Positions 1 through 64,000 of a stretch of DNA of 64,000 nucleotides are shown here, piece after piece. Source of the stretch: a virus. Taxonomy: Duplodnaviria > Caudoviricetes. The DNA lies in the IMG/VR virus record IMGVR_UViG_3300033074_001257, positions 21,405 through 85,404 of that record; one strand, given 5' to 3'. Both the position numbers and the translations under genes were made by a program. The notes beneath the pieces are model-generated. The model saw only the letters and a list, made by a program, of their open reading frames with translations, ran no database searches and was not told where the DNA came from. Each line of letters begins with the position of its first letter. Position 1 is the stretch's first letter.

Positions 1-2
1 TT

Positions 3-56
3 TCAATCATCGAGTTTCTGAATGAGGTTGATGGGTTGTTGAGTGAGAAGAAGTGA
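3..56 (+). CDS. 3' end of a gene running in from upstream (SIIEFLNEVDGLLSEKK*); possibly the IntN tail of the missing N-terminal terminase fragment
   Basis: Open frame 3..53 ending TGA at 54-56, followed by a terminator-like hairpin. Only 17 codons are visible, so identity is speculative. Confidence 0.3.
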   Translation, partial: SIIEFLNEVDGLLSEKK

Positions 57-64
57 CGCAAACG

Positions 65-88
65 AGCCGCTACCACAGCGGCTTTTTT
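65..88 (+). terminator. Rho-independent terminator-like hairpin
   Basis: AGCCGC-taccaca-GCGGCT followed by a T-tract. Confidence 0.7.
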
Positions 89-126
89 GTGGCTGTAAAA
101 TATGAGAAAGCGCCAAGGTAGATCTC

Positions 127-474
127 ATGTACGTCAAGAACGACCGATACCTCATTGAGACTGATGATGGGTATTGTCACTTTCGCGGAATGAAAAAAGA
201 CACCGCCCATCAAACGATTGACATTGCTTACACGGTGGGCGACGTGGTGGGCAGCATTGAATCAACTTGCGACCATAAGCACTACATCACAAAGACCGAC
301 AGCATCCCCGCCGATCGCGTGGCTGTAGGCGATGTTTTGTACGGCGGTGCAAACACCCAAGGCGAAGTCAAAGTAACCGCTGTCGCGCTAAAAAGCGGCC
401 TCGTCGACGTGTTTGACGTGGTTGACGTGTTCCCACGCCGATCGTTCATGGCCAACGGAATCAAGACATCAAAT
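127..474 (+). other. Split intein C-fragment IntC2 (116 aa)
   Basis: Hint-like motifs: block B TCDH, V.VGD.L, block F DVFDVVDV, terminal ANGIKTSN followed by Cys as +1 extein residue. No N-terminal Cys1 block A. Confidence 0.85.
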
Positions 475-1581
475 TGTGTCTACTTGGACGAATTTGCTTT
501 CGTTGAGAACGCGGACGAATTTTACGCTAGCACTTACCCGACAATCTCAAGTTCTGACAAGACAAAACTAATCATCACGAGCACACCCAACGGCTTGAAT
601 CTGTTCTACAAGATCTTCAGTGAAGCTACCCGCGGACTGAATGCGTTCAAACCCTACCACATCAAGTGGCAAGAGCACCCGCGGCGCGATCCTGCAATCA
701 ACCCCCAGTGGGAGATTGACACTCGCGCAAACATCGGCGCACAGCGATTTCGTGTTGAGTATGACTGTGAGTTCCTGGGCAGCTCAAGGACACTGATAAG
801 CGGTGAAGCACTGGCTAAGCTCACAGCCCAAAACCCGACCCGCACTGAGGGCGACGTCTACAGTGAGTTTGAAGCCCCACAAGAAGGTCGACGGTATGTT
901 CTGATCGTGGATTCAAGCAACGGAGTGGGCTTAGACTACACGGTTTGCAACGTCATCGACATCACCGAAACACCTTACAAGCAAGTGGCAATCTTCCGCG
1001 ATGACAAAACCCCACCACAAGCGGCTGCCATCACGGTGGACCGTTTGTCGCGTCGCTACAATGAAGCACTGGTTGTGGTTGAGAACAATCACGCAAGCGG
1101 AGCACTGATCTTAGACACGCTGTGGTTCACATTCGAGAATGAGAACATCCTGTTCACGAACGTCAACCGCGGCGAGGCAGTTCTTGATGGGCAAGCACGA
1201 AAACAGCAGATGGGTGTCACCACCACTACCAAAACGAAGAGCAAAGGCTGCTCGCGCCTAAAAGATCTCATTGAACACAATTTGCTGTTAATCAACGACA
1301 CGAACACCATTGACGAGCTGATGACCTTTTCACTTGTGAACGGTCGTTATCAAGCTGAGCGCGGCAAGCACGACGACACGTCCATGACACTGGTTCTGTT
1401 CGCTTGGCTCACGGGCGAGGACTACTTTGTCGATCTATATGGGGTGGACGTAAATAAGATTGTTCTTAAAGATTTGAGTGAAGTGAATTTTTTTGGATTC
1501 GTCGATGACTACACAGGACGGTCGGTGAACACGTCTTACTTGCTGCCCGCCTTAAGTAATCGAACTGACTTGATTAAGTAA
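127..1581 (+). CDS. terL: Terminase large subunit, C-terminal fragment (Walker B + nuclease), preceded by a split-intein C-half
   Basis: After aa116: CVYLDEFAF (Walker B), IITSTPNG, EYDCEFLGS, VLIVD..G.G.DY, VVENN, HDD, all typical of T4 gp17-like proteins. No Walker A in this ORF. Confidence 0.92.
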   Translation: MYVKNDRYLIETDDGYCHFRGMKKDTAHQTIDIAYTVGDVVGSIESTCDHKHYITKTDSIPADRVAVGDVLYGGANTQGEVKVTAVALKSGLVDVFDVVDVFPRRSFMANGIKTSNCVYLDEFAFVENADEFYASTYPTISSSDKTKLIITSTPNGLNLFYKIFSEATRGLNAFKPYHIKWQEHPRRDPAINPQWEIDTRANIGAQRFRVEYDCEFLGSSRTLISGEALAKLTAQNPTRTEGDVYSEFEAPQEGRRYVLIVDSSNGVGLDYTVCNVIDITETPYKQVAIFRDDKTPPQAAAITVDRLSRRYNEALVVVENNHASGALILDTLWFTFENENILFTNVNRGEAVLDGQARKQQMGVTTTTKTKSKGCSRLKDLIEHNLLLINDTNTIDELMTFSLVNGRYQAERGKHDDTSMTLVLFAWLTGEDYFVDLYGVDVNKIVLKDLSEVNFFGFVDDYTGRSVNTSYLLPALSNRTDLIK

Positions 1582-1616
1582 TTTGCGAAAACAACCCAAC
1601 GTGAGGGAGAATAAAA

Positions 1617-3353
1617 ATGGCTTTTGGCGTACTGACACAAGAAAAGGACTACCAAAGTTCCGTGGCGAGTCCTGAGGGCAGTGCCGGCGGTATCGCGGGA
1701 ACTTTCACTTGGGGACCGATCGGCGTGCCCCGACTGATTTCATCTGTGAGTGAGCTTGAAAAATCCTTTGGCAAGCCCACCGACGCAAACTTCGCCGATT
1801 GGTTTAGCGCAAGCGACTTCCTGGCATCGTCGAATGCCCTGTACGTGGTTCGCGTATTGCACAGCGGCAGCAACGACGCGAACGCAACTTCAACGGGTGA
1901 CTATGACGCTGAGCGCATGATCCGCAGCGACACCCACTTCAACGTCCTGCAAGCAACCGATGCACTTGACCAGGAGTTCTATGCACGTTACCCAGGTGAG
2001 CTGGGCAACAGTCTGCTGGTTAGCATCGCCGACCAAAGCAACTTCAGCACCTGGGCTTACCGGAACCTGTTTGACCGCGCGCCAAGCTCAACCAACTACG
2101 CGAAGCAAGTGTTCACTAACGCTGGCTCAACCGAAACCCCAAACGACGAGCTGTGCATCGTGGTGGTTGATGCCCTGGGTGAAATCACCGGCGCACCGGG
2201 TACGGTACTTGAAACATTCGCAAACCTCTCAAAATGCCTCGACGCCAAGAGCGACCTGGGCGTCAACAACTATTACGTCTCCACGCTGAACGCTCGCTCG
2301 TCTTACATCTATGCCGGCGTTCCGCTGGGCGGCACCCTGGTGTCGAACACAAACGGCGACAAAGCCGCGTGGGGCACAGCAGCCAAGGCCGGTGTTTCTT
2401 TCGCGCCCATCAACGCCCAGTACACAGTCACCCTGTCGGGCGGCGTTACCGATTCGATCGGCACCGCAAGCGATTATGCTGACGCTTACACTATTCTGTG
2501 TGGGCTTGAGGACAATCGCCTGAACATCATCATCGCCGGCGCTTGTGGTTCCGATGCGCACCGACTGACTGTTCTGCAAGCAATTGAAGCGGGCTGTCTG
2601 AAAAGCGAGAAGCGCGTGGCGTTCTGCTCACCGAAGATCAGTGACTTCCTGCACACCACGCCCGCTGAAATTGAACAAGCCATTCTGGACACTTGGACCG
2701 CGACCACCACCAAAACAAACGTCATGTCGATGGACAACAACGCGAAACTGGTCTATGACAAGTACAACAGCGTATACCGCATTATCCCGTGCAACGCTTC
2801 TGTCGCAGGCGCATGGGCGCGAACTCACGCCAACTACGGCCCGTGGAAATCCGCTGCCGGTTATGTTCGCGGTAACCTGACGAACGTGGTCAAGCTCATG
2901 TACTCGCCTGACCGCCTCGCCATGGAAACCTTCCAGAAGAAAGGCATCAACAACATCATCACCGATGATGGCGCAGTGTACCTGATGGGCGACAAGACGC
3001 TGCAACAGCGTGAAAGTCCCTTCACCTACCTGGGCGCTCGCTTCTTGACCATCTCAATCAAGAACCTGACTCGCGACTCAGCCAAATATACCCTGTTTGA
3101 ATCAAACGACCAGCGCACCCGAAACAACTTCGTGAGCGGCGTCACTCCGCTGCTTGAAAACATTCAAACCCAGGGCGGCTTGCAAGCGTTTCGCGTAGTG
3201 TGTGACGGATCAAACAACGACGCTTACACAGTCTCAACCGGCGGCTTCGTGTGTGACATCGCATTCAAGCCCTACCAGTCCATTCAATGGATCATGCTGA
3301 AATACAGCGTCTTGGGTGCCAACGAGTCATTCGACGAAGTCCTGGGTAACTAA
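1617..3353 (+). CDS. Tail sheath protein (T4 gp18-like)
   Basis: GTFTWGP, FGKP, ARYPGELGN.L.V, PWKSAAG..RG, C-terminal F..N...TR..F and I.FKP motifs; RBS GAGGGAG upstream. Confidence 0.93.
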   Translation: MAFGVLTQEKDYQSSVASPEGSAGGIAGTFTWGPIGVPRLISSVSELEKSFGKPTDANFADWFSASDFLASSNALYVVRVLHSGSNDANATSTGDYDAERMIRSDTHFNVLQATDALDQEFYARYPGELGNSLLVSIADQSNFSTWAYRNLFDRAPSSTNYAKQVFTNAGSTETPNDELCIVVVDALGEITGAPGTVLETFANLSKCLDAKSDLGVNNYYVSTLNARSSYIYAGVPLGGTLVSNTNGDKAAWGTAAKAGVSFAPINAQYTVTLSGGVTDSIGTASDYADAYTILCGLEDNRLNIIIAGACGSDAHRLTVLQAIEAGCLKSEKRVAFCSPKISDFLHTTPAEIEQAILDTWTATTTKTNVMSMDNNAKLVYDKYNSVYRIIPCNASVAGAWARTHANYGPWKSAAGYVRGNLTNVVKLMYSPDRLAMETFQKKGINNIITDDGAVYLMGDKTLQQRESPFTYLGARFLTISIKNLTRDSAKYTLFESNDQRTRNNFVSGVTPLLENIQTQGGLQAFRVVCDGSNNDAYTVSTGGFVCDIAFKPYQSIQWIMLKYSVLGANESFDEVLGN

Positions 3354-3372
3354 CAAAAAAGGAGGGCACTAA

Positions 3373-4011
3373 ATGTCCAACAATGCTGACGTAGGTAAAT
3401 TCTTGAACCAGCTTTCAGGTGGAGGATTTCGCCCAAACCGCTATGAGGTGAATTTCACCTTTCCAAAGGCGATTGACGAAATCACCAAGTACACTCCAAA
3501 TGAGCAGATTTATCCTGAAGGCGCCGACGCCACCCGAGCCAAGGCCAACAACATCACGAACCTGCAAGCCATCAAAGACCACGTCTCTTTCATGGCCAAG
3601 GGCACTAAAATTCCATCGATGCAAATCGGTGAGATTGAACTGCCGTACAAAGGTCGCAAGCTGAAAGTGAACGGCGACGTGACTCTGGATGATTGGGAAG
3701 TTACGCTGATCATGGATTCAAACGGCAAGTCACGCGGCTTGTTTGAATTCTGGATGGAAGCGATGCTGGGTGTTTACACAAACACGACTTCTCGTTCGCT
3801 CATGAACCCCGCGAACTACATGGGCACTGCCACAGTTCGGGCACTCGGTCGTGATGATGAGCTTGAAGCCATCTATGTCCTGTCAGACATCTATCCGAAA
3901 AACGTCGGTGAAATTGCCCTGGCGTGGGACAGCAACGATCAGGTCGCTGAAGTGAACGTGACTTTCGCAGTCAACAACGTCCGCAGCCGCTACACTAAGC
4001 CGCTGGCCTAA
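3373..4011 (+). CDS. Tail tube protein (T4 gp19-like)
   Basis: GGFRPNRYEV, PY.GR.LKV.GD...DDW.VT, YP..VGEI.L.WD.ND; follows the sheath gene. Confidence 0.9.
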   Translation: MSNNADVGKFLNQLSGGGFRPNRYEVNFTFPKAIDEITKYTPNEQIYPEGADATRAKANNITNLQAIKDHVSFMAKGTKIPSMQIGEIELPYKGRKLKVNGDVTLDDWEVTLIMDSNGKSRGLFEFWMEAMLGVYTNTTSRSLMNPANYMGTATVRALGRDDELEAIYVLSDIYPKNVGEIALAWDSNDQVAEVNVTFAVNNVRSRYTKPLA

Positions 4012-4031
4012 TCGCGGGTTAAGTAACAAAC

Positions 4032-4056
4032 AAGCCTCGCAACAGCGGGGCTTTTT
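4032..4056 (+). terminator. Terminator-like hairpin after the tube gene
   Basis: AAGCCTCGC-aaca-GCGGGGCTT followed by T's. Confidence 0.65.
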
Positions 4057-4071
4057 GTTGGGAGTCTATTC

Positions 4072-4410
4072 GTGCGCAAGTTTACAGAAATGCAGATCGT
4101 TGACGATTACGAGGTTTTGACCGATAAAGGTTTCGTTGACGTGCAAGCTATCATGACAACTGTCCCCTATATCGTTCACGTGCTGGTGACAGACGCCGGT
4201 CACTTTTTGTACGCAGCAGACGATCACTTGTTGATTGACGCAAACGGCGACACTGTAGCAGTCAAAGACGCCTTGAACAAAACGATCAAGGTGAACGGCG
4301 GCACCGCAACTGTCACACATGTAATTGAGACTGCCGAACGTGTGCCCATGTACGATTTGCAGATCGCTGCACCGCACACGTTCTACACGAACGAAATCTT
4401 GAGCCACAAC
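4072..4410 (+). other. Split intein C-fragment IntC1 (113 aa)
   Basis: YEVLTDKGF, block B ADDH, block F PMYDL, terminal FYTNEILSHN followed by Thr as +1 residue. Confidence 0.88.
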
Positions 4411-4821
4411 ACTACCACAGTGGCGGGCTACCTGCTTCACTTGGCCATGTTCAATGAAGACTATTCCATCGCCATCCTAGCCAACAAGAAGTCGCAAGCA
4501 ACCGAAGTCCTAGATCGCATCAAGACGATTTATGAATGCCTGCCCTGGTGGCTGCAAATTGGCGTTCGCCGATGGAACGTGGGGGACATTTTGCTGGACG
4601 GGGGTAAGAAGGGTTCGAAGATCTCAACCTCAGCAACCAAGGGCGGCGGCATTCGGGGTAAGTCGGTCAACTGCTTGACTGGAACCGCGAGAGTGCGCGT
4701 ATACGACACGTTCACCGGCGTGGTGGAGGACTTGTGCCTGAGTGACCTGTACAACCGCCTTAGAGCGCACGAGATTGCCAGCAATCGCCCTTCACAGGAC
4801 ACAACCCAGGCGATAAAATGA
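4072..4821 (+). CDS. terL: Terminase large subunit, middle fragment: IntC1 - ATPase extein (87 aa) - IntN2
   Basis: aa114-200 (TTTVAGYLLH..AILANK..QA.EVL.RIK..YE.LP.WLQ.G...WN.G.I..RGKSVN) match the T4 gp17 region between Walker A and Walker B. Flanked by intein halves. GTG start preceded by GGGAG. Confidence 0.9.
   Translation: MRKFTEMQIVDDYEVLTDKGFVDVQAIMTTVPYIVHVLVTDAGHFLYAADDHLLIDANGDTVAVKDALNKTIKVNGGTATVTHVIETAERVPMYDLQIAAPHTFYTNEILSHNTTTVAGYLLHLAMFNEDYSIAILANKKSQATEVLDRIKTIYECLPWWLQIGVRRWNVGDILLDGGKKGSKISTSATKGGGIRGKSVNCLTGTARVRVYDTFTGVVEDLCLSDLYNRLRAHEIASNRPSQDTTQAIK
4672..4821 (+). other. Split intein N-fragment IntN2 (about 30-aa core plus 19-aa tail)
   Basis: CLTGTARVRVYDTFTGVVEDLCLSDLYNRL is a block A motif starting with Cys1, followed shortly by a stop codon. 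Confidence 0.85.
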
Positions 4822-7109
4822 AGAACATCCAAGACACGTTGGTTGAGATGGGTCCATCGGCGCTGTTTCTGTTTGATGCGGTGAATATGATCGTCGAACC
4901 TGACAGTGAAACGCCCGCGGTGCTGTTCTTTGACTTGAACGACAGTAGCAAGTATCTGGCAGGCCACTTCATCCAGCATCAAGGATTGGCGGACGTGCCC
5001 ACCCTGCTCGGTGCCACTGCCCAAAACAATTCACTGTGTCGACCGTCGCTCGTCGTGGGTTCAGAGATCAGCAACAACGTCATCTACAAACGGTGGTACG
5101 AATACACAGCAGCAAGCAAGCAAAAACTTTTCATGAACTTTGCGGTGACGGGTTCATCAAACGCGAAAGCCATTCGCTTGAACAACAAGGGCAGGGTGAT
5201 TGAAAACAACAACCCCTTCGACGTGGTCGCGGGCGGTAAGATTGTCCTGAAGTACCAGAGTGGTCAATCAACGTACAACTTTCTGGCTAAGAAAGAATCG
5301 ACCGTGTACGACGACGTCGTGACAATAGAGTGTGAGTATGACGCGGGCGGCTATTACACAGGCAGCCCCCCAAACTACGTTGAGGTCATGTCGTTCAGAT
5401 CTGCGAATTCGGTGCTTGTGATGCCCGATGGCACAGCCACTTTTCACGTCACGATACCTGAGAGCGGCACTTACCGCGTTTTCATCGAAGGGCTTGACTT
5501 CACTTCCCAGCACACAGTCATGAACTTTGATCCGCAAATCAAGCACCCACGAGTGTTCACGGTGACGCTAAATGAGGACGGGTCGTTCACGCACAGCGCA
5601 AGCGACCCAAAGGTAAGTGTCGCGAAAGTGTCCAGTACCCTTTTTGAAGTCACAGTGAGCGACCTCACATGTACCTACATCAGATACCACTGCGACGACG
5701 ACTTCTACACAATCGAAAACATCTACACGATAGACAGCAACGGCGTTAAAAGAACACTCGGGTGCAACGAAAACAGGCTTGTCGTGAAGGGCGACTATTT
5801 TTATGTTGAATTGGCACTAAAAACGCCCATCACCTTATCTGATGTCAAGCTAGAGGACACGGTCGGCAGCACTCAATTTGACGTGTTCGGCACCCTCGTC
5901 ACGCTAACCGAACAAGGCAGCAACTGGGTGTCACTCAAGTGCGGTAACCTGACGCTGCCTGTCGCGTGTGACGTGGGCCATTCGCTGTACCTTGCAAACA
6001 ATGAACTTTGGCTTGACGGCGTCGCTTACCCATACATACCAGACACAGGCTTCGTGTCGAACACACTCACGCTCGGTCGGCGACAAAAGACGTGGTTTGG
6101 TGAAAATCATGATACCCTGCTCGTCAGAATCAACAACCTGTCTTTGTTTGACCGTGACCTCACGCCCAGTGAAAAGTACATGCTTCTTGTGAGGAGCTGG
6201 TCGTTTGAATCGTTCATGGCCCTGAGCGGCGCGTATAACCGGGTACACTTTGGCAACAGCAAGTCGCGCGTGGTCAACTGTGATCACGGGAGCTTTGTGA
6301 TTGACTACAAAGCCATGCCGCAGATTGTGAAGTTCAGCAACTACTTGAAGCACGGTCGGCAGTTTATCGGGCGCGGCGGCGTCCACCTCGTGAGCGCGTC
6401 TGACGGCAGCACGGGTGCCTCACCCATCGGATACAACTTCACAGACTTCGGCGGCGACGCGACGCTGTTCATCGTCTTTTCGTATGCGCGGGGCGACAAC
6501 TTCATAATCTACAGCGACATGAATCGCTCACAGCCGTTTAACGGCCTTGCCATCGGACTGTACGGCGGTCAATTGAGGCTGTGGCAGAACAACAACATCA
6601 ACGACACGGGCATCACACTCACACCGGGCGTGGCGTCTGTTCTGACTTTGCGAAAGAAAGACAACTTGCTCACCGTCACAGTGTACCACGAAACATCAGG
6701 TGAGGTGTTTAGCAAGCGCACCGCGACAATCGACGTCGTCACACCCATCAACATGAACGGCGTCCTGTCAACGCACTTGCTGTCCACCACACACGAAATT
6801 GATGACGTCGATGTGACACTCAGCGCCCTGTACAGTTTCAACCGAGCCTTAGATCCACTGCTGCTGGACATCCTGTGCATGAACCCAACCTTGTTTGCAG
6901 TGCAGGGCTTGTTACTTGAAAACAATCAGCCGCAAAGCGGCAACGTGTTTTTCTTCGACCACAATTCAGGTGAGTACCTAGGGCGGGTGAGATCAGACAG
7001 CACGGGACATTTCACATATCGCGAAGACGTTGAGCGCGACTTAAATATCACCGTGAGCCTTGAGTCTGGCGCACAAATTACCGCCCCGGTACGGAGTGTC
7101 ATCGTCTAA
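4818..7109 (+). CDS. Putative virion/tail-associated protein with LamG/ConA-like segments
   Basis: 763 aa, beta-rich. NLSLFDRDLTPSE and LYSFNRALD resemble LamG C-terminal motifs. Start overlaps the upstream stop (ATGA). Confidence 0.5.
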   Translation: MKNIQDTLVEMGPSALFLFDAVNMIVEPDSETPAVLFFDLNDSSKYLAGHFIQHQGLADVPTLLGATAQNNSLCRPSLVVGSEISNNVIYKRWYEYTAASKQKLFMNFAVTGSSNAKAIRLNNKGRVIENNNPFDVVAGGKIVLKYQSGQSTYNFLAKKESTVYDDVVTIECEYDAGGYYTGSPPNYVEVMSFRSANSVLVMPDGTATFHVTIPESGTYRVFIEGLDFTSQHTVMNFDPQIKHPRVFTVTLNEDGSFTHSASDPKVSVAKVSSTLFEVTVSDLTCTYIRYHCDDDFYTIENIYTIDSNGVKRTLGCNENRLVVKGDYFYVELALKTPITLSDVKLEDTVGSTQFDVFGTLVTLTEQGSNWVSLKCGNLTLPVACDVGHSLYLANNELWLDGVAYPYIPDTGFVSNTLTLGRRQKTWFGENHDTLLVRINNLSLFDRDLTPSEKYMLLVRSWSFESFMALSGAYNRVHFGNSKSRVVNCDHGSFVIDYKAMPQIVKFSNYLKHGRQFIGRGGVHLVSASDGSTGASPIGYNFTDFGGDATLFIVFSYARGDNFIIYSDMNRSQPFNGLAIGLYGGQLRLWQNNNINDTGITLTPGVASVLTLRKKDNLLTVTVYHETSGEVFSKRTATIDVVTPINMNGVLSTHLLSTTHEIDDVDVTLSALYSFNRALDPLLLDILCMNPTLFAVQGLLLENNQPQSGNVFFFDHNSGEYLGRVRSDSTGHFTYREDVERDLNITVSLESGAQITAPVRSVIV

Positions 7110-7118
7110 ATCAAACAG

Positions 7119-9383
7119 GTGAAGATAAAAGTGAATGACAACGACCTGACTTTTATCTTCACCTACAGCGACGACCCCACAGAGTCGACGGACTATAAAA
7201 GCGGTTTTATTACGTTTTACTTCAAGAATAACCGCTTTAAGCACAGCGACATAGTTTTTATCTTCACGCCTGGGGGCGACACACACGACCCAAGCGACAG
7301 CGAAATCATCTTCGTCTTTAACCCATCAACGGGTCCGTCAAGCAAAATCCCACAACAGGCGTTTGACGGCGCACAATCGCACTTCAACATCTATCGCGAG
7401 CGCAACCTTAGCGCACAAGTGAACGACGGCTTGAAGTCGACGCTGACACTAAACACCTCACCCATCGTTCGCTTGCCGATGCAAGCATATGACGGGCAAT
7501 CAAGTGCCGCTCGCGTTTCAATACAGGTCAACTTTTCACCGAGCGCACAACTGGGATCCAGCACCCAGAACTTCACGCTCATCCAGCCCGTTGTGAAAAC
7601 GCTTGAGCTGACCGCGTCTGATTCAACCACGAGCTATGCGAGAGTCACGGCCGCGTGTGGCGTGTCGCTTGCGCTAAGCCACGGGGTGCAATCTACTGCC
7701 GCCATCACCAAACCGCCCGCCCAAACGATTAAGTTTGACGCTTACACAGGCACGCACGCACAAACAACACTTGTCGCGACCGCTGCTTTGAAAACCGTCG
7801 CTTGTGTGGGCGATGTTGTGTCCTTGGCGCTGTCTCAATCGCCCCACGTGACACTCACAGCATCAGATGGACACGTCGCACGCATCAACGAACTTGCTGT
7901 TCCTGGGTCTGCTGCTTTGCAGCTACTTGCCGCAAGCGGTGAGCACGCCCACACCACAATCTCAATTGAACCGCACTTAAGCGCACTTGCACACGACGGC
8001 AGTGAAGCTGTCTTTGAAATCACCGACAGCCCAACGTCAAGCATACACTTTGATTTCGCGCTCGGTGAAAAAGCATCGGCGTCGCTGTCAAAAGACATCC
8101 TGATCTCAACAACAGCCAAAGACGGTTACCGCGCAAGTTTGAACCTGTTGTCGCGTGATGCGTGGCGCATTGAAACCCAGGGCTTGATGTCGTTTGCCAC
8201 TGCCGCTCGCATAGCACCCAGCTACGGGCTCAAGGTAAAAGGCTTAAGCGGCGAGTCTGTGTCGATTGCACACTTGAGTGAGAACGATCGCTTCGTAGGT
8301 CGCGAGGGCACCTGTGTTGGCTTCTCGCTGTCAAGTGAAGTGACTTTCCCCGAGCACTACTTCCACGGTGAACACGCGTCAACTGAGCTGACACTTCGCC
8401 CGCCCGTCACTTTGGGTCAATCGGCCACAGACGGCAGTTCATCTGAATTCAATTTGCGGGTCATGATCTCAGCTAAACTGCCCATGGCGGCGTCGTTTGA
8501 AGCTTCAAGCCACATCCGAACCTTCAAAACACTCTACATTGACTTGAACTACAACACTTGCTGTCCCCTGACCGACCGTTCGTTTGATGTTGATCTGCGA
8601 CACGGCAACGACAACAATCGTTACGGGGCCAACTTTGAACTCACGACTTACCCAGCAACGCCGCAAGCGATCACCCACAACATTGCTAACAACAGCAACC
8701 AGACAAACTTTGGCGCTGCGTCGATGCGCCTGTCGGTGGTTCGCTTCATGTCGTTTAAATTTGCTTCAGGTGACGAATCAAAACTCTACAGAAAGCCACA
8801 AGCGTCGATTGAATTGCTTGCGCACAGCGGACAGTCTGCAAAGATGACGTTGACGCACCACTACAACGTGGACCTGACGCGCGGGGCGACACTGACGCTT
8901 GGCAACGTGGTCATCGAAACCAAAAAGCCCTACTTCACCCTAGACACTTTTACCCACACGGCGTCAATGGGCCAAGCGGCGCACTTGACCCTAAGCACTG
9001 CCCAGGGCCTTAGGTTCGTTCACCGGTACGCGGCAAATGAAGCGAAAATGATACTTCGGCGCGAACGGTTTGCTTTTAAAGCTGCTGAGGGCACTCGATC
9101 AGATTTTCCGCTTCGAACCCAAGTCCATGTTGAAGTCGATGCTCACATGGGTACCAGGAGTTACTTTGATTTCGTTCGTGACAAACACTATGCCGCAATG
9201 GGGTCCACCATGACGTTTAGCATCGACACCGAATACGACGTCGCCATCACGGACCCTGACTTGTGTCTCACGAACCAATACGTGGCGACGCTTAGCGACG
9301 GATCACCTGACCTCAACAACACCTTTGACGTGGCAGTTGAGGCTTTGCCCTTTACCCACTACATTGACGCGGAGTGTTTTTAA
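7119..9383 (+). CDS. Putative structural protein with degenerate internal repeats
   Basis: 754 aa, Ala/Ser/Thr-rich, recurring A-x-[DS]-G-x-x-[AS] motif; lies in the baseplate cluster. Confidence 0.55.
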   Translation: MKIKVNDNDLTFIFTYSDDPTESTDYKSGFITFYFKNNRFKHSDIVFIFTPGGDTHDPSDSEIIFVFNPSTGPSSKIPQQAFDGAQSHFNIYRERNLSAQVNDGLKSTLTLNTSPIVRLPMQAYDGQSSAARVSIQVNFSPSAQLGSSTQNFTLIQPVVKTLELTASDSTTSYARVTAACGVSLALSHGVQSTAAITKPPAQTIKFDAYTGTHAQTTLVATAALKTVACVGDVVSLALSQSPHVTLTASDGHVARINELAVPGSAALQLLAASGEHAHTTISIEPHLSALAHDGSEAVFEITDSPTSSIHFDFALGEKASASLSKDILISTTAKDGYRASLNLLSRDAWRIETQGLMSFATAARIAPSYGLKVKGLSGESVSIAHLSENDRFVGREGTCVGFSLSSEVTFPEHYFHGEHASTELTLRPPVTLGQSATDGSSSEFNLRVMISAKLPMAASFEASSHIRTFKTLYIDLNYNTCCPLTDRSFDVDLRHGNDNNRYGANFELTTYPATPQAITHNIANNSNQTNFGAASMRLSVVRFMSFKFASGDESKLYRKPQASIELLAHSGQSAKMTLTHHYNVDLTRGATLTLGNVVIETKKPYFTLDTFTHTASMGQAAHLTLSTAQGLRFVHRYAANEAKMILRRERFAFKAAEGTRSDFPLRTQVHVEVDAHMGTRSYFDFVRDKHYAAMGSTMTFSIDTEYDVAITDPDLCLTNQYVATLSDGSPDLNNTFDVAVEALPFTHYIDAECF

Positions 9384-10957
9384 TGGCCACTTGTGTGCAA
9401 ACGATTGAGGGCGGCAGCGTAACCCCCATCGCCAACAACTACACGGGTGAAGTTTCACTGGACGCTTCAGCCAACCGCGTCTTTAGCTTTTCGCTTGAAA
9501 CTTCACTCACCGTTTATGTGAAGCTGACTTTTAACGCATCGACCACGCCCCTCAAGAACGTCGCTGTGACGCTGCTGAATGCTAGCAAGGGCATCATCAC
9601 CACAACCACGTTCAAAGAAACGAGCGGCTTCCAGACCACTTTGCAGCGTGGCGAATATTACATTTGCTTGCGAACACTGATTGGGTCTTACGCGCTCACA
9701 CTGAACATGAGCACACTCATTTACCGAAGTGACATCACGATACCGATGGTTGCAGCAAGCGGCACGCAGTCGTCGTTTAACTTGAAAGTTCTGAAGCCCA
9801 GGGTTAAATGCACCCAGCCCATGAAGTTTGAAATCATCGACGGCTCGCTGCCGCCCGGGCTAACATTCAACGAAGCGGGGCTGATCAGCGGCACTGTCCC
9901 GGTCATCGACACACTCGGTCTGCTCAAGATACCCAGTGCCAATTTGATGGTTCCCCTCGAAAACGAAACCCTCGCCCTGTCGCTTCAGTGGTTCTTCACC
10001 GTTAAGGTCTCGCTGCTTAGCAACCCATCAAGATTTGACACCAAAAGGTTTTGCTTGCAGCTATACAACAACAACAGCCTATCCATCCACGAACACACAG
10101 ACGGCGAAGCTAACACGCAGTACCACTATGAGCGTGAGACTGTACATGTACACCCCGAAACCACGCTGTGTGGAACCGACGGCATAAAGCCCATCACCCA
10201 AACGCGACTGGTTGACTTTGTGAAGGCGTACACATTGCCCGATAACGTGGATCCTCGCGTGATATCGGCACTGCATATGCCCATCCCATACGATGTTACC
10301 GCCCTGGGCTTAAACAGCCACGATCGCGCTAAGAACTGGGCTAGCGACGGCACGCTTCAAGGTGATGCACTTCAAGGTGATGCGCTAGCACAAAACATGG
10401 TTGAGTTCATGGGCGCTGATTTCTTTGAGGTTGACAGCAGCGGCGAGTATGAAAGCATCGACGTGCCGTTCACCAGCGAGAGTGATGCTTTCGTGGTGCC
10501 GTTTGCAGTCTCAGACGTTACTGATGTCAAAGCGTATGTCACAACAAACTTAAGCGACGTCTTGGCCCAGGGCGTAGACCGTGACATCATTGACCGCTGG
10601 ATGGTCGGTGACGCGTCAATCACTTGTGAACTTCGGCCCCTAGACGTTTACGGGCAGGCGGTGGGTGACTTCAACACAGACGGCGACAGCAGTGAAGTGA
10701 TTGACGACGAACCGCAGGACGAAACAACGGACGAGCTGCCTTTGTTGCCCCTAGACAAATACGGCAACGAAGTGCCGATTGACTTGACGAAAGTGGGTGT
10801 CGTGGCCCAAACGCTTGTTCTGATTACTGGGCAGTACATGGACGAAGTTGACCCCGCGTTCATTTTTGAGAAATCATTCTCAGACATGATAAATTCCCTA
10901 GACGAATTGTTCCTTAATAGTTTTGACGGGCTAACAAGCTACGCGACACTGAAGTGA
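9383..10957 (+). CDS. Putative baseplate/structural protein with an Ig-like (putative Ig) domain
   Basis: FEIIDGSLPPGLTFNEAGLISGTVP is the typical putative-Ig motif; acidic C-terminus; TAATG overlap with the upstream gene. Confidence 0.55.
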   Translation: MATCVQTIEGGSVTPIANNYTGEVSLDASANRVFSFSLETSLTVYVKLTFNASTTPLKNVAVTLLNASKGIITTTTFKETSGFQTTLQRGEYYICLRTLIGSYALTLNMSTLIYRSDITIPMVAASGTQSSFNLKVLKPRVKCTQPMKFEIIDGSLPPGLTFNEAGLISGTVPVIDTLGLLKIPSANLMVPLENETLALSLQWFFTVKVSLLSNPSRFDTKRFCLQLYNNNSLSIHEHTDGEANTQYHYERETVHVHPETTLCGTDGIKPITQTRLVDFVKAYTLPDNVDPRVISALHMPIPYDVTALGLNSHDRAKNWASDGTLQGDALQGDALAQNMVEFMGADFFEVDSSGEYESIDVPFTSESDAFVVPFAVSDVTDVKAYVTTNLSDVLAQGVDRDIIDRWMVGDASITCELRPLDVYGQAVGDFNTDGDSSEVIDDEPQDETTDELPLLPLDKYGNEVPIDLTKVGVVAQTLVLITGQYMDEVDPAFIFEKSFSDMINSLDELFLNSFDGLTSYATLK

Positions 10958-11130
10958 AGGGTGGTGTTCATTGAAAGAAAAGATCGTCGTGAATGTGGTG
11001 CATGACGTGGCGGGCATTGACATCAGCAAGACGCTACGCAACAAGAAAACTGCCGCGCACCCACAACAAGCCCAACAGTACGAAGCCAAACAACGCGAAG
11101 CCAAACGGCTCGAAAGTGGGGGGAAGTAAA

Positions 11131-11439
11131 ATGGGACTTGGGGCAGTGCGCAAAGGCGATTGGAACATGGGCCATGGGCCGTACATGCCTACGAAAGCTA
11201 ACTCGTGCAGCGGCAATGTTCGCATCAACGGCAAAGGGGCAGTGCGCAAAGGCGACGCTTTCAAAGAGCACAAGCTGGGCAAAAAGAAGCACACGGATTT
11301 CCCCGTGACTGGATCGGCCACAGTTCGCATCAACGGCAAGCCCGCAGCTCGCAAACTTGATGCCATCAGCGACCCAACTCGCCTGAAGTGCAGTAGCATC
11401 ATCATCACCGCGTCGCGCAACGTGAAGGTGGGGCCATGA
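11131..11439 (+). CDS. PAAR spike-tip protein (T4 gp5.4-like)
   Basis: AVRKGD...GH, NVRINGKGAVRKGD...H, VRINGKPAAR..D...C...S.NV.VG. Start placed at ATG 11131 rather than the ORF-track start 10993. Confidence 0.88.
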   Translation: MGLGAVRKGDWNMGHGPYMPTKANSCSGNVRINGKGAVRKGDAFKEHKLGKKKHTDFPVTGSATVRINGKPAARKLDAISDPTRLKCSSIIITASRNVKVGP

Positions 11440-11804
11440 AGTCAAGTGACATTGATTTGTCTTTCGCCAAGACTGCCGGTGGAGACATTGGTTTGATTGA
11501 AGGCGACGACGCAGTTAAGCACGCCATCAGTCGACTGATTACCACAAACCTTCACGACTTGGCTTTCAACGACGTCCTCAGGTTCAACATTCGAAACTAC
11601 TTGTTTGAAGAAGCGAACCAGATGGTCTTTGGTGAGATTGAGCAAAAGATTCACCACGTCCTTGAATACCACGAGCCGCGCATCAAAGTAAAAGACGTGA
11701 ACGTGCAAATTCTGACCGGCAACGGTATCGACATCAACATTGTGTACACAGACACCGTGACGGGTGTCGTCAAGACATTCGACAACTCATACGGGGCCAA
11801 ATGA
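11436..11804 (+). CDS. Baseplate wedge protein (T4 gp25-like)
   Basis: DIDLSF...GDI...AVK.AI..L, LFE, I...L..HEPRI.V.DV. Confidence 0.85.
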   Translation: MKSSDIDLSFAKTAGGDIGLIEGDDAVKHAISRLITTNLHDLAFNDVLRFNIRNYLFEEANQMVFGEIEQKIHHVLEYHEPRIKVKDVNVQILTGNGIDINIVYTDTVTGVVKTFDNSYGAK

Positions 11805-13543
11805 CCATGCAACTTGATGCCAACTTTGACGAGATTAAGCAATACCTGGTTGCGAGCTTCAAGGGCAATGAAAAGTTCAAAGACTACAACTTTGAAGGCA
11901 GCAACCTGTCGGCTTTGGTTGACATCTTAGCGAGGAACACTTACTTCAACATCTACTTCATCAAGATGCTGTTCAACGAAATGGTGCCCAGCACCGCGAG
12001 CAACCCAGACAGTTTGGTTGCCCATGCGCTGCGACACGGCTACCTCATTAAGAACGCACACCCGAGCATGGCGCGAATCAAGGTGACTGCGAAAGGCACT
12101 GCACAAGTCCAGTATGTCACCGTTCCGCTGGGCACACTTTTTGCATCAACCACACCCGACAACACACGAGTATCTTTCATCACACTAGAGCAGCACACAT
12201 TGACCGATCGCAACGCCGACGGTGATCTGACGGGTGAGATTTCAATTTATGAGGGTACGTTCAAGTCAACCACGTTTCGCGCTGCCGGTGAAGTGACTTA
12301 CACTTACATGTTAGACGACCCCAACATCGCGGTTGATTACCTGTTCGTTGAAGTGGCCAAGGGCGGCGGACAGAAGTTCACGAAATTCACGCGCTACAAC
12401 AACACGGCCCCAAACAAAGACGACAACGTCTATTACATGAAATTCATCGGAGGCCATTATCACATCTTCTTTGGCGGCAACCAGTTTGGGTATCAGCCGC
12501 AGCTGGACGAGCTCATCAAAGTGACCTACTTCATCACCAACGGCAGTGCAGCCAACACCGCGTTCGTGTTTGAACCCATCATCGCAACATCAACCGACAC
12601 AACCGACATCGGTCACTACGCGGTTGAGGTTGAAACGCTTAGCATGGCCAGCGGCGGGCAGTCGTCGGTTGATTACAATGTCCTGGGCACGATCCTCACG
12701 AACTTCAATCGCGTGAGTTCGGTTGCAGTGACACCAGAAGATTACAAGTACGCGGTCCTGGACAACTTCGGGGACATCGGTTCGATTGCGGTTTGGGGCG
12801 GGGCATCAAACAGCAACAGCGTAGACAATGACGCGTCACAGTACGGCAAACTGTTCATGTCCATCAAGCCCAAAGGCAGCGATACGCTGTCCAACGCTGC
12901 CAAAGAAGCCATTGCAAGCTACTTGCAAAAAAACCACGCGATCGTGGGTCAGTCCATTGTGTTCGTTGATCCAAAATACATTGACCTTGACATCGACATC
13001 ACCGCAACGCGCACGAAAGAAGGGCGCGACGTCAACGGCGAAACCATTCGCACAAACATCATCAAGCGGAGCGACGAGTTCAGCAAAAACGAACTCAACA
13101 CCTTCGACAGCGGCTTGTCGTTCTCACGCTACCAGAAGGTCGTGTTCGACGGCTACAGCGACATCCTCTATCGCGTGAACACACGCATCACGCTGAGCCA
13201 CACGGTCAAAATCACTTCGCTGAATCAAAACTACGTCGTTGACTTCAAGAACGACCTGAGTTCGTTTAGAAGCGAAGTGTTCACTTACGGCAACAACGAC
13301 GCGTATTTCACTGTCTTGAATCCAGCATCAGGCAAAGTGGCGATTTCGCTTGTGGTGAACGGTGTCGTGAGTAACGGAACCTTTGGTACCGTTGATTTCG
13401 ACCGCGGCGTGGTGACGCTTTTTGTGCCCGACAACACCATTTCGCGCACCCTCACGCTGAAAGTCACCACGCTATCAAATGACCTGGGTGTCAGTAAGAG
13501 CAACATCCTTCGCATCAAGAACACAAGCGTCACGCTACAGTGA
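11801..13543 (+). CDS. Baseplate wedge protein (T4 gp6-like)
   Basis: NFDEIK..L...F......DYNFEGS.LS.L.D.LA.NT, FGGN.FG..P, AVT..DY. Confidence 0.9.
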   Translation: MTMQLDANFDEIKQYLVASFKGNEKFKDYNFEGSNLSALVDILARNTYFNIYFIKMLFNEMVPSTASNPDSLVAHALRHGYLIKNAHPSMARIKVTAKGTAQVQYVTVPLGTLFASTTPDNTRVSFITLEQHTLTDRNADGDLTGEISIYEGTFKSTTFRAAGEVTYTYMLDDPNIAVDYLFVEVAKGGGQKFTKFTRYNNTAPNKDDNVYYMKFIGGHYHIFFGGNQFGYQPQLDELIKVTYFITNGSAANTAFVFEPIIATSTDTTDIGHYAVEVETLSMASGGQSSVDYNVLGTILTNFNRVSSVAVTPEDYKYAVLDNFGDIGSIAVWGGASNSNSVDNDASQYGKLFMSIKPKGSDTLSNAAKEAIASYLQKNHAIVGQSIVFVDPKYIDLDIDITATRTKEGRDVNGETIRTNIIKRSDEFSKNELNTFDSGLSFSRYQKVVFDGYSDILYRVNTRITLSHTVKITSLNQNYVVDFKNDLSSFRSEVFTYGNNDAYFTVLNPASGKVAISLVVNGVVSNGTFGTVDFDRGVVTLFVPDNTISRTLTLKVTTLSNDLGVSKSNILRIKNTSVTLQ

Positions 13544-13550
13544 GACTGCC

Positions 13551-14930
13551 ATGAAAAACCCCTACACGATGCCCCTGTCGTCTGAATTGCTGTTTGACAT
13601 TGAATCGTCAATCCCAGACAACATCAGAACCAATTACCCGATCTTTATCGACTTCATCATGCACTACTACAAAACCCTGTATGAGAGCGACGCTTATGCG
13701 ATGCTGAGCAAGTATCGCCAATTCATCACATCCATGGAAGATTCACAGGCAGCACTTGATCTTGTCATGGGTGACCTTGGGTTCAATTTCAAACTGAACA
13801 AAAACATCAGCGCCAACGTGGCGCTTGTTTTGCTGAATGAACTGAAGCGCACGCGCGGCAGCGAAAACTCAATAAAGTTGTTCTTCAGACTCGCGCACGA
13901 CACCGACGTTGTGGTGGACACACCCAAGAACAGTTTGTCAAAACTAAGCGACGCGCCGGCTGTGATTGTTCACAGCACACTGCTTAAGGTGGTTGACTTC
14001 GTGACAGAAGAACCGCGCCGCTTCACAAGCTACGAGTCGCGCTTGAATTGTTCAATTGACGACACGGTGCCCTTTTTCAAGGACGGTGAACTGTACGTCT
14101 ATGTCACCTACACGGGCGACGAGCACGCACTTAAATTGAATGAGCGCGTGGACTTGGTGAGTGAAAGCGAACGAGCTTCAGCGTCGGTCGTCGTGGGGTT
14201 TGACGAGCCTGTAATTGAGAACGGCGGAAAGTTTTACGCAGTGGGCGATCGCTTTGTGGCGACCGACGCTTTGCTGGCCGGTGAGTACGAAGTCACCGAC
14301 GTCAACTACGGTTCAATCTTTACAGTTGACGTCGAAGTTCCCGGTGAAGGCTATGCGGTGGGCGATCGTGTGTTTGCTAAACCCAACGGCGGTTTCAGTG
14401 GGCGCGTGAGTGAGGTTGATGGCGTGGGCGGCATCGTTTCCGTTCACGTCGATCACGTGGGCAACAACTTCAAAGACGAACCCACTTTGTTTGCTAAGAG
14501 CGGCAACGGCAACGGCGCAGTTCTGAAGTGCGGCAACCACAACATCGGCACCATCAAAAAGTTCAAGACGCTGATGCCGTCGATGGGCGTCAACAACCCA
14601 AGTGACGTCGCTTGCGTTCGCCACTTCACCGAAAAAGGACAAGGTGCAGTCATTCAATTTGAAAAGACGCCGTTCGTCACGAAACGCGATACCCTAGACA
14701 GCAGACATTTGCTTGAAGTTAGCTGCCACTTGGTGGACAGCCGGCTCCTACACGATTACTCGTATAGCTTGACCACCGAAGCAAAATACGACACTTTCGC
14801 AGAAGATTATGAAAGGTATTTGGCACGCATGGGTTACAACTACGTTCACATCAGACCAATTTGGTGCGAGTTTAATAGTACCAGTGAATCTGTAACGGCA
14901 GTGAAATGTGATGGAGCGGATATTAATTGA
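13551..14930 (+). CDS. Baseplate wedge protein (gp7-like)
   Basis: IP..I...YP.F..F...YY, RG.E.SIKLFF, G.GY.VGD repeats, L.DS...DYSY; lies between the gp6 and gp8 homologs. Confidence 0.6.
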   Translation: MKNPYTMPLSSELLFDIESSIPDNIRTNYPIFIDFIMHYYKTLYESDAYAMLSKYRQFITSMEDSQAALDLVMGDLGFNFKLNKNISANVALVLLNELKRTRGSENSIKLFFRLAHDTDVVVDTPKNSLSKLSDAPAVIVHSTLLKVVDFVTEEPRRFTSYESRLNCSIDDTVPFFKDGELYVYVTYTGDEHALKLNERVDLVSESERASASVVVGFDEPVIENGGKFYAVGDRFVATDALLAGEYEVTDVNYGSIFTVDVEVPGEGYAVGDRVFAKPNGGFSGRVSEVDGVGGIVSVHVDHVGNNFKDEPTLFAKSGNGNGAVLKCGNHNIGTIKKFKTLMPSMGVNNPSDVACVRHFTEKGQGAVIQFEKTPFVTKRDTLDSRHLLEVSCHLVDSRLLHDYSYSLTTEAKYDTFAEDYERYLARMGYNYVHIRPIWCEFNSTSESVTAVKCDGADIN

Positions 14931-16002
14931 TTCAATTCTAAACAACAGTGCGGTCACTGTTTATCTCGGACACAGCAGTGGCGGCACTTTTGACACCCAC
15001 AACATCAAGTATGATGCGCCCATCAGCAACGTCACGAAGTCAATTGCCGTAGACATCAATCGCTACACGGCAAACGACATTCTGAACACTTACCCAAGTG
15101 AAAAGTCCTATTACCTGTCTGGCGATGACATCTACATTTGCTTGTCCAACAACGGCGGCAGCCCATCAACAGAAGCTCCGCACTCAAAATCAAAGCTGAA
15201 CATCAAGACAGACGATGGATACGTTTGGCGCTACCTGTGCAGTGTGTACGCAAGAAGCGAATTGAAGTATCTGCGGCTGCCGCGAAGCACTGGAACTGTA
15301 CCCATCAAAACCCCCATCGCTTCACTCGTCGCGCAACCGAGCACCCTGAACTTCACAAACACACTGCGACACGTGGTTTATAGTCAATACGGCCGCAATG
15401 CCACATTCGTATATGACGAGGGCAGCGACGGCAAAGTCAAGAACATCACAGTCGCTTTGGGCGGCAGCGATTATCGAAACCGTGATGTTTTTCTGATTAG
15501 CGACAACATGGAAACCCCACACACCCTGCCCACTTTCACCACAAGTCTCAATGAAGGTTCGATTGACGCAACGCTGCTAAACGGCGGCAGCGGCTTGAGT
15601 GAGTGCAAGATCCACGTGGTGGGTGACGGCACCGGCGCTTCTGTCACTGCCACGCTGGTCGGCAGTTCAGTTGGCACCATCAACGTCACGCCCGGCAGCG
15701 GCTACACGTGGTTCAAGTTGGTGCCGGCACCGTCCATCAACTCATTTGCCACCCACGTCATCACGGAACCCAAGAACGGAATCGGGTTTAATATCATCGA
15801 CGATGTGAAGCCACTGAAGCTATTGTTCACTGTATTCCTTGATAAAGTCACAGACGGCGACATCTTGAACTTTGCCGCAATCGGCAACAAGCGCAAGAAC
15901 GACAGTGAGAACCCAGAGATTTATAGCGTGGCGTGGTTTGATGATGTGGTGCTAGATGCACAGTCACAGAACCAACTCAAAATCATCATTTCAGGAGAGT
16001 AA
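14911..16002 (+). CDS. Baseplate wedge protein (T4 gp8-like)
   Basis: IYICLSNNGGSPST.AP......TDDGYVWRYL motif. Confidence 0.75.
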   Translation: MERILIDSILNNSAVTVYLGHSSGGTFDTHNIKYDAPISNVTKSIAVDINRYTANDILNTYPSEKSYYLSGDDIYICLSNNGGSPSTEAPHSKSKLNIKTDDGYVWRYLCSVYARSELKYLRLPRSTGTVPIKTPIASLVAQPSTLNFTNTLRHVVYSQYGRNATFVYDEGSDGKVKNITVALGGSDYRNRDVFLISDNMETPHTLPTFTTSLNEGSIDATLLNGGSGLSECKIHVVGDGTGASVTATLVGSSVGTINVTPGSGYTWFKLVPAPSINSFATHVITEPKNGIGFNIIDDVKPLKLLFTVFLDKVTDGDILNFAAIGNKRKNDSENPEIYSVAWFDDVVLDAQSQNQLKIIISGE

Positions 16003-16003
16003 C

Positions 16004-19000
16004 GTGGAATTCAATAGCGCACCCTACTTCGACGATCATGATTTCACGAAGAACTACAAGAAAATTCTGTTCAAGGCGGGTGCCGCAATCCAGGCGCGTG
16101 AGCTCAACCAGATCCAGTCCATCTTTCAAAGTGAGATTGGCACGTTCGCCGACCACATGTTCAAGAACGGTTCGAAGATTTCAAACTGCCGCACCGCATT
16201 CACGCGAAAGTCTTACGTTCGCGTTGAAGCCAACGACATTGACGGCAACGCGATCATTGAACCCCAGGGCATCATTCGCGTGTTTGGCGTGACGTCAAAG
16301 GTTGAAGCCACCTACAGTGGATTTGCACGCGCAAGCGACAGCGACCCTGACACCCTGTTCGTGCAGTACACTAAGGCGGGCGGCGACAACGGCGACGTCA
16401 AGACGTTCTTGCACGGTGAGCATCTGCAAATTTGTGATGAGTTTGGTAACATCCTGTACACCTGGACAGTTCGCTGCCCAACTTGCGTCAATTCAACGTC
16501 CGTGGGTGAAATTTCGCCCACAGGCGAGACCATGTTCTACACGATTGACGAGGGCGTGATTTACTACAACCAGATGTTCATTGCGGTCAAGCGTCAAGAG
16601 ATCATCATCACCAAATACATGACGTTTGATGCTAACAACATTCCACTTGAGCCCCGTAGTTTTAAAGTGGGTCTTGATTTCATCGACAGTGTCGTGACGG
16701 TGGCCCAGGACGAGTCGCTGTACGACAACTCACTCGGGTGGCCCAACGAGGGCGCACCGGGCGCCGACAGGTATTTCGTTGAACTGAAGCTCGTGCAGCG
16801 TTCATACGACGACGATGACGGTGAGCGTTTTATCCTGCTGGCCAAAGTCCAGCCCAACTACCGAGTGACGTTTTCACGAGAAGATGTTGAGTACGGCAAC
16901 ATCATGCGCGAGATGGCACGACGAACGTACGAGACCAATGGAAACTTCACGGTGGCACCTTTTACGGCGACGTTCTTAGAAGCGCGTAAACGCCACGAGA
17001 GTGACAGTCTCGGGTATATGCTGAACGGACGTGAAGATCAGATCGTCGCCGAAGTCAATCCAGGTATCGCTTACGTTAGCGGATACCGCGTCAGTGAGAG
17101 CGATAAAGTCGCCATCATGATTGACAAAGCACGCGACACCGCAAAGCGCCGACACCAAACCACGCGACTGATGCCGTTTCGCTATATTGAGGTGGATGTT
17201 GTAAGCAACGACTTGTTGGTCAGTGGCGCTGCCAGCAACGACATCCTAGATCAAACGCTGCTGACCGCCTACGACAATTACGACACGGCCACCAACCAGC
17301 CCAGCGGCAACGTGGTGGGCACGCTTAAGGTGATCGACCAGCAGCGGTTAAACAGCAATCGCTTCGCCCTGTACCTGTATGAAATCAACATGAACGCCGG
17401 CAAGCAGATCAGCGACATTCGCGGCGTCAAGACTTCAAATAATCGCTTCGTGGCAAAAGCGATCTTGACCGACGGCAAGTGTGTTCTGAACAACGCCGAC
17501 AAAGACAGCCTGCTTTATAGCATGGGCAGTGATCTCGTGGTGAAGTCACAGCGTTCAATCGACGACAGCACGCGCGGCAGCATCCAAGTCCAACTGCGGC
17601 GGAAGTACAAAGGCACAGCAGACGCTGCCGGCGTGATCACATTCACAAGCACGCCCCTTGAATCATTCCAAGCGCACAACGACAGCAACAACTTCCTGAA
17701 CGTGGACGGCGTCACAGTCGCACTCACACCGTCGCAAATCAGTGTCGTGGACAACACACTGATGATCACCGGCTTGACTCCGCACGCGACTGTCGTCTAT
17801 CACGCCACGGTTGAAAAGTACAACCAGACGGAAAAGACCAAAACGCTGGTCACGTCCACAGTGACATTCCCATACGACGACACCAAGAACATCGGTGACG
17901 CCATTAACTTGCAAAAGGCTGACGTGTTCAAAATCAAGTCAATTAGCTTGATTGAAGACAACAATGTGAACTTTGTTCCGATTGATGTGATGGATCAGTT
18001 CAAGCACGTCAGAGGCGACACGCCTTTCTATTACGGTGTGGACACTTTGCAGCGCGTGAAAACGCACGGACCGCTCACTGGAAGCTTTTCACTGCGGGTG
18101 ACGTTTGACTACTTCGACCACAGCGGCGCCCAGGGCTATTTCACGATCGACAGCTACATGAGTTTGGTTGAACAAAACATCATCACCTACAGCGAACTCA
18201 TGGAATACGTCATTTTCCAAAATGACCAGTTTAAGGCGGACGTGACTTTCGTTGACTTTAGGCCCCTCTACATCAACGGACAATTTACGTCTGTTAGCGT
18301 TCCGCTCCAAGGCAGCTCGTTCGTCAGTGACATCGAATACTACTTGGGTCGCGCTGACCTCATGCAAATCACGAAAGACCAGAAGATCACAGTGAAGCGT
18401 GGCGTGCCGGCAATCAATCCGACGCCGCCGGTGGTAGATGAGGGCGCGATGGCGCTTTATGAGATCTACTTGGGTGCCTTCACTTTTAGCGCCGCAAACA
18501 GCGTCCGGACGAAGTTTATCGACAACCGCCGCTTCACCATGAAGCAGATTGCCGCGTTTGATAACCGCATCAGCAAACTTGAATATTACACAGCACTGAA
18601 CGCCCTTGAAAGCGACACTGTCAACATGTCCATCACAGACGAGAATGGCCTAAATCGGTACAAGAACGGATTCATCGTTGATGGGTTCAAGAACTTCCAA
18701 GCCTGTGACATCACCTACAGCGAATATGCCTCTTGCATCGACCGCGAGCGCGGTGAAATGCGACCGCCGTTTGCCATGTACCACCAGCCCATGGCACTAA
18801 ACGCCCAAAAGTCACAAAACATTCGGGTGTTTGGTGGCATCGCTTTGGGCGATTACGATGAGGTTGAATTCAGCGGCAACCCCTACGCCACAAAGACAGT
18901 GAGCATCAACCCATACCTCGTTCCTGTTCGCAAGGGCACTCTCGTGCTAACACCCAACGTTGACACTTGGAGCGACACCCAGAAGCTGCCGCACATTGTT

Positions 19001-22000
19001 TCAAACATCGACGCGGGTGTCGATGCCCTGCGGCGCGTAGCCAACACGCAAAACCTGATGCAGAGCGATTGGTCACAGTGGGTTGACGTCAACACGACCA
19101 CGCTACGCGAGGACACTACCGGCAAGGATGAGGTTTCTGACACTCGTGTCCTGGGCAACAAAAACTCCATCGTAACCACAACGTCCGTCACGTCGCAATC
19201 GCGTTCACGAACCACAACTACCATTGACTCGCGCACAGAAAAGTTCAGTGTGGACGACGTGGTGAAAGACGTGAAGATGATCCCCTATATGCGTGAGGCA
19301 GTGATTCGCTTTGCAGCCACGCACATGAAACCGCGATCGCAAGTCCACGCATTTTTCGATGGCGTCAATGTCGATCAATACTGCCGCCCGCTGGCACAAG
19401 TTCCAAGCGGTGACCCAAGGTTGGCCATTGTCGGTTTGTCGCCGCTTGTCGTTGACGATAACGGTGAAGTCGTGGGCGAGTTCCATTTGCCCAACGGCGT
19501 GTTCTTCACCGGCGATCGCAAGTTCGTACTGATCGACAGTGAAAGTTTAACCGACGACACCAGCGCACACACGACATATGCCGAATCAGTTTACTTTGGC
19601 GGCGGCATTGCGCAAACAAAACAAAGTTCAACCCTGAACATCGTGACGCCGCTTGCGGTTCAGACGACTTACACAGACAACCGCACCGTGACCAAAGTCA
19701 CCCGTGAACAAACCGTGGCGCTGCCGGTTACAGTGGTGATGCCGCCCGCTGCTGAAGTCAAAGCCGCACCCGTTGCGCCGCCACCCGCGCCCGTTCCTGC
19801 GACGGTGGTTGTTCCAGTACCGCCCCCGCCCGCACAAGATCCACAAGCCCCGCTGTGGGCTAACCTGGGTCCGTCGCAGAAGAAATACGAGAACGGCAGA
19901 TGGGGAGTTTACTTCAACGGCGACTTCACGATGAGCGAACGCGAGTTCAAGTCACTTGAAGAAGGTGAATTCGACGCCTATGTTCAAACAAACGGCGAAG
20001 CGTTCTACAATCTGCGGTTTGGTTACTTCATCGCCGGTCGCGAAGATACCCAAAACGGTCGAGTGCGACGCAACAAGGTCGGTGACGATACTTGGTCGGT
20101 TAAAATCTCAGGCCCGCGACGGAACATGTACACTTATATCTCAGGCGCACCCACCCCAACTGCCGATTGGCTTGATGTGATCCAAAACGGCGCCAGCTGT
20201 CGCATCAAGCAAGCAGGTTCACCGTCTGAGAACTTCAGCACTTGGTATGAGAGCGGTCGCAAGGTGAACAACGCTTTCGCAAACATGGTACGCGAGGGCA
20301 ACGCGCCGTTCTGGGTCTGGATCCAGCCTGACTTGTTGACAATGTCCGTCAACCTTAGCAACGGGTTCCGCGGACTCCGCTCAAGTGACCCGCTGGCACA
20401 AGCCTTCAAAGTAGACGAGTCGTGTTTCGTCACGCGAATTGATCTGTATTTCGCGTCGGTTGATACTGTCACGGGCGATAACGTGTGGGTTGAGATTCGC
20501 GACATGGTGAACGGCTACCCGAGCAACAACGCACTTGCACGCAAAGTCTACAGCCCAAATATCCTGGCGAACTCGGTGAGCACAGACGGACGCACTGCAT
20601 TCCCTGTGGTCTTTGACATCCCCGTCTTTGTCGACAAATCAAAATCGTATTGCTTTGTGGTGGGCGGCCACAGTCCAGATACCAGACTCTTCGTGTCGCG
20701 CCTGGGCGATAAGATCTTGGGCGGCAACGGCAAAGTGGTTGAGGAACCGCCCCTGTTGTGGACGTCGTTTCGCTCACTGAACGGCGAGACTTGGACAGCC
20801 GAACAACTTGAATTCATCAAGCACACCCTGTACCAAGCACACTTCAAGTCGTTGACCACGAAGTTCACTTTTGAGAACGCAGGAACAGACGACGTTCTGC
20901 TGCCAGAAGATCCGATTGAATTTGAGCTTGGGACAAGTAAGGTTCGCGTGACCATTCCAGACCATGGGCTCAAAGTCAACGACACGTTCAAACTGAGTGT
21001 GTGTGACCGCCTGTCGTTCAATGTTCAGAACACCAACGACACGCCGCCACAGATCGGTCACATCTTCAAGACAGTACACGGCAACGGCACAGTTCACACC
21101 GTTGAGCGCGTGGGCGTGAGCGGCGTCTATAAGATCACACTCACGAACGTAGTGGGCACGATTAACGCCGGCACCGCGTACCAGTGCGATGCCACATACC
21201 GTGACCTGAACGACGACTTGCTTGACGTGCTGAACATCAACAAACCGCGGACGCTGCTTCTGGGTGAATCGCTGGGCACGGTCACGACATCCATCTACGA
21301 CAGTCTGTTGACCGGTGAGAAGATTGGCGGCGCCACGCTGGACAAGTTCAACACCACGCACCAAGTGAAATGGGTGGACAGTCCAGACTCGGTTATCGTT
21401 GAAGTGGACTACACATTCAACGACGCCGCAGCACCCAACAAGGTGGGCGGTAAAGTGACCCGCGTGAAGGACGTGGCCCGCAAATACGACACATTCAACG
21501 TCTCGTGCGAGCACCTGGCTTACAACACGACGTCGGCTTTGACCATGGTCGGCTACAATGCCGCAACCGTGCAAGCGACAGCGCCACAGCCGATCTCACT
21601 CAACACAAACCACAACCTGCCGGCACCCAACGTCGTGTACAGCAACGGCGGTGAAGTGGCAGCGATCGGCACCAACAAGTCGCTCACCGTCACGATGGAG
21701 TTTGCGTCGCAATCCAACCTGCTTTCGCCGGTAATCAATTGCGACACCGTATCCGCGACGCTGGTGTCAAATCGCTGCTATCCTTTCACGCCAGACAAGA
21801 TGAACGTCGCACCCAACGCTGCCAACCGCTTTGTTCCGCAAAGCGCAAACAACGCAAGCGGCAACCACAAATACTTCACGAACGACGTTCTGCTGAACAA
21901 CCCCGCAAGCGACCTCAAAATCTATTGCGACGTGTACAAAGATGTTGATGCTGACTTTGACATCTACGTGAAGGTCGCTGCGGCCGGTGATTTGAACTAC

Positions 22001-22207
22001 AGCAGCAAACCGTGGATCAAGCTGCCCACCAACAAAATCAACAGCAGGCACTTGAATGACTTCAACGAGTACACACTGTCGCTGAACAGTGCAAGCGGAT
22101 ACACGCCCATCGAATTCAACTGGTTCAAGGTCAAGTTCGTGAGCCACGCACTGAATTCAAGCAAACCCGTCATTGTCAAGAACCTGAGGTGTGTTGCGGT
22201 GACCTGA
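16004..22207 (+). CDS. Large tail/baseplate-associated protein (DUF4815/VrlC-like), about 2067 aa
   Basis: N-terminal PYFDD....NY.KILF..G.AIQARELNQIQS, PGADR, DPLAQ.F and C-terminal F..F.VK.V....V.NLR.VA motifs of this family. GTG start at 16004 after GGAGAG. Confidence 0.8.
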   Translation: MEFNSAPYFDDHDFTKNYKKILFKAGAAIQARELNQIQSIFQSEIGTFADHMFKNGSKISNCRTAFTRKSYVRVEANDIDGNAIIEPQGIIRVFGVTSKVEATYSGFARASDSDPDTLFVQYTKAGGDNGDVKTFLHGEHLQICDEFGNILYTWTVRCPTCVNSTSVGEISPTGETMFYTIDEGVIYYNQMFIAVKRQEIIITKYMTFDANNIPLEPRSFKVGLDFIDSVVTVAQDESLYDNSLGWPNEGAPGADRYFVELKLVQRSYDDDDGERFILLAKVQPNYRVTFSREDVEYGNIMREMARRTYETNGNFTVAPFTATFLEARKRHESDSLGYMLNGREDQIVAEVNPGIAYVSGYRVSESDKVAIMIDKARDTAKRRHQTTRLMPFRYIEVDVVSNDLLVSGAASNDILDQTLLTAYDNYDTATNQPSGNVVGTLKVIDQQRLNSNRFALYLYEINMNAGKQISDIRGVKTSNNRFVAKAILTDGKCVLNNADKDSLLYSMGSDLVVKSQRSIDDSTRGSIQVQLRRKYKGTADAAGVITFTSTPLESFQAHNDSNNFLNVDGVTVALTPSQISVVDNTLMITGLTPHATVVYHATVEKYNQTEKTKTLVTSTVTFPYDDTKNIGDAINLQKADVFKIKSISLIEDNNVNFVPIDVMDQFKHVRGDTPFYYGVDTLQRVKTHGPLTGSFSLRVTFDYFDHSGAQGYFTIDSYMSLVEQNIITYSELMEYVIFQNDQFKADVTFVDFRPLYINGQFTSVSVPLQGSSFVSDIEYYLGRADLMQITKDQKITVKRGVPAINPTPPVVDEGAMALYEIYLGAFTFSAANSVRTKFIDNRRFTMKQIAAFDNRISKLEYYTALNALESDTVNMSITDENGLNRYKNGFIVDGFKNFQACDITYSEYASCIDRERGEMRPPFAMYHQPMALNAQKSQNIRVFGGIALGDYDEVEFSGNPYATKTVSINPYLVPVRKGTLVLTPNVDTWSDTQKLPHIVSNIDAGVDALRRVANTQNLMQSDWSQWVDVNTTTLREDTTGKDEVSDTRVLGNKNSIVTTTSVTSQSRSRTTTTIDSRTEKFSVDDVVKDVKMIPYMREAVIRFAATHMKPRSQVHAFFDGVNVDQYCRPLAQVPSGDPRLAIVGLSPLVVDDNGEVVGEFHLPNGVFFTGDRKFVLIDSESLTDDTSAHTTYAESVYFGGGIAQTKQSSTLNIVTPLAVQTTYTDNRTVTKVTREQTVALPVTVVMPPAAEVKAAPVAPPPAPVPATVVVPVPPPPAQDPQAPLWANLGPSQKKYENGRWGVYFNGDFTMSEREFKSLEEGEFDAYVQTNGEAFYNLRFGYFIAGREDTQNGRVRRNKVGDDTWSVKISGPRRNMYTYISGAPTPTADWLDVIQNGASCRIKQAGSPSENFSTWYESGRKVNNAFANMVREGNAPFWVWIQPDLLTMSVNLSNGFRGLRSSDPLAQAFKVDESCFVTRIDLYFASVDTVTGDNVWVEIRDMVNGYPSNNALARKVYSPNILANSVSTDGRTAFPVVFDIPVFVDKSKSYCFVVGGHSPDTRLFVSRLGDKILGGNGKVVEEPPLLWTSFRSLNGETWTAEQLEFIKHTLYQAHFKSLTTKFTFENAGTDDVLLPEDPIEFELGTSKVRVTIPDHGLKVNDTFKLSVCDRLSFNVQNTNDTPPQIGHIFKTVHGNGTVHTVERVGVSGVYKITLTNVVGTINAGTAYQCDATYRDLNDDLLDVLNINKPRTLLLGESLGTVTTSIYDSLLTGEKIGGATLDKFNTTHQVKWVDSPDSVIVEVDYTFNDAAAPNKVGGKVTRVKDVARKYDTFNVSCEHLAYNTTSALTMVGYNAATVQATAPQPISLNTNHNLPAPNVVYSNGGEVAAIGTNKSLTVTMEFASQSNLLSPVINCDTVSATLVSNRCYPFTPDKMNVAPNAANRFVPQSANNASGNHKYFTNDVLLNNPASDLKIYCDVYKDVDADFDIYVKVAAAGDLNYSSKPWIKLPTNKINSRHLNDFNEYTLSLNSASGYTPIEFNWFKVKFVSHALNSSKPVIVKNLRCVAVT

Positions 22208-22503
22208 TATCCACAGCACAAGCCAGCAACTTACAACAGGGTGACAGATGTTGCCCTTTTGTTTGGCTGTGCTTGCAATTGCCCAAAGCCAATCTCACGC
22301 GCACAGCGGCGCATCAAAGCGAATTGTGGTAACAATGCACCACCGACGACAGTGATGCGCCTTAAACGCCACGAGATTGCCAGCAATCTACCCTGAGCAC
22401 GCTCACGTGGCGTGTGTTTTCACCCAGCAGCAGCGCGACTGCTCAAAAACGCTGTCTCAAGGGTGCTAAACTACCTCACACAATTGAAGGGTAGAGGTTT
22501 CAC

Positions 22504-22974
22504 ATGTTCTCATTCACCGGAATGATGATTCTGCAATTCTTGATTGCCGTCACCGGGGTCTTCGCTTTGTGGTGCACCACAACCGAACGTCGCGGCTGGC
22601 GAGTGGCAGCGCCGGTGTCGGGTCTAACCAGTCAATTTTTCTGGGTTTGCAGCCTGTGGGGAACCGATCAGTACGGTCTGATGGTCATTTGCTTTGCTTA
22701 CACATCCATTTGGATCTACGACGCCTATAGCCTCTACACTTCACTGAAAGAAAGTGCCGTGTACGATCAAATCATTCACGAGCGTCACAACGAAGCCAAC
22801 CGAATTTTGAATGAGTATCGTGCAGTGAACGGCGAACCGCCCCTGCACTTCATGTTGGGTCTCAATCTTTTTGTAGATGGATCGCTCAACGGCGACGAGT
22901 TCCTGCGGATGCTGAATGATCCCAACTACGCGACCGCCTATATGCTCGACCGCGTGGCAAGTGACTCAGTTTGA
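22504..22974 (+). CDS. Hypothetical membrane protein (about 3 TM helices)
   Basis: Hydrophobic N-terminal half; GGTAGAGG upstream. Confidence 0.6.
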   Translation: MFSFTGMMILQFLIAVTGVFALWCTTTERRGWRVAAPVSGLTSQFFWVCSLWGTDQYGLMVICFAYTSIWIYDAYSLYTSLKESAVYDQIIHERHNEANRILNEYRAVNGEPPLHFMLGLNLFVDGSLNGDEFLRMLNDPNYATAYMLDRVASDSV

Positions 22975-23427
22975 TGGGCTGTAGCGTGATTTTAGGTCAT
23001 TCACTGTCACTTCGTCGCAGTCAACCAACGTGTGAAGCTTCACATGCGTGTGGTGACATCGAAAGTTCATAATCTTGTTCAAAAAGACTTGCGGTTGCTC
23101 AAGCACTCGCAAGTCCATTTGCAGCCGCGTCTCAATGTAGTTTGATTGCCCTTTGCAGCTCGTGATGTACAAGATCGTTTTCTTAATCGCGGCGCCGCCC
23201 TTGACTTTCTCTTTGATGATTTCACTTGAACTGATGTAATTCTTCCAGTCGCTTTCACACTTGACCTTTTTAGCGACTTTGTTCTTGGTCACTGTCTTGG
23301 TGCCGTAGAATAATTTCTGACCCACATACAGCAAACCCTCGCACTCAATCAAGTACACGAAACCAAAGGCACCTTTGTACTGTGCAAGCTGTTCGCTCGT
23401 GAACGGTTGACCCTTAAATGACCACAT
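22966..23427 (-). CDS. GIY-YIG-like protein of the type found in T4-like phages
   Basis: GFVYLI.....YVGQK, ESDWKNY.SSS, KG..NY.E. Confidence 0.7.
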   Translation of the reverse strand: MWSFKGQPFTSEQLAQYKGAFGFVYLIECEGLLYVGQKLFYGTKTVTKNKVAKKVKCESDWKNYISSSEIIKEKVKGGAAIKKTILYITSCKGQSNYIETRLQMDLRVLEQPQVFLNKIMNFRCHHTHVKLHTLVDCDEVTVNDLKSRYSPSN

Positions 23428-23437
23428 TGTGAAATCC

Positions 23438-24403
23438 TTACTTGAAACGGTTGATTACTTCGTTGCTGTCGCTGGACACGGCATACTTGTAAGCAAAGGT
23501 CACCGATTGGTTTAGAAACTGGTTGTCCCCGCTTGCCGTGAGCTCAAGTGCCGACACATTAACAGGAAACGCCTCAATAAGCACGAGTCGATAAACGCCG
23601 CGCCCAGAAACATCTTCGATCAAAACTTCGATGTCACTGACGTACTCGTCATAGAAGTTCGCGGTGCCGTTGCTTTGGTTGAAGCAGATGTTCTGCCACA
23701 AGTCAAAGTATTTGCGAACGTCAACTTGACCGTTCATGAAAAACGAGACAGTGACGAGTTCATACTCAATCGCACCGCCCACAATCTTGAATGTCAGGTT
23801 GTTGTATTTCTGGCTCATGGTGGGCAGTGCCTTTGCCGGTACCATCAGCGTGTGAGCTTTCATTGAGACTGCTCGCTTGTCGTTGAACTGCTTTTCAATT
23901 TGCTTTGTTTTTGACACGCGAGAATCCATCACCCCAAGCGGCGCTTTGATCCCCTTGGGCAAGTGGAAATTGATCTCATAGCGGTTGGGTCGCGCCACGC
24001 CACTGACGAGCGTGTTCATGAGCTCGTGGATGTTTGCTTTGCCGGTTGTCTTAAAGGGGTCAGTTGATCTTGTGCCCAGCCCATTCAGTAGATTTGAGAG
24101 GTTCACGATGGAGCCGTTTGTTAGCGCGTCCAGCGCACCCATCACCCCGCCTTCCTTGTACCCCGACACAACCCCACGAACAGTGCCCACGACATCACCC
24201 ACCGCACTTGACAGGTCGTCAATGCGCTGGAACTCGCGATCAATGTCGTCGCTGATTTGCGTGGCTTTGTCGCCAATCTTGGTCACTTCATCGGCAACAC
24301 GTTCAATCTCGCGATTGATCTTGTCGTTGAACGCGCCAATCTTGCCCGTCAGACTGCCCACCTTGCCCTCAAGTTTATCTAAGAAACTCATCTTGTGCTC
24401 CAT
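23438..24403 (-). CDS. Tail tube initiator (T4 gp54-like) with an N-terminal helical extension
   Basis: C-terminal two thirds are tube-fold-like: GVARPNRYEI.F, VR.YF.LWQ, YD.Y...I, L.EAFP..V...L......V.F.Y. Confidence 0.7.
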   Translation of the reverse strand: MEHKMSFLDKLEGKVGSLTGKIGAFNDKINREIERVADEVTKIGDKATQISDDIDREFQRIDDLSSAVGDVVGTVRGVVSGYKEGGVMGALDALTNGSIVNLSNLLNGLGTRSTDPFKTTGKANIHELMNTLVSGVARPNRYEINFHLPKGIKAPLGVMDSRVSKTKQIEKQFNDKRAVSMKAHTLMVPAKALPTMSQKYNNLTFKIVGGAIEYELVTVSFFMNGQVDVRKYFDLWQNICFNQSNGTANFYDEYVSDIEVLIEDVSGRGVYRLVLIEAFPVNVSALELTASGDNQFLNQSVTFAYKYAVSSDSNEVINRFK

Positions 24404-24936
24404 ACCGTGTTTTCTTTTACTTTCTTGAAGTTCTGTAGCGGCATTTCGCTAACAGCCTTCCAGTGATCTTGACCAATCACTGCGATCTTGCTTCGAAGCT
24501 GCTCAGGGAGGTAGTTTCTAAAGTAGGGCGCGAAGGGTGTGTGCTGCGATAGCATGTTCAGCACCGGCGCGATCTTTTGGATGTACAGGAGCTGGTTGTC
24601 GCCGCTTGCGAGCTTCGCCTTCAGTAAACGCTCCATGATCTTTTTGCGGATGCTGGGTCTGATGTAGTGGAGATTGATTCCGTAGAAGTGGGTTCGCTTC
24701 ACCGACAGGACAAGGACAAGCGGCAGGGTGTCGTATACCGGCAAAGTCTCTTTATACTTTGGGTCGTAGCGAAAGGCTACGAGTTCACCTAAAGGCGGAT
24801 ACTTCAGCGCCTGTGCTTCAACTACGCCATCGGGAACCGGTGTGCCGTGCAAGCGCGATTCAAAGATTCGCTTGAAGAACTGTTCGCCGGCTGACTCGTC
24901 GATGGGCCGTGGTTTGACGTTATACTGCGAGATCAT
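24388..24936 (-). CDS. DNA end protector (T4 gp2-like)
   Basis: F.YDPK.K.TLP.YD..PLV, F.GINLHY..P..R, W..V...P...F.K. Confidence 0.85.
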   Translation of the reverse strand: MISQYNVKPRPIDESAGEQFFKRIFESRLHGTPVPDGVVEAQALKYPPLGELVAFRYDPKYKETLPVYDTLPLVLVLSVKRTHFYGINLHYIRPSIRKKIMERLLKAKLASGDNQLLYIQKIAPVLNMLSQHTPFAPYFRNYLPEQLRSKIAVIGQDHWKAVSEMPLQNFKKVKENTVWSTR

Positions 24937-25409
24937 TTTTTACCTCCCTTAGGTATGGGCTTCAATCCAAGATCATATTCGTCGAATATCAGAAACTCCA
25001 TGCCCCGTGCTTGCGCGTAGTCCCATGCGGCTTCCCACTTATCTAAATTCACCTGATACGCGAGCTTCTCTTTCAAGTACGACTGCTCGCTTTTGCGTCG
25101 CCCTAGCTTTGGGGCCACTGTTTGGCAGTAGGGCTTGATCTCAATCAGTGCCTTTTTGATCGACCCGTTGGCGGACCTGTATTCAATATAAAAGTCGATG
25201 TGGTAATTGCGCCACTTGGCTTCGCTTTTGCTGTAGTAGGGCACCACGAAGTCCTCGCTGTTCCATTTGATGACCGACGGCTCATTGTCACACCAGTGCA
25301 TCATTTTGACTTCCCACATGCTCCGGGCGTAAATGTTGTGGGTGGTGCCGAAATACTTTTGTGGGTTCTTGGGTCTGAACTGACGCACCTTTGGGAACTT
25401 TTTAATCAT
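24933..25409 (-). CDS. Head completion nuclease (T4 gp4-like)
   Basis: F.PKNP.KY.G....I..RS.WE...M.WCD....V.KW.SE...PY, Y..DF, LIEIKP..QT..P, VN..KW.AA. Confidence 0.88.
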   Translation of the reverse strand: MIKKFPKVRQFRPKNPQKYFGTTHNIYARSMWEVKMMHWCDNEPSVIKWNSEDFVVPYYSKSEAKWRNYHIDFYIEYRSANGSIKKALIEIKPYCQTVAPKLGRRKSEQSYLKEKLAYQVNLDKWEAAWDYAQARGMEFLIFDEYDLGLKPIPKGGKK

Positions 25410-25462
25410 CTTTTTACCCAGTTTGACCTTAAATATCAGACACAATACTTAGGAAAATCGCA

Positions 25463-26380
25463 ATGATTTTTATGGATAGAGTCAAATCAGCAGCAGGTTC
25501 ACTCGTTGAAAAGCTGGGCTTTGGCCAAAGCGGTAGCACCGCGCCGTCCGCCGCTGAAGTCAAGGGCGCGGCTGTTAGCAACGCAAACGACGGCGCATCG
25601 CTTCAGTATCCACCCAACTTGTCAAACGGCAACGTGAACCCAGCCTACATTCGCATCTCTTTCGTTGAACGCTGTAGCGGGTCAAAAGACGTCACGACGG
25701 AGGGCAACAAGCCGCGCATCCTAAAGACCATTCGACTGCCGATGCCAGACGACATCACGATCCCAAATACCGTGACGTTTGACACCGAAGGCATCGGCTT
25801 GTCGGGTAATGCAATCACGGGCATTCAAGTGGGTGCAGACGGCAACGTGACCATGGGTGGACAAACTGCCGGCCAGCTAAGCGATGAAGTCATGATGACC
25901 ATGGCCAATAATCTCCACTACGGCCTGAAGTCAAAGTTCGTGCAAACTATGGGCGGCAACGTTTCAGCAGCCAGCCTCATGAGCTATGAAAAGGGCTTTG
26001 TACGCAACCCGTACCTGACGAACATCTTCAAGGGTGCCGGTTTGCGCACGTTCTCATTCACTTTCAACTTGGTGGCCTTTAGTGAAAAAGACACCCAAAC
26101 CATCAACGAAATTGTGAAGGCGCTGCGGGCCAACTCGCTGCCGCTCATTGGTCAAAACATGCTGTTCATGAAAGCGCCGCCGTGTGTTGAAGTGATGTTC
26201 TTCTTTAACGGCAAGACAAATCCCTTCTACCCGAAGATCACAAACGCCAACCTTGACAACCTACAGATCCAGTACCCATCAACCCAGTTCCGCACGGGGG
26301 CGCCGCTTTCAGTTCAGATCACGATGTCCATCACCGAAAACGACCTCGTGTTGTCGCAAAAAGTGGCGGAGGGCTACTAA
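25463..26380 (+). CDS. Baseplate tail tube cap (T4 gp48-like)
   Basis: L.YP, I.LPMP, NPY...F.G...R.F.F.F.L...S.K. Confidence 0.75.
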   Translation: MIFMDRVKSAAGSLVEKLGFGQSGSTAPSAAEVKGAAVSNANDGASLQYPPNLSNGNVNPAYIRISFVERCSGSKDVTTEGNKPRILKTIRLPMPDDITIPNTVTFDTEGIGLSGNAITGIQVGADGNVTMGGQTAGQLSDEVMMTMANNLHYGLKSKFVQTMGGNVSAASLMSYEKGFVRNPYLTNIFKGAGLRTFSFTFNLVAFSEKDTQTINEIVKALRANSLPLIGQNMLFMKAPPCVEVMFFFNGKTNPFYPKITNANLDNLQIQYPSTQFRTGAPLSVQITMSITENDLVLSQKVAEGY

Positions 26381-26381
26381 G

Positions 26382-26915
26382 ATGGACATTCTTTACCCGA
26401 AAAAGAAATTGCTGCTAGACGACGTCACCTACACGAACATCTTTCGCATCGTCGATCTGTCGCGCATCGTTCGACCTGAGAACTTGATTGTTTTTGAGCT
26501 CAGCGGCGAAACGCCCATGAAGCTCGCACTTGACTTGTACGGCAATTCAAAATACTTCTGGGTCAATTGCTTGATTAACGGCGTGGTGAATTACCACACC
26601 GACTGGTACATGGGCCAGCAGAAGCTCGAGCGGTTCTGTCGCTACAAATACGGCGATCACCAGTTTGACCCCTATCGGTTCTTGAACACGAATACGAAAC
26701 AGTACGTCACGGATAGCGAAGATAAGATCCTGCGCCAACGCTTGCAAAACAATCAAGCCCTGCCCAACAACATCAGAATCGTGACCTATTCAGATTATGA
26801 GTTCCACAAGAACGAAGCGCGGCGAACCATCTACATCCTGCCACCTGACTTGCTGATGAACTTTTTGAAGGCGTATGAGAAGTCAAATACCCTGACTTTG
26901 AATGGAGGTGCCTAA
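26382..26915 (+). CDS. Baseplate wedge protein (T4 gp53-like)
   Basis: TNIF, GETP..LA..LYG...YFWV..L.N, E...N...R.I.IL. Confidence 0.8.
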   Translation: MDILYPKKKLLLDDVTYTNIFRIVDLSRIVRPENLIVFELSGETPMKLALDLYGNSKYFWVNCLINGVVNYHTDWYMGQQKLERFCRYKYGDHQFDPYRFLNTNTKQYVTDSEDKILRQRLQNNQALPNNIRIVTYSDYEFHKNEARRTIYILPPDLLMNFLKAYEKSNTLTLNGGA

Positions 26916-28091
26916 ATGCGCGGCCTGCTTCAAGACTTGCGTGTGACGATTGACGGCGAACACCACATCACGCTTCACGTCGTCAACATCGAATTCTTTC
27001 AAACGATAACCACGCCCGTGTTCAGCGGCACCCTAACGATCATGGATTCAACCGACCTCATCAACACCATCAAGCTGCGAAAGGGCAGCAAGGTTGAGAT
27101 CTTCTTCACAAAAGAACACGTCGACATCAAAGGCTACAAAGACGTCTCGGTTCAGTTTGTTGTGTACAAGGTGGGCAACAAGGTTCAAGTGACCCAGCAA
27201 AGCTACCTCTACACAGTGCACGTGGCGTCAAGCGCATTCATCGACAACGCCACGACGCGACTTATCAAATCACTGAAGAACGAAGGCACGGCTGCCGTTG
27301 CAGAAATCGTCAAAGAGTCGTTTAGCGGATACACACTCGTCTGTGAAAAACAAAGCACAAGCAAAGTCCACATCAACGTGAGCAACAAATCGCCTTTCAT
27401 AGCCATCGGTGAAGTCCTGCGCCACACGCACTACAACGGAGTCGCCGATTATCTGTTCTACCAAAGCGACAACAACGAATTCACCTGTATCAGTATGCAA
27501 ACGATGCTTGAGCGAGACAGCGGCATCACGTTCATGCAACTGCCCAACGGCACCACAGCCTCGCGATACCCATACAACATCCTGGATTTCAAGATTGACC
27601 ACTTTGACGGCGCGTTGAACTTGTCACAGGGCTTCTATGAAAATACGGTGATGGTTTATGACGCTGTCAATAAGAAATTCACCTCAACTGTAAGCAAGAA
27701 CGACACAGACAACAAATCACTCTCTGATGGTGAGGTGTTCAAAAACCAAAAGAACGCAAACATTTCACGGCACGCTGTCAACGACGCATATCAAAACAAA
27801 GACGTCACCGCGTGGGGCAGCTCGCGCAAGATGTCATTGCTTCGCCTTGAACAAGAAAAGGTCATTTTGCAGTGTGAGGGCACAGCCGAAATATTCTCAA
27901 AGATTGGCTGTGCTGCTGATCTACTGCTGCCAAACCCAAACCACGACGATGATCTGAACATCTACCCACACGACAGAAAACGCAGTGGGAAATACATCAT
28001 CACCGGCATTAAACACAATCTGAACGCCCAGCGATATTTGGTGACGGTTGAGCTTGTCAAACGGGCGTTTGAACCTATCCAAAGCGAGTGA
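26916..28091 (+). CDS. Putative baseplate hub protein
   Basis: I.FFQ.I..P..SG.L.I.DS, YLFYQ, SGKY.IT.I.H; lies between gp53 and gp5. Confidence 0.6.
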   Translation: MRGLLQDLRVTIDGEHHITLHVVNIEFFQTITTPVFSGTLTIMDSTDLINTIKLRKGSKVEIFFTKEHVDIKGYKDVSVQFVVYKVGNKVQVTQQSYLYTVHVASSAFIDNATTRLIKSLKNEGTAAVAEIVKESFSGYTLVCEKQSTSKVHINVSNKSPFIAIGEVLRHTHYNGVADYLFYQSDNNEFTCISMQTMLERDSGITFMQLPNGTTASRYPYNILDFKIDHFDGALNLSQGFYENTVMVYDAVNKKFTSTVSKNDTDNKSLSDGEVFKNQKNANISRHAVNDAYQNKDVTAWGSSRKMSLLRLEQEKVILQCEGTAEIFSKIGCAADLLLPNPNHDDDLNIYPHDRKRSGKYIITGIKHNLNAQRYLVTVELVKRAFEPIQSE

Positions 28092-28097
28092 CAACAC

Positions 28098-28880
28098 ATG
28101 GCAGTCAATGAAGGACAATTCTTTTGGTTCACGGGTGAAGTCGTTGACGTGGACGATCCACAAAAACTCGGTCGCGTCCGCGTCAAGACCCACGGCGACA
28201 CAGACGGCGACACCACTATCCAAAAAGACGATTTGCACTGGGCGCTCGTGTCAAGTGGAACCTTTTCAGCATCACTGAAGGGCGCATCGCTGTCACACGG
28301 TTTGGTGGTGGGCACGCAAGTCATCGGTTTCTACATGGACGGCCCGCTTAAGCAAGCGCCTTTCGTGATGTTCACATTCAACTCAAAGAGTGAAAACGTC
28401 TCAGACTTAAGTCCCGTGACCCAAGCGCCGCGCACAACTAAAAGCAAACTCACGAGTGAACCCACAAGCGGTGGCAGCCCAAAGTACCCACACAACAAGG
28501 TTCTGCAGACACCCACAGGTCACTTGATTGAGGTTGACGACACCAAAGGCAGCGAGCGACTGTCCGTCACCCACATCAGTGGATCAACTTATGAGTTCAT
28601 GCCAGACGGCAGTGTGCTGCGCAAATCGTCCAAGGGCTTGTATGACCTAGTGGCCAACGACAAAACGGTGTTCGTGGGCGGCAGCGTCAATGAAGTCATC
28701 AAAGGCAACTACACCCTGACGATTGATGGAAATTTCAACATCAAGTGTGCAAACTACAACATTCAAGCCCAGTCCGCGAACTACAAAATCGGCGGCGCGG
28801 TACAGATCAGAAGCGGCAGCTACCGACTTCAATCTGGCGGACAGTGTAAAATCAACGCCTCGATGATCTCACTAAACTAG
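28098..28880 (+). CDS. Baseplate central spike (gp5-like OB fold + beta-helix, no lysozyme domain)
   Basis: WFTGEV.DV.DP.KLGRVRV, YPHN.V..T..GH.IE.DDT.G.ER....H.SG, C-terminal beta-helix repeats. Confidence 0.88.
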   Translation: MAVNEGQFFWFTGEVVDVDDPQKLGRVRVKTHGDTDGDTTIQKDDLHWALVSSGTFSASLKGASLSHGLVVGTQVIGFYMDGPLKQAPFVMFTFNSKSENVSDLSPVTQAPRTTKSKLTSEPTSGGSPKYPHNKVLQTPTGHLIEVDDTKGSERLSVTHISGSTYEFMPDGSVLRKSSKGLYDLVANDKTVFVGGSVNEVIKGNYTLTIDGNFNIKCANYNIQAQSANYKIGGAVQIRSGSYRLQSGGQCKINASMISLN

Positions 28881-28910
28881 CAAACACGTTAACACGACGG
28901 AGACTTTAGA

Positions 28911-29351
28911 ATGGCCGGTTCAACCAATACCGATTACCTGCAAAAGAAAATCCTTGAGATGATTCTGTTGCAGCAATCGTTTACACCCGCCACTACCCTG
29001 TACGTTGGACTCTTCACGTCGGCACCTGGTCTGTCGGCAGCAGCGGCTGGAACCGAGGTTGTGCAGAACGCTGCTACAGCCTACGCGCGTGTGGCGATCC
29101 CCTGCACCACCGCAGATTGGGATGGGCCCATTGGCGTGGACATGCAATACAAAAACAAGAAGGACCTCGTCTTTCCTGTGCCCGGAACCCAAAGCTGGGG
29201 GTCTATCGTTGCTGGGGGTATCTTCGATGCAGCAACCGGCGGCAACCTGCTTTGGGTGACAAACATTGCCACGACCAAGACCATCACAGCAGGCGATGGC
29301 GCACCTAAAATCGCTGCCGGTGAGCTCGTCATTCAGCGGGCCACCTGCTAA
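28911..29351 (+). CDS. Small tail/virion protein
   Basis: LYVGLFT.AP.....EV.....YARV, F......WG......IFDAATGGNLL. Confidence 0.65.
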   Translation: MAGSTNTDYLQKKILEMILLQQSFTPATTLYVGLFTSAPGLSAAAAGTEVVQNAATAYARVAIPCTTADWDGPIGVDMQYKNKKDLVFPVPGTQSWGSIVAGGIFDAATGGNLLWVTNIATTKTITAGDGAPKIAAGELVIQRATC

Positions 29352-29364
29352 ACGTCCAGCCGTT

Positions 29365-29394
29365 AAAACCCCCACACGTCGTGGGGTTTGTTTT
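29365..29394. terminator. Bidirectional terminator between convergent genes
   Basis: AAACCCCAC-acgtc-GTGGGGTTT with A- and T-tracts on either side. Confidence 0.7.
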
Positions 29395-29404
29395 GAGTGA
29401 TGTT

Positions 29405-30385
29405 TCACTTGAGTGATTTTAGCCTCTGGTAGTCAAGGAACTCAGGGAACGATTCAAATAGCTTACTGCCCATAGGCAAGATCACCATGTGAGTGAGGTA
29501 TTCGTTTGAAATCAAGTTCAGGGCATTGTTGATGTCAAATTTGCACTTGATGGGCTTGACGATCATCGTGCCCGACGGGTCCGTTTGAATGACGGTGGTT
29601 GAGAAGATGTCGGTGTCTTTGCGGATGGGTCGATAGAACGGATTTTTATCCACGTCATCGGTTGACAGTTTTGACAGGGTCGTGATGAGGTCTAGGGGCT
29701 CAAATACCTTCTTGTTGAGCGCGTCTATTGCATATTGCAAGCGTTTCTTTGACGACCGGTACGATTCACCATCTTTGGGCTGATAGCCAAATGACGCGTC
29801 AAACACGCCGTGGTTGGTGCGAACGATTAGCGTGTCTTTTTTGATCTCTTTGACGACGATCTTGTATTCGCTGGGCGGCACCACGTCGTCAAAACGATTG
29901 CCGCCTTTCATCTTGCGATACTTCTCTTTGACTTCACTGGGCAGCGTGCATTCGATGACCACAAGGCGACTTCCGTCCGTGATGAGCGAACAGCCGTCAA
30001 TGGCATTTTCCTTGATGATCTTAACTGCTTCATCCACATTGTGTGACTTCAGTGCCTTGCGCAATACCTTGCCGTTGTTGCTGACGCCGCTTGCGGTTTT
30101 GGCTTTCGTTCCGTTGTCTTTCTTGTCAAAGCTGTTGTTCAGTGCCGAGTTCACGATAGACAGGAAATTGCCCTTTGAGTCCACAGACAAACCTTCCGTC
30201 CAGTCGCTGTCCGTGTCAACCAAAAACAACTGACTACAACCCACTTCATTGACCGTGTAGCGTTTAATCCGGTAAGTGGGTTCGTATGCGCGATCACGAA
30301 TCTTCGCAAGGCGCCACTTGGCATCTGGTGTGGGTTCACCCGTTACCTTGTCGCGCGGAAGTAACATAGCCACAGTCACACACAT
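29405..30385 (-). CDS. Putative Ntn-hydrolase-fold protein
   Basis: Starts M-C; LAKIRDR.Y.P and VRTNHG resemble Cys-nucleophile Ntn hydrolases. Confidence 0.5.
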   Translation of the reverse strand: MCVTVAMLLPRDKVTGEPTPDAKWRLAKIRDRAYEPTYRIKRYTVNEVGCSQLFLVDTDSDWTEGLSVDSKGNFLSIVNSALNNSFDKKDNGTKAKTASGVSNNGKVLRKALKSHNVDEAVKIIKENAIDGCSLITDGSRLVVIECTLPSEVKEKYRKMKGGNRFDDVVPPSEYKIVVKEIKKDTLIVRTNHGVFDASFGYQPKDGESYRSSKKRLQYAIDALNKKVFEPLDLITTLSKLSTDDVDKNPFYRPIRKDTDIFSTTVIQTDPSGTMIVKPIKCKFDINNALNLISNEYLTHMVILPMGSKLFESFPEFLDYQRLKSLK

Positions 30386-30511
30386 ATCACACCCTCCATC
30401 TGTTAGAGTCTATTTAAGGTGAGCGGGGGCGAAAAGCACTTTCACAAGATTCAATTTAAGTACATCTAATTCAAAAGACACAGCATTCACCCCACAGCAC
30501 AGGAACTCTAA

Positions 30512-30784
30512 ATGGACAACAACGCAGAAAGCAACGCAGAAAGCAACGCAAGCAAACAACAAGCCGAGACTGTGGCTGCCCCAACAAAATACTTCTGGCA
30601 GTCGAAGATCTTCTGGTCGTCGGTTGTGCTGTTCGTCATCGGCCTTGAACCCTACATCCCCATGTTGAATGAAGTGATCCCAGAGGGCGCTTCAAAGCGC
30701 GTGATCGCGCTTGTCTTGCCGCTGGTCATTTTGATGGCCCGCGCATACACGAGTAACCCTGCCCTGGTCGTAAAACGCGAATGA
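30512..30784 (+). CDS. Small 2-TM membrane protein, holin-like
   Basis: K..WQSK.FW, two hydrophobic segments, basic C-terminus. Confidence 0.45.
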   Translation: MDNNAESNAESNASKQQAETVAAPTKYFWQSKIFWSSVVLFVIGLEPYIPMLNEVIPEGASKRVIALVLPLVILMARAYTSNPALVVKRE

Positions 30785-30816
30785 TCGCCAGCAATCGCCG
30801 GTGCGCTCCATCAACT

Positions 30817-30842
30817 GCCTCACTTAACGTGGGGCTTTTTTT
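30817..30842 (+). terminator. Terminator-like hairpin
   Basis: GCCTCAC-ttaac-GTGGGGC followed by a T-tract. Confidence 0.65.
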
Positions 30843-30881
30843 GATTAAGTATTTGAAGCATTTCTAAAATGGGAAAACGCC

Positions 30882-32405
30882 ATGCGTCCGCTATTTTCAC
30901 TCAAAGGTTTAGCGTCCAAGCGAAGTGAGCCGGTCTTAAAAACCTTCGCCAATGCTGCGATTGATCACGATGCCTTGAACATCCTGTCCACCAGCGGCAT
31001 GAGCGACAGCACACAAATTCCAGTGTGGGGCATTGAAACCGACAGCCAAAAGATCCTCTCATACCGAAACATCGCGCTCAACTCGTACGTCGCACAAGCC
31101 ATCACCGAAATCAAGAATGAGAGCTTCGTGTTCAATGAGCACAACAAACGCGCCTTCGTGATCGACTTCTACGACAGCGAAAACTCACTCGTCGGTGAAA
31201 AGACGCGCGAGAAGATTGTTGAGGTTGTGAACGACCTTTACCACAAAATCAACTTTGAAGACAACGGCCTGATTTGGTTTGAAAACTTCTACGTGGACTC
31301 AAAGATCATCTTCCACGTCATCGTGGACAAGGAAAATGAGAAGGGCGGCATCTTGGATGTCGTGATGCTTGACCCGCTCAAAGTTCAAAAGGTGAAATTT
31401 ATCCCAAAGGCAGACAAAGACGGCGTCGTCGACCTAAACGCAGTGAAAGAAGTTTACGTCTACACGAACGAATCTTACACGGGCGACTTCACACAAGTTC
31501 ACCTTGAGGGCGACATCTACCCATCGTCTGTGATGCTGTCAGATGATGCTGTCATTGAGGTTACAAGTGGCAAGCGCGACGCTAAGAACAACAAAACCAT
31601 CGGGTGGCTTGAGACTGCTGTGATCCCACACAACAATCTCAAAATGATGGAAGAGTCCATGCTGATCTTTCGCATCGTTCGCGCACCCATGCGCCGCGCC
31701 TTCTATCTTGACGTCAGTAAGGTCCCGCCCACGAAAGCCGAAGCGCACATGAAGCAGTTTCGCGACAACATGAAGATCGACGTCAACTACAACCGACAAA
31801 CGGGCACCGTTAACGGCGATTCACATGTCCTGGGCATCTTGCACGACTACTTCATTCCACGAAGCGGCGGCGACAAAACGACGGAAATTCAGACCATTGA
31901 CGGTCAAAGCGACCAAAGCATTCTAGATGAGGTTGAATATTGCAAAGACCAATTGCTGTCGTCCTTGCATGTTCCAAAAAGCCGTTTCGTTCCTGAATCT
32001 AATTTTGACTTTGGCAAGGGCACGTCCATCCAGCGCGACGAATATCGCTTCAACAAATTCGTCAATCAGCTACGCAACCGGTTTATGATCTTCTTTGACG
32101 AATTGCTGAAGCGTCAACTTATCCTGCGGGGCATCATCAAACCCGACGAGTGGACAATGGTTCGGCAGTCGTATTTCTGGATTTTCACAGAAGACAACCT
32201 GTTCGCGGAGTGGAAAACCGCCGAACGAATAAATAATCAATTGGAGATGCTTGATCGACTGGGGGACAAGTTAGGTACGTTCTACAGCCGCGAGTGGGTG
32301 TGGGAAAACATTTGTCGCTTCACGGAAAGCGAAAAGCAAGCTATCAAGCAACAAATCGAAGACGAAGCCAGTCAAGCGCCCGAGCCTGACGACAGTCAAT
32401 ACTGA
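30882..32405 (+). CDS. Portal protein (T4 gp20-like)
   Basis: FYVD..I.FH, L.MMEES.LI.RI.RAP.RR.FY.DV..P..KAE, DYF.PR..G.K.TEI.T..G, I.RDE..F.KF...LR.RF. Confidence 0.95.
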   Translation: MRPLFSLKGLASKRSEPVLKTFANAAIDHDALNILSTSGMSDSTQIPVWGIETDSQKILSYRNIALNSYVAQAITEIKNESFVFNEHNKRAFVIDFYDSENSLVGEKTREKIVEVVNDLYHKINFEDNGLIWFENFYVDSKIIFHVIVDKENEKGGILDVVMLDPLKVQKVKFIPKADKDGVVDLNAVKEVYVYTNESYTGDFTQVHLEGDIYPSSVMLSDDAVIEVTSGKRDAKNNKTIGWLETAVIPHNNLKMMEESMLIFRIVRAPMRRAFYLDVSKVPPTKAEAHMKQFRDNMKIDVNYNRQTGTVNGDSHVLGILHDYFIPRSGGDKTTEIQTIDGQSDQSILDEVEYCKDQLLSSLHVPKSRFVPESNFDFGKGTSIQRDEYRFNKFVNQLRNRFMIFFDELLKRQLILRGIIKPDEWTMVRQSYFWIFTEDNLFAEWKTAERINNQLEMLDRLGDKLGTFYSREWVWENICRFTESEKQAIKQQIEDEASQAPEPDDSQY

Positions 32406-32409
32406 ACAC

Positions 32410-33636
32410 ATGGAGCACAACATGATCGACTTCACAAACCAACCTATCAAACTCTCTGAGGACTTCAAAAACGCACTGTCGCAAATCGTGAGCGATCGCG
32501 GCGTCCCGTTTCGCACGCCCATTTATGGGTTTGGCAGCCAAGCGGAAAGCGACGTGACCGAAACGGTGATGTTGACTGTGGCTGAAACCGTAAAGCACTA
32601 CGGCGCTTCTAAGATTGAGTTCAGCGACGACCTTCTGATCTTTCGCACCACCCAAAACGAATACAACATGATCAGCGACTACCTGTCAAAGTGTGAGTAT
32701 GTTGAGTCCGTCACGCTGATGGGTTATCACGTGAATGCCCTGGACAAATCGCTTCAGAAAATTGACGACATTGACCTGTTCACCCGCACCCAAATTGACG
32801 TCAGTCACAACGTGATTCTAGACTGGTACGTCACCATCGACAGCAAGTTCATCCATTATGCTAACGTGTACGCGATGGACGGCAGCAACGGAACCTTTGA
32901 TTCTGTACTGGACATGGTTGAATCTGAAGCGCCGCGCGAAATCACGAACGGCGACCTAACCATCCAAAGCAGCGACATGAATGAGTTCGCGCTTCAGTTT
33001 GAAACCAAATCGAAGAACGGCCGCGTCACCTTGCAGTCGTACGACATGGAGACCATTGAACTGGTTTTGACGTTTGATATCGTGGGCAGCACCATCACCG
33101 ACGACATGAAAAGCGTCATCACCGACGATCTGAACGACGCCTACGCACAAGTCTCAACGCAACTCTTTGAGCTGGGTTACATCTACGACGACAACCTTGA
33201 AAACACCGACGCAACTGCTACATTTCAATACACAGTTGAATCTGGATTCGTGACGGTGGATTTCATTCGCTTTGTGGCCACAGATGGAATCGCCACCGCG
33301 GCTGAAGTTCAGCATCTTTTCCCAGACGCCACCATCTACGTATCGCAAAGCCCATACGAAACCGACTACGACGACACACTGCACGAAGCGTTCCGCGTGA
33401 TCAAAGTCAACAGCCGCGGTCAAAAGACAGTCAAGATGAAGTGCCAACCTGGACAAAAGTACGATGTCGCGAAACACACTTGTGTCGTCATGAGTGGCGC
33501 AGAACGCAACGTGAAACGCATTGCCACGAAGCAAGCTGTTCGCACCAAAAAGGCAGCGGGGTCTGCTGCGAAAAAACGCCAAGTGAGACTGACACGAAAG
33601 GCCCTGCTGAAGCGTCGCCAGTTTGGGCTGAACTAA
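32410..33636 (+). CDS. Probable prohead core protein (long acidic N-terminus, basic gp68-like C-terminus)
   Basis: Lies between portal and protease; C-terminal RVIKVNSRG...C..G.K......M...ER..KR. Confidence 0.5.
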   Translation: MEHNMIDFTNQPIKLSEDFKNALSQIVSDRGVPFRTPIYGFGSQAESDVTETVMLTVAETVKHYGASKIEFSDDLLIFRTTQNEYNMISDYLSKCEYVESVTLMGYHVNALDKSLQKIDDIDLFTRTQIDVSHNVILDWYVTIDSKFIHYANVYAMDGSNGTFDSVLDMVESEAPREITNGDLTIQSSDMNEFALQFETKSKNGRVTLQSYDMETIELVLTFDIVGSTITDDMKSVITDDLNDAYAQVSTQLFELGYIYDDNLENTDATATFQYTVESGFVTVDFIRFVATDGIATAAEVQHLFPDATIYVSQSPYETDYDDTLHEAFRVIKVNSRGQKTVKMKCQPGQKYDVAKHTCVVMSGAERNVKRIATKQAVRTKKAAGSAAKKRQVRLTRKALLKRRQFGLN

Positions 33637-33662
33637 CACTTGCGCACACAAGGAGCAGCAAA

Positions 33663-34352
33663 ATGAGCAATCTCTTGATTGAAACCGTGGACACTTCGCT
33701 AACCGAAACCAAGATTGTTGAAAACGAAAACGGCGAACGTGACTACTACATCAGCGGCATTTTCATGCAAAGCGAGGTCGTGAACGGCAACGGTCGAATC
33801 TACCCACGCGAAGTGATGAAACGCGAGTGCGATCGCTACATTGAAAACTACATCAACAAAGGTCGCGGGGCGGGTGAACTTGAGCATCCAGAAAGCGGCC
33901 GAAGTGACGCCATCAATCTGCGATACGTGAGCCACAAGATCATCGAGCTAAAAGAGGAAGGAAACAACTGGGTAGGCAAAGCCCTGATCACCAAAAACAC
34001 GGCCACGGGCGGCACCGTCAAGGGCTTGCTGGATGCGGGCATTGTCCTGGGCGTCAGTTCACGCGCTCGCGGTTCTGTTAAGAAAAGCGGCAACGTGAAC
34101 GTGGTACAAAACGACTTCCGACTGATCACGCCCGCAGACATTGTCTACGAACCCAGCGCACCTGATGCACTCGTGACTGCGATCATGGAAGGACAGCAGT
34201 GGGTGTATGAAAACGGCGTGCTGACGGAGCGTGAGATTGAGGACGTGCAGGCTTATGTAAATAAAAACATTAGAGAACACACACGAAACAAGGCCATTGT
34301 CGAGCACATGTTTCAGAAGATCATGTCAGATATCAAAAGCAAAGGAGCTTGA
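33663..34352 (+). CDS. Prohead protease (T4 gp21-like)
   Basis: YI.GIFMQSE..N.NGRIYP, GELEHP, VSHKI..L, GVSSR..GS, D.V..PSAPDA.V..I.E. Confidence 0.93.
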   Translation: MSNLLIETVDTSLTETKIVENENGERDYYISGIFMQSEVVNGNGRIYPREVMKRECDRYIENYINKGRGAGELEHPESGRSDAINLRYVSHKIIELKEEGNNWVGKALITKNTATGGTVKGLLDAGIVLGVSSRARGSVKKSGNVNVVQNDFRLITPADIVYEPSAPDALVTAIMEGQQWVYENGVLTEREIEDVQAYVNKNIREHTRNKAIVEHMFQKIMSDIKSKGA

Positions 34353-34357
34353 TAAAA

Positions 34358-35305
34358 ATGGGTACCACAGAACTGCTCGGAGCATTGGCACAAAATGTCG
34401 ATGGCGAAACTCTGAAAATGATTGAAGATGGTCTGGCCAAAGCCATTGCCACTGCGGCAGATGACGCCAAGTGTGAAGCTGAAGCAGCGGCGGCAGTTAA
34501 GATCGACGACCTCGTCGAACAAAACAACGCCCTGAAACAGACTATCGAAAGCAACAAAGACGCGCACCTGGTTGAAAACATCACCCTGGTTACGCAACAT
34601 CAAGACGAGATCAAAAAATTGCAGTCCCTGGCTGAAGCCTATGCGACACAGTGTGTCAATGAAGCCGTGGACAAGAAGATCATCGAAGCCCGCGAGCAAC
34701 ATGCTAGCGTCGTTGCACAGTACACTGCACAAATTGACCAAATCAATGAAGCAGCGTCAAAGTACGCCAACCACGTTCAAAGCGAGCTGACCGAACAAGC
34801 GACCGAGTACGTGACGAAAGTCATTGGCGAATACAAGGCCGAACATGAAACCATGTTTGAGTCCATTGCGAAGTTCAACCAAATGAACGGTCTGGTTGAG
34901 GGCATCAAGAACCTCATGGGTGCCGCAGGCTTCACACTCGACGACAGCGTCCGCTTTGACAATCTGCAACGTCAGGTAAATGAGGCACAGCAGCAGCGTG
35001 ATGCTTTGCAACAGCAACTGAACGAAACGGTTAACCGACACAATCGCGAGAAGATTTTTGAGTCGCTGACTCACGACATGTCTGAACTTCAGCGTGAGCG
35101 GCTGGCTAAACTGAGCGAGTCCATCAAAGTCACTGAGGTGGGTGAATACAGCAGTGTACTCACTATGTTGAAAGAAAGCATCACGTCGCAGAACGTCAAA
35201 GTGGCTGCCTCACTTAACGAATCTGTTGACGTCGTGCCGCAAATCCAAACCCCTGTAAATAAAACCACAGATGTAACAAAAGCCGTCCTGTCCGGACTGA
35301 TTTAA
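34358..35305 (+). CDS. Prohead scaffold protein (T4 gp22-like)
   Basis: Coiled-coil, acidic, lies between protease and capsid genes; L..SQ.E.L..L.E-like C-terminal motif. Confidence 0.8.
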   Translation: MGTTELLGALAQNVDGETLKMIEDGLAKAIATAADDAKCEAEAAAAVKIDDLVEQNNALKQTIESNKDAHLVENITLVTQHQDEIKKLQSLAEAYATQCVNEAVDKKIIEAREQHASVVAQYTAQIDQINEAASKYANHVQSELTEQATEYVTKVIGEYKAEHETMFESIAKFNQMNGLVEGIKNLMGAAGFTLDDSVRFDNLQRQVNEAQQQRDALQQQLNETVNRHNREKIFESLTHDMSELQRERLAKLSESIKVTEVGEYSSVLTMLKESITSQNVKVAASLNESVDVVPQIQTPVNKTTDVTKAVLSGLI

Positions 35306-35322
35306 AAAAGGAGCAACACGCA

Positions 35323-36558
35323 ATGACTACCACCCAGCGACTGTGCGAAGAAGCCGGCATCAAAGAGATTATGAATTACTCCGCACCCGGCGTGCCTAAA
35401 ATTGAAGCCAATTCACTGCGCGAAGATGTCACCGCCCAGCTGATTAAAAACACCCAGACCAACATGAACGAAAGTCTGTCTGGCGTGGCCAACATGGAAA
35501 CCTGGTCGCCTATCTTGATGTCGATGGTGCGCCGTGCAGTTCCGAAACTGATCGCCTATGATGTTATGGGCGTGCAGCCGATGACTGCTCCGACCACCCT
35601 GATCTTTGCGCTGAAAGCTCGTTACGGCGTGGGTGCAGATGCGCACACTCCCGCTGAAGCGATGGGCGTGAAAGAAGTCGACACCGGATACTCAGGTACC
35701 GGAACCGATGCCCAAGTGGGCGCATCGCCCAAGAACAGTTTTGACGCTGCTTCGTATCCTGATGCTGCGCCAGGCACCGGTAAGGCCACCACCGCCGGTG
35801 AAATTGATCCGTGGGCACAGATGGGCATCACCATTGAAAAGACTGCGGTTGAAGCCAAGACCCGTCAACTGCGAGCCGACTACAGCCCGGAGCTGGCGGA
35901 GGACATGAGCCGCATTCACGGACTGAACGCGCGGACCGAGCTGATCAATGCCCTGTCGAATGAAATCGTCAGTGAAATGAACCGCGAGATGATCCGTACC
36001 ATCTACTCCGCAGCCAAGCCGGGCGCACAGTGGACCGCCACTCCAGGTGCCTTTGATCTGTCAACCGATGCGGGCGGTCGCTGGGCCAATGAGAAGTTCA
36101 AAGGTCTGCACTTCGCCATCGAGCGTGATGCCAACCGCGTTTCGCTTGAAACCCGTCGCGGTCGCGGCAACAAGCTGATCGTCAGTGCCGACGTGGCTTC
36201 GGCGTTTGTTGCAGCCGGCATCCTGGACTTCGCGCCCGGTCTGCAAGCGCAAATGGATCTTGAAGTTGATCCGACCACCACCACCTACGCCGGCAAGATG
36301 GGACATTACGATGTCTACATCGACCCGTATGCTGTAGGCGACGGTTACGTCATCGGCTATCGCGGTGATCGTTACGACGCAGGTATTTTCTACTGCCCGT
36401 ACATCCCTCTGCAAATGTACGCCGCTGTGACCACCACCAACTTCACGAACGCCCTGGGCTTCAAGACTCGTTATGGTCTGGTTGCCAACCCGTTCACCTC
36501 GCTGAACGTGAACTCGAACGTCTATTACAGAAAAACAAAAGTTTCTGCTTTGATCTAG
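35323..36558 (+). CDS. Major capsid protein (T4 gp23-like)
   Basis: P.L..MVRR..P.LIAYD..GVQPM..PT.LIFAL, EAKTR.LRA.YS.ELA.D...HG, EMNRE.I, G.FYCPY.PL, GFKTRYG...NPF. Confidence 0.96.
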   Translation: MTTTQRLCEEAGIKEIMNYSAPGVPKIEANSLREDVTAQLIKNTQTNMNESLSGVANMETWSPILMSMVRRAVPKLIAYDVMGVQPMTAPTTLIFALKARYGVGADAHTPAEAMGVKEVDTGYSGTGTDAQVGASPKNSFDAASYPDAAPGTGKATTAGEIDPWAQMGITIEKTAVEAKTRQLRADYSPELAEDMSRIHGLNARTELINALSNEIVSEMNREMIRTIYSAAKPGAQWTATPGAFDLSTDAGGRWANEKFKGLHFAIERDANRVSLETRRGRGNKLIVSADVASAFVAAGILDFAPGLQAQMDLEVDPTTTTYAGKMGHYDVYIDPYAVGDGYVIGYRGDRYDAGIFYCPYIPLQMYAAVTTTNFTNALGFKTRYGLVANPFTSLNVNSNVYYRKTKVSALI

Positions 36559-36587
36559 GTGTTATTTTTCAATAACTTACAACAAAA

Positions 36588-36611
36588 ACTGGGCCTCGTG
36601 CCCAGTTTTTT
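36588..36611 (+). repeat. 24-bp terminator hairpin, copy 1 of a direct repeat flanking the HNH gene
   Basis: ACTGGGCCTCGTGCCCAGTTTTTT, identical to 37807-37830. Confidence 0.9.
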
Positions 36612-36670
36612 ATTGACGCCGCATTTGCGATTGTCGTGTGCCTTGCTATAGTAAGAGTTTTAATGCGAAG

Positions 36671-37804
36671 ATGACGGTTATGAATCAACATGAGATGCTT
36701 ATGCGAGCTAAAAGTGAAATGGAACACCACATTAAATCTGAGCACCACTTTAACCGTTACCTGAAATTCATTGAATCTCGTAAAAATCGTCAACTGTCAA
36801 TTAATTCTTATATCGAAGTTCACCATATCCTACCACGTTCATTGGCACCCAAATACAAGAAGCTAAAAGACCACCCTTGGAATGCTGTTTCGCTCACGCC
36901 GCGTGAACACATTATCGCTCACATAATGTTATATCGTGCCTGTGGCGATCGAATGAAATTTGCTTTGAAGCTACTTCTTGATCTTGAGAATCTACACGGC
37001 CGTATAAACTCGCGTCACTTTGCTCGCCTACGTGAAGGGCTGATAGATGCTCGTAAAGGTCACGGAATTTTTAAAGACAAGGACGGCAACCGTTTTATCA
37101 TGAAAAGTGACGACCCACGAATTGCTGAACTTGGTCTCGTGGGCAACAACAAAGGAAAAAAGCTCACAGAAGAGCAACTTGCCCAAATGCGCATCAGGGC
37201 TAAAAACAAACCCACCGCAGTGGTCTTAAAGTTATATGCCCTCACAAACACAGTGACATTTACACGCGCGAACGGCAACCTACACCTCATTGACGAATAC
37301 TTGTCACAAGGGTGGTTGCCCTACAAAGTTGACACCGCACTAAATCTTGAAATGGCAAAAGACAAAGTTTCACAAGCCCTAAAAGGTCGCGTTACTGCAT
37401 ACGACAAAGACGGCAATTACCTCGGTAGGTTTTACAGCGATGACGTCGTGTGGTCACAGCCTGGCGTTAAAAACTACCAAAAGACAGAAAAACGAGCAAA
37501 GCAACTAGCAGATCGCATCGAGAAAGCTAAACAAGCAAACATGGGCACCAAAGTCTACAACAACGGAACGGTGGCCATTAAAGTGAAGATTGGCGATGAA
37601 GTTCCTGCCGGTTTTGTTAGCGGTGGACTGCCGCGCCCATCACGCCAAGGTGCAATAAGCAAACGACGAGTGACATTCACCCACGCCCAAATGGCGAACG
37701 CACTAGAAACACACAAGTCCATCCGTGCCGCTGCACAGTCACTTGGAATCAGTGACGTCACATTTAAAAACATCACAAAGCGTGAAGGATATGTATTTGA
37801 TTAA
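36671..37804 (+). CDS. Free-standing HNH homing endonuclease
   Basis: YIEVHHILPRSL.....D...N.V.LT.REH.IAH, NUMOD-like basic repeats, C-terminal HTH-like SIRAAAQSLGIS; more AT-rich than neighbours. Confidence 0.85.
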   Translation: MTVMNQHEMLMRAKSEMEHHIKSEHHFNRYLKFIESRKNRQLSINSYIEVHHILPRSLAPKYKKLKDHPWNAVSLTPREHIIAHIMLYRACGDRMKFALKLLLDLENLHGRINSRHFARLREGLIDARKGHGIFKDKDGNRFIMKSDDPRIAELGLVGNNKGKKLTEEQLAQMRIRAKNKPTAVVLKLYALTNTVTFTRANGNLHLIDEYLSQGWLPYKVDTALNLEMAKDKVSQALKGRVTAYDKDGNYLGRFYSDDVVWSQPGVKNYQKTEKRAKQLADRIEKAKQANMGTKVYNNGTVAIKVKIGDEVPAGFVSGGLPRPSRQGAISKRRVTFTHAQMANALETHKSIRAAAQSLGISDVTFKNITKREGYVFD

Positions 37805-37806
37805 CC

Positions 37807-37830
37807 ACTGGGCCTCGTGCCCAGTTTTTT
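37807..37830 (+). repeat. 24-bp terminator hairpin, copy 2
   Basis: Identical to 36588-36611. Confidence 0.9.
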
Positions 37831-37929
37831 TACGGCTTCAAGACGTCAAGCGAAGCCCAAGCACAGCAGCAGCACAGCAACACGCGAAGCGCGACTAAAT
37901 TACACACAAGCAAACTTGAGTCACTTGTG

Positions 37930-38421
37930 ATGCAACACCAACAGCGGGACACGTCCATCTTTAACCACGCCCTGGGAACGTCTGGCGTGATGAACTTCAA
38001 GAACGCGACCCAGTTCACCTATACCATTCTAGGTGTCAACTTTCCAGGCATTTCAATCAGCACCATTCCCCTGCCCTACAAAGACAATCTGATTTTCGTG
38101 CCAGACGACGTCGTGCAGCGTGACGAAATCAACATCACGTTCCTGGTGGACGAAAATCACGAAAACTACTGGTTCTTGCGCGACTGGATCAGCGGGGCCG
38201 CGCGATACGCTAAGAACTTTGAACGGATGAAAGACTGTTTTGACGACATGATTCTTGAGATCCACAATTCAAACAAGGTGATGACCCAAACGGTGAAGTT
38301 TGGCACAGCCTACCCAACGTCTATCACTGCCCTGAACTTCAGCACAGCAGTCAGTGAAGCTGAAGTCTTGCAAGCAGACGTGACTTTCGTGTACCACACC
38401 ATTGAACGAGTGATTTTGTGA
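37930..38421 (+). CDS. Tail completion/tube terminator (T4 gp3-like)
   Basis: VN.PGI, P.D......I.ITFLVDEN..NY..L..W, AYPTS...L.FS......A.VTF.Y. Confidence 0.8.
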   Translation: MQHQQRDTSIFNHALGTSGVMNFKNATQFTYTILGVNFPGISISTIPLPYKDNLIFVPDDVVQRDEINITFLVDENHENYWFLRDWISGAARYAKNFERMKDCFDDMILEIHNSNKVMTQTVKFGTAYPTSITALNFSTAVSEAEVLQADVTFVYHTIERVIL

Positions 38422-38634
38422 TGAGTAAATCCTACAAATACGACGCCGACCACAGCCACGCAAACGAATTCAAGAAGAAGCGTCGACAGACACGTCGCGT
38501 GAACGACGAGTTCAAGGACTGCGAGACGATACACTGGCACCACACCCACGCACTTCAGTCCCACGCACTTCAGAAACGCCACAAGCTGTTAAAGTGAGTC
38601 ACTCGCGCCGTTGAGTGTTTCGTGACCGCCCCGC

Positions 38635-38667
38635 AAAGCCACTTATTCGCGCGATAGTGGCTTTTTT
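38635..38667. terminator. Terminator-like hairpin between convergent units
   Basis: AAAGCCACT...AGTGGCTTTTTT. Confidence 0.55.
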
Positions 38668-38878
38668 AACGGCTCGGTGGTGCAAGGGTACCTGAAGTGG
38701 CTTGACGCGCCTTAGAACGCAAATGATCGCCACTAAAAAAGCCCACCGCTTTTCTTGTTGTTTTGCGAGTGGGCGACAATGCCTTTCCGTGGCACCTTTT
38801 CATTTTACTTATGCGGCGAGCGTTCTGTGCTAGCTTATGCGTCAGCTCAAGCGAAGCGTCCAGCGTTTAGCTCGTGGT

Positions 38879-39625
38879 TTACCCCATGAAAGCCATGACC
38901 GGGTAAGTGTACTGCTCCCACAGTTTAGTCTCAAGCTGCTCAATTTCCTGTGTCGCTTGATCTAGGATTCGCCCGCCGTTTAGTGTTCCGCCGCCCGGCA
39001 GCGCAACGCCCTCCATCTTGATCAGGTTGTTGCCCCACTGTTTTCGTATCAGCGCCGTGGCGTACTGCTTCAGCCAATTGTTGTTGTAAACTTGCTGGGT
39101 GTCGTTCATCGTGTAACACTTGTAGATGATGAACTGGTCTTTTCGTGTGGCGAGGTCTAAGGTGAGCTTCAGGGTCTTTTTGTAGAAATTGTGCTTGATC
39201 CGCACTTGGCTGCCCAGGAGTTCATTCAAGGTTGAGAGGTAGGACTTTGTTAGCACATAGTTCGATAGGCCGCCCGCGAACACATTCTGAATGATGTCGG
39301 TCAACATCCACTGGATTTGCAGGTTGTTCAAACTCAGGCTCGACAGCGATTGACTGTCTACGAGATTCGTCACGGTATAGACGTCGTCGCTTACAATTAG
39401 ATGACCGCGGTCAATGTCCTCTTGCGTGATCTTGTGTGCGCGGTACTGTTCTTCGGTGCCCTCAATGTGATACTGGAAAAAGAGTTGAAGTGCATCGTCA
39501 ATTCGATCGTCGACCTGTTCATCACTCACGTTGACGGTGATTACCGGGTGACCTAATTGCCGCATACAGTAGGCCTTGAACTCATTTCGGTTGTCGATGT
39601 CTTGCTGCCCGCGAAGTTCACTCAT
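38879..39625 (-). CDS. Neck protein (T4 gp13-like)
   Basis: YC.RQLG.PVI.VNV..EQ.DDRI.DAL..F..YH, WLK.YATALI..QWG.NL.K..G..LPGG..LNG. Confidence 0.9.
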   Translation of the reverse strand: MSELRGQQDIDNRNEFKAYCMRQLGHPVITVNVSDEQVDDRIDDALQLFFQYHIEGTEEQYRAHKITQEDIDRGHLIVSDDVYTVTNLVDSQSLSSLSLNNLQIQWMLTDIIQNVFAGGLSNYVLTKSYLSTLNELLGSQVRIKHNFYKKTLKLTLDLATRKDQFIIYKCYTMNDTQQVYNNNWLKQYATALIRKQWGNNLIKMEGVALPGGGTLNGGRILDQATQEIEQLETKLWEQYTYPVMAFMG

Positions 39626-39809
39626 GTTTTTTGTACCCGTGTGCTGTGGCTTGTGGGGCAGTGTGCCAATCGCTCGTGCCCATCTGCACTTTGACATCGT
39701 CGATGATTTGACACAGCCGGTTCAGTGATTGTCTCTTGACACTGTCTTGCTTTGAGAGTTCGGCCATATCGTACTTGATTTTTTCAATGTGACTCATCAC
39801 GGCTTTCAT
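39618..39809 (-). CDS. Small hypothetical protein
   Basis: ORF overlaps both neighbours in the same orientation. Confidence 0.45.
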   Translation of the reverse strand: MKAVMSHIEKIKYDMAELSKQDSVKRQSLNRLCQIIDDVKVQMGTSDWHTAPQATAHGYKKHE

Positions 39810-40000
39810 AATTTACCTGACAATTGCTGAAGTAAGGTTTCGATTTTATTTAATTTTTGAGTAAGATCTTGGACTTGCATTTCAAGATTGATTTGTCGAC
39901 GCATGGCCATCTGCTTCGCTGCCAGCCGCTCGCGTGCTTCGTGGTACGATTTCTGATCTTCGTTCACCACTGCCCGACCGTCTTTTACGTTGTATGACAT
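39806..40000 (-). CDS. Small coiled-coil hypothetical protein
   Basis: GGAG upstream; heptad-rich C-terminus. Confidence 0.55.
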   Translation of the reverse strand: MSYNVKDGRAVVNEDQKSYHEARERLAAKQMAMRRQINLEMQVQDLTQKLNKIETLLQQLSGKL

Positions 40001-40083
40001 CGCGATACTCCCCTGACAGTGTCCCGTGTGTTGCCGATAGCGATATTAAAGCTAGCAACATCACGAGCCGTATCACAAGCCGT

Positions 40084-40110
40084 AAAAAAACCGCCCACTA
40101 GAGGCGGTCT
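40084..40110 (-). terminator. Terminator-like hairpin on the minus strand
   Basis: A-tract then ACCGCC-cactaga-GGCGGT on the + strand. Confidence 0.6.
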
Positions 40111-40125
40111 CTTTCAAAGCACTTG

Positions 40126-41079
40126 TCAGGCAAAGACAAAAGCTTCTTCAGGACTGACGAAGGTGGGCGGCATGATGATTTGCTGCCGTTCTTTGATTTT
40201 GCTTTCGTTCAGCAGAAGGTCGCTTGCCATCATGTCAAGGCGGTTGTTCGTGCTGCGATCGGTTTCGCTCGTGTGTGAACGCAGCTCGGTCAACAGGTTG
40301 TAAAGCGTGAAGCGGTTCAGGTGCGATGGGATCTGCTCACGAATGGCAGCAGTGTTCAGCGCCATTGTAGTGTAACGGTCGCTGAAGTTGATGGCGTCGG
40401 TGCCCTGAAGCATACGCTCCAGGCGTTCTTTCTGATGCAGCGGCGCTTCGTTCAGGCGTTCTTTCACATGCGTGTGAGCGTTCATGACCTCAGCAACCGA
40501 CGCCATCGTGTACTCGCTTTTTTCAAGCGACAGGATGATTTTTTCGCTTGCTTCTTTTGCCAACATCTCGCCGGCGATTTCCATGTGGCGGTGGTGGTGG
40601 TTGATCACCGGGATTTGGCGCACGAAAAACTCGCTGCGACCGACCATTCCGTTCTCGCAAATGAGACGCATGAGCTGGACGTTACTTTGCACGTTCGGGT
40701 TGAAGGGGCTGAACGTGTACCCAACCTCAAAATCAAACTTGCCGCCGTCGCCGTATTTCGCGATGTCGAACTGCGACTTCAGTGAAAAATTGCCGACGCT
40801 GTCGTTCAGGTAAGCGATGGCATCATCGCTGTGCATGAAACCGGTGTAGGACGGCGGGCGGTGGTCCAGGAGTTTGTTGCCTTCAAAGACAAAGTGGCCG
40901 CCGCGCAGATTGTCAACCACCACTTGCGGGCTGGTGGCCTTAACGGCGCGTGCAATGGCGTGACGTGAACTGAGCTTCGCACTGTATTCGTTAGCGCGAA
41001 GGATGATGTCGTTGCCCTGAACCGAAACGTCGACGTCGGTGGCGTGGCGAACGAGCGTCTGTTTACCAGTGAATTTCAT
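40126..41079 (-). CDS. Hypothetical protein, DUF932-like
   Basis: RLICENGMV matches the R..C.NG motif of DUF932-type proteins. Confidence 0.45.
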   Translation of the reverse strand: MKFTGKQTLVRHATDVDVSVQGNDIILRANEYSAKLSSRHAIARAVKATSPQVVVDNLRGGHFVFEGNKLLDHRPPSYTGFMHSDDAIAYLNDSVGNFSLKSQFDIAKYGDGGKFDFEVGYTFSPFNPNVQSNVQLMRLICENGMVGRSEFFVRQIPVINHHHRHMEIAGEMLAKEASEKIILSLEKSEYTMASVAEVMNAHTHVKERLNEAPLHQKERLERMLQGTDAINFSDRYTTMALNTAAIREQIPSHLNRFTLYNLLTELRSHTSETDRSTNNRLDMMASDLLLNESKIKERQQIIMPPTFVSPEEAFVFA

Positions 41080-41143
41080 AACAGTGTCTCACGTGACGAA
41101 GGATGAAAGTGAGGGCCTTTTGTTGTAGCCCTCACAGCGTACT

Positions 41144-41264
41144 TTACAGCAATTTGCGGTAGTGTGCTAGCGTTTTTACCCATGCGAGCGTAAAGCCTCG
41201 AACTAGACTTTGAGGGTATAGGCGAGGGCAGTCAGTTTCACCAAGGTTGCTCAATGTCATTGAC
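41144..41264 (-). pseudogene. Orphaned 3' end (39 codons + stop) of the 42384-43268 gene, separated by the TnpB element
   Basis: Joining 42388 to 41264 gives the in-frame read ...EKNIYK-SMTLSNLGE...HYRKLL*. Confidence 0.75.
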
Positions 41265-42387
41265 ATCATCCCATAGAACAAAGCATAATGCGACCTATGA
41301 AAACCCTCAAGTTCCGTCTCAAAGATAAACACGCCAAGCTACTCACCCGACTTGCTTGCGAAGTCAATTTGGTATGGAACTACGTCAATGACCTGTGCTT
41401 TAAACACCTTCAACGCACGGGCCAATTCTTTTCGGCCTTTGATGTTCAAAAATACACTGCGGGTGCCACCAAAGCAGGGCTAAACCTGCACAGTCACACT
41501 ATTCAAGCCATCAGCGAAGAACTGGTCACGCGCCGCAAACAGTTCAAAAAAGCCAAACTTAAATGGCGGGTCAGCAATCCCAATTCCTCTAAGAGATCAC
41601 TGGGCTGGATACCGTTTAAAGCTTCGGCAATCAAATGTCAACATGGTCAAGTTAGGTACCTGGGCCAATGGTTTAGCTTGTGGGACAGCTATGGCTTAGA
41701 TCAGTACAAAGGCATGGTTAAAACGGGCTGTTTTGTTGAAGACAGCCGCGGCCGCTGGTATGTATGTTTGGTGGTAGACGTACCTAAAGACGAATCAAAA
41801 AAAGCGGCGTCGACCACTGCCATCGGCATCGACCTTGGGCTCAAAGACTTTGTCACGCTGTCTAATGGCCAAAAGATCGAAGCGCAGCGCATCTACCGAA
41901 AATTTGAACCCAAACTGGCCACGGCACAACGTGCCCACAAAAAGCAACGGGTCAAGGCGATCCACGCCAAGATTAAAAACACCCGCCGCGATTTCCATCA
42001 TAAACTTAGCGCCGCACTGGTTAAAGACCATGCGGCCATCTTCGTTGGCAATGTGAACGCCAAAGGCTTAGCACAAACCAAACTGGCCAAGTCAGTATTG
42101 GATGCAGGCTGGTCGGCGTTTAGAACCATGCTCAAGTACAAATGCCAGCAGGCAGGAGTATGGTTTGAAGAAGTCAACGAAGCGTATACCACCCAAACTT
42201 GCTCGTGTTGCGGCTCACGCCAAGACAGTCCGAAAGGTAGGGCAGGCCTTGGAATAAGAGAATGGACTTGTGTGCAGTGCGGTACACTGCACGACCGCGA
42301 CATCAATGCCGCCAAGAACATTCTCGCGCTCGGGCATGAGCGTCTCGCTGGAGGAATTCCCTCACCAAAGTGAGGGGAGGATGTCAC
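41265..42387 (+). mobile_element. Non-autonomous IS200/IS605-family element carrying tnpB only
   Basis: Right-end hairpin CCCTCAC-caaa-GTGAGGG then GGATGTCAC; left flank TTGAC; removal restores a host ORF; no tnpA present. Confidence 0.8.
41297..42373 (+). CDS. tnpB: TnpB RNA-guided endonuclease
   Basis: KTLKFRL...VWNY, GIDLGLK, RRDFHHKLS, VLDAGW..F...L.YK, VNEAYTTQTCSCC, CVQCG..HDRDINAA.NI. Confidence 0.93.
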   Translation: MKTLKFRLKDKHAKLLTRLACEVNLVWNYVNDLCFKHLQRTGQFFSAFDVQKYTAGATKAGLNLHSHTIQAISEELVTRRKQFKKAKLKWRVSNPNSSKRSLGWIPFKASAIKCQHGQVRYLGQWFSLWDSYGLDQYKGMVKTGCFVEDSRGRWYVCLVVDVPKDESKKAASTTAIGIDLGLKDFVTLSNGQKIEAQRIYRKFEPKLATAQRAHKKQRVKAIHAKIKNTRRDFHHKLSAALVKDHAAIFVGNVNAKGLAQTKLAKSVLDAGWSAFRTMLKYKCQQAGVWFEEVNEAYTTQTCSCCGSRQDSPKGRAGLGIREWTCVQCGTLHDRDINAAKNILALGHERLAGGIPSPK

Positions 42388-43268
42388 TTGTAGATGTTTT
42401 TTTCATCGTACATGTTCTGACGCAGCAGCCCATACGACATCGCGTAGGCAATCAGCGATATGGCTTGCTTGATGTTGTGCTTGTGGAACAACCCAAGGCA
42501 GTAGGCGATATAATGGCTGATCGTAAGGCTTGTCAGTGCCGACTCTTTGGTTGCCTTGGGCAGGCTTGTGAGGTTCACAGTGTCAAACTCGATCATGTAG
42601 TCGACGAGGTTGAACTGCTCAACGCGCTCACTTCCGAGGTTCCGCGCGACGCAATCGCACAGCATAAGAAGCGAGTTCATGTTGCATCGTGTGTTGTCGT
42701 TCAGTTCAGCAAACGAGTTCGCCCGCCGACCGATCGACTCATTCAAGTTTGACCACAGCGGCGGAGTCACCACGTTCTTGAATGAGATGCCCACTTTGGT
42801 GAACAAGTTCTTGAGCGGCGAAATGCCCATGATCAGATTGTTAACACTTGTCACATCAAATTCAACGGCAGAAAAACCCAGCCCGAGCCCGCTGCTGTGC
42901 GCCACACCGTCCCTGAACTTGTACATCATGCTATCGTGTATGAACCAGCAATCATCTGAGGCATTGAGTGCCTCGACCATCTCAGCCTTCAAGCGAATGA
43001 AGGTTTCTTTTTGAAACTGTACATCTTCACCGACGCCGCTATAGCACAGCGGGGTGCCGTTGTATTCGACAATCAAGGTCGGCTGCGGGTTGTCGTACCA
43101 GATGGTGGGAGCGGGGATCTTTTTGACGCGAATGCGAGTGCGCTTACCGTTTTCATCGCGAATGGTGAGCATTCCGCCATCTGACTGCGATGCCTTGTGA
43201 AGGTGAACTTCACGAAGGATCAAGTGGTCTGGGTTGAAGGGGGTGTGGTGCTGAGTGTGCAGTTTCAT
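42384..43268 (-). CDS. Hypothetical protein, truncated by about 39 aa by the TnpB element
   Basis: 294-aa ORF whose stop codon is the complement of the element's terminal TCA. Confidence 0.7.
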   Translation of the reverse strand: MKLHTQHHTPFNPDHLILREVHLHKASQSDGGMLTIRDENGKRTRIRVKKIPAPTIWYDNPQPTLIVEYNGTPLCYSGVGEDVQFQKETFIRLKAEMVEALNASDDCWFIHDSMMYKFRDGVAHSSGLGLGFSAVEFDVTSVNNLIMGISPLKNLFTKVGISFKNVVTPPLWSNLNESIGRRANSFAELNDNTRCNMNSLLMLCDCVARNLGSERVEQFNLVDYMIEFDTVNLTSLPKATKESALTSLTISHYIAYCLGLFHKHNIKQAISLIAYAMSYGLLRQNMYDEKNIYK

Positions 43269-43342
43269 GAACGCCTCACAAAAGTTTTATAAGGGCGAGT
43301 GCAAGCGCACCCGCTTAACCACATTATACACGACTCTTTGAA

Positions 43343-44575
43343 CTACGCAACTTGCGGTAAGGTTTTTTGTATCGTGTGCCACTCTCCGGCACGTTTATAG
43401 ATCAAGCGATGCGACTTTGGCCGCCCCACCACCTGGGTTGAATCAAGGTTGTTGCCAGACAGCGGGTCGATGAGTTCCCACACGCGGCAATCGCTGTTAT
43501 CAGGACGCGACGCGCGACCGATATGCTGGTTCAGGTCCGTGTAGCTGCCTACCCGTTTCGCGATTATCACATCGCTAACATTGGCACAGTCGATACCTTC
43601 ACCCAGTTTACGCGAGCTCACCAAAAACTGTACTGCGCCGTCGCTGAAGTCGTCCAGCAGTTTATCAAGGCACGCGCCTTCGTAGTCACCGGTGACTGCC
43701 ACGGCTTGGTACCCTTTTTGACACAGGTAGTCCGCGACCTGAACGCATTCGTCCAGCGTGCGCATGAACACGATGGTCTGGCGCATCTCGCCAACAAAAT
43801 TGTCCACGATTTCACGCATGAGCGGCACCTTGTCCAGTTTGCCGCTGGTGTCGACGATTGTGTTGATGTCCGCGTCACAGATGAACTGCCTTTGCACAGC
43901 ATCGCGGCGGGTCAACCCACTGATCACGTGATTGAACTTGATCAGCAGTTTGTCAGAACGCTCGGGTGTGGCCGTGATGCCCACCATCGGATAGAAGCCC
44001 ATGGTCGTGTAAGCCGACTGGCTGCCGCTACAGGCTTCGTGGTGCGCCTCGTCAATGACCATCAGATCAAATTCGTCGGTGATTTTCTTAGACAGCGACA
44101 CGTAGACGACTTCGATGAGCGATGGGTCACTGTGCTCGCCGAACTTCTCAACACTCACGAAACGCGGTTCCTGTTCAAACAAGCGTTTAGCTTGCGTGGC
44201 AAGACGTTTCATGTGGCAGCGAAACACCACGCGAAATGGGCGTGTGGCGTCGCGCTTCAGAGTGTCAATGATGCGCTGGTCGTTCAGCACAGCCGCCACT
44301 GTAAGCGTCTTTCCGCTGCCGGTGGGCTGGGTGATCAGTACCCGTGCGAGTTTGTCCGTGTTGAAGGCGTCTACGGTTTTGTTGACAGCGTCAATCTGGT
44401 AGTCGCGGAGGGCATAGCTGGCGAACTTGTCGTTCGTGGCGTTCGTTTCGAACGTGGCGAGTGTAGACATGCGTCGAACCTCAGAAGGATTGTAGGTCAA
44501 GTGACAAGCACCTGATGCCCGCATTTTGCGGACCTGTTGCGTTTTTTGCAAGCGATTTTTTAAATTTTTTGACAA
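43343..44575 (-). CDS. Superfamily 2 (DEAH/ResIII-like) helicase; start may be the internal ATG near 44470
   Basis: LRDYQ, PTGSGKT, IDEAHH, TATP.R.D, LGEGID, QHIGRASR. Confidence 0.88.
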   Translation of the reverse strand: MSKNLKNRLQKTQQVRKMRASGACHLTYNPSEVRRMSTLATFETNATNDKFASYALRDYQIDAVNKTVDAFNTDKLARVLITQPTGSGKTLTVAAVLNDQRIIDTLKRDATRPFRVVFRCHMKRLATQAKRLFEQEPRFVSVEKFGEHSDPSLIEVVYVSLSKKITDEFDLMVIDEAHHEACSGSQSAYTTMGFYPMVGITATPERSDKLLIKFNHVISGLTRRDAVQRQFICDADINTIVDTSGKLDKVPLMREIVDNFVGEMRQTIVFMRTLDECVQVADYLCQKGYQAVAVTGDYEGACLDKLLDDFSDGAVQFLVSSRKLGEGIDCANVSDVIIAKRVGSYTDLNQHIGRASRPDNSDCRVWELIDPLSGNNLDSTQVVGRPKSHRLIYKRAGEWHTIQKTLPQVA

Positions 44576-44647
44576 GTAAGTAGATCAGCAGCCACACAGC
44601 ACAGCACAGCACAGCAGCCACACAGCAGCCACACAAGGTAGGTCACA

Positions 44648-44875
44648 ATGGAAACCCGTAACGAGCCTGGCGAACACATCAAAGCTATTATCACGCGCGT
44701 GCTGCCGCTCATGCGCGTACACAGCTATCACACAGCCCATTCGCTCACGGGGGTCTATCTTGTCATTGAACGCGGCGCACACACGAGCCCGCTGGTGATT
44801 GCTTTCACTATGGGCGATTGGTTCGTGTTCATTGAAGCGATTCGTGACGCGGGGATCGACTTCACAGAGTCGTAA
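44648..44875 (+). CDS. Hypothetical early protein
   Basis: AAGGTAGG before the ATG. Confidence 0.5.
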   Translation: METRNEPGEHIKAIITRVLPLMRVHSYHTAHSLTGVYLVIERGAHTSPLVIAFTMGDWFVFIEAIRDAGIDFTES

Positions 44876-44983
44876 AAAATTACAAACTGTTACACAAGGT
44901 GGGTTGCTGCTTTACCGCAAATCGCTGTAATATTATTTCACGGACACAGCGTTCCGTTCCATACTACACCGGAGCAATCCATC

Positions 44984-45208
44984 ATGATGCGCGTTGAAAC
45001 TGTCGCCCTGAGCGTACAAAGCACTATCAGATCAAACCCACCTGAGATGCTGACCATCGTCAACGACCTGCGCGATATGCAAGTCAACATCGAACAGACC
45101 ATCGTTTTCTTCAAACGGTTCACCACGAACGGCGAAGTTCACATGTTCTACAGCGGCCTGGGCGGTCTGAACGAAAAAGACCTCGCTGACGAATTCATCA
45201 CTGTTTAA
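44984..45208 (+). CDS. Hypothetical early protein
   Basis: GGAG upstream; follows a promoter-like motif. Confidence 0.45.
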   Translation: MMRVETVALSVQSTIRSNPPEMLTIVNDLRDMQVNIEQTIVFFKRFTTNGEVHMFYSGLGGLNEKDLADEFITV

Positions 45209-45219
45209 GGGCTTACATC

Positions 45220-45504
45220 ATGAACATTCTCTCCTGCAAATTCGAAAAAATCAACGCTCGCGAGTTCCGGGCACGGGTCATCGCCAACCGCTTTTCGCCA
45301 GACGCCGACGGCATCTCGGTCAGCATCAATTTCAAGATTGATGGCGAAGAAATTAAGCCGTCGGTTGAAATGTACCTGCTGTTCGACGGGTACAAGCAGA
45401 TCGCTCGCGAACTGTACCAGAAAGAAAAGCCGAACCTGAACGTCCTCATCGCTCAGGCGCTGAAATTCACCTCGGACGATTTCAGGTGGGTCGGTCACAA
45501 CTGA
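45220..45504 (+). CDS. Hypothetical protein
   Basis: AAGGG before the ATG; codon usage like host-adapted genes. Confidence 0.55.
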   Translation: MNILSCKFEKINAREFRARVIANRFSPDADGISVSINFKIDGEEIKPSVEMYLLFDGYKQIARELYQKEKPNLNVLIAQALKFTSDDFRWVGHN

Positions 45505-45614
45505 CCCACAGCACACGAACTCATCTACGGCAACGAGTAAGGTTCACGAAGCGTCATCGCAAAGCACGAAGCGATGACGCTCACTCAAAAGTTTCACTTA
45601 GAAAGGTTTATGTC

Positions 45615-46118
45615 ATGTCACATCGCGGCGTTCGGATTCGCAGACCCTACAAGCAAGTCATCGGCTACTGGAACGACAAGCCTGTCACCATCAGCGTACG
45701 CAAAAAGCGCGTCGCTCACGGTCGTGATGCCGTTGACGTTGATGTCAATGTGATCAAGTATCTGTTTGCATGTGATGAGCAATCAGCTATCAGCTTTATC
45801 GTACACCATGCCTGGCGTTGCCGGTGGGAAAACAGAACGCGGATTGCCGATGAGCTCGTTCGCTGCCATGGGTGGGAAATGGTGAACGATGCGTGGACCT
45901 ACAACGGCATCAAGTCAATGAGTCTTGTCGGCCACAACTGGTTCTTTGAAAAGGAAATGTCCGACGGCACCGTCTACGTATTCAAACTCTTTGTTCCACA
46001 CGAACACTTGACCTATTCTGAAGTCCACGCGAAGATCGCGGACATCCTTTATTTCGTCGAAGTGTGCGAACGCGCAAGCGAATCGCAACTCAGCTCATCT
46101 GTACCCAAAGGAGAATGA
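45615..46118 (+). CDS. Hypothetical protein, paralog of 55907-56434
   Basis: Shared IG.W..KP, ENR....DE.VR.HGW and PHE.LT.SEV..K..DIL motifs. Confidence 0.6.
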   Translation: MSHRGVRIRRPYKQVIGYWNDKPVTISVRKKRVAHGRDAVDVDVNVIKYLFACDEQSAISFIVHHAWRCRWENRTRIADELVRCHGWEMVNDAWTYNGIKSMSLVGHNWFFEKEMSDGTVYVFKLFVPHEHLTYSEVHAKIADILYFVEVCERASESQLSSSVPKGE

Positions 46119-46121
46119 ACC

Positions 46122-46760
46122 ATGTACGTCACTCTGAACATCACCCAGCAGACCTATGATGCAGTTTGCAAACAAATGGCGGCCGATCGTGTGGGTGACT
46201 ACTACGACACACCTGCGGGGGCGCGTAGCCTTGAAATCCCCGAGGGTGCTCCTGGTCCTGTGCTCGCAATTGCAGATCGCCGTGAGGTTTCCTGGCTGTA
46301 CGACGACACCATCCGTTGCGGTTACACAGTGTCTAGTCATGGCACCTTCTACTGCACCAGCGGCCTCAATGTCCACGGCGTCTACAAAAACGACACTGGG
46401 CAGTGCATTGCCTTTTACTGGGGCCGCCGGTCGCGTGTCCAGGACCTGTACCATACGTTGCGCGACGCCGGCATCGAAGATCCGTTCGCTTTGACTGTCG
46501 TTGAGTACCTGACTGATGGACCCGACGACATGCTGTGGCATGAAAACCGTGCCGCGTATGTCTTGCGCAAGGGCGACAACACCATTGTCGACGCCATGAG
46601 CAGCAACGAGTGGGACCTTGACGCGTCGTGGTGTCAGGACGTTTGGCGTCGCTTGGGTGAACTGCGTCGCAACGACTTGGGTCGGGCAGCGGAAAAGCGT
46701 CGCATGGTCAACAAAAAGATCAGCGAAGCGTCGCCACGCCGCTGTGCTGCCGTAAATTAA
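46122..46760 (+). CDS. Hypothetical protein
   Basis: GGAG upstream; 212-aa ORF in the operon. Confidence 0.6.
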   Translation: MYVTLNITQQTYDAVCKQMAADRVGDYYDTPAGARSLEIPEGAPGPVLAIADRREVSWLYDDTIRCGYTVSSHGTFYCTSGLNVHGVYKNDTGQCIAFYWGRRSRVQDLYHTLRDAGIEDPFALTVVEYLTDGPDDMLWHENRAAYVLRKGDNTIVDAMSSNEWDLDASWCQDVWRRLGELRRNDLGRAAEKRRMVNKKISEASPRRCAAVN

Positions 46761-46788
46761 TCAAACGAAGCAAAGCAAGGAAGCAATC

Positions 46789-47028
46789 ATGGGAACAATC
46801 ATGGGAGCGATCACGGGAGTGACTATGGAACCAAAGGAACTGCTCGAGTTTTTGAACGAGTGCCCACACCACCTGGATGCGCTTGCTGAGTGTATCCCAT
46901 TCAGCCGAGCGTATATCAAGGCATTCGCAACAGAAGCCGTGCCCATGAATCGCGATGCCAAGCAACATGTTCGCGCGGGCGTCGCTCGGGTACGTCGTAT
47001 GAAAAGCGGCTGTAAAGGCTGCCGCTAA
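46789..47028 (+). CDS. Hypothetical protein with degenerate 12-bp repeats at its start
   Basis: AAGGAAG before the ATG. Confidence 0.45.
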   Translation: MGTIMGAITGVTMEPKELLEFLNECPHHLDALAECIPFSRAYIKAFATEAVPMNRDAKQHVRAGVARVRRMKSGCKGCR

Positions 47029-47077
47029 ACGCTTGCATACGCTGCCGCTAACTGCTAACAGAACGCGAGAGGATCAC

Positions 47078-47356
47078 ATGAAAAAGATATACACGGTTTG
47101 GTCAAGCGAAGTGGGTATCGCCAAAGAAGACGGCATGGAAGTGTTGGCAACCGACGTTTCTGATGCGGTTGAGCGATATGCTCGCATGTACCAGGACCGT
47201 TTCGGGGACCCTTTGCTAGAAGACGATGAAAGCATTGTTTGCGAGGCACAAGCCGAGGACAGTGACACCGTGACTTCAGTCAGATTAAGCGCCACTTACC
47301 GCTGGGTCGCTGATTTTGTCACGTCCATCGCTTTCAACGAAAGTCACTCTGGTTGA
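47078..47356 (+). CDS. Hypothetical acidic protein
   Basis: GAGGA before the ATG. Confidence 0.55.
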   Translation: MKKIYTVWSSEVGIAKEDGMEVLATDVSDAVERYARMYQDRFGDPLLEDDESIVCEAQAEDSDTVTSVRLSATYRWVADFVTSIAFNESHSG

Positions 47357-47367
47357 GGTCGTGAGAA

Positions 47368-47595
47368 ATGGCTCGATCTTTGAAATTTGTCGTCGAACAG
47401 ACGAACGAGCTGGCTCGACAATTTTACCTGCGCCTTGGTTACGAAGAACAAAAAGGTTTTCGTTTCGATGAATCGCAGCACCCAACCGAACTCGCCATGT
47501 GGTTCATGGCGTGTGATGCGCAACTTGAATTGACCGACACTGATGTCATTGAGTGGATGGATGAGGGAGAGGATGAGGGAGAGGATGAGTCATAG
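47368..47595 (+). CDS. Hypothetical protein
   Basis: GAGG before the ATG. Confidence 0.55.
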   Translation: MARSLKFVVEQTNELARQFYLRLGYEEQKGFRFDESQHPTELAMWFMACDAQLELTDTDVIEWMDEGEDEGEDES

Positions 47596-47653
47596 AACGC
47601 TCGTCCGACACCACCACATCACAAACGATCAATAAAATTATTCACAAAATAGC

Positions 47654-47682
47654 TTGCAGCAAATCGCGGCTTGCCATACTAT
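47654..47682 (+). promoter_or_regulatory. Sigma70-like early promoter (repeated motif)
   Basis: TTGCAG-N17-TACTAT with an upstream A/T tract. Confidence 0.7.
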
Positions 47683-47759
47683 AAAACAACACCAGACGCA
47701 CCGCACAGGACCGGCCAACCGGCGAAGGCCAACCGGCTGCAAATCGCGATCTGAGCCGC

Positions 47760-49403
47760 TTGCGACGGCAAACAGATATCGCTCGGTGGACGCATCGAGA
47801 GTGGTGGGTCAAGCATGACAGTCGGGAAAGACCGGCACCTAAAATTCTTTTGATGGAACGGGACTTATTCGTGAACTTTTTCGCCCCCGCAACTGCCGAC
47901 TTCATTGATGGTTTGATCGCCCAGCATCGCGCCCGCGAAGCTAAAATCAGGGCACTGGCACACCACATGGCTACCGCAGCAAATGACGGCACGGACCGTT
48001 ATTTTTTTGAGGCTGCTAACAAAGAACAGCGCCACGCCACGGTCTATGTTTCGTGGGACGCTGATGCTGCTGTGTCGATTTTGAACACCGAATCGTGGAA
48101 CCGTGCGCTGAATGAAACCGGCCTGCTGAAGATCATGCCGGCGAACCGTTTGAACGAATGGAACGACACGCTGACCAAACACCGTTGCCCGCCCTTCACC
48201 GAAGAAACGGTACGCGCAACGATTGACGACTTGTTTGCTTGTCGCGAGAAGTTCTTTGCCGAACGTGTGGACGGCGTGTTTCGTGCGCTGTCGGGTGAGC
48301 ACGTCACGAACCAGCCGCAGGGTTTCTACAAGCGCATGATCATGGCGCGTGTCGTGGGCGAGTGGGGCAGCGTCGATTACCGCAAAGCGAACGTCATCAG
48401 CGACCTTCTGGTTGTGATCTATGCGCTGATGCGCGGTCGGATGTTTGATCGCTTTGACGCAAGCGGCATGATTGATCGCTTGAAATCCTGCTACGGCGAG
48501 TGGCAGTACGTTCACGGCAATATGCTGAAGATCAAACTCTTCAAGAACGGAAACCTGCACCTGGAAGTTCACCCAGACTTGGCGTGGCAGATGAACCGCG
48601 TGTTAGCAACACTGTACCCGACTGCCCTTGCGCCCGCCTCACGCACCAAACCGGCTAAGCCGTCGAAGGAATGGGCGGCACTGATTGAGATGCTGCCGCC
48701 TGAAGTTCTGACGCTGCTTGAGAACATGCGCCTGTCAGACACGAACCGACTGGACGTGCGGTTTGGGTGGCACGACACCGACAAACACGTCAAAGCACGG
48801 GCCGTTCAAATTCTGGAGATGCTGGGCGGCGTACCCAGGAACGGTGGGTGGGACTTTGACTACGCCGTCGGTTCAGTCATGCGTGAAATTCTGATGACGC
48901 GTGCAATACCCGACAGCGTATCGCATCAGTATTACCCGACACCTGAAAGCGTGGCCGCCATGGTTGCTGATGCCGCAAACGTGCAGCCGGGTGAACAGTG
49001 TCTGGAGCCGTCCGCTGGAATGGGTGCGCTGGTTGAGGCTTGTGTGCCGTTTGGTGAGTGGACCTTGGTTGAACTGTCGTCGCTGCGGTGCAAGATCCTT
49101 GAACAGAAGAACTTGGGTATTGTTCACCACAGCGATTTCATGAAGTGGGAAACACAGCAGCAGTTTGATGCCATCGTCATGAACCCGCCCTTCAGCCAAG
49201 GTCGCTGGCAAGCCCACGTCAAGCGAGCGTCCACGATGTTGGCGAAGAATGGGCGTCTCGTGGCGGTGCTGCCCTCTAGTGCAATGGGCAAGCAAATCCT
49301 GGGCGATGAGTGGACGTACAGCTGGTCTGATCCGATCGCAGATGAGTTTGAAGGTACTGCCGTATCGGTGACAGTTCTCACCGCTCGCCTGAAGCAAGTC
49401 TAA
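47760..49403 (+). CDS. DUF4942-type SAM-dependent amino-DNA methyltransferase (true start probably about 47850)
   Basis: FFAERVDGVFRALSGEHVTNQPQGFYKRMI, K.FKNGNLH, QYYPTP, LEPSAG.G, MNPPF. Confidence 0.82.
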   Translation: MRRQTDIARWTHREWWVKHDSRERPAPKILLMERDLFVNFFAPATADFIDGLIAQHRAREAKIRALAHHMATAANDGTDRYFFEAANKEQRHATVYVSWDADAAVSILNTESWNRALNETGLLKIMPANRLNEWNDTLTKHRCPPFTEETVRATIDDLFACREKFFAERVDGVFRALSGEHVTNQPQGFYKRMIMARVVGEWGSVDYRKANVISDLLVVIYALMRGRMFDRFDASGMIDRLKSCYGEWQYVHGNMLKIKLFKNGNLHLEVHPDLAWQMNRVLATLYPTALAPASRTKPAKPSKEWAALIEMLPPEVLTLLENMRLSDTNRLDVRFGWHDTDKHVKARAVQILEMLGGVPRNGGWDFDYAVGSVMREILMTRAIPDSVSHQYYPTPESVAAMVADAANVQPGEQCLEPSAGMGALVEACVPFGEWTLVELSSLRCKILEQKNLGIVHHSDFMKWETQQQFDAIVMNPPFSQGRWQAHVKRASTMLAKNGRLVAVLPSSAMGKQILGDEWTYSWSDPIADEFEGTAVSVTVLTARLKQV

Positions 49404-49407
49404 GGTC

Positions 49408-49941
49408 ATGGTCACGACTAAAACCTACGCGGGAATTGGTTCCCGCGAAACCCCAGACGACGTTCTTGATAAGATGACAGCCATCGCTGAATTCTTATCC
49501 ACGCTCGGTTACACTTTGAGGAGCGGCGGCGCCACTGGGGCAGACAGTGCATTTGAAAGGGGCGCCACACGAAAAGAGATCTATCTGCCGTGGGATCACT
49601 ACAACGGCAGGAAGGTCAACAACGTCAACACCTTTTCAGCGTTGACAGAAGATCACTTCGCGCTAGCAGAAAACGCCCATCCTGCTTGGCACAGATGTTC
49701 GCACAGCGCCAAGTGTCTACACGCCAGGAACACCCAGCAGATTCTCGGCAAGGACTTAGACGCGCCGTGTGACTTTGTCGTGTGCTGGACCCGAGGCGGA
49801 CAAGCGGTGGGTGGAACGGGGTTGGCAATCCGCTTGGCGAAAAGTAGAGGCATTCGCATCTTCAACTTAGGCACGGCAGCTGGCTTTGACGAGTTTCTCA
49901 ACTTTTGTGAAACGCTAGCAAGTGAAGCGCCAGCAACGTAG
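49408..49941 (+). CDS. SLOG-superfamily (DprA/YspA-like) protein
   Basis: YAGIGSRETP, LRSGGA.GAD.AFE, ARN..QILG, GGTG.AIR.A. Confidence 0.8.
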   Translation: MVTTKTYAGIGSRETPDDVLDKMTAIAEFLSTLGYTLRSGGATGADSAFERGATRKEIYLPWDHYNGRKVNNVNTFSALTEDHFALAENAHPAWHRCSHSAKCLHARNTQQILGKDLDAPCDFVVCWTRGGQAVGGTGLAIRLAKSRGIRIFNLGTAAGFDEFLNFCETLASEAPAT

Positions 49942-50185
49942 CCCAAACCACTCGCCAACTTCGCCATCGCTTGAGCCATCACTTGAGCGATATGGCAATC
50001 TCGCGCGCGAGATCGCGTTTTTGTCGCCGAGTGGTAGGTAAGTGGCTGAAAACTGCTAGCACCGCCTAAATGGCGCTGATCGTGCGATCTCGCGCCACTC
50101 TAAACCCTAAACCCATTCAGATAGATTGTCTGCAAGCGTTTAGCGGCTACACGAACCCCAAAAGACAAATTATTTAAAAAATCGC

Positions 50186-50214
50186 TTGCAGCAAATCGCT
50201 GTATTGTGTACCAT
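50186..50214 (+). promoter_or_regulatory. Sigma70-like early promoter with UP-like element
   Basis: AAATTATTTAAAAAA then TTGCAG-N17 (ending TGTG)-TACCAT. Confidence 0.75.
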
Positions 50215-50284
50215 AATTTCATCAGCTGCACACACCGACACTGAAATCGTCAAGGGTGTTCAGTTTCTTGAAAGGGGTCATGAA

Positions 50285-50737
50285 ATGGTTGAATTTAAGT
50301 CAGGCGACTATGTCGTACCCATTCGCGCAAATCGCGGTGAGTACGCGCCTGAGATGAGAACACTGGTTGGGACAGTCCTGCGAATCCCTTATGGGTACAC
50401 TGGGTACCGTGGGGTTCTTTTTCCGGCTGGGAAACCTGAACCAAAAAGCGAAAAATGGCTTTGGCACGCCGACGATTTGCGCTTGGCCACGGATGATGAA
50501 ATCGCGACAGTGCCCAAGCCAAAACCGCTGCGCCGCGGCGATCTGGTTGAATACCGCGGTGACGTCTGTGTGGTGTTTGATGCGGATACCAGCAAGTACG
50601 GAGGGCGCTTGGTTTTCCCTCTCGTTAGCAAAGACCGCACGGATCTCGTCTACGTGTACATTGATGAACTGGTCTATGTCGGCAGCATTCGAAAACAGTT
50701 GAAGCGGGCCAAGAAAAAAGTGGAGTGTGCAAAATGA
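50285..50737 (+). CDS. Hypothetical protein with FKxGD (SH3/KOW-like) modules
   Basis: Shares LRRGDLVEYRGDV with 56478-57356. Confidence 0.65.
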   Translation: MVEFKSGDYVVPIRANRGEYAPEMRTLVGTVLRIPYGYTGYRGVLFPAGKPEPKSEKWLWHADDLRLATDDEIATVPKPKPLRRGDLVEYRGDVCVVFDADTSKYGGRLVFPLVSKDRTDLVYVYIDELVYVGSIRKQLKRAKKKVECAK

Positions 50738-50967
50738 GCCTGTTCACTGAATGGGAAGTGGTTCGTTTGTCACACAAGGTGAACGCTTATAGTGAAATGT
50801 TGTCCAAAGCGGCAAGCCAATATGCTGCCCTGGAAGAGCAGCGAGATGAACTGTTTGATGCGCTGCATGGGTTGCGCAATGCTTTTCTTGGCACCAACGT
50901 GGAAGCGCAAGCAGACACAATGCGCATCGCCCATGACGTCATTGCTAAAGTCAGGAGTGTATCATGA
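50734..50967 (+). CDS. Hypothetical protein
   Basis: ATGA-coupled on both sides. Confidence 0.6.
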   Translation: MSLFTEWEVVRLSHKVNAYSEMLSKAASQYAALEEQRDELFDALHGLRNAFLGTNVEAQADTMRIAHDVIAKVRSVS

Positions 50968-51704
50968 ACAATCACACTAAAGGCCCTTGGGTCAGAAATG
51001 AATACGATCAAGTCTTTGACTCAAAGGGTCGTCAAGTTTCCGTTGATAGATTTGCATTCGACGACTACACCACTGAAGAGTCGCAAGCTAACACTCGCCA
51101 CGTCGTCGCTTGCGTCAACGCTTGCGAAGGTTTCAGCACCGATGAGATTGAGGGTGCAGACTTGTTTGCTAACAGTGTTAGCGCCCAGCGCGAAATCGAC
51201 GAGCTGAAAAAACAGCAGATCGACCTGCTTGTTACGATGAACCAAATCAAATCTGCGACGCCCGATGGTGGTTATATCAACACGCTTGCGCGAAAGGCAA
51301 TCAGCGCCGCCGAAGGTTCTCAAAATAACCGGCGATTGCTCGAACTCGCCGCGACTGCTTCAGGATGGATGCCGAATGATTCCTGGGCATGGTGCGCTAA
51401 TGCTGGGAAAAATGGCGCATTCTGTTATCGCCTTAACGGTGAGATGATTGCCTGGAACCCACTCGACGACAACGCCGACGCATTCAGCCTTGCAGTGAAA
51501 CTGCGAATCGAAATCACCTACAACGAGGAACACAAATGCGTGTGCCGATTCTGGACCAACACCAAAGGTCTCATGGCAGTTGCTGAACAAATCGGCGACG
51601 ACCCTTGTGCTGCCACTCGCCGGGCAATCGTCCGTGCCGCCGCGAAAATCGCCACCGAGAAAGCTAAAGCAATGACCACTAACGATGCCGGAGGTTCGGT
51701 ATGA
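50964..51704 (+). CDS. Hypothetical chimera: N-terminal HTxGPW module plus C-terminal WNPL module
   Basis: HTKGPW...AN..VACVNA; WNPLDDNADAFSLAVKL. Confidence 0.7.
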   Translation: MNNHTKGPWVRNEYDQVFDSKGRQVSVDRFAFDDYTTEESQANTRHVVACVNACEGFSTDEIEGADLFANSVSAQREIDELKKQQIDLLVTMNQIKSATPDGGYINTLARKAISAAEGSQNNRRLLELAATASGWMPNDSWAWCANAGKNGAFCYRLNGEMIAWNPLDDNADAFSLAVKLRIEITYNEEHKCVCRFWTNTKGLMAVAEQIGDDPCAATRRAIVRAAAKIATEKAKAMTTNDAGGSV

Positions 51705-52072
51705 ACACCCAAACCAAGCGCGAGCTGCTCGAGCTGGCCGTGAATGCCCTTGGGCTGCCCTACATCAAGCCGGTGCCGGAATACGACGGGCGCTTCGGGC
51801 TTGACGTGGGCAGTGACAATCCGTTCCGCACCTGGACGTGGAACCCCATCGACCACGACAGCGATGCGTTGCGTCTTGCTGTGAAACTGCGAATTGAAAT
51901 CGTCTATGCTGATGGCAAATGCGTCTGCCAATTTCAGATCCCCGGCAAAGGCCTCACGTCAGTTTCTGAGCAAATCAACGACGAGAGTCCATTCGCCGCA
52001 GTGCGACTCGCGATCGTTCGCGCTGCTGCCGAAATTGCCATCGCCACTAACGATGCTGGGAGTTCAGTATGA
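51701..52072 (+). CDS. WNPL-family paralog
   Basis: WNPIDHDSDALRLAVKL ... RLAIVRAAA. Confidence 0.7.
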   Translation: MNTQTKRELLELAVNALGLPYIKPVPEYDGRFGLDVGSDNPFRTWTWNPIDHDSDALRLAVKLRIEIVYADGKCVCQFQIPGKGLTSVSEQINDESPFAAVRLAIVRAAAEIAIATNDAGSSV

Positions 52073-52440
52073 TTAACGCCGAAAATCGTGAAAACCTTGA
52101 ATTGGCTGCGAAGGCAGCTGAAATCGTGGTACTCGGTTATGTTGAGTATTACGACGATTTTTACTGGAACGGCCCGTCGTGGGGCCTGATCGTTGAGGGA
52201 GAAAACGGGGTCTGGAACCCCCTTGTCGATGACGGTGATGCGCTGCGTCTGGCAGCGAAGCTGGGCATTGATGTTGAGTGGCGTTCAGATGGCCGCGTGG
52301 CCGCGTATCGACACACAAACGCCAACGGATACTGTTTTACGGCGCTTGTGTCATTTCAAGAGGACCGCGCCCCAAGCGTCCGTCGTGCCATCGTCCGTGC
52401 TGCTGCTGATATCGCCAAATCCGCTGGAGGTTCAGTATGA
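52069..52440 (+). CDS. WNPL-family paralog
   Basis: WNPLVDDGDALRLAAKL ... RRAIVRAAA. Confidence 0.7.
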   Translation: MINAENRENLELAAKAAEIVVLGYVEYYDDFYWNGPSWGLIVEGENGVWNPLVDDGDALRLAAKLGIDVEWRSDGRVAAYRHTNANGYCFTALVSFQEDRAPSVRRAIVRAAADIAKSAGGSV

Positions 52441-52802
52441 ACGCTCAAACTAAGCGTGGACTGTTGGAACTTGCTGCCAAGGCGGGTGGGGTTGCTGTGG
52501 ATTGGCGTGAATGGGCAGTAGGTCGAGTCGATAAGTTCGGATGCCTTAAGTCCACTAAGAAGTCCGGCTTCAGGATGGGTGGCCGCGGATGGGACCCACT
52601 CGACGATGACGGTGATGCGTTGCGTCTGGCGGTGAAGCTTGGATTCATCGTAGACACGCACGGCGCGTTCACTAGAATCAGTCTCCCGTTTGGTGACGTT
52701 ATGTGCATCGCGGCGCACGGCGACGACCCTTGCGCCGCCACTCGACTCGCAATCGTCCGTGCCGCTGCCAAAATTGCCATTGCCGCTGGAGGTGAACAAT
52801 GA
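52437..52802 (+). CDS. WNPL-family paralog
   Basis: WDPLDDDGDALRLAVKL ... RLAIVRAAA. Confidence 0.7.
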   Translation: MNAQTKRGLLELAAKAGGVAVDWREWAVGRVDKFGCLKSTKKSGFRMGGRGWDPLDDDGDALRLAVKLGFIVDTHGAFTRISLPFGDVMCIAAHGDDPCAATRLAIVRAAAKIAIAAGGEQ

Positions 52803-53194
52803 AAACGCAGAATGGCCGCAGGTTGCTGAAGCTGGCCGCGAAGGCTGGCGAGTATAGCCACTTTGAGTACGTTGAGAACGAATATCGTGACGGCCGCAAG
52901 GTGACGGGTCACTACGACCCACTGTTTGAGGTCTGCATCAACCCTCTGACAGATATCGCAGACGCGATGCGGTTGGCCATAAAGATCGGCTTCTCGGTGA
53001 TTCAAAACAAAGCGAGTGGAGTTTGCTCCGTGTACCTGGGCGACACCTTCTACAGTGCCGTACCTTACAAGGACGATCCTGTCGCCGCGACGTGCCGTGC
53101 CATTGTTTGCGCGGCAGCGAGACTGACGCTTCAGCGTGCCACATCCGGCCCGGCGCCTAAGCGTGCTGAACTTAAACCAACGGGTGAAGCATGA
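52799..53194 (+). CDS. WNPL-family paralog (divergent)
   Basis: INPLTDIADAMRLAIKI ... RAIVCAAA. Confidence 0.65.
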   Translation: MKTQNGRRLLKLAAKAGEYSHFEYVENEYRDGRKVTGHYDPLFEVCINPLTDIADAMRLAIKIGFSVIQNKASGVCSVYLGDTFYSAVPYKDDPVAATCRAIVCAAARLTLQRATSGPAPKRAELKPTGEA

Positions 53195-53598
53195 ACGACA
53201 TTCTCAAATGCGATATTTGCAACAGTGATGCAGGCGACAACCCGCACCACGCCACGATTGACGAGGCGCATGTTCATGTCTGCGATGGCTGTTTCTACCC
53301 GGAACATTATGATCTTGGTGTCCTGTGGCGGCAACGTGAGAGGATGTTGGCGAAACTGAACTCATCAGAACGGCAACGTGACGAGCTGCTGGACACTATG
53401 CGCGAGCTGATTCGCTGGGTACCGGTTTACCCAAAGGCAGCTGATGGGGTTGTGGGTGGCCGTGTTGCATACCAGCGGGCGCTGGATAACGCCAGGGCGG
53501 CGATTGCAGCGTCCAAAAGCCCCGCCGAAAGTGAGATTGAAAACTGCTGCGAAATGATTCAAGCAAACCACCACAACAAACCAACAGGTGAACTATGA
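53191..53598 (+). CDS. Hypothetical protein with an N-terminal CxxC...CxxC motif
   Basis: CDIC...CDGC; ATGA coupling. Confidence 0.6.
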   Translation: MNDILKCDICNSDAGDNPHHATIDEAHVHVCDGCFYPEHYDLGVLWRQRERMLAKLNSSERQRDELLDTMRELIRWVPVYPKAADGVVGGRVAYQRALDNARAAIAASKSPAESEIENCCEMIQANHHNKPTGEL

Positions 53599-54305
53599 AC
53601 GACTTCTTCCGCTTCCCTCACACACCGCACCTCGCTTGGCTGGGTGAAGGTTCGCCGCGCGACGACAAAGTTCTGTCGCCCAAAGAAGCAGCGGAACTTC
53701 TGTCAGGTGACGTCGTCTTTGAGGAAAAAATGGACGGCGCGAACGTGGGACTGTCGCTTGCCCCAGACGGCAGTTTGTGTGCGCAAAACCGAGGACAATA
53801 CTTGTCTGAACCCTACAGCGGTCAATTCACTCGCTTGACGGCATGGCTCGGGCAGCACAGTGAAGGCTTGCATCGCGTTCTCACACCCAATCTGATTTTG
53901 TTCGGTGAGTGGTGCGCGGCACGGCATTCGCTGGACTATATCGCATTGCCAGATTGGTTTCTGCTTTTCGACGTGTATGATCGCACGGAAGGTCGTTTCT
54001 TCAGTACCACTCGCCGCAATGCGCTTGCAAGTAGCGCGGGTCTGATAACCGTGCCCCGAGTGTTGTTCGAAAAACCGACCGTTGGCAAGCTGAAGCATCT
54101 CGTGGGCAAAACCCCAAGTCGCTACCGTGCTGGGTCTCTTGAAGGTGTCGTCATTCGTCGTGAATCACCAGATTGGTGTGAAGCTCGCGCCAAATTGGTT
54201 CGCTCCGATTTCACGCAAGCCATCGAAACCCACTGGCGCAAGCGATCAATCGAGTGGAATCAAGTTCACTATGAAAAGTCATCTGACCTGGAGTCACAAC
54301 CATGA
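53595..54305 (+). CDS. RNA ligase-family nucleotidyltransferase
   Basis: FPHTPHL, motif I EEKMDGAN, LFGEW, F.LFDVYD, EGVV, K.V...F. Confidence 0.82.
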   Translation: MNDFFRFPHTPHLAWLGEGSPRDDKVLSPKEAAELLSGDVVFEEKMDGANVGLSLAPDGSLCAQNRGQYLSEPYSGQFTRLTAWLGQHSEGLHRVLTPNLILFGEWCAARHSLDYIALPDWFLLFDVYDRTEGRFFSTTRRNALASSAGLITVPRVLFEKPTVGKLKHLVGKTPSRYRAGSLEGVVIRRESPDWCEARAKLVRSDFTQAIETHWRKRSIEWNQVHYEKSSDLESQP

Positions 54306-54718
54306 CCACTTACACTTTGACCGTGACTGCACAGCAACTTGAGATCATCCGTGACGCCACTGAACTGCTGTCGCGCATTGCTGGGGGACAAGTGGAGGAA
54401 GTTCTGAGATATGCGCCCATCAGCCACGCGGATTACTGGGAAGCGCGTGGTGCGATGCTGCGGGCACTCGGACCGTATAAAAGCCAAGACTATTACCGAG
54501 TGATTATCGATAACGGCAGCTGGGACATCTACCAAGTGGCCCGTCACCGCTTGGCGTGGGATCGCAAGCTTGAGGGTGACCCGTCCTGCCTGCATTTTGA
54601 TGAGCCGGTTCAGCACGGTTCTGAGCCGCTGCCGATTGTAAGCACAGTGGAGGGCCCGCCACAGCCTGACACAGCGGCTCCGAAAAACCATGGCAAAATC
54701 AACACCAGCAAGGAGTGA
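54302..54718 (+). CDS. Hypothetical protein
   Basis: GGAG upstream; coupled ORF. Confidence 0.6.
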   Translation: MTTYTLTVTAQQLEIIRDATELLSRIAGGQVEEVLRYAPISHADYWEARGAMLRALGPYKSQDYYRVIIDNGSWDIYQVARHRLAWDRKLEGDPSCLHFDEPVQHGSEPLPIVSTVEGPPQPDTAAPKNHGKINTSKE

Positions 54719-55074
54719 CAGACATGCACCACATGGAAGAGAAAATCATTCACCTGATGGCCGATCTGTGGGAAGCAGGTGTCCCTATGCAAGAAAGCGT
54801 ACGCGATACAGCACCAGCATGGCGAATTGCACGACAAGAGGTACGCAGTGGTAGTGGATGGGTCACATCTGACGCTGTGCTGCTTTTCGCTGGAGCGCCA
54901 GAAGCCCCAGCTGTCATCGACGACGACAAAGAGGCAGGCTGGGCCAGCGCCTTCAGTCCGAGCTTTCGGGATGACACCAATGAAATGACACGGAAAGGCG
55001 GCTATAGCCAATGCCGAGTGGTGGAGTTCTCAGCAAGAGCTGCGGCTGCGGCTGGCGTGACTTGGTCCACGTGA
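54715..55074 (+). CDS. Hypothetical protein
   Basis: AAGGAG before a GTG start. Confidence 0.5.
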   Translation: MTDMHHMEEKIIHLMADLWEAGVPMQESVRDTAPAWRIARQEVRSGSGWVTSDAVLLFAGAPEAPAVIDDDKEAGWASAFSPSFRDDTNEMTRKGGYSQCRVVEFSARAAAAAGVTWST

Positions 55075-55138
55075 TGGCCACCATTGAATACACTGGCGGT
55101 GAGCCAGTGGTGATCATGAAGCGGATGGAGGATTAACC

Positions 55139-55321
55139 ATGAGCTTGCCTTACGAGGTCGCGCCACGCTTGCCTTACGACTGTGCCCGGTGTGCCGGCAC
55201 CCATCACCCAGAATGCCGTGACTGTCTCCGCCGTGAGCCAGGAAGCGAATACCAGTGGACGATAGCGCCACCTGAGTTTGAAGAAGTGTGCCCAATGAAA
55301 GTCCAGGAGGATAAACGGTGA
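55139..55321 (+). CDS. Small Cys-rich hypothetical protein
   Basis: C.RC......C.DC.R...C; GGAGG RBS. Confidence 0.6.
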   Translation: MSLPYEVAPRLPYDCARCAGTHHPECRDCLRREPGSEYQWTIAPPEFEEVCPMKVQEDKR

Positions 55322-55800
55322 AAATATTCATTGATTGTGAGTTCAACGGTTTCAACGGCGAGCTGATCAGCATGGCCCTTGTCCCCGCTGACTCAAGCCC
55401 AGTTTTTTATGAGTGGCTTGGCTGCGAGAATCCGACCGCGTGGGTGGCTGAAAACGTCATCCCCAAGATTGGCGGGATTATGAAAATCTCACTTGAGGCC
55501 TTTCAAAACAAATTGCAAGCCTACCTGATGCAGTTTGACGAATGTCACATTGTCGCTGATTGGCCAGATGACATTGCATACCTTTGTCGTGCGCTGATCA
55601 CTGGACCGGGGCGTCGAATTGACACGCCGCCTTTGACTTTAGAAGTCACTCGCATTGACGCGGTTAGCAAGTACCCTCACTTTGCACTGGCAGACGCCTT
55701 TGCATTGCGCACGGCTTATCTGGACGACCAGAAGGCTCGCGCTGGCGCTGAGAAAGCGTCTAAGGCGGGTGAGAAAGAAGGTGGGCGTTTCCTGGCCTGA
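55318..55800 (+). CDS. DEDDh 3'-5' exonuclease-like protein
   Basis: IFIDCEF....ELIS.ALV, ADW..D, H.AL.DA. Confidence 0.75.
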   Translation: MKIFIDCEFNGFNGELISMALVPADSSPVFYEWLGCENPTAWVAENVIPKIGGIMKISLEAFQNKLQAYLMQFDECHIVADWPDDIAYLCRALITGPGRRIDTPPLTLEVTRIDAVSKYPHFALADAFALRTAYLDDQKARAGAEKASKAGEKEGGRFLA

Positions 55801-55906
55801 ACACGAAGACCCTTGTGTTTGAACGCGAGACGCCGCGATAGACAGTGTGATAGGAGTGGGCCTCAAAACCCACTCACTTTTTAAAACTTATGACGGAGTG
55901 ACTCAC

Positions 55907-56434
55907 ATGGCCCAGGGCTTTCAAATTCTCAAACCGTATGGAAAAATCATTGGCCATTGGAAAGAGAAACCCATCAGCGTGGACGTAGATCAAAAGTGTG
56001 TCGCGTGTGGACTAGACGCGATTGAAGTTGACGATAGGATGTTTGATTTCTTGCTTGGTTTAGACGATGAGTCTGCCGTCACAGCAGTCGTGTACTTCGT
56101 CAGAGAAGGTCGAAATGAAAATCGAAATTTGATTTTCGATGAAATGGTACGACAACACGGCTGGAAATCGGTGAGTGGTGATTGCTCAAGAGCGACGGGA
56201 TGCACCTACGGAGGATATAAGGTAAAGGCATTCACCGGCGACAGTCTTGAGTTTGAAAAAAAGCGCCGCGGCGTAGCCTACGGTTTTGCTGTGCCTATCC
56301 CACACGAAAAGCTGACACCGTCTGAAGTTCAAAAGAAAGTCTCAGACATTCTTTGTGCAGTTGAAAAGTGCGACCGTGAAATTAGATCAGTCGCACGCGC
56401 CGAAAGGCCCAGACGAAACCCTGAAGGTGAATGA
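55907..56434 (+). CDS. Hypothetical protein, paralog of 45615-46118
   Basis: Shared motifs with 45615-46118; GGAG RBS. Confidence 0.6.
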   Translation: MAQGFQILKPYGKIIGHWKEKPISVDVDQKCVACGLDAIEVDDRMFDFLLGLDDESAVTAVVYFVREGRNENRNLIFDEMVRQHGWKSVSGDCSRATGCTYGGYKVKAFTGDSLEFEKKRRGVAYGFAVPIPHEKLTPSEVQKKVSDILCAVEKCDREIRSVARAERPRRNPEGE

Positions 56435-56477
56435 ATGCAAGCGCAACCCAAAACCGTTTTAGTGAGAGGAAAGGAAC

Positions 56478-57356
56478 ATGAGTGGATTTAAACCCGGGGA
56501 CAAAGTGACGCCGGTGAATGTTTACCGGGAAGACTATGCTGGACCCATGGAGCGTTTGATGGGCAAGACCATGGTCGTTGTCTCAACCAGCAAAGATCGG
56601 GATGGTAATGAGATTGTGTGCGCAGACGTTCCCGGTGAAATGGATGGATGGACCTGGTATGCGCAAGACTTGCGACTTGTGCCCGAAAATCAGTCGGAGC
56701 TGACCGACCTGTCACCCACCCGCACCGATTTCAAAGTGGGCGACTATGTCGTTCCAGTTCGCATTGACAGTGAGAACTACAAGGAAGACCGGTCGTCCAT
56801 GCGAGACAAGGTCTTGCGCGTACTCAGGGTCAGCCACGACAACAAAGACATTTGTGCAGGGCCGTTCATGGATCTTGCAGGATCGTTGAAGTGGAACAAA
56901 GACGACTTGCGCCACGCAACGAAAGATGAAATCCTTGCCACTGTTGAACCAGTCGAATTCAAAGACGGCGACCTAGTGGTCTCAATTGACAACCCATTTA
57001 GGGTCATGGTCATTCGCAACCAGCAGCCAGACACCAGTTACCCATTCACGGTTGAAGGAACATGGGTTTCAAAGTACGGTGTTGAATATTGGAGCGGTGA
57101 AGTGTCAGTTCGCCACGCCACAAAAGACGAGATTGATGCGTCACAGAAACCGCAGCCCTTGCGTCGTGGCGATCTCGTTGAATACCGTGGAGACGTTTGG
57201 GTCGTTTACAGCGAGGGCGAAGATCGCGACGGTGAGTATTGGATTTCATCGCTGACGGGTGACCCTGCGTCAGATTATGTCACAGTTGACAAACTGTCAC
57301 ACGTCGGCAACATTCGCAAGAAGATTGAGAAAGTGAAACGGGAGATTGAATCGTGA
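56478..57356 (+). CDS. Hypothetical protein with four tandem FKxGD (SH3/KOW-like) modules
   Basis: FKPGDKV, FKVGDYV, FKDGDLV, LRRGDLV, each followed later by DLR/RHAT.DEI. Confidence 0.7.
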   Translation: MSGFKPGDKVTPVNVYREDYAGPMERLMGKTMVVVSTSKDRDGNEIVCADVPGEMDGWTWYAQDLRLVPENQSELTDLSPTRTDFKVGDYVVPVRIDSENYKEDRSSMRDKVLRVLRVSHDNKDICAGPFMDLAGSLKWNKDDLRHATKDEILATVEPVEFKDGDLVVSIDNPFRVMVIRNQQPDTSYPFTVEGTWVSKYGVEYWSGEVSVRHATKDEIDASQKPQPLRRGDLVEYRGDVWVVYSEGEDRDGEYWISSLTGDPASDYVTVDKLSHVGNIRKKIEKVKREIES

Positions 57357-57898
57357 ACAAATTTAAGGTCGGCGACAAGGTGGTTGTGGTCAACCCGAAC
57401 CGCTACGCAAACCAAAACAACGTCGAAGCAATCAAGCGAGTGACCAACGTGACTCTCGTTGTTCAATCTGTTTGCAGCGACACTGACGTGGTCTTTGCTG
57501 GGCTGCCTGGCAAGATGGCGCGTCCTTGGCTTGCGAAAGACTTGCGCCTGTCACCAGAAGTTTGGGCCAATGTCAATACCGGTCCCGCAGTTTCACGTGA
57601 CGCTTGGGTACTAGAGTGGGACCAAGACGAACAGACTGACAGCTCGACGCCTGAATCACCAGACCAGAAACAGGACGAACAGACCACAGCAACGAAACCT
57701 GATGCGCCAGACCAGTACGCGCCAGACATGACGCTTCGCGACTACTTTGCAGCGCAAGCCATGAGTGGGTTGATTGCTGCACAGGCAGGAACGTACTCGA
57801 TCAACCCACTTAAGCCGAGCGTACAGCGTATGCTTGCACAAACCGCATACAGTATCGCAGACGCTATGCTGAAGGCCCGTGCTGAAGGCCCGTGCTGA
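57353..57898 (+). CDS. Hypothetical protein: FKVGD module plus MTLRDYFAA module
   Basis: MTLRDYFAAQAM.G...AY.IADAML.AR is a common phage small domain. Confidence 0.7.
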   Translation: MNKFKVGDKVVVVNPNRYANQNNVEAIKRVTNVTLVVQSVCSDTDVVFAGLPGKMARPWLAKDLRLSPEVWANVNTGPAVSRDAWVLEWDQDEQTDSSTPESPDQKQDEQTTATKPDAPDQYAPDMTLRDYFAAQAMSGLIAAQAGTYSINPLKPSVQRMLAQTAYSIADAMLKARAEGPC

Positions 57899-57904
57899 AG
57901 TCTC

Positions 57905-58675
57905 GTGAACAACAACCCATTCTTGACTGAGGAAAGTAAAGTGACTCAATTTAAAGTCGGTGACAAAGTGACGCCAGTGAGTGCGGAGCGTTATGCGATG
58001 CACACCATCGAGCTCATGAAGCAGTTGATTGGTAAGCCACTGCTGGTTCGTTCGGTCCACAGCTATAAAAACGGCGATGAGATTGTTTTGGCTGGGATTC
58101 CTGGAGCGGAAGAGTGGTTTTGGTTGGCGGACGACCTGCGGCTTGTGACTGCATGGTCAAACGAACCAATCCAGGGCGAACCAACCAAACCAGCAGCACA
58201 AAATCCCCCTCGTGAGGGTGAGACCACTCGCGCCAACTCAACTTGTGAAAAAGACCAAGCGGCTGAGGTGAAAGTGCAAAGCGCAAGCAAACACACACCC
58301 GGTCCGTGGAAGGCCCACTTTGATGAGGCCTATTTTGTCACCGGCATTGACGGTGGTCGCGTAGCCATCGCCACACACCTCAAAGGTCCGCATGGGATCG
58401 GGGGACGACGCGGTATCGGAGAGGCCGCAGCAAACTGTCACCTGATAGCTGCTGCACCTGACTTGTTGAAGCAGCGCGACGTGCTTCTTGAGGCAGTTCA
58501 GTATGCCGCTGCTGTTTTTGCCGAGTACGTGACCCTGCACAAAGCAAAAGGGGACGCGGGCGCAGAAAAAGCCCAAAGTAACCAGCGGCACTTGCAAGTG
58601 ATGCTGGACGCCGTTGCTAACACCGAGGACAAATCATGGGACAAATCATGGGACAAATCATGGGACAAATCATGA
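57905..58675 (+). CDS. Hypothetical chimera: FKVGD module plus HTPGPW module
   Basis: FKVGDKVTPV; HTPGPW...AN.HLIAAAPDLL. Confidence 0.65.
   Translation: MNNNPFLTEESKVTQFKVGDKVTPVSAERYAMHTIELMKQLIGKPLLVRSVHSYKNGDEIVLAGIPGAEEWFWLADDLRLVTAWSNEPIQGEPTKPAAQNPPREGETTRANSTCEKDQAAEVKVQSASKHTPGPWKAHFDEAYFVTGIDGGRVAIATHLKGPHGIGGRRGIGEAAANCHLIAAAPDLLKQRDVLLEAVQYAAAVFAEYVTLHKAKGDAGAEKAQSNQRHLQVMLDAVANTEDKSWDKSWDKSWDKS
58627..58674 (+). repeat. Tandem 12-bp repeat (GGACAAATCATG)x4 at a gene junction
   Basis: Four exact copies read directly from the sequence. Confidence 0.95.
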
Positions 58676-59349
58676 ACAACTTCACCAATAAGTCTTGGCA
58701 TGTTGTTGAAGGCAGAACGGTCGGATCAATTGAAGTGTTTTCAGGTGAAACCGCGATTGCTGAAATGTGGCGCCGGGGCGATAAATCTTCTGAGCTGGCC
58801 AATGCCCAGTTGATGGCTGCCGCCCCAGACTTGCTGAAACAGCGCGATGAATTGTTGGTTGAGCTAAAAGCAACAGAAAGTCGCTTGCACGAAGTGTCCG
58901 TGTTTTGTGCTACTGTTTGGCAGCAGCGCGATGAATTGGTTGATGCGCTCAAAGACATGCTTGGGCAATTCAACCACGACAGCGTTCACAACGAGTCAGA
59001 TGTAATCGCTAAAGCCAAGGCAGCCATTGCCCTGGTGGGTGAAGACACGCAAGCAAAATGCAAATGCGACTTCCGACAAAGGGCAGTCGGCGACGGTTGT
59101 GCTGTTTGCAACCCAGAACTCGCTGCCGATTATGATGAGGATACGTCGCGTGATGAGCCAACCGACCGGTCTGCTGCCCAAGTGGAAGCCTGCTGGGAGG
59201 TCTTAAACGGGATTTGCAGTTACGGTTTCTACAGGACAAAGGATGAGGCTGAGAAGGTGTGTGCTGACATGCAGAAATCACACGACCTTTCAGGGTCTCT
59301 TGCGGCGTTCAATGTGCGCCCAGTTTACAGCAAAGCCAGGAGCGAATGA
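58672..59349 (+). CDS. Hypothetical protein (AAAPDLL family)
   Basis: ANAQLMAAAPDLL; start ambiguous because of the repeat. Confidence 0.65.
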   Translation: MNNFTNKSWHVVEGRTVGSIEVFSGETAIAEMWRRGDKSSELANAQLMAAAPDLLKQRDELLVELKATESRLHEVSVFCATVWQQRDELVDALKDMLGQFNHDSVHNESDVIAKAKAAIALVGEDTQAKCKCDFRQRAVGDGCAVCNPELAADYDEDTSRDEPTDRSAAQVEACWEVLNGICSYGFYRTKDEAEKVCADMQKSHDLSGSLAAFNVRPVYSKARSE

Positions 59350-59672
59350 TGAGCAAACACACACCCGGCCCGTGGGTCATCGGAAGGATAGACCGCAAGA
59401 AACAGCACGTCGAAATTGACGCCCCACACGGCGATCCGTCGTTAGGCTACAAAAAGTGGCAAGGTTTCGTTCGCGTATACGGAAGCGATGAAAAGCCACG
59501 AGAGGGCACCGCCGCGATGCTTGCCAATGCAAAGCTCATCGCAGCCGCGCCTGATCTTCTGGCTGCACTAGAAGAAGTGGTCGCGGCCGCAGACGGCAGA
59601 GGGTGGGAGCAACTGTCACCCTTACTTGAAAACCAGCGCCGAGCAATTATCAAGGCGGGAGGTAAAGCATGA
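59346..59672 (+). CDS. HTPGPW-family protein
   Basis: HTPGPW ... ANAKLIAAAPDLL.AL. Confidence 0.7.
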   Translation: MMSKHTPGPWVIGRIDRKKQHVEIDAPHGDPSLGYKKWQGFVRVYGSDEKPREGTAAMLANAKLIAAAPDLLAALEEVVAAADGRGWEQLSPLLENQRRAIIKAGGKA

Positions 59673-60055
59673 ACAGTCACACACCCGGTCCGTGGGAAGT
59701 TTACTTGGAAAGTGAGTCCCCGCTCGTCTTTGGTATTCTGAGCGTGGTTTCTGATCCAGCAACCGGAACGGACATCTTCACTCGGATTGTTGACGCGGGC
59801 AGTCAAAGTGAGCAGCTGGACGACGATCACTGTTTTGGGATCAAGTCAGAAGCAGATGCAAACTTGATTGCCGCAGCGCCCGAACTGTTGGCCGCACTGA
59901 TGCGCTTGGAATTTGCAGCACAGTGCCGCGACAACACGTCTGGTGACGCCTGCCGGCTGCTTGAAGTCAAAGCGGAACTGGCTGAAGCAGCAAAGCAAGC
60001 GCGTGCTGCCATCGCCAAGGCCAATTTAGCCTTGTTCAATCGGAGGTCAGCGTGA
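59669..60055 (+). CDS. HTPGPW-family protein
   Basis: HTPGPW ... ADANLIAAAPELL.AL. Confidence 0.7.
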   Translation: MNSHTPGPWEVYLESESPLVFGILSVVSDPATGTDIFTRIVDAGSQSEQLDDDHCFGIKSEADANLIAAAPELLAALMRLEFAAQCRDNTSGDACRLLEVKAELAEAAKQARAAIAKANLALFNRRSA

Positions 60056-60321
60056 CGACACTCAGCGAAAGAATCAGGCCGAACAGCGAAGCAGCGCCTT
60101 GGGTTGTTCAGGAGGTAATCAATATTGAGAAAGAGCTTGCTTTGTCGGAATCTCTCCATCGCCTTGCCTTGAAAGAACGCGACCACGAACGAGAAATCAA
60201 TCGTCAACTTCTTAACGCCCTGCATCAGATCAGCCTTGCTAGCCAGAACAACATGAGCAGCCAGAGGGAGTGCGGGGTAATTGCCCGTGCAGCAATCACT
60301 AAAGCTGGAGGTGAATCATGA
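60052..60321 (+). CDS. Hypothetical protein
   Basis: GGAGG RBS; coupled ORF. Confidence 0.65.
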   Translation: MTTLSERIRPNSEAAPWVVQEVINIEKELALSESLHRLALKERDHEREINRQLLNALHQISLASQNNMSSQRECGVIARAAITKAGGES

Positions 60322-60794
60322 CACCAGGTCGAATGCTAGTGTTTGCGGACATGCAAATTCAGGAACTGGAAAAGGAACTTGAGGCCGTTAAGAAAGAGCG
60401 CGACGAGCTGCTGCTGTTCTGCCAAGACAGTTTCGTGCGGACCGACAAACACGCCGAAGTTATCAGATCAAATCACTTCAGAGATACTTTGGCTGAGCTG
60501 ACCCGACGCCAGACGTATACAAAACACGAGTGCGCCCTGTTGATTGCGGAGCAAGCCCTTGCTCGTGAGAAAGCCGAAGCCAAAGCCGCTGCCTTTGATT
60601 GGCTGGTGAGCAAGATGCAAGAGGCATACGACGACGGCGTCTGGGTTGAGGTGGGTGATATGTTCATCTCAACCCATAACTTGTGGGGCCGTCGTGATGA
60701 GTGTCTTGTGAAAGCTGAAATCCAATGGAAAGACCACCGTGATGAGCCGCTGAACTTGCTGGATGCAATCAACAAAGCCAAAGGTGAATCATGA
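60318..60794 (+). CDS. Hypothetical protein
   Basis: ATGA coupling. Confidence 0.6.
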   Translation: MTPGRMLVFADMQIQELEKELEAVKKERDELLLFCQDSFVRTDKHAEVIRSNHFRDTLAELTRRQTYTKHECALLIAEQALAREKAEAKAAAFDWLVSKMQEAYDDGVWVEVGDMFISTHNLWGRRDECLVKAEIQWKDHRDEPLNLLDAINKAKGES

Positions 60795-61006
60795 GTACCA
60801 GTATGCGTTACTGTTTTTTTCAGAACCTGCTGCCTGAACTGTCGGCGATGGATGACCTGCTGGAAAGTCTGCTTGATAAAGACTCAGAAACCGTGCCTTT
60901 GGACGAGCTCAAGGCCGCAAAACGCTGCTTTGAGCTGCTGGGCGATGATGAAGCAGTGAAGCGGATTGCAAGCAAAATTGAGGGAGCAAAGGAGGACCAG
61001 TCATGA
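60791..61006 (+). CDS. Hypothetical protein
   Basis: ATGA coupling. Confidence 0.6.
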   Translation: MSTSMRYCFFQNLLPELSAMDDLLESLLDKDSETVPLDELKAAKRCFELLGDDEAVKRIASKIEGAKEDQS

Positions 61007-61443
61007 CCACCACCTACCTCATGGTAGCCATCACCATGGCCTTTATCCTCGGGATGCTGCTGCTGCGGGAGAAGCTCCGCCGCACCGAGGCGAGCGAGGA
61101 GGTCGAAGTATTGCGCGAACAATTCAAGGACCTGCGGACCATCATACGGAATGACCGAGCTGAATACATACGGGCCTACAACACCCTGCACGAGGCCGGA
61201 TACACCGACCGGGGGCACCGCCTGTGGACGCCGCCGGATCTTGAGCGCACTGAGCGGAGGATGGAGGAGTACCGCGACACTATCAAGTGCCAGCGGCAAA
61301 CCATCAAGTGCCTGCGGCAGGAACTCCACAACCTAAGGCGCGTCAATGCTCAAGCCGACCTCCGCGATCGCAGCCTCTCGGACGACTGGCCGCCCTATGG
61401 TCACGGCATTGAAGCTGAAACCAAAGTTATTGGTGAATCATGA
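61003..61443 (+). CDS. Membrane-anchored coiled-coil protein
   Basis: N-terminal TM helix; more GC-rich than neighbours. Confidence 0.6.
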   Translation: MTTTYLMVAITMAFILGMLLLREKLRRTEASEEVEVLREQFKDLRTIIRNDRAEYIRAYNTLHEAGYTDRGHRLWTPPDLERTERRMEEYRDTIKCQRQTIKCLRQELHNLRRVNAQADLRDRSLSDDWPPYGHGIEAETKVIGES

Positions 61444-61673
61444 ATCAAAAACTGAACCAATCCGTGTTTGAAAACGCGCCCGACTGGGCGAGGTGGGCGG
61501 CTGTAAATGCAGATGGGGGTGCTTTTTTCTACGAAAAAAAGCCTGTGCTAATGTCGGGTAATTTTTTGAAAACGTGGTACCAAATTGGGAGGAAAGCTCG
61601 CTGCCGTGCAATCGGCACTGGATTTGAGTCGTCAGATTGGAAGCACAGTCTAATTGAGCGCAAAGGGGAATGA
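61440..61673 (+). CDS. SVFENAP-family small protein
   Basis: QSVFENAPDWARWAAV...W..SLIER. Confidence 0.65.
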   Translation: MNQKLNQSVFENAPDWARWAAVNADGGAFFYEKKPVLMSGNFLKTWYQIGRKARCRAIGTGFESSDWKHSLIERKGE

Positions 61674-62045
61674 GTGGTGAAGAAACTTGACCAATCCGTG
61701 TTTGAAAACGTACCTGGGTGGGTACGGTGGGCGGCACTTCAGCCTGATGGGAAGGTGGCATTTTCTGACAAACCGATGGTTGTGAAAAATGGCAGCTGGT
61801 GGGAGATGTCTGATGATTCAGAGCGGTTCATGCAAGAATGGCCACAAGTTGAGTTTTCGCGCGATGGGTGGCAAAACAGTCTGATTGAACGCCCGCCATC
61901 ACTTGATATCTTTGTGAGCTCAAGTGGAGATGATCTGGCTGCCACGCTGGTGAATCAACTGGAATTGATCACACAAGAGATCAAACGCAACGGCAGGACG
62001 GGCAATAGCCTAGCAAGCAAATTCCGTAGGCTGCTGGGTCTGTAA
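61674..62045 (+). CDS. SVFENAP-family protein
   Basis: QSVFENVPGWVRWAAL...WQNSLIER. Confidence 0.65.
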   Translation: MVKKLDQSVFENVPGWVRWAALQPDGKVAFSDKPMVVKNGSWWEMSDDSERFMQEWPQVEFSRDGWQNSLIERPPSLDIFVSSSGDDLAATLVNQLELITQEIKRNGRTGNSLASKFRRLLGL

Positions 62046-62074
62046 CCGACCATCAATTTCAAGAGGAATCATTT

Positions 62075-62368
62075 GTGAAGCATCTATTCATAGCGGCTTT
62101 GGTTTGCTTGTCTCAAGCTGGATGTGAAGTTCAATCTCCACCGCCCAAGAAGAATCTGGTACTTGAGCGCACCGATCGCTTTCAGGTGGTGCGGGTGTCC
62201 ACTTTTGAAGATCGACTGGCTTACGGCAGCGAGCGCGGCGTCTACACCCTCCGCGACTTACAGACCGGCAAGGAATACGTCGGCGTCAGTGGCGTGGGCA
62301 TTTCAGAGCTTGGCAGTCACACGGTAAGGTCGAACAAACGCGACCGCACTGTGCCAGACGAACGCTGA
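62075..62368 (+). CDS. Putative lipoprotein
   Basis: Signal peptide ending in the lipobox-like SQAGC. Confidence 0.6.
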   Translation: MKHLFIAALVCLSQAGCEVQSPPPKKNLVLERTDRFQVVRVSTFEDRLAYGSERGVYTLRDLQTGKEYVGVSGVGISELGSHTVRSNKRDRTVPDER

Positions 62369-62385
62369 GCGCAAGCTCAACTACC

Positions 62386-62412
62386 AAAGGGTCCCTCAGG
62401 GGGCCCTTTTTT
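62386..62412 (+). terminator. Rho-independent terminator
   Basis: AAAGGGTCCC-tcag-GGGGCCCTTT followed by T's. Confidence 0.75.
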
Positions 62413-62433
62413 GTGAGGTGTGTGAACTTGTTA

Positions 62434-62543
62434 GCGTTCGCACTGAGCTTCGCACTGAGCTTCGCATGGGCTTCGCATGAGCTTCGCATGGGCTTCGCAT
62501 GGGCTTCGCATGGGCTTCGCATGGGCTTCGCATGAGCTTCGCA
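62434..62543 (+). repeat. Tandem 11-bp repeat GCTTCGCATG(G/A), about 10 copies including two 12-bp variants
   Basis: Read directly from the sequence; abuts an early promoter. Confidence 0.95.
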
Positions 62544-62561
62544 AATTATTTAAAAAAACGC

Positions 62562-62590
62562 TTGCAGCAAGTCGCGGTATTGTGTACTAT
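62562..62590 (+). promoter_or_regulatory. Sigma70-like early promoter
   Basis: AAATTATTTAAAAAAA then TTGCAG-N17 (ending TGTG)-TACTAT. Confidence 0.78.
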
Positions 62591-62674
62591 AAGTTCATCA
62601 ACACACGGTTTATCGATTGACTAACTGAGAACCTTCTCGTTGGCCGCTATAACCGCCACTGAAGTTCTGAGTGT

Positions 62675-63040
62675 ATGTGCAAAGGAGTTATGATCACTAT
62701 GTCGCCTAATGGAAATCTTTACGAATGCACTCGCTGTAACGGTAAAGGCCGACTCCCGATCTTCTCGAATGTGCTCGGAGGTGTTTGCTTCAGGTGCAAG
62801 GGATCCGGCAAACAGGCATCTAAGCCAGGTAAGCCTTCCGTGAAGTGGGCGGTGTTCGGTATCGACAGCATGACTGGCGAGCGCGCGCGGCTCTACAACG
62901 TGAAGGCCAAGAATGAGCGAGGCGCCATCGAGAAAGCGAGAGCCACCTATGTGTGCGCTTCAACTGAGTTCAAGGATCAATATAGCCTGGAGGATGCAAT
63001 CGCGGTTCGCGCCGACGAGTTGGACCGGCAAGACGCTTGA
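62675..63040 (+). CDS. Hypothetical protein with a CxxCxGxG zinc-finger pair
   Basis: CTRCNGKG ... CFRCKGSG; start may be an internal ATG after AAGGAG. Confidence 0.65.
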   Translation: MCKGVMITMSPNGNLYECTRCNGKGRLPIFSNVLGGVCFRCKGSGKQASKPGKPSVKWAVFGIDSMTGERARLYNVKAKNERGAIEKARATYVCASTEFKDQYSLEDAIAVRADELDRQDA

Positions 63041-63153
63041 GGCTAAGCACCATCTCACATCCAACCTCGCGCGTGGGCACCTAACGGTACCCTATCTTAA
63101 AGTCAGGTAGAACAGCAAGCACAAGCACAAGCGCAAATTATTTAAAAAATCAC

Positions 63154-63182
63154 TTGCAGCAAATCGCGGTATTGTGTACTAT
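63154..63182 (+). promoter_or_regulatory. Sigma70-like early promoter
   Basis: Near-identical to 62562-62590. Confidence 0.78.
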
Positions 63183-63214
63183 AAGTTCATCAACACACAG
63201 CAAGGGTCACAGAA

Positions 63215-63502
63215 ATGTGGTACAAAGAACACAACGGGGTGCAGATCAGCACGTTGAGCGGTCGCGGACTGGTTTACCAAGTGGGCAGCCAATATCGCGC
63301 CAGCATTCAGCCTGTTGATGGCGGGTGGCGAGTTCTGGGCTACGCGGAAACGCTTGAGGCTGGACAATCCATGTGTGAACGCGCACTGGCTGAAATTGAA
63401 TCGCAATACGATTCAAAAGAGCTGAAGTATCTCGTAACCGGTGCAGTCATCACGATGATCGTCGTGGGTCTGCTGATGTTGCACAACTGGGGAGTGATGT
63501 GA
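63215..63502 (+). CDS. Hypothetical protein with a C-terminal TM helix
   Basis: Follows a promoter; hydrophobic tail. Confidence 0.65.
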   Translation: MWYKEHNGVQISTLSGRGLVYQVGSQYRASIQPVDGGWRVLGYAETLEAGQSMCERALAEIESQYDSKELKYLVTGAVITMIVVGLLMLHNWGVM

Positions 63503-63918
63503 TGAGTCGTCCTAACCTGTTTAGCCGTGCGCCAGAGTGGGCACAGTGGGCTGCTGTGCAATCTAGCGGCTGTGTCGTGTTCAGCGACAAGCCGATGGTC
63601 TTGAATACCAAACTCGGGCAGTGGGGACCGATAGACGGTGCCCAGTGGCTTGAGCAAGAATATCACCTGGTTGATCCTAGCGGCTGGATGTTCTCGCGCA
63701 CTCCACGAGATTCTGAACCTGAGGTTGACGAACAAGTCTATTGGATTGTACTCGACAGCGACGGCAACCGCGTGGGTCAATTCTATAAGACCATGTGGGA
63801 CGCTGCGAACGACCACTCAGGCTGCATCGAAAACATGCTGCACGACGGCTATTCGTTCCAGCAAGTGAGTGTCGTGATCAAACCCATTACCACTGTTCGC
63901 GCCAACCGCAACACCTAA
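63499..63918 (+). CDS. SVFENAP-like family protein
   Basis: NLFSRAPEWAQWAAVQ..G.V.FSDKPMV. Confidence 0.65.
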   Translation: MMSRPNLFSRAPEWAQWAAVQSSGCVVFSDKPMVLNTKLGQWGPIDGAQWLEQEYHLVDPSGWMFSRTPRDSEPEVDEQVYWIVLDSDGNRVGQFYKTMWDAANDHSGCIENMLHDGYSFQQVSVVIKPITTVRANRNT

Positions 63919-63964
63919 ACCTTAACAGTTAAGTCACTCGCTTTTGGGTGGCCGGAGATGAAAA

Positions 63965-64000
63965 GTGGTTAAGTTCAAAGTCGGTGACAAAGTCACCCCA
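63965..64000 (+). CDS. 5' end of another FKVGDKV-module protein (truncated by the window)
   Basis: VKFKVGDKVTP after GGAG. Confidence 0.55.
   Translation, partial: MVKFKVGDKVTP

Follow-up and report, generated by a model that had tools for sequence, protein, structure and literature searches.

The window analysed here is the whole stretch of 64,000 nucleotides, part of an 85,404-bp contig (41% complete) from an uncultured T4-like giant phage, and its predicted proteins support the presence of two of at least three genes for one T4-type large terminase (TerL, gp17-like). Both genes, like the features mapped around them, lie on the + strand. A terminator-like hairpin with a T-run (64-84; eight pairs, five of them G-C, tail TTTTGTGG) stands 43 nt upstream of the C-terminal piece (127-1581), which encodes the C-terminal half of split intein 2 (IntC2, 116 aa; 127-474) and then the C-extein (475-1581; residues 117-484 and the stop). 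The tail sheath gene (1617-3353; phrog_23, E = 2e-81, with Pfam sheath domains) and the tail tube gene (3373-4011; phrog_45, E = 1e-45) follow, and after them come a second terminator-like hairpin (4032-4053; nine pairs, six G-C) and a GGGAG ribosome-binding site, separated by 7 nt from the GTG codon with which the middle piece (4072-4821) starts. This piece encodes the C-terminal half of split intein 1 (IntC1, 113 aa; 4072-4410), a middle extein of 87 aa (4411-4671; T114-N200) whose first residue is the Walker A Thr and which stops just short of Walker B, and the short N-terminal half of split intein 2 (IntN2), with a stop codon that overlaps the ATG of the next gene (4672-4821).

Inside the tail of IntN2 lies a 31-nt element (4756-4786), of which an 87% identical copy occupies the intergenic gap at 22358-22388, and a promoter-like site (4791-4819) comes after it. 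Synonymous divergence is unusually low in the part of the reading frame that contains the element, at 0.06 versus 0.36-0.57 elsewhere.

The two terminase pieces

A first-pass annotation, made from the sequence alone, had described both reading frames, with IntC2 (ending TSN/C), Walker B and the nuclease in one and IntC1 (ending SHN/T), an 87-aa ATPase segment, IntN2 and a stop in the other, and had placed the downstream piece 5' of the middle piece with the sheath and tube genes between them. The frames lie at the coordinates that it gave; the order is borne out, and reading of the frames, Pfam matches and alignment to T4 gp17 agree with the contents.

The C-terminal piece is 484 aa long, with IntC2 (block B TCDH, block F VFDVVDV, end GIKTSN) in residues 1-116 and an extein that begins CVYLDEFAF, comprising the Cys+1, Walker B (CVYLDEF), the remaining ATPase and an RNaseH-like nuclease. 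This extein covers positions 96-213 of Terminase_6N together with Terminase_6C, and aligns to gp17 251-566 (E = 2e-49), unbroken from Walker B to the end.

The middle piece has 249 aa, residues 1-113 being IntC1, 114-200 the extein (TTTVAGYLLH...GGIRGKSVN) and 201-249 IntN2. The extein corresponds to Terminase_6N positions 11-97 and aligns to gp17 166-248 (E about 1e-13), which places the piece at gp17 ~167-250; its predicted model matches 2O0H/3CPE with an rmsd of about 1 Å over 76 columns. It had been claimed to start right after the Walker A Lys and does so, N113/T114 aligning to gp17 K166/T167, and intein 1 is a classic P-loop insertion, in which the +1 residue of the C-extein (N113|T114) is the Walker A Thr. 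A tblastn search with the middle piece matched residues 3-202 to the terminases of LIMEstone-like and related phages at about 41%. IntN2 begins at Cys201 (CLTGTARV) and has a ~30-aa core predicted as strand-strand-helix (strands 207-211 and 218-222, helix 223-237), followed by a 19-aa disordered tail (pLDDT below 50 for 236-249). With its Cys start and only the first splicing block it has the form of an atypical short IntN.

From the Terminase_6N ranges (11-97 and 96-213) and the gp17 ranges (166-248 and 251-566) it follows that the two exteins abut within two residues on either reference. Joined, they give the normal gp17-like Walker B region that had been predicted, and the Walker B motif with its catalytic Glu, the core of the ATPase and the RNaseH-like nuclease then follow one another without a gap, as in a T4-type terminase.

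The N-terminal piece and its relatives

Searches of all 85,404 bp by motif, by protein and by profile found no reading frame with Walker A and IntN1, so that the contig lacks the P-loop of Walker A (SRQxGK) together with the N-terminal subdomain; no other TerL was found on it either. A third gene is therefore inferred, and since the contig is only 41% complete this piece 1 must be expected in the 59% of the genome that lies off it. The first-pass annotation had likewise called for a third gene supplying the N-terminus, Walker A and IntN1; on this contig the gene was not found, and the exact form that it predicted, RQxGK|C followed by a short IntN, is present in relatives, namely Salicola phage SCTP-2 (gp534), an IMG/VR genome (G002) that is complete at 381 kb and has terminal repeats, and more than 400 metagenomic protein clusters. 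The loci retrieved for comparison contain 36 proteins of this family and the protein database 403 clusters of them; most database entries are single proteins of 115-155 aa, and IntN1 in the relatives measures 31-66 aa and has Cys as its first residue.

In the complete genome of SCTP-2 (MF360958) gp534, the N-piece, lies at 429 kb with thymidine kinase on one side and DNA ligase on the other, gp267, the middle piece, at 256 kb, and the C-piece at 216-218 kb; the pieces in G002 are found at 328, 198, 195 and 38 kb. Searches of both genomes with the C-piece of the window and N-terminal TerL queries, and of SCTP-2 with Pfam Terminase_6N, recovered the pieces alone and no whole terL. Genes 267 and 534 of SCTP-2 are annotated just 'terminase large subunit', and the papers we found that mention SCTP-2 and inteins do not describe a split terminase.

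These relatives also bear on the number of pieces. Our count would be too low if the missing N-terminal region were broken again or carried extra inteins, as happens elsewhere: three genomes (G001, G002 and G004) have four pieces each, G002 has a third split intein and, in its N-piece, a whole mini-intein in tandem directly before IntN1, and SCTP-2 carries one more contiguous intein. We consider this unlikely for the present phage, given that its C-piece is unbroken and that the N-pieces in the database are mostly single short proteins.

Intein identity and selection

Intein profiles and alignment to gp17, the check suggested alongside the first reading, identify both ~115-aa N-terminal regions as true intein C-halves, with exteins that are seamless on gp17. 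As judged from profiles and a predicted model, IntC1 and IntC2 are HINT-fold C-halves lacking only the first ~30 residues of the HINT domain. The IntC2-family profile matches the IntC of Cat (6DSL_B) over residues 17-113 (E = 4e-17), and the IntC2 of the window scores 50 bits against a profile of the nine other IntC2 sequences (leave-one-out). For IntC1 (block B ADDH, end ILSHN) the family profile A1 finds the gp41-1 intein 6QAZ (1e-10), VidaL 6VGV (7e-9) and Cat 6DSL_B (5e-8), with the single IntC1 sequence giving E = 0.05 against 6DSL_B; a fold search with the AlphaFold model of the middle piece returns the same intein chains with probability 1.0, in addition to the gp17 ATPase. Both halves fit the long atypical class, IntC2 at 116 aa (TCDH, VFD, ...SN) and IntC1 at 113 aa (ADDH, MYD, ...HN).

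A +1 nucleophile follows each half, Cys117 after IntC2 and Thr114 after IntC1, and is invariant in the alignments; ten IntC2 sequences all have the Thr and His of block B, the terminal Asn and Cys+1, and 29 homologues of the middle piece all have Cys201, Asn113 and Thr114. The penultimate His of block G is present in IntC1 (SHN) and absent from IntC2, which has Ser (KTSN) and whose nearest relatives in G001 and G002 end IRN and VKN, and IntC1 has Ala instead of the block B Thr. Many active inteins have a penultimate His, though not all of them. These two substitutions would suit a motor that is a non-covalent complex, the intein halves acting as high-affinity docking domains without splicing. 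We regard such an arrangement as very unlikely: all nucleophiles and terminal Asn residues stay the same in homologues of 40-55% identity, the ATP site would be blocked by intein domains of ~145 aa left in the P-loop and directly in front of the Walker B strand, and splicing is known for related TerL inteins, namely Cat, AceL and GOS (review PMC11766414).

IntC1 and IntC2 have no detectable similarity to each other (BLASTP E = 0.36), a hint of orthogonality at the level of sequence. The consensus sequences of IntN1 (C...T.I.I.NK.TGE...I.EFYE) and IntN2 (C..GDT.VTL.H.ETGE.F....LYE) are alike, and given this likeness some cross-pairing of the two inteins may be conceivable.

Both IntCs are under purifying selection. 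Against a relative (ERZ) that is 89-92% identical, dN/dS is 0.024 in IntC1 and 0.013 in the extein of the middle piece, and in the C-terminal piece it is 0.22 for IntC2 and 0.065 for the extein; in two other relatives the uncompensated indels all fall in intergenic gaps. The low ratios (0.01-0.07 in exteins, 0.02-0.22 in inteins) argue against both reading frames being decaying remnants beside a separate, intact terL that packages the DNA from the unsequenced 59% of the genome, as do the intact frames in three diverged relatives and the searches of the complete SCTP-2 and G002 genomes, which gave pieces only; this reading, for which the incompleteness of the contig and the piece 1 not found on it speak, is highly improbable.

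That the out-of-order layout is an assembly artefact or the product of a chimeric contig is scarcely credible, although the assembly is metagenomic and the region holds one short repeat (4756-4786), because contigs from three other data sets show the scrambled order again and bridge all junctions at 89-96% identity (an 11-kb wastewater contig spanning 628-7200, an activated sludge contig spanning 1-4705 and a matching 145-kb ENA contig), and because piece 3 also lies ~2 kb 5' of piece 2 in the more distant phages G001 and G002.

Proposed assembly of the terminase

Taken from the domain content and splice-site residues, it is likely that the packaging motor of this phage is encoded in at least three separate genes, out of order, and that two different split inteins join their products. 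Piece 1 would run from the N-terminus to the Walker A Lys and end in a ~30-45-aa IntN1 starting with Cys, piece 2 consists of IntC1, gp17 ~167-250 and IntN2, and piece 3 of IntC2 and gp17 from ~251 to the end. Each short IntN would dock onto its own long, partly folded IntC and complete the HINT fold, as GOS-TerL, AceL-TerL and Cat do with their 'atypical' split. By class 1 splicing, K|T would then be joined inside the P-loop (Cys1, Thr+1) and N|C immediately ahead of the Walker B strand (Cys1, Cys+1). The product would be the full-length ATPase-nuclease, neither active-site motif of which would be present before splicing.

There is no homing endonuclease gene beside either piece, and both inteins are therefore probably immobile. 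The pieces are no longer adjacent, so that the inteins could not be removed by precise deletion and the phage would depend on them. Each of the two pieces in the window is preceded by a terminator-like hairpin of its own, and piece 1 may belong to another gene module, as it does beside thymidine kinase and DNA ligase in SCTP-2. On these grounds the scatter could be more than a frozen accident, with two mutually orthogonal split inteins serving as a natural three-input AND gate or timer, a suggestion that we put forward tentatively and consider unlikely. If true, the active packaging ATPase-nuclease would form only where several expression classes overlap, and the phage would hold a naturally evolved orthogonal pair of short-IntN inteins.

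Comparison with known systems

Every component of this locus is of a known kind; for the multi-piece, scattered arrangement our literature search found no paper, and the first-pass annotation was right to be cautious about whether it is unreported. Naturally and atypically split TerL inteins are known in GOS-TerL, AceL-TerL and the consensus Cat (PDB 6DSL) (Dassa et al. 2009, PMC2677866; values for AceL, GOS and Cat as given in the review PMC11766414), and these have an IntN of 25-37 aa and an IntC of 104-122 aa containing every block except the first. The present system shares with them the T4-type gp17 host protein, the split geometry and class 1 chemistry with Cys1 and Cys+1, and the IntC2-family profile matches the Cat IntC over its whole length. 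It differs in that those terminases have a single break between neighbouring genes, whereas here two unrelated split inteins lie in non-adjacent genes with the later piece first, and in the Ser of IntC2 at the normal penultimate His position. The site of intein 2 (N|C, gp17 250|251) is also two residues off the RG.S|C point used in those retrieved relatives that are linked to GIY-YIG endonucleases.

The fractured genes described by Dassa, London, Stoddard, Schueler-Furman and Pietrokovski in 2009 consist of N-part-IntN, a free-standing endonuclease gene and IntC-C-part, collinear on one strand, and among these loci there is a gp17 terminase whose IntC, at 122 aa, is unusually long (PMC2677866). 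There too a split intein breaks the gene of an essential phage enzyme, but the locus studied here has no flanking endonuclease, has the sheath and tube genes between its pieces, and is reversed in order. Two relatives (L008 and L027) are collinear, but their GIY-YIG endonuclease does not stand free and is fused to IntN.

TerL1-a and TerL1-e of mycobacteriophages are contiguous terminase inteins at the P-loop (K|T) or Walker B (Kelley et al. 2016, PMC5050341), and whole terminase inteins also occur in LIMEstone-like Dickeya phages and in related Salmonella, Serratia and Shigella phages. Inteins 1 and 2 are likewise inserted between the Walker A Lys and Thr and at Walker B, but whereas the contiguous inteins leave the gene in one piece and splice in cis, both are split here and would have to act in trans. 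SCTP-2 and G002 have the same three kinds of piece and the same junction motifs, with their pieces scattered genome-wide on both strands and middle pieces only 36-44% identical to that of the window.

Three-piece trans-splicing with orthogonal split inteins has been engineered, examples being the work of Shi and Muir 2005 (cited in PMC11766414) and a triple-vector dystrophin (PMC11271493). Such designs and the locus both have IntC(a)-extein-IntN(b) as their middle fragment and two pairs that must not cross-react, but the present system is natural, and its two pairs appear to be atypically split. Multi-piece terminase layouts already stand in GenBank, unremarked, and are common in metagenomes.

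Gene pieces and their order

The first-pass annotation read the large terminase subunit (TerL) of this phage as the product of two protein trans-splicing reactions, and our analysis supports that reading, in which we infer the first of the three pieces and the splicing activity of both inteins from sequence. The window (bases 21405–85404 of an 85,404 bp contig, 41% complete according to CheckV) belongs to a large T4-like myovirus and includes its structural module, in which genes for the sheath, tube, baseplate wedge, portal, scaffold and major head protein were recognised. The two terminase ORFs match the earlier description exactly: the C-piece, at 127–1581 (484 aa), consists of an intein half (IntC2) followed by the Walker B-to-nuclease extein, and the middle piece, at 4072–4821 (249 aa, with a GTG start and a GGGAG ribosome-binding site ahead of it), has the geometry IntC1–extein–IntN2. 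Their order is reversed, with the C-piece 5′ of the middle piece and the genes for the tail sheath (1617–3353) and tail tube (3373–4011) between them. Upstream of the C-piece are primase and exonuclease genes and no small terminase, and megablast of window positions 1–5000 against GenBank phages gave no match.

The scrambled order also holds in other assemblies. In Logan data from other studies, two contigs run across the junctions, one of 11 kb from wastewater (window 628–7200) and one of 7.6 kb from activated sludge (window 1–4705); in both, uncompensated indels occur solely between genes, at 1589, 3354 and 4016. The ENA contig ERZ650308.3 NODE-3 (145,495 bp), compared over 20.7 kb around the match at 89–92% nucleotide identity, has the same order of exonuclease, C-piece, sheath, tube and middle piece. 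Relative to this contig dN/dS is 0.024 for IntC1, 0.013 for the middle extein, 0.22 for IntC2 and 0.065 for the C-extein. The reversed gene order is real, and the terminase genes are not in decay. In the nearest IMG/VR relatives, G001 and G002 (39–44% identity), the IntC2 piece likewise lies 5′ of the middle piece, about 2 kb away, and because these phages share this odd order the rearrangement is probably old in the lineage.

Of the plus-strand terminator-like hairpins in the first 7.2 kb, the two strongest (64–84 and 4032–4053) are found a short way upstream of the C-piece and the middle piece, respectively, so that each piece may be expressed only via read-through or a promoter of its own. 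Within the IntN2 coding tail, immediately past ...DLYN, lies a 31-nt element (4756–4786) that recurs with 87% identity between genes at 22358–22388. A promoter-like site follows the element at 4791–4819, and synonymous divergence in this stretch of the ORF is 0.06 vs 0.36–0.57 elsewhere; for these reasons the final ~19 codons of the middle-piece gene are probably read-through regulatory DNA for the next gene. Large proteins without a family match flank the middle piece, both in the window (4818–7109 and 7119–9383) and in G002 (L091:8064–9950 and 10683–12716). Judged by eye, the two G002 proteins are similar to each other, with C-terminal ends like that of the 763-aa protein of the window; these may be paralogous structural or fibre proteins.

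Terminase exteins and break points

Once joined, the exteins are continuous on a gp17-like terminase, as had been proposed. In Pfam, residues 114–199 of the middle piece correspond to Terminase_6N positions 11–97, and residues 114–229 of the C-piece to positions 96–213, followed by Terminase_6C. On T4 gp17 (3EZK), middle-piece residues 113–198 align to 166–248 and C-piece residues 117–441 to 251–566. As both sets of matches run on end to end, the two exteins abut. An AlphaFold model of the middle piece superposes on the gp17 ATPase with an rmsd of about 1 Å over 76 columns. In gp17 numbering, the first break separates Walker A Lys166 from Thr167, and the second separates residue 250 from residue 251, directly ahead of the Walker B strand (CVYLDEF vs MIYIDEC in gp17).

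A third site is visible in relatives. Cys214 of ORF 127–1581 (window 766–768, context ...VEYD/CEFLGSS, where the slash marks the junction) coincides exactly with the +1 residue of a third site at which G001 and G002 have a split intein (...QEIN/C... and ...SHN/CSFLGSS), and could be the trace of an intein since lost or else a vacant homing site. The second pieces of some relatives (P0028 and P0033) run from IntC1 through Walker B to ...FNQE../C before continuing into a short IntN, so that the third site, and not Walker B, can carry the second break.

Identity of the intein halves

The ~115-aa regions flanking the exteins, called intein halves in the first-pass annotation, were identified as such by profile matches and, for the middle piece, by the AlphaFold model. 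A profile of 29 middle pieces matches the inteins gp41-1 (6QAZ, E = 1e-10), VidaL (6VGV, 7e-9) and Cat IntC (6DSL_B, 5e-8), with matches beginning about 12–43 residues into the solved chains, and a fold comparison of the model (mean pLDDT 78.8) gives the same three inteins at probability 1.0. In this model IntN2 is predicted to form two strands and a helix, with a disordered tail behind them; searched alone against PDB sequences, it gave no match. For IntC2 a profile was needed, because the sequence alone gave just a weak match to the DnaE intein in the PDB (E = 0.18). The profile of ten IntC2 regions matches Cat IntC over almost its full length (E = 4e-17), and then some 25 further inteins. 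The window IntC2 is divergent within its family, at 22–34% identity, and scores 50 bits against a profile of the other nine sequences.

The splice residues of the middle piece (Asn113, Thr114 and Cys201) and of IntC2 (block B Thr and His, terminal Asn116 and Cys117) are present and invariant among homologues. IntC2 ends in KTSN, without the usual penultimate His, and block B of IntC1 has Ala in place of the usual Thr. Joining at the RNA level, by trans-splicing introns or a frameshift, is rejected because complete intein halves with their catalytic residues sit precisely at both protein junctions.

The predicted first piece and its counterparts in relatives

The first-pass annotation called for a third gene supplying the N-terminus, Walker A and IntN1. 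Motif, protein and profile searches found no ORF with a TerL N-domain, Walker A and IntN on the 85-kb contig: a six-frame Walker A motif scan gave unrelated matches only, and a T4-like N-part query (tblastn-type) and a 24-sequence N-piece profile gave nothing. A 62-aa ORF ending at window position 56 was rejected as an IntN1 tail, having neither a TerL N-domain nor Walker A. Since the contig holds no such ORF, we infer that the gene exists in the phage outside it; its expected form, RQxGK/C plus an IntN, is seen in relatives. In the fetched loci, 36 distinct N-pieces end in RQxGK/C followed by an IntN1 of 31–66 aa (consensus C....T.I.IRNK.TGEI..I.IGEFYE), nearly all directly upstream of their own IntC1 gene.

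In two complete genomes the pieces are scattered. Salicola phage SCTP-2 (440 kb, GenBank MF360958) has its N-piece, gp534 (130 aa, ending ...ARQLGK/CVDYETNITVRHKETGEE...), on the minus strand at 429 kb, flanked by the genes for thymidine kinase and DNA ligase, its middle piece, gp267, at 256 kb on the plus strand, and its C-piece with IntC2 at 216–218 kb on the minus strand. IntC2 in this C-piece (L086:1–1962, minus strand) ends in Gln, not Asn (...NVSQ/CDEFAF). The same C-piece also has a large contiguous intein (...PTIS/CLAPGT...LGSN/TGGKCIITTTP), so the SCTP-2 terminase combines one whole intein with two split ones. The other genome is G002 (381 kb, with terminal repeats), with terminase pieces at 328, 198, 195 and 38 kb. 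In its N-piece (L172:1045–1989, minus strand) ...PRQMGK is followed by a whole mini-intein (CVTGDT...ILSN) that abuts the split IntN1 (CIDGDSMVTL...) with zero extein residues between, placing tandem inteins at one P-loop site.

Spread of the multi-piece form

A word-indexed search gave 33 clusters of middle-piece relatives, and an exhaustive HMMER search gave 674 clusters (50% identity, E ≤ 1e-30) of the IntC1–extein unit; among the best 150 of the 674, about 17 are stand-alone proteins of 234–297 aa spanning both intein halves. N-pieces form at least 403 clusters in a collection of 5.8 billion proteins. Scanning IMG/VR with a single middle-piece protein found nothing, and the IMG/VR loci came from an alignment-based scan; 12 of the 80 loci kept have a stand-alone middle piece (234–256 aa), and among the rest are loci whose IntN2 forms a fusion with an endonuclease, loci with an intact intein at site 1 and loci split at that site only. 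Intein 2 has three insertion points within six residues (RGKS/C, RGKSVN/C and RG.S..LLY/C).

Proposed splicing route and pair specificity

The most likely course would be two class 1 trans-splicing reactions, in which IntN1 and IntC1 (Cys1, Thr+1) would rebuild the P-loop, and IntN2 and IntC2 (Cys1, Cys+1) the strand leading into Walker B, to give a gp17-like protein. In the Cat, AceL and GOS inteins a short disordered IntN folds onto a partly folded IntC (reviewed in PMC11766414), and the sizes of the window halves (IntN2 core about 30 aa, IntC1 113 aa, IntC2 116 aa) fit this model.

Pair specificity would be required, because the middle piece would cyclise if its own IntC1 and IntN2 paired, and pairing of IntN1 with IntC2 would skip the middle extein. 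The sole hint of such specificity is that IntC1 and IntC2 have no pairwise similarity (E = 0.36), as two non-cross-reacting pairs would look; the IntN1 and IntN2 consensus sequences resemble each other. As no endonuclease gene lies beside either terminase piece, both inteins are probably immobile.

Relation to known inteins and implications

Natural protein trans-splicing has been described for single breaks (DnaE, fractured genes), and orthogonal split inteins are in established laboratory use for joining three or more fragments. Earlier work covers a fractured gp17 gene and atypically split TerL inteins (Dassa 2009, PMC2677866), the AceL, GOS and Cat inteins (PMC11766414) and, for the P-loop and Walker B sites of terminases, whole inteins (Kelley 2016, PMC5050341). 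In the full-text literature, with paywalled intein papers outside reach, we found no description of a natural protein needing at least two split inteins, of a multi-piece terminase or of a terminase so scattered, and the terminase of SCTP-2 goes unmentioned in the papers that name this phage along with inteins.

To this the locus would add an essential enzyme with two consecutive trans-splicing reactions, both within the ATPase active site, and it adds terminase gene pieces that have drifted apart and out of order. Because the pieces are separated, no clean deletion can bring back a single intact gene, and the intein is no longer lost by simple deletion; the locus is a plain example of a selfish element turned irreversible. 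The family would supply many natural pairs with a short IntN (about 30 aa), necessarily orthogonal already in one cell, and there is demand for such pairs in multi-site protein labelling. Standard annotation assigns 'terminase large subunit' several times over or misses the 120-aa N-piece, which can distort terminase-based phylogenies and completeness estimates of large phages. The locus should be of interest to specialists in inteins and in phage packaging.

Other features of the window

An HNH-like or homing-endonuclease gene (36638–37804; phrog_655, E = 3e-31) directly follows the major head protein gene (35323–36558), and a 2083-aa ORF of unknown function (15956–22207; phrog_358) lies in the baseplate/tail region. 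A tandem array at 62445–62554 consists of about ten units of the 11-nt sequence TGGGCTTCGCA. One copy of an AT-rich repeat family (50–67 nt, ending ...GTGTACTATAA; positions 47635, 50167, 62543 and 63135) adjoins this array, and the repeat looks like a repeated promoter.

Follow-up and report, generated by a model that had tools for sequence, protein, structure and literature searches.

TnpB-only elements of the IS200/IS605 family count among the commonest of all known genes, and they have already been reported from viruses. The published layout of IS608 comprises a left cleavage site (CL) TTAC, a guide tetranucleotide (GL) AAAG, and a right cleavage site (CR) TCAA located 10 nt from the hairpin (PMC3201880). 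The guide of TnpB corresponds to the sequence lying 3ʹ of the right end of the element (PMC8612924). TnpB proteins with glycine in place of the RuvC-II glutamate, and with an alternative glutamate, have been described as rearranged and not as inactivated, and some of the rearranged RuvC-II branches are reported to be enriched in viruses (PMC10691335). A 2026 review additionally proposed "transposon non-restorative homing" into co-infecting phages and plasmids (PMC13565253).

We analysed a stretch of 64,000 nt (the window) from an uncultured T4-like wastewater phage, in which a TnpB-only element of the IS200/IS605 family spans positions 41180-42387 (1,208 nt; Table 1). The element is an ordinary representative of an already known transposon family, and we consider it, with a probability of about 85%, to be a non-autonomous insertion sequence with IS608-like ends, which carries only tnpB and an omegaRNA as cargo and is mobilised in trans. 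A solo TnpB element of this family residing in a phage had been the original prediction, and it was borne out by the Pfam matches (Cas12f1-like_TNB, PF07282, 5e-26; OrfB_IS605, PF01385, 4.8e-14) as well as by the absence of an own transposase from the 85-kb record. The left end, from 41180 on, recurs in related elements, which were found in more than 35 unrelated contexts. On the right side, homology with 20 related elements stops exactly at 42387, in agreement with the predicted right end made of a hairpin and GGATGTCAC. Sibling phages from three other studies are without exactly 41179-42386, which equals 41180-42387 given a one-nucleotide ambiguity; contigs from these studies bridge 41178 to 42387 or 41175 to 42387. 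The element is also missing from the sibling loci L002, L003 and L019-L023. We also considered the alternative register, with the element at 41179-42386 and the C at 42387 assigned to the flank; however, 41180-42387 is preferred because the closest relative, L026, also ends with TCAC in another flank, and because TTAC/AAAG, the register on the left, obeys the rule of the family. The element has no terminal inverted repeats, and subterminal hairpins are present at both ends. A Megablast search of the 4.5-kb neighbourhood against phages returned a sole match, to the TnpB of Acinetobacter phage HFM1 (72.8%).

Table 1. Features of the element and of its insertion site, in positions of the window.
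Feature	Position	Strand	Basis or remark
Target/transposon-adjacent motif TTTAC (CL = TTAC, 41176-41179)	41175-41179	+	Flank, not element
Left end (LE)	41180-41296	+	Conserved among relatives from unrelated contexts, phage and bacterial
Guide tetranucleotide GL, AAAG	41192-41195	+	Within LE
Left subterminal hairpin	41196-41215	+	Fold; stem covariation among relatives
Promoter-like TTGACA-N18-CATAAT	41260-41265 and 41284-41289	+	Within LE; promoter scan 11/12
tnpB, 358 aa from the MKTLK start	41297-42373	+	Intact ORF; RuvC-II rearranged type
Structured RNA, omegaRNA-scaffold candidate	42258-42378	+	Overlaps tnpB 3ʹ end, reaches right-end hairpin
Right end (RE)	42359-42387	+	Hairpin, then 10-11 nt to CR; last element base 42387
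Right subterminal hairpin	42359-42376	+	Fold -7.3 kcal/mol; stem covaries among relatives
Right cleavage site CR, TCAC	42384-42387	+	End of homology among elements: GTCAA, but GTCAC in L026 and the window
Right flank, predicted omegaRNA guide/target TTGTAGATGTTTTTTTCATC	42388-42407	+	Antisense of host codons DEKNIYK
Phage host gene, 294 aa, unknown function	42384-43268	-	ORF list

The TTTAC motif of the window aligns with TTTAT, the family norm, which directly precedes the left end in 35 distinct contexts. The identity of CL is matched by that of GL: TTAT was accompanied by AAAA in 35 distinct contexts and TTAC by AAAG in two (the window and L072), with no mixed combination. This covariation from TTAT/AAAA to TTAC/AAAG is an example from nature of the retargeting rule for the guide and cleavage site of IS608. 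The right cleavage site is TCAA in 61 flank contexts and TCAC in only two, i.e. the window and L026, the left end of the latter being degenerate. The TCAC of the window is accompanied by no matching change in GAAT, and the excision competence of an element with such an atypical CR is uncertain.

The host protein ends with NIYK followed by TGA, and this stop is the minus-strand reading of the TCA which the element carries at 42384-42386, as had been proposed for a new stop codon supplied to the gene by the element. The element provides both the third base of the last Lys codon (42387) and the TGA stop (42386-42384). The TTA at 41176-41178 reads on the host-gene strand as TAA, the stop codon of the sibling phages, and the GTTTTTA sequence is common to the window and the siblings. 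The host protein matched no Pfam or PHROG family, and no relatives of its gene were found in the IMG/VR and GenBank phage searches; its variants form one 90% cluster with six members, all of which end with NIYK and 0-7 further residues.

Mobilisation in trans is inferred because the 85-kb record is devoid of TnpA: no match to PF01797 (Y1 TnpA) and only one match to PF07282 were found in it, the record being approximately 41% complete, so that a TnpA elsewhere in the phage is possible. In Acinetobacter genomes Y1 TnpA adjoins members of the family, as it does beside the copies of Acinetobacter thermotolerans; the family is multi-copy, and some of its genomes carry at least 17 copies adjacent to TnpA. 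Most likely, the element would have been mobilised by the Y1 TnpA of a full-length relative in a Moraxellaceae-type host. It would have entered in single-stranded form, 3ʹ of TTAC, between the last sense codon of the phage gene and its stop codon. There the last four bases of the element, TCAC, yield the G of AAG and the TGA stop, and the protein ends with NIYK. If the target allele read AAG-TAA, the insertion would have changed no amino acid. The exact empty or excised site would then join ...GCGTTTTTAC to TTGTAGATG..., whereas the single-strand circle joint would join ...GGATGTCAC to CCATGCGAGCG.

The empty allele expected in relatives was found only in part, as siblings lacking the element exist, but none of them equals the exact left flank joined to the right flank. 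The exact empty site, TTTAC followed directly by TTGTAGATG, had no match in viral contigs and two matches in metagenome contigs, both unrelated and of low complexity, and the same right junction had no match in other viral contigs. Nor did any of four runs join TTTAC directly to TTGTAG, in a search of contigs and not of reads, by which rare excision products may be missed; the runs labelled as RNA are probably DNA and so do not represent expression evidence. In the absence of an exact empty site, a clean insertion requires either an unsampled zero-tail allele or a deletion of 12-15 nt with or after the insertion. In all sampled empty sibling alleles, a variable C-terminal tail of 12-21 nt lies between TTTTA and the match to the guide, which makes it possible, as a tentative alternative, that a tail-bearing allele received the element 3ʹ of TTTAY and that 12-15 nt next to the right end were deleted later, or that the whole segment was acquired by recombination with another phage. 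The source allele could have been similar to L021 (GTTTTTAC followed by GAAGCC...), which has TTTAC at the right place, or to L019 (GTTTTAT followed by GTGC...), in which case the original guide would have been another. Between the window and L019, the 12 nt of the left flank show an indel and a substitution, yet the next 150 nt are 100% identical, and this, together with the atypical TCAC at the right end, is also consistent with such a history. However, insertion and excision of IS200/IS605 elements are seamless (PMC3201880), and the match between CL (TTAC) and GL (AAAG) speaks for a left junction genuinely made by TnpA. Moreover, TCAC also occurs in L026 next to a different flank, so that it belongs to the element and is not a deletion scar.

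The MKTLK start of TnpB is common to all relatives, and an in-frame ATG at 41288 is probably unused. The protein matched PHROG 506 (2e-80); more than 4,500 proteins are close homologs of it, which go by the name InsQ/TnpB in Acinetobacter and Moraxellaceae, and its five closest relatives (88-93% identity) are all in different kinds of phage. The canonical RuvC Asp-Glu-Asp triad is absent, as the position of the Glu (E278 of ISDra2 TnpB) is occupied by a family-invariant Gly; in alignments to ISDra2 TnpB structures from PDB, Gly stands at the E278 position and Glu at the VSP position. Residues D179, G251, E295, D335 and four Cys are invariant in 14 diverse family members. TnpB looks intact, having kept both family-invariant Asp residues, the alternative Glu and the zinc finger. 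It is unlikely that the element is a decaying or immobilised relic, i.e. a neutral passenger with a non-functional TnpB or ends, as could be read from the missing canonical RuvC-II Glu, from the TCAC in place of the family TCAA, from the single copy in a record without TnpA, and from the presence of the element-bearing allele in only one run besides the record, a run that may be the source of the record. Against this, neither the Gly nor the alternative Glu varies anywhere in the multi-copy family, including the genomes rich in TnpA-adjacent copies, the ORF is of full length with all invariant residues, and the left hairpin, the GL/CL pair, the right hairpin and the RNA helices are all intact.

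The RNA helices were examined by RNAalifold on 13 elements, which gave 45 pairs, 14 of them with compensatory changes. In this model, 94.5% of cells were paired, compared with 36-53% for slid partners, and none of 500 shuffles reached the observed values; no Rfam family matched the region at a permissive threshold. The guide is predicted to be the right flank, because the guide of TnpB is the sequence 3ʹ of RE; the earlier placement of a guide starting with TTGTAGATG... (guide-equivalent flank TTGTAGATGTTTTTTT...) stands, since its position follows from the correct right end and the TnpB rule. The 16-mer of the guide is unique within the window. The 3ʹ end of the omegaRNA would accordingly be expected some 16-20 nt beyond 42387. 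TnpB, the structured RNA and the left-end promoter would together give a nuclease guided by TTGTAGATGTTTTTTT, predicted to cut only where TTTAC (or TTTAT) directly abuts this sequence, that is at the exact empty or excised site. Its role would be the usual retention of the element.

TnpB had also been expected to cut the empty allele of sibling phages and to spread by homing. Homing into the known siblings appears unlikely because the motif and the guide match are 12-21 nt apart in each sampled sibling; the guide match is adjoined by the 5-mers GAACC, TTGGC, TTTGC or GCGTC, none of which is TTTAY. It is likewise quite unlikely that the hypervariable tail in the element-free siblings is a footprint of a TnpB homing drive in the phage population. 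If it were, zero-tail alleles (TTTAC directly followed by TTGTAGATG) would have been converted during co-infection, and only element-bearing and resistant tail-bearing alleles would remain. Taken with the occurrence of the five closest relatives in different phages, this would indicate a phage-circulating TnpB lineage, spreading by non-restorative homing.

The original prediction as a whole, with an element at 41265-42387 located 3ʹ of TTGAC inside a 333-aa gene and a TnpB homing into siblings, is very nearly untenable: deletion of 41265-42387 does leave an open in-frame minus-strand reading, but 41180-41264 is a conserved left end in unrelated contexts, TTGA(C/A) included, the sibling empty alleles remove 41179-42386, all host-protein variants end at most 7 residues after NIYK, and TTGACA is, as judged from its sequence, the -35 box of the element's own promoter-like site. 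The left boundary at 41265 was thus placed 85 nt too far in, the conservation of 41180-41264 in unrelated genomes putting the true start at 41180. The motif is TTTAC, and TTGAC lies inside the element, in the promoter-like site which ends 7 nt before the true tnpB ATG. The open reading produced by the deletion is meaningless, since it passes through the left end of the element; the supposed 39-aa extension of the restored ORF is antisense of this end and is present in no host-protein homolog, being absent from 6 of the 6 variants, an observation that had been named beforehand as one that would refute the prediction. An open stretch of 39 codons in one given frame has a chance of about 15% ((61/64)^39). 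This calls for caution in annotation, as an antisense frame that stays open across the end of a transposon can pass for a "restored" host gene.

As an element of a known kind, the described one is of limited novelty. It provides a worked example of a TnpB element residing in a lytic-type phage without harm to the gene, through the use of the last-codon/stop-codon junction and a donated stop. The population data argue against homing into the known siblings at this locus. Non-restorative homing, as proposed in the review (PMC13565253), is the same idea as that put forward originally for this locus, in which the empty site on a co-resident replicon is cut and the element is copied in; however, none of the sampled siblings has the motif next to the target, and the locus lends no support to it.

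The ends of the element are most readily compared with those of IS608 from Helicobacter pylori. Both have asymmetric ends with subterminal hairpins, both are inserted 3ʹ of a TTAC that pairs with the 4-nt guide AAAG at the foot of the left hairpin, and in both CR is situated approximately 10 nt past the right hairpin, the TCAA of IS608 being that of the relatives of the window element. As in other IS200/IS605 elements, there is no target duplication and there are no inverted repeats. In contrast to IS608, the window element has no tnpA in cis, its left cleavage site is 16 nt and not 19 nt from the hairpin, its CR is TCAC, and it resides in a lytic-type T4-like phage.

The protein and the RNA, in turn, resemble ISDra2 TnpB (PDB 8EXA/8BF8/8H1J; PMC8612924) in the order of domains, with RuvC-I Asp, the zinc finger and RuvC-III Asp aligned, and in the structured RNA which overlaps the tnpB 3ʹ end and ends at the right boundary. 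The guide taken from the right flank and the TAM equal to the transposon target motif are predicted for the window TnpB in the same manner. The similarity is only about 88 bits, however, and the predicted TAM is TTTAY, whereas that of ISDra2 is TTGAT. Moreover, E278 of ISDra2 is replaced by Gly, and the alternative Glu is found in the VNEAYT motif. In this respect, the window TnpB is like the clades with rearranged RuvC-II (Glu to Gly, e.g. RIIr-5; Altae-Tran et al. 2023, PMC10691335), which have a compensating conserved Glu elsewhere.

The insertion proved to be genuine, as had been predicted: a solo TnpB element from a known family, intact and with well-defined ends, resides in a phage. The 85.4-kb IMG/VR record to which the window belongs (CheckV completeness ~41%) contained one tnpB copy and no Y1 transposase. 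For the right end, we compared 20 related elements, 15 of them from viral contigs, with proteins 52-77% identical, and the closest five (88-93%). Conservation of all 20 reached GGAGGATGTCAA, beyond which the flanks were unrelated, indicating that the element ends at 42387; this end, and the reading of the right-flank sequence as the guide, agreed with the original prediction. GTCAC replaces GTCAA in the window and in L026, its closest relative; among all loci, the distinct flank contexts numbered 61 for TCAA and 2 for TCAC. L026, which shares this atypical right cleavage site (CR), TCAC, lacks the AGCGTAAA(A/G) box at its left end (2300-2500) and has a weak hairpin there, features from which the copy may be immobilised.

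The left end, originally placed at 41265 with TTGAC as the target motif, had to be moved far upstream. A block common to the related elements, TTTAT followed by CCATTGGAGCGTAAAACCTCG-loop-CGAGGATATAAGCGA..., aligned with 41175-41225, and in the closest relatives conservation continued via CAATGTCATTGA(C/A)ATCATCCCATAGA... up to the ATG; thus TTGAC lies inside the element, as part of the first hexamer of a promoter-like TTGACA-N18-CATAAT (11/12 matches). The same boundaries were given independently by sibling phages: contigs L002, L003 and L019-L023 had no tnpB between the host gene and the next gene, and element-free contigs from three further studies bridged 41178 to 42387 (twice) and 41175 to 42387 (once). 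Since C is present at both junctions, the reading 41179-42386 is equivalent to the one listed below.

Features of the insertion locus (window coordinates)
Feature	Position	Strand	Observation
tnpB-only element	41180-42387		inserted block of 1,208 nt
tnpB ORF	41288-42373	+	Cas12f1-like_TNB 5e-26; OrfB_IS605 4.8e-14; PHROG 506 'transposase' 2e-80
Host gene, 294 aa, function not assigned	42384-43268	-	ends ...EKNIYK then TGA
21-mer ACTTTACAGCAATTTGCGGTA, intergenic	41141-41161	+	recurs at 44913-44933
Second copy of the 21-mer	44913-44933	-	3 mismatches; chance expectation 0 matches

The proposal that the element donates the stop codon of the host gene was borne out, as the host TGA is the complement of the element's TCA at 42384-42386. 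In host-strand orientation, the sibling sequence is ...TAC AAG, a tail and TAA AA(A)C, and that of the window is ...TAC AA, then G TGA and the rest of the element, then G TAA AAA C; the final Lys codon therefore takes its third base, and the gene its stop, from the element. The siblings' own stop, TAA, persists at 41176-41178, within the TTAC motif, and the insertion would be silent for the host protein if the target allele read AAG directly followed by TAA. The restored 333-aa ORF proved to be an artefact. The host protein forms a single 90% cluster whose six variants end in NIYK plus 0-7 residues (none in the window, VHQTS, TPQAS, PKST, PKNI and PKNIQNH), an outcome that the original prediction had itself named as its refutation. 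A seventh allele, from metagenome run X2, had the tail QKSE, and the 39-aa extension was absent from all seven; it is nothing but the left end of the element read in antisense.

No exact empty site was found among the sampled alleles or by pattern scans, and every sampled empty allele had 12-21 variable nt where the element sits. Compared with L019 and L022, the 12 nt of window flank adjoining the insertion differed by an indel and a substitution, and the next 150 nt were 100% identical. Either the target was an unsampled zero-tail allele, or a small deletion accompanied or came after the insertion, an option that we regard as less likely. The 4-7 codons past NIYK, in the region corresponding to window 42388-42399, were hypervariable among siblings (L002 5886-5900, L019 2386-2397, L021, L022, L023) and fell into two tail types, VHQTS/TPQAS versus PKST/PKNI/PKNIQNH/QKSE. 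Over the 300 nt before these codons the host gene was 91-98% identical, and the downstream block was of two types. These features mark a local hot spot or a recombination breakpoint lying exactly at the insertion site.

The last ~130 nt ahead of the right boundary had a conserved fold, with compensatory changes in 14 of 45 pairs and 94.5% paired cells, versus 36-53% with slid partners. None of 500 shuffles attained the observed values, although this region is also coding. An Rfam search of it matched no family. The predicted guide, TTGTAGATGTTTTTTT, occurs once in the window, and a match to it was found in all siblings. TnpB had been expected to cut the empty allele of co-infecting sibling phages, in the manner of a homing endonuclease. 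The 5-mers beside the target in the sampled siblings were GAACC, TTGGC, TTTGC and GCGTC, never TTTAY, so a TnpB with a conventional TAM requirement would leave these siblings uncut, and the expectation was not supported. The element-bearing allele was seen in the record and one run only, which may be the record's source, versus empty alleles in at least nine samples, which points to a rare, recent insertion and not to a drive that sweeps. That TnpB could home into co-infecting phages has, as a general idea, already been published (PMC13565253). The element is an additional member of a known family, of modest significance.

In sibling contigs, T4-type capsid, tail-tube and gp13 genes adjoin the locus, and runs with the window sequence or siblings came from wastewater, activated sludge and aquatic metagenomes. 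The 21-mer was found again elsewhere in an 82.7-kb contig of run X1, and could represent a regulatory motif of the phage located upstream of genes on the minus strand. Full-length relatives from Acinetobacter have a Y1 TnpA adjoining tnpB (one genome had 26 TnpA matches and at least 17 tnpB copies), and the best cellular TnpB matches (76-77%) were in Agitococcus and Moraxellaceae genomes from similar habitats; the element was therefore likely mobilised in trans within a Moraxellaceae-type host. The five closest relatives (L026, L027, L028/L029, L030/L031) lie in phage-like contigs of differing kinds, with contexts including a UvsW-type helicase, a P22 NinX-type gene, and PhoH with a cell-wall hydrolase, and no tnpA was found in any of their neighbourhoods. 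Their identity of 88-93%, against 76-77% for cellular matches, suggests a TnpB sublineage circulating among phages.

The MKTLK start common to all relatives places the real tnpB start at 41297, with a product of 358 aa. The second promoter-like hexamer ends 7 nt 5' of this ATG and no Shine-Dalgarno sequence was found ahead of it (41260-41299), an arrangement kept in the closest relatives L027 and L030, so the tnpB mRNA may be leaderless. Alignment to ISDra2 TnpB showed the RuvC-I Asp, zinc finger and RuvC-III Asp to be present. The canonical RuvC-II Glu of ISDra2 (E278) is replaced by Gly, and the Pro of its VSPYF is replaced by Glu; D179, G251, E295, four Cys and D335 were invariant in 14 diverse family members. 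This pattern is the rearranged RuvC-II configuration of Altae-Tran et al. (PMC10691335), who argued from models for a different active-site geometry and not inactivation, and who found viruses enriched in some rearranged branches.

Directly 5' of the left end, TTAT was found in 35 distinct insertion contexts, mostly as TTTAT, and TTAC in the window and L072. Two related elements (L004, L005) were inserted directly after the T-tract of intrinsic-terminator-like hairpins; as the T-run provides TTTAT, such terminators are natural insertion sites for the family. At the left hairpin's foot, all TTAT elements had AAAA and the two TTAC elements had AAAG, and mixed cases did not occur. In IS608, the guide tetranucleotide (GL) AAAG at the hairpin foot likewise reads the left cleavage site (CL) TTAC (PMC3201880), and CR lies at the same distance past the right hairpin (10-11 nt); with this match and layout, the left junction of our element looks like an authentic TnpA product, C 41179 belonging to the target.
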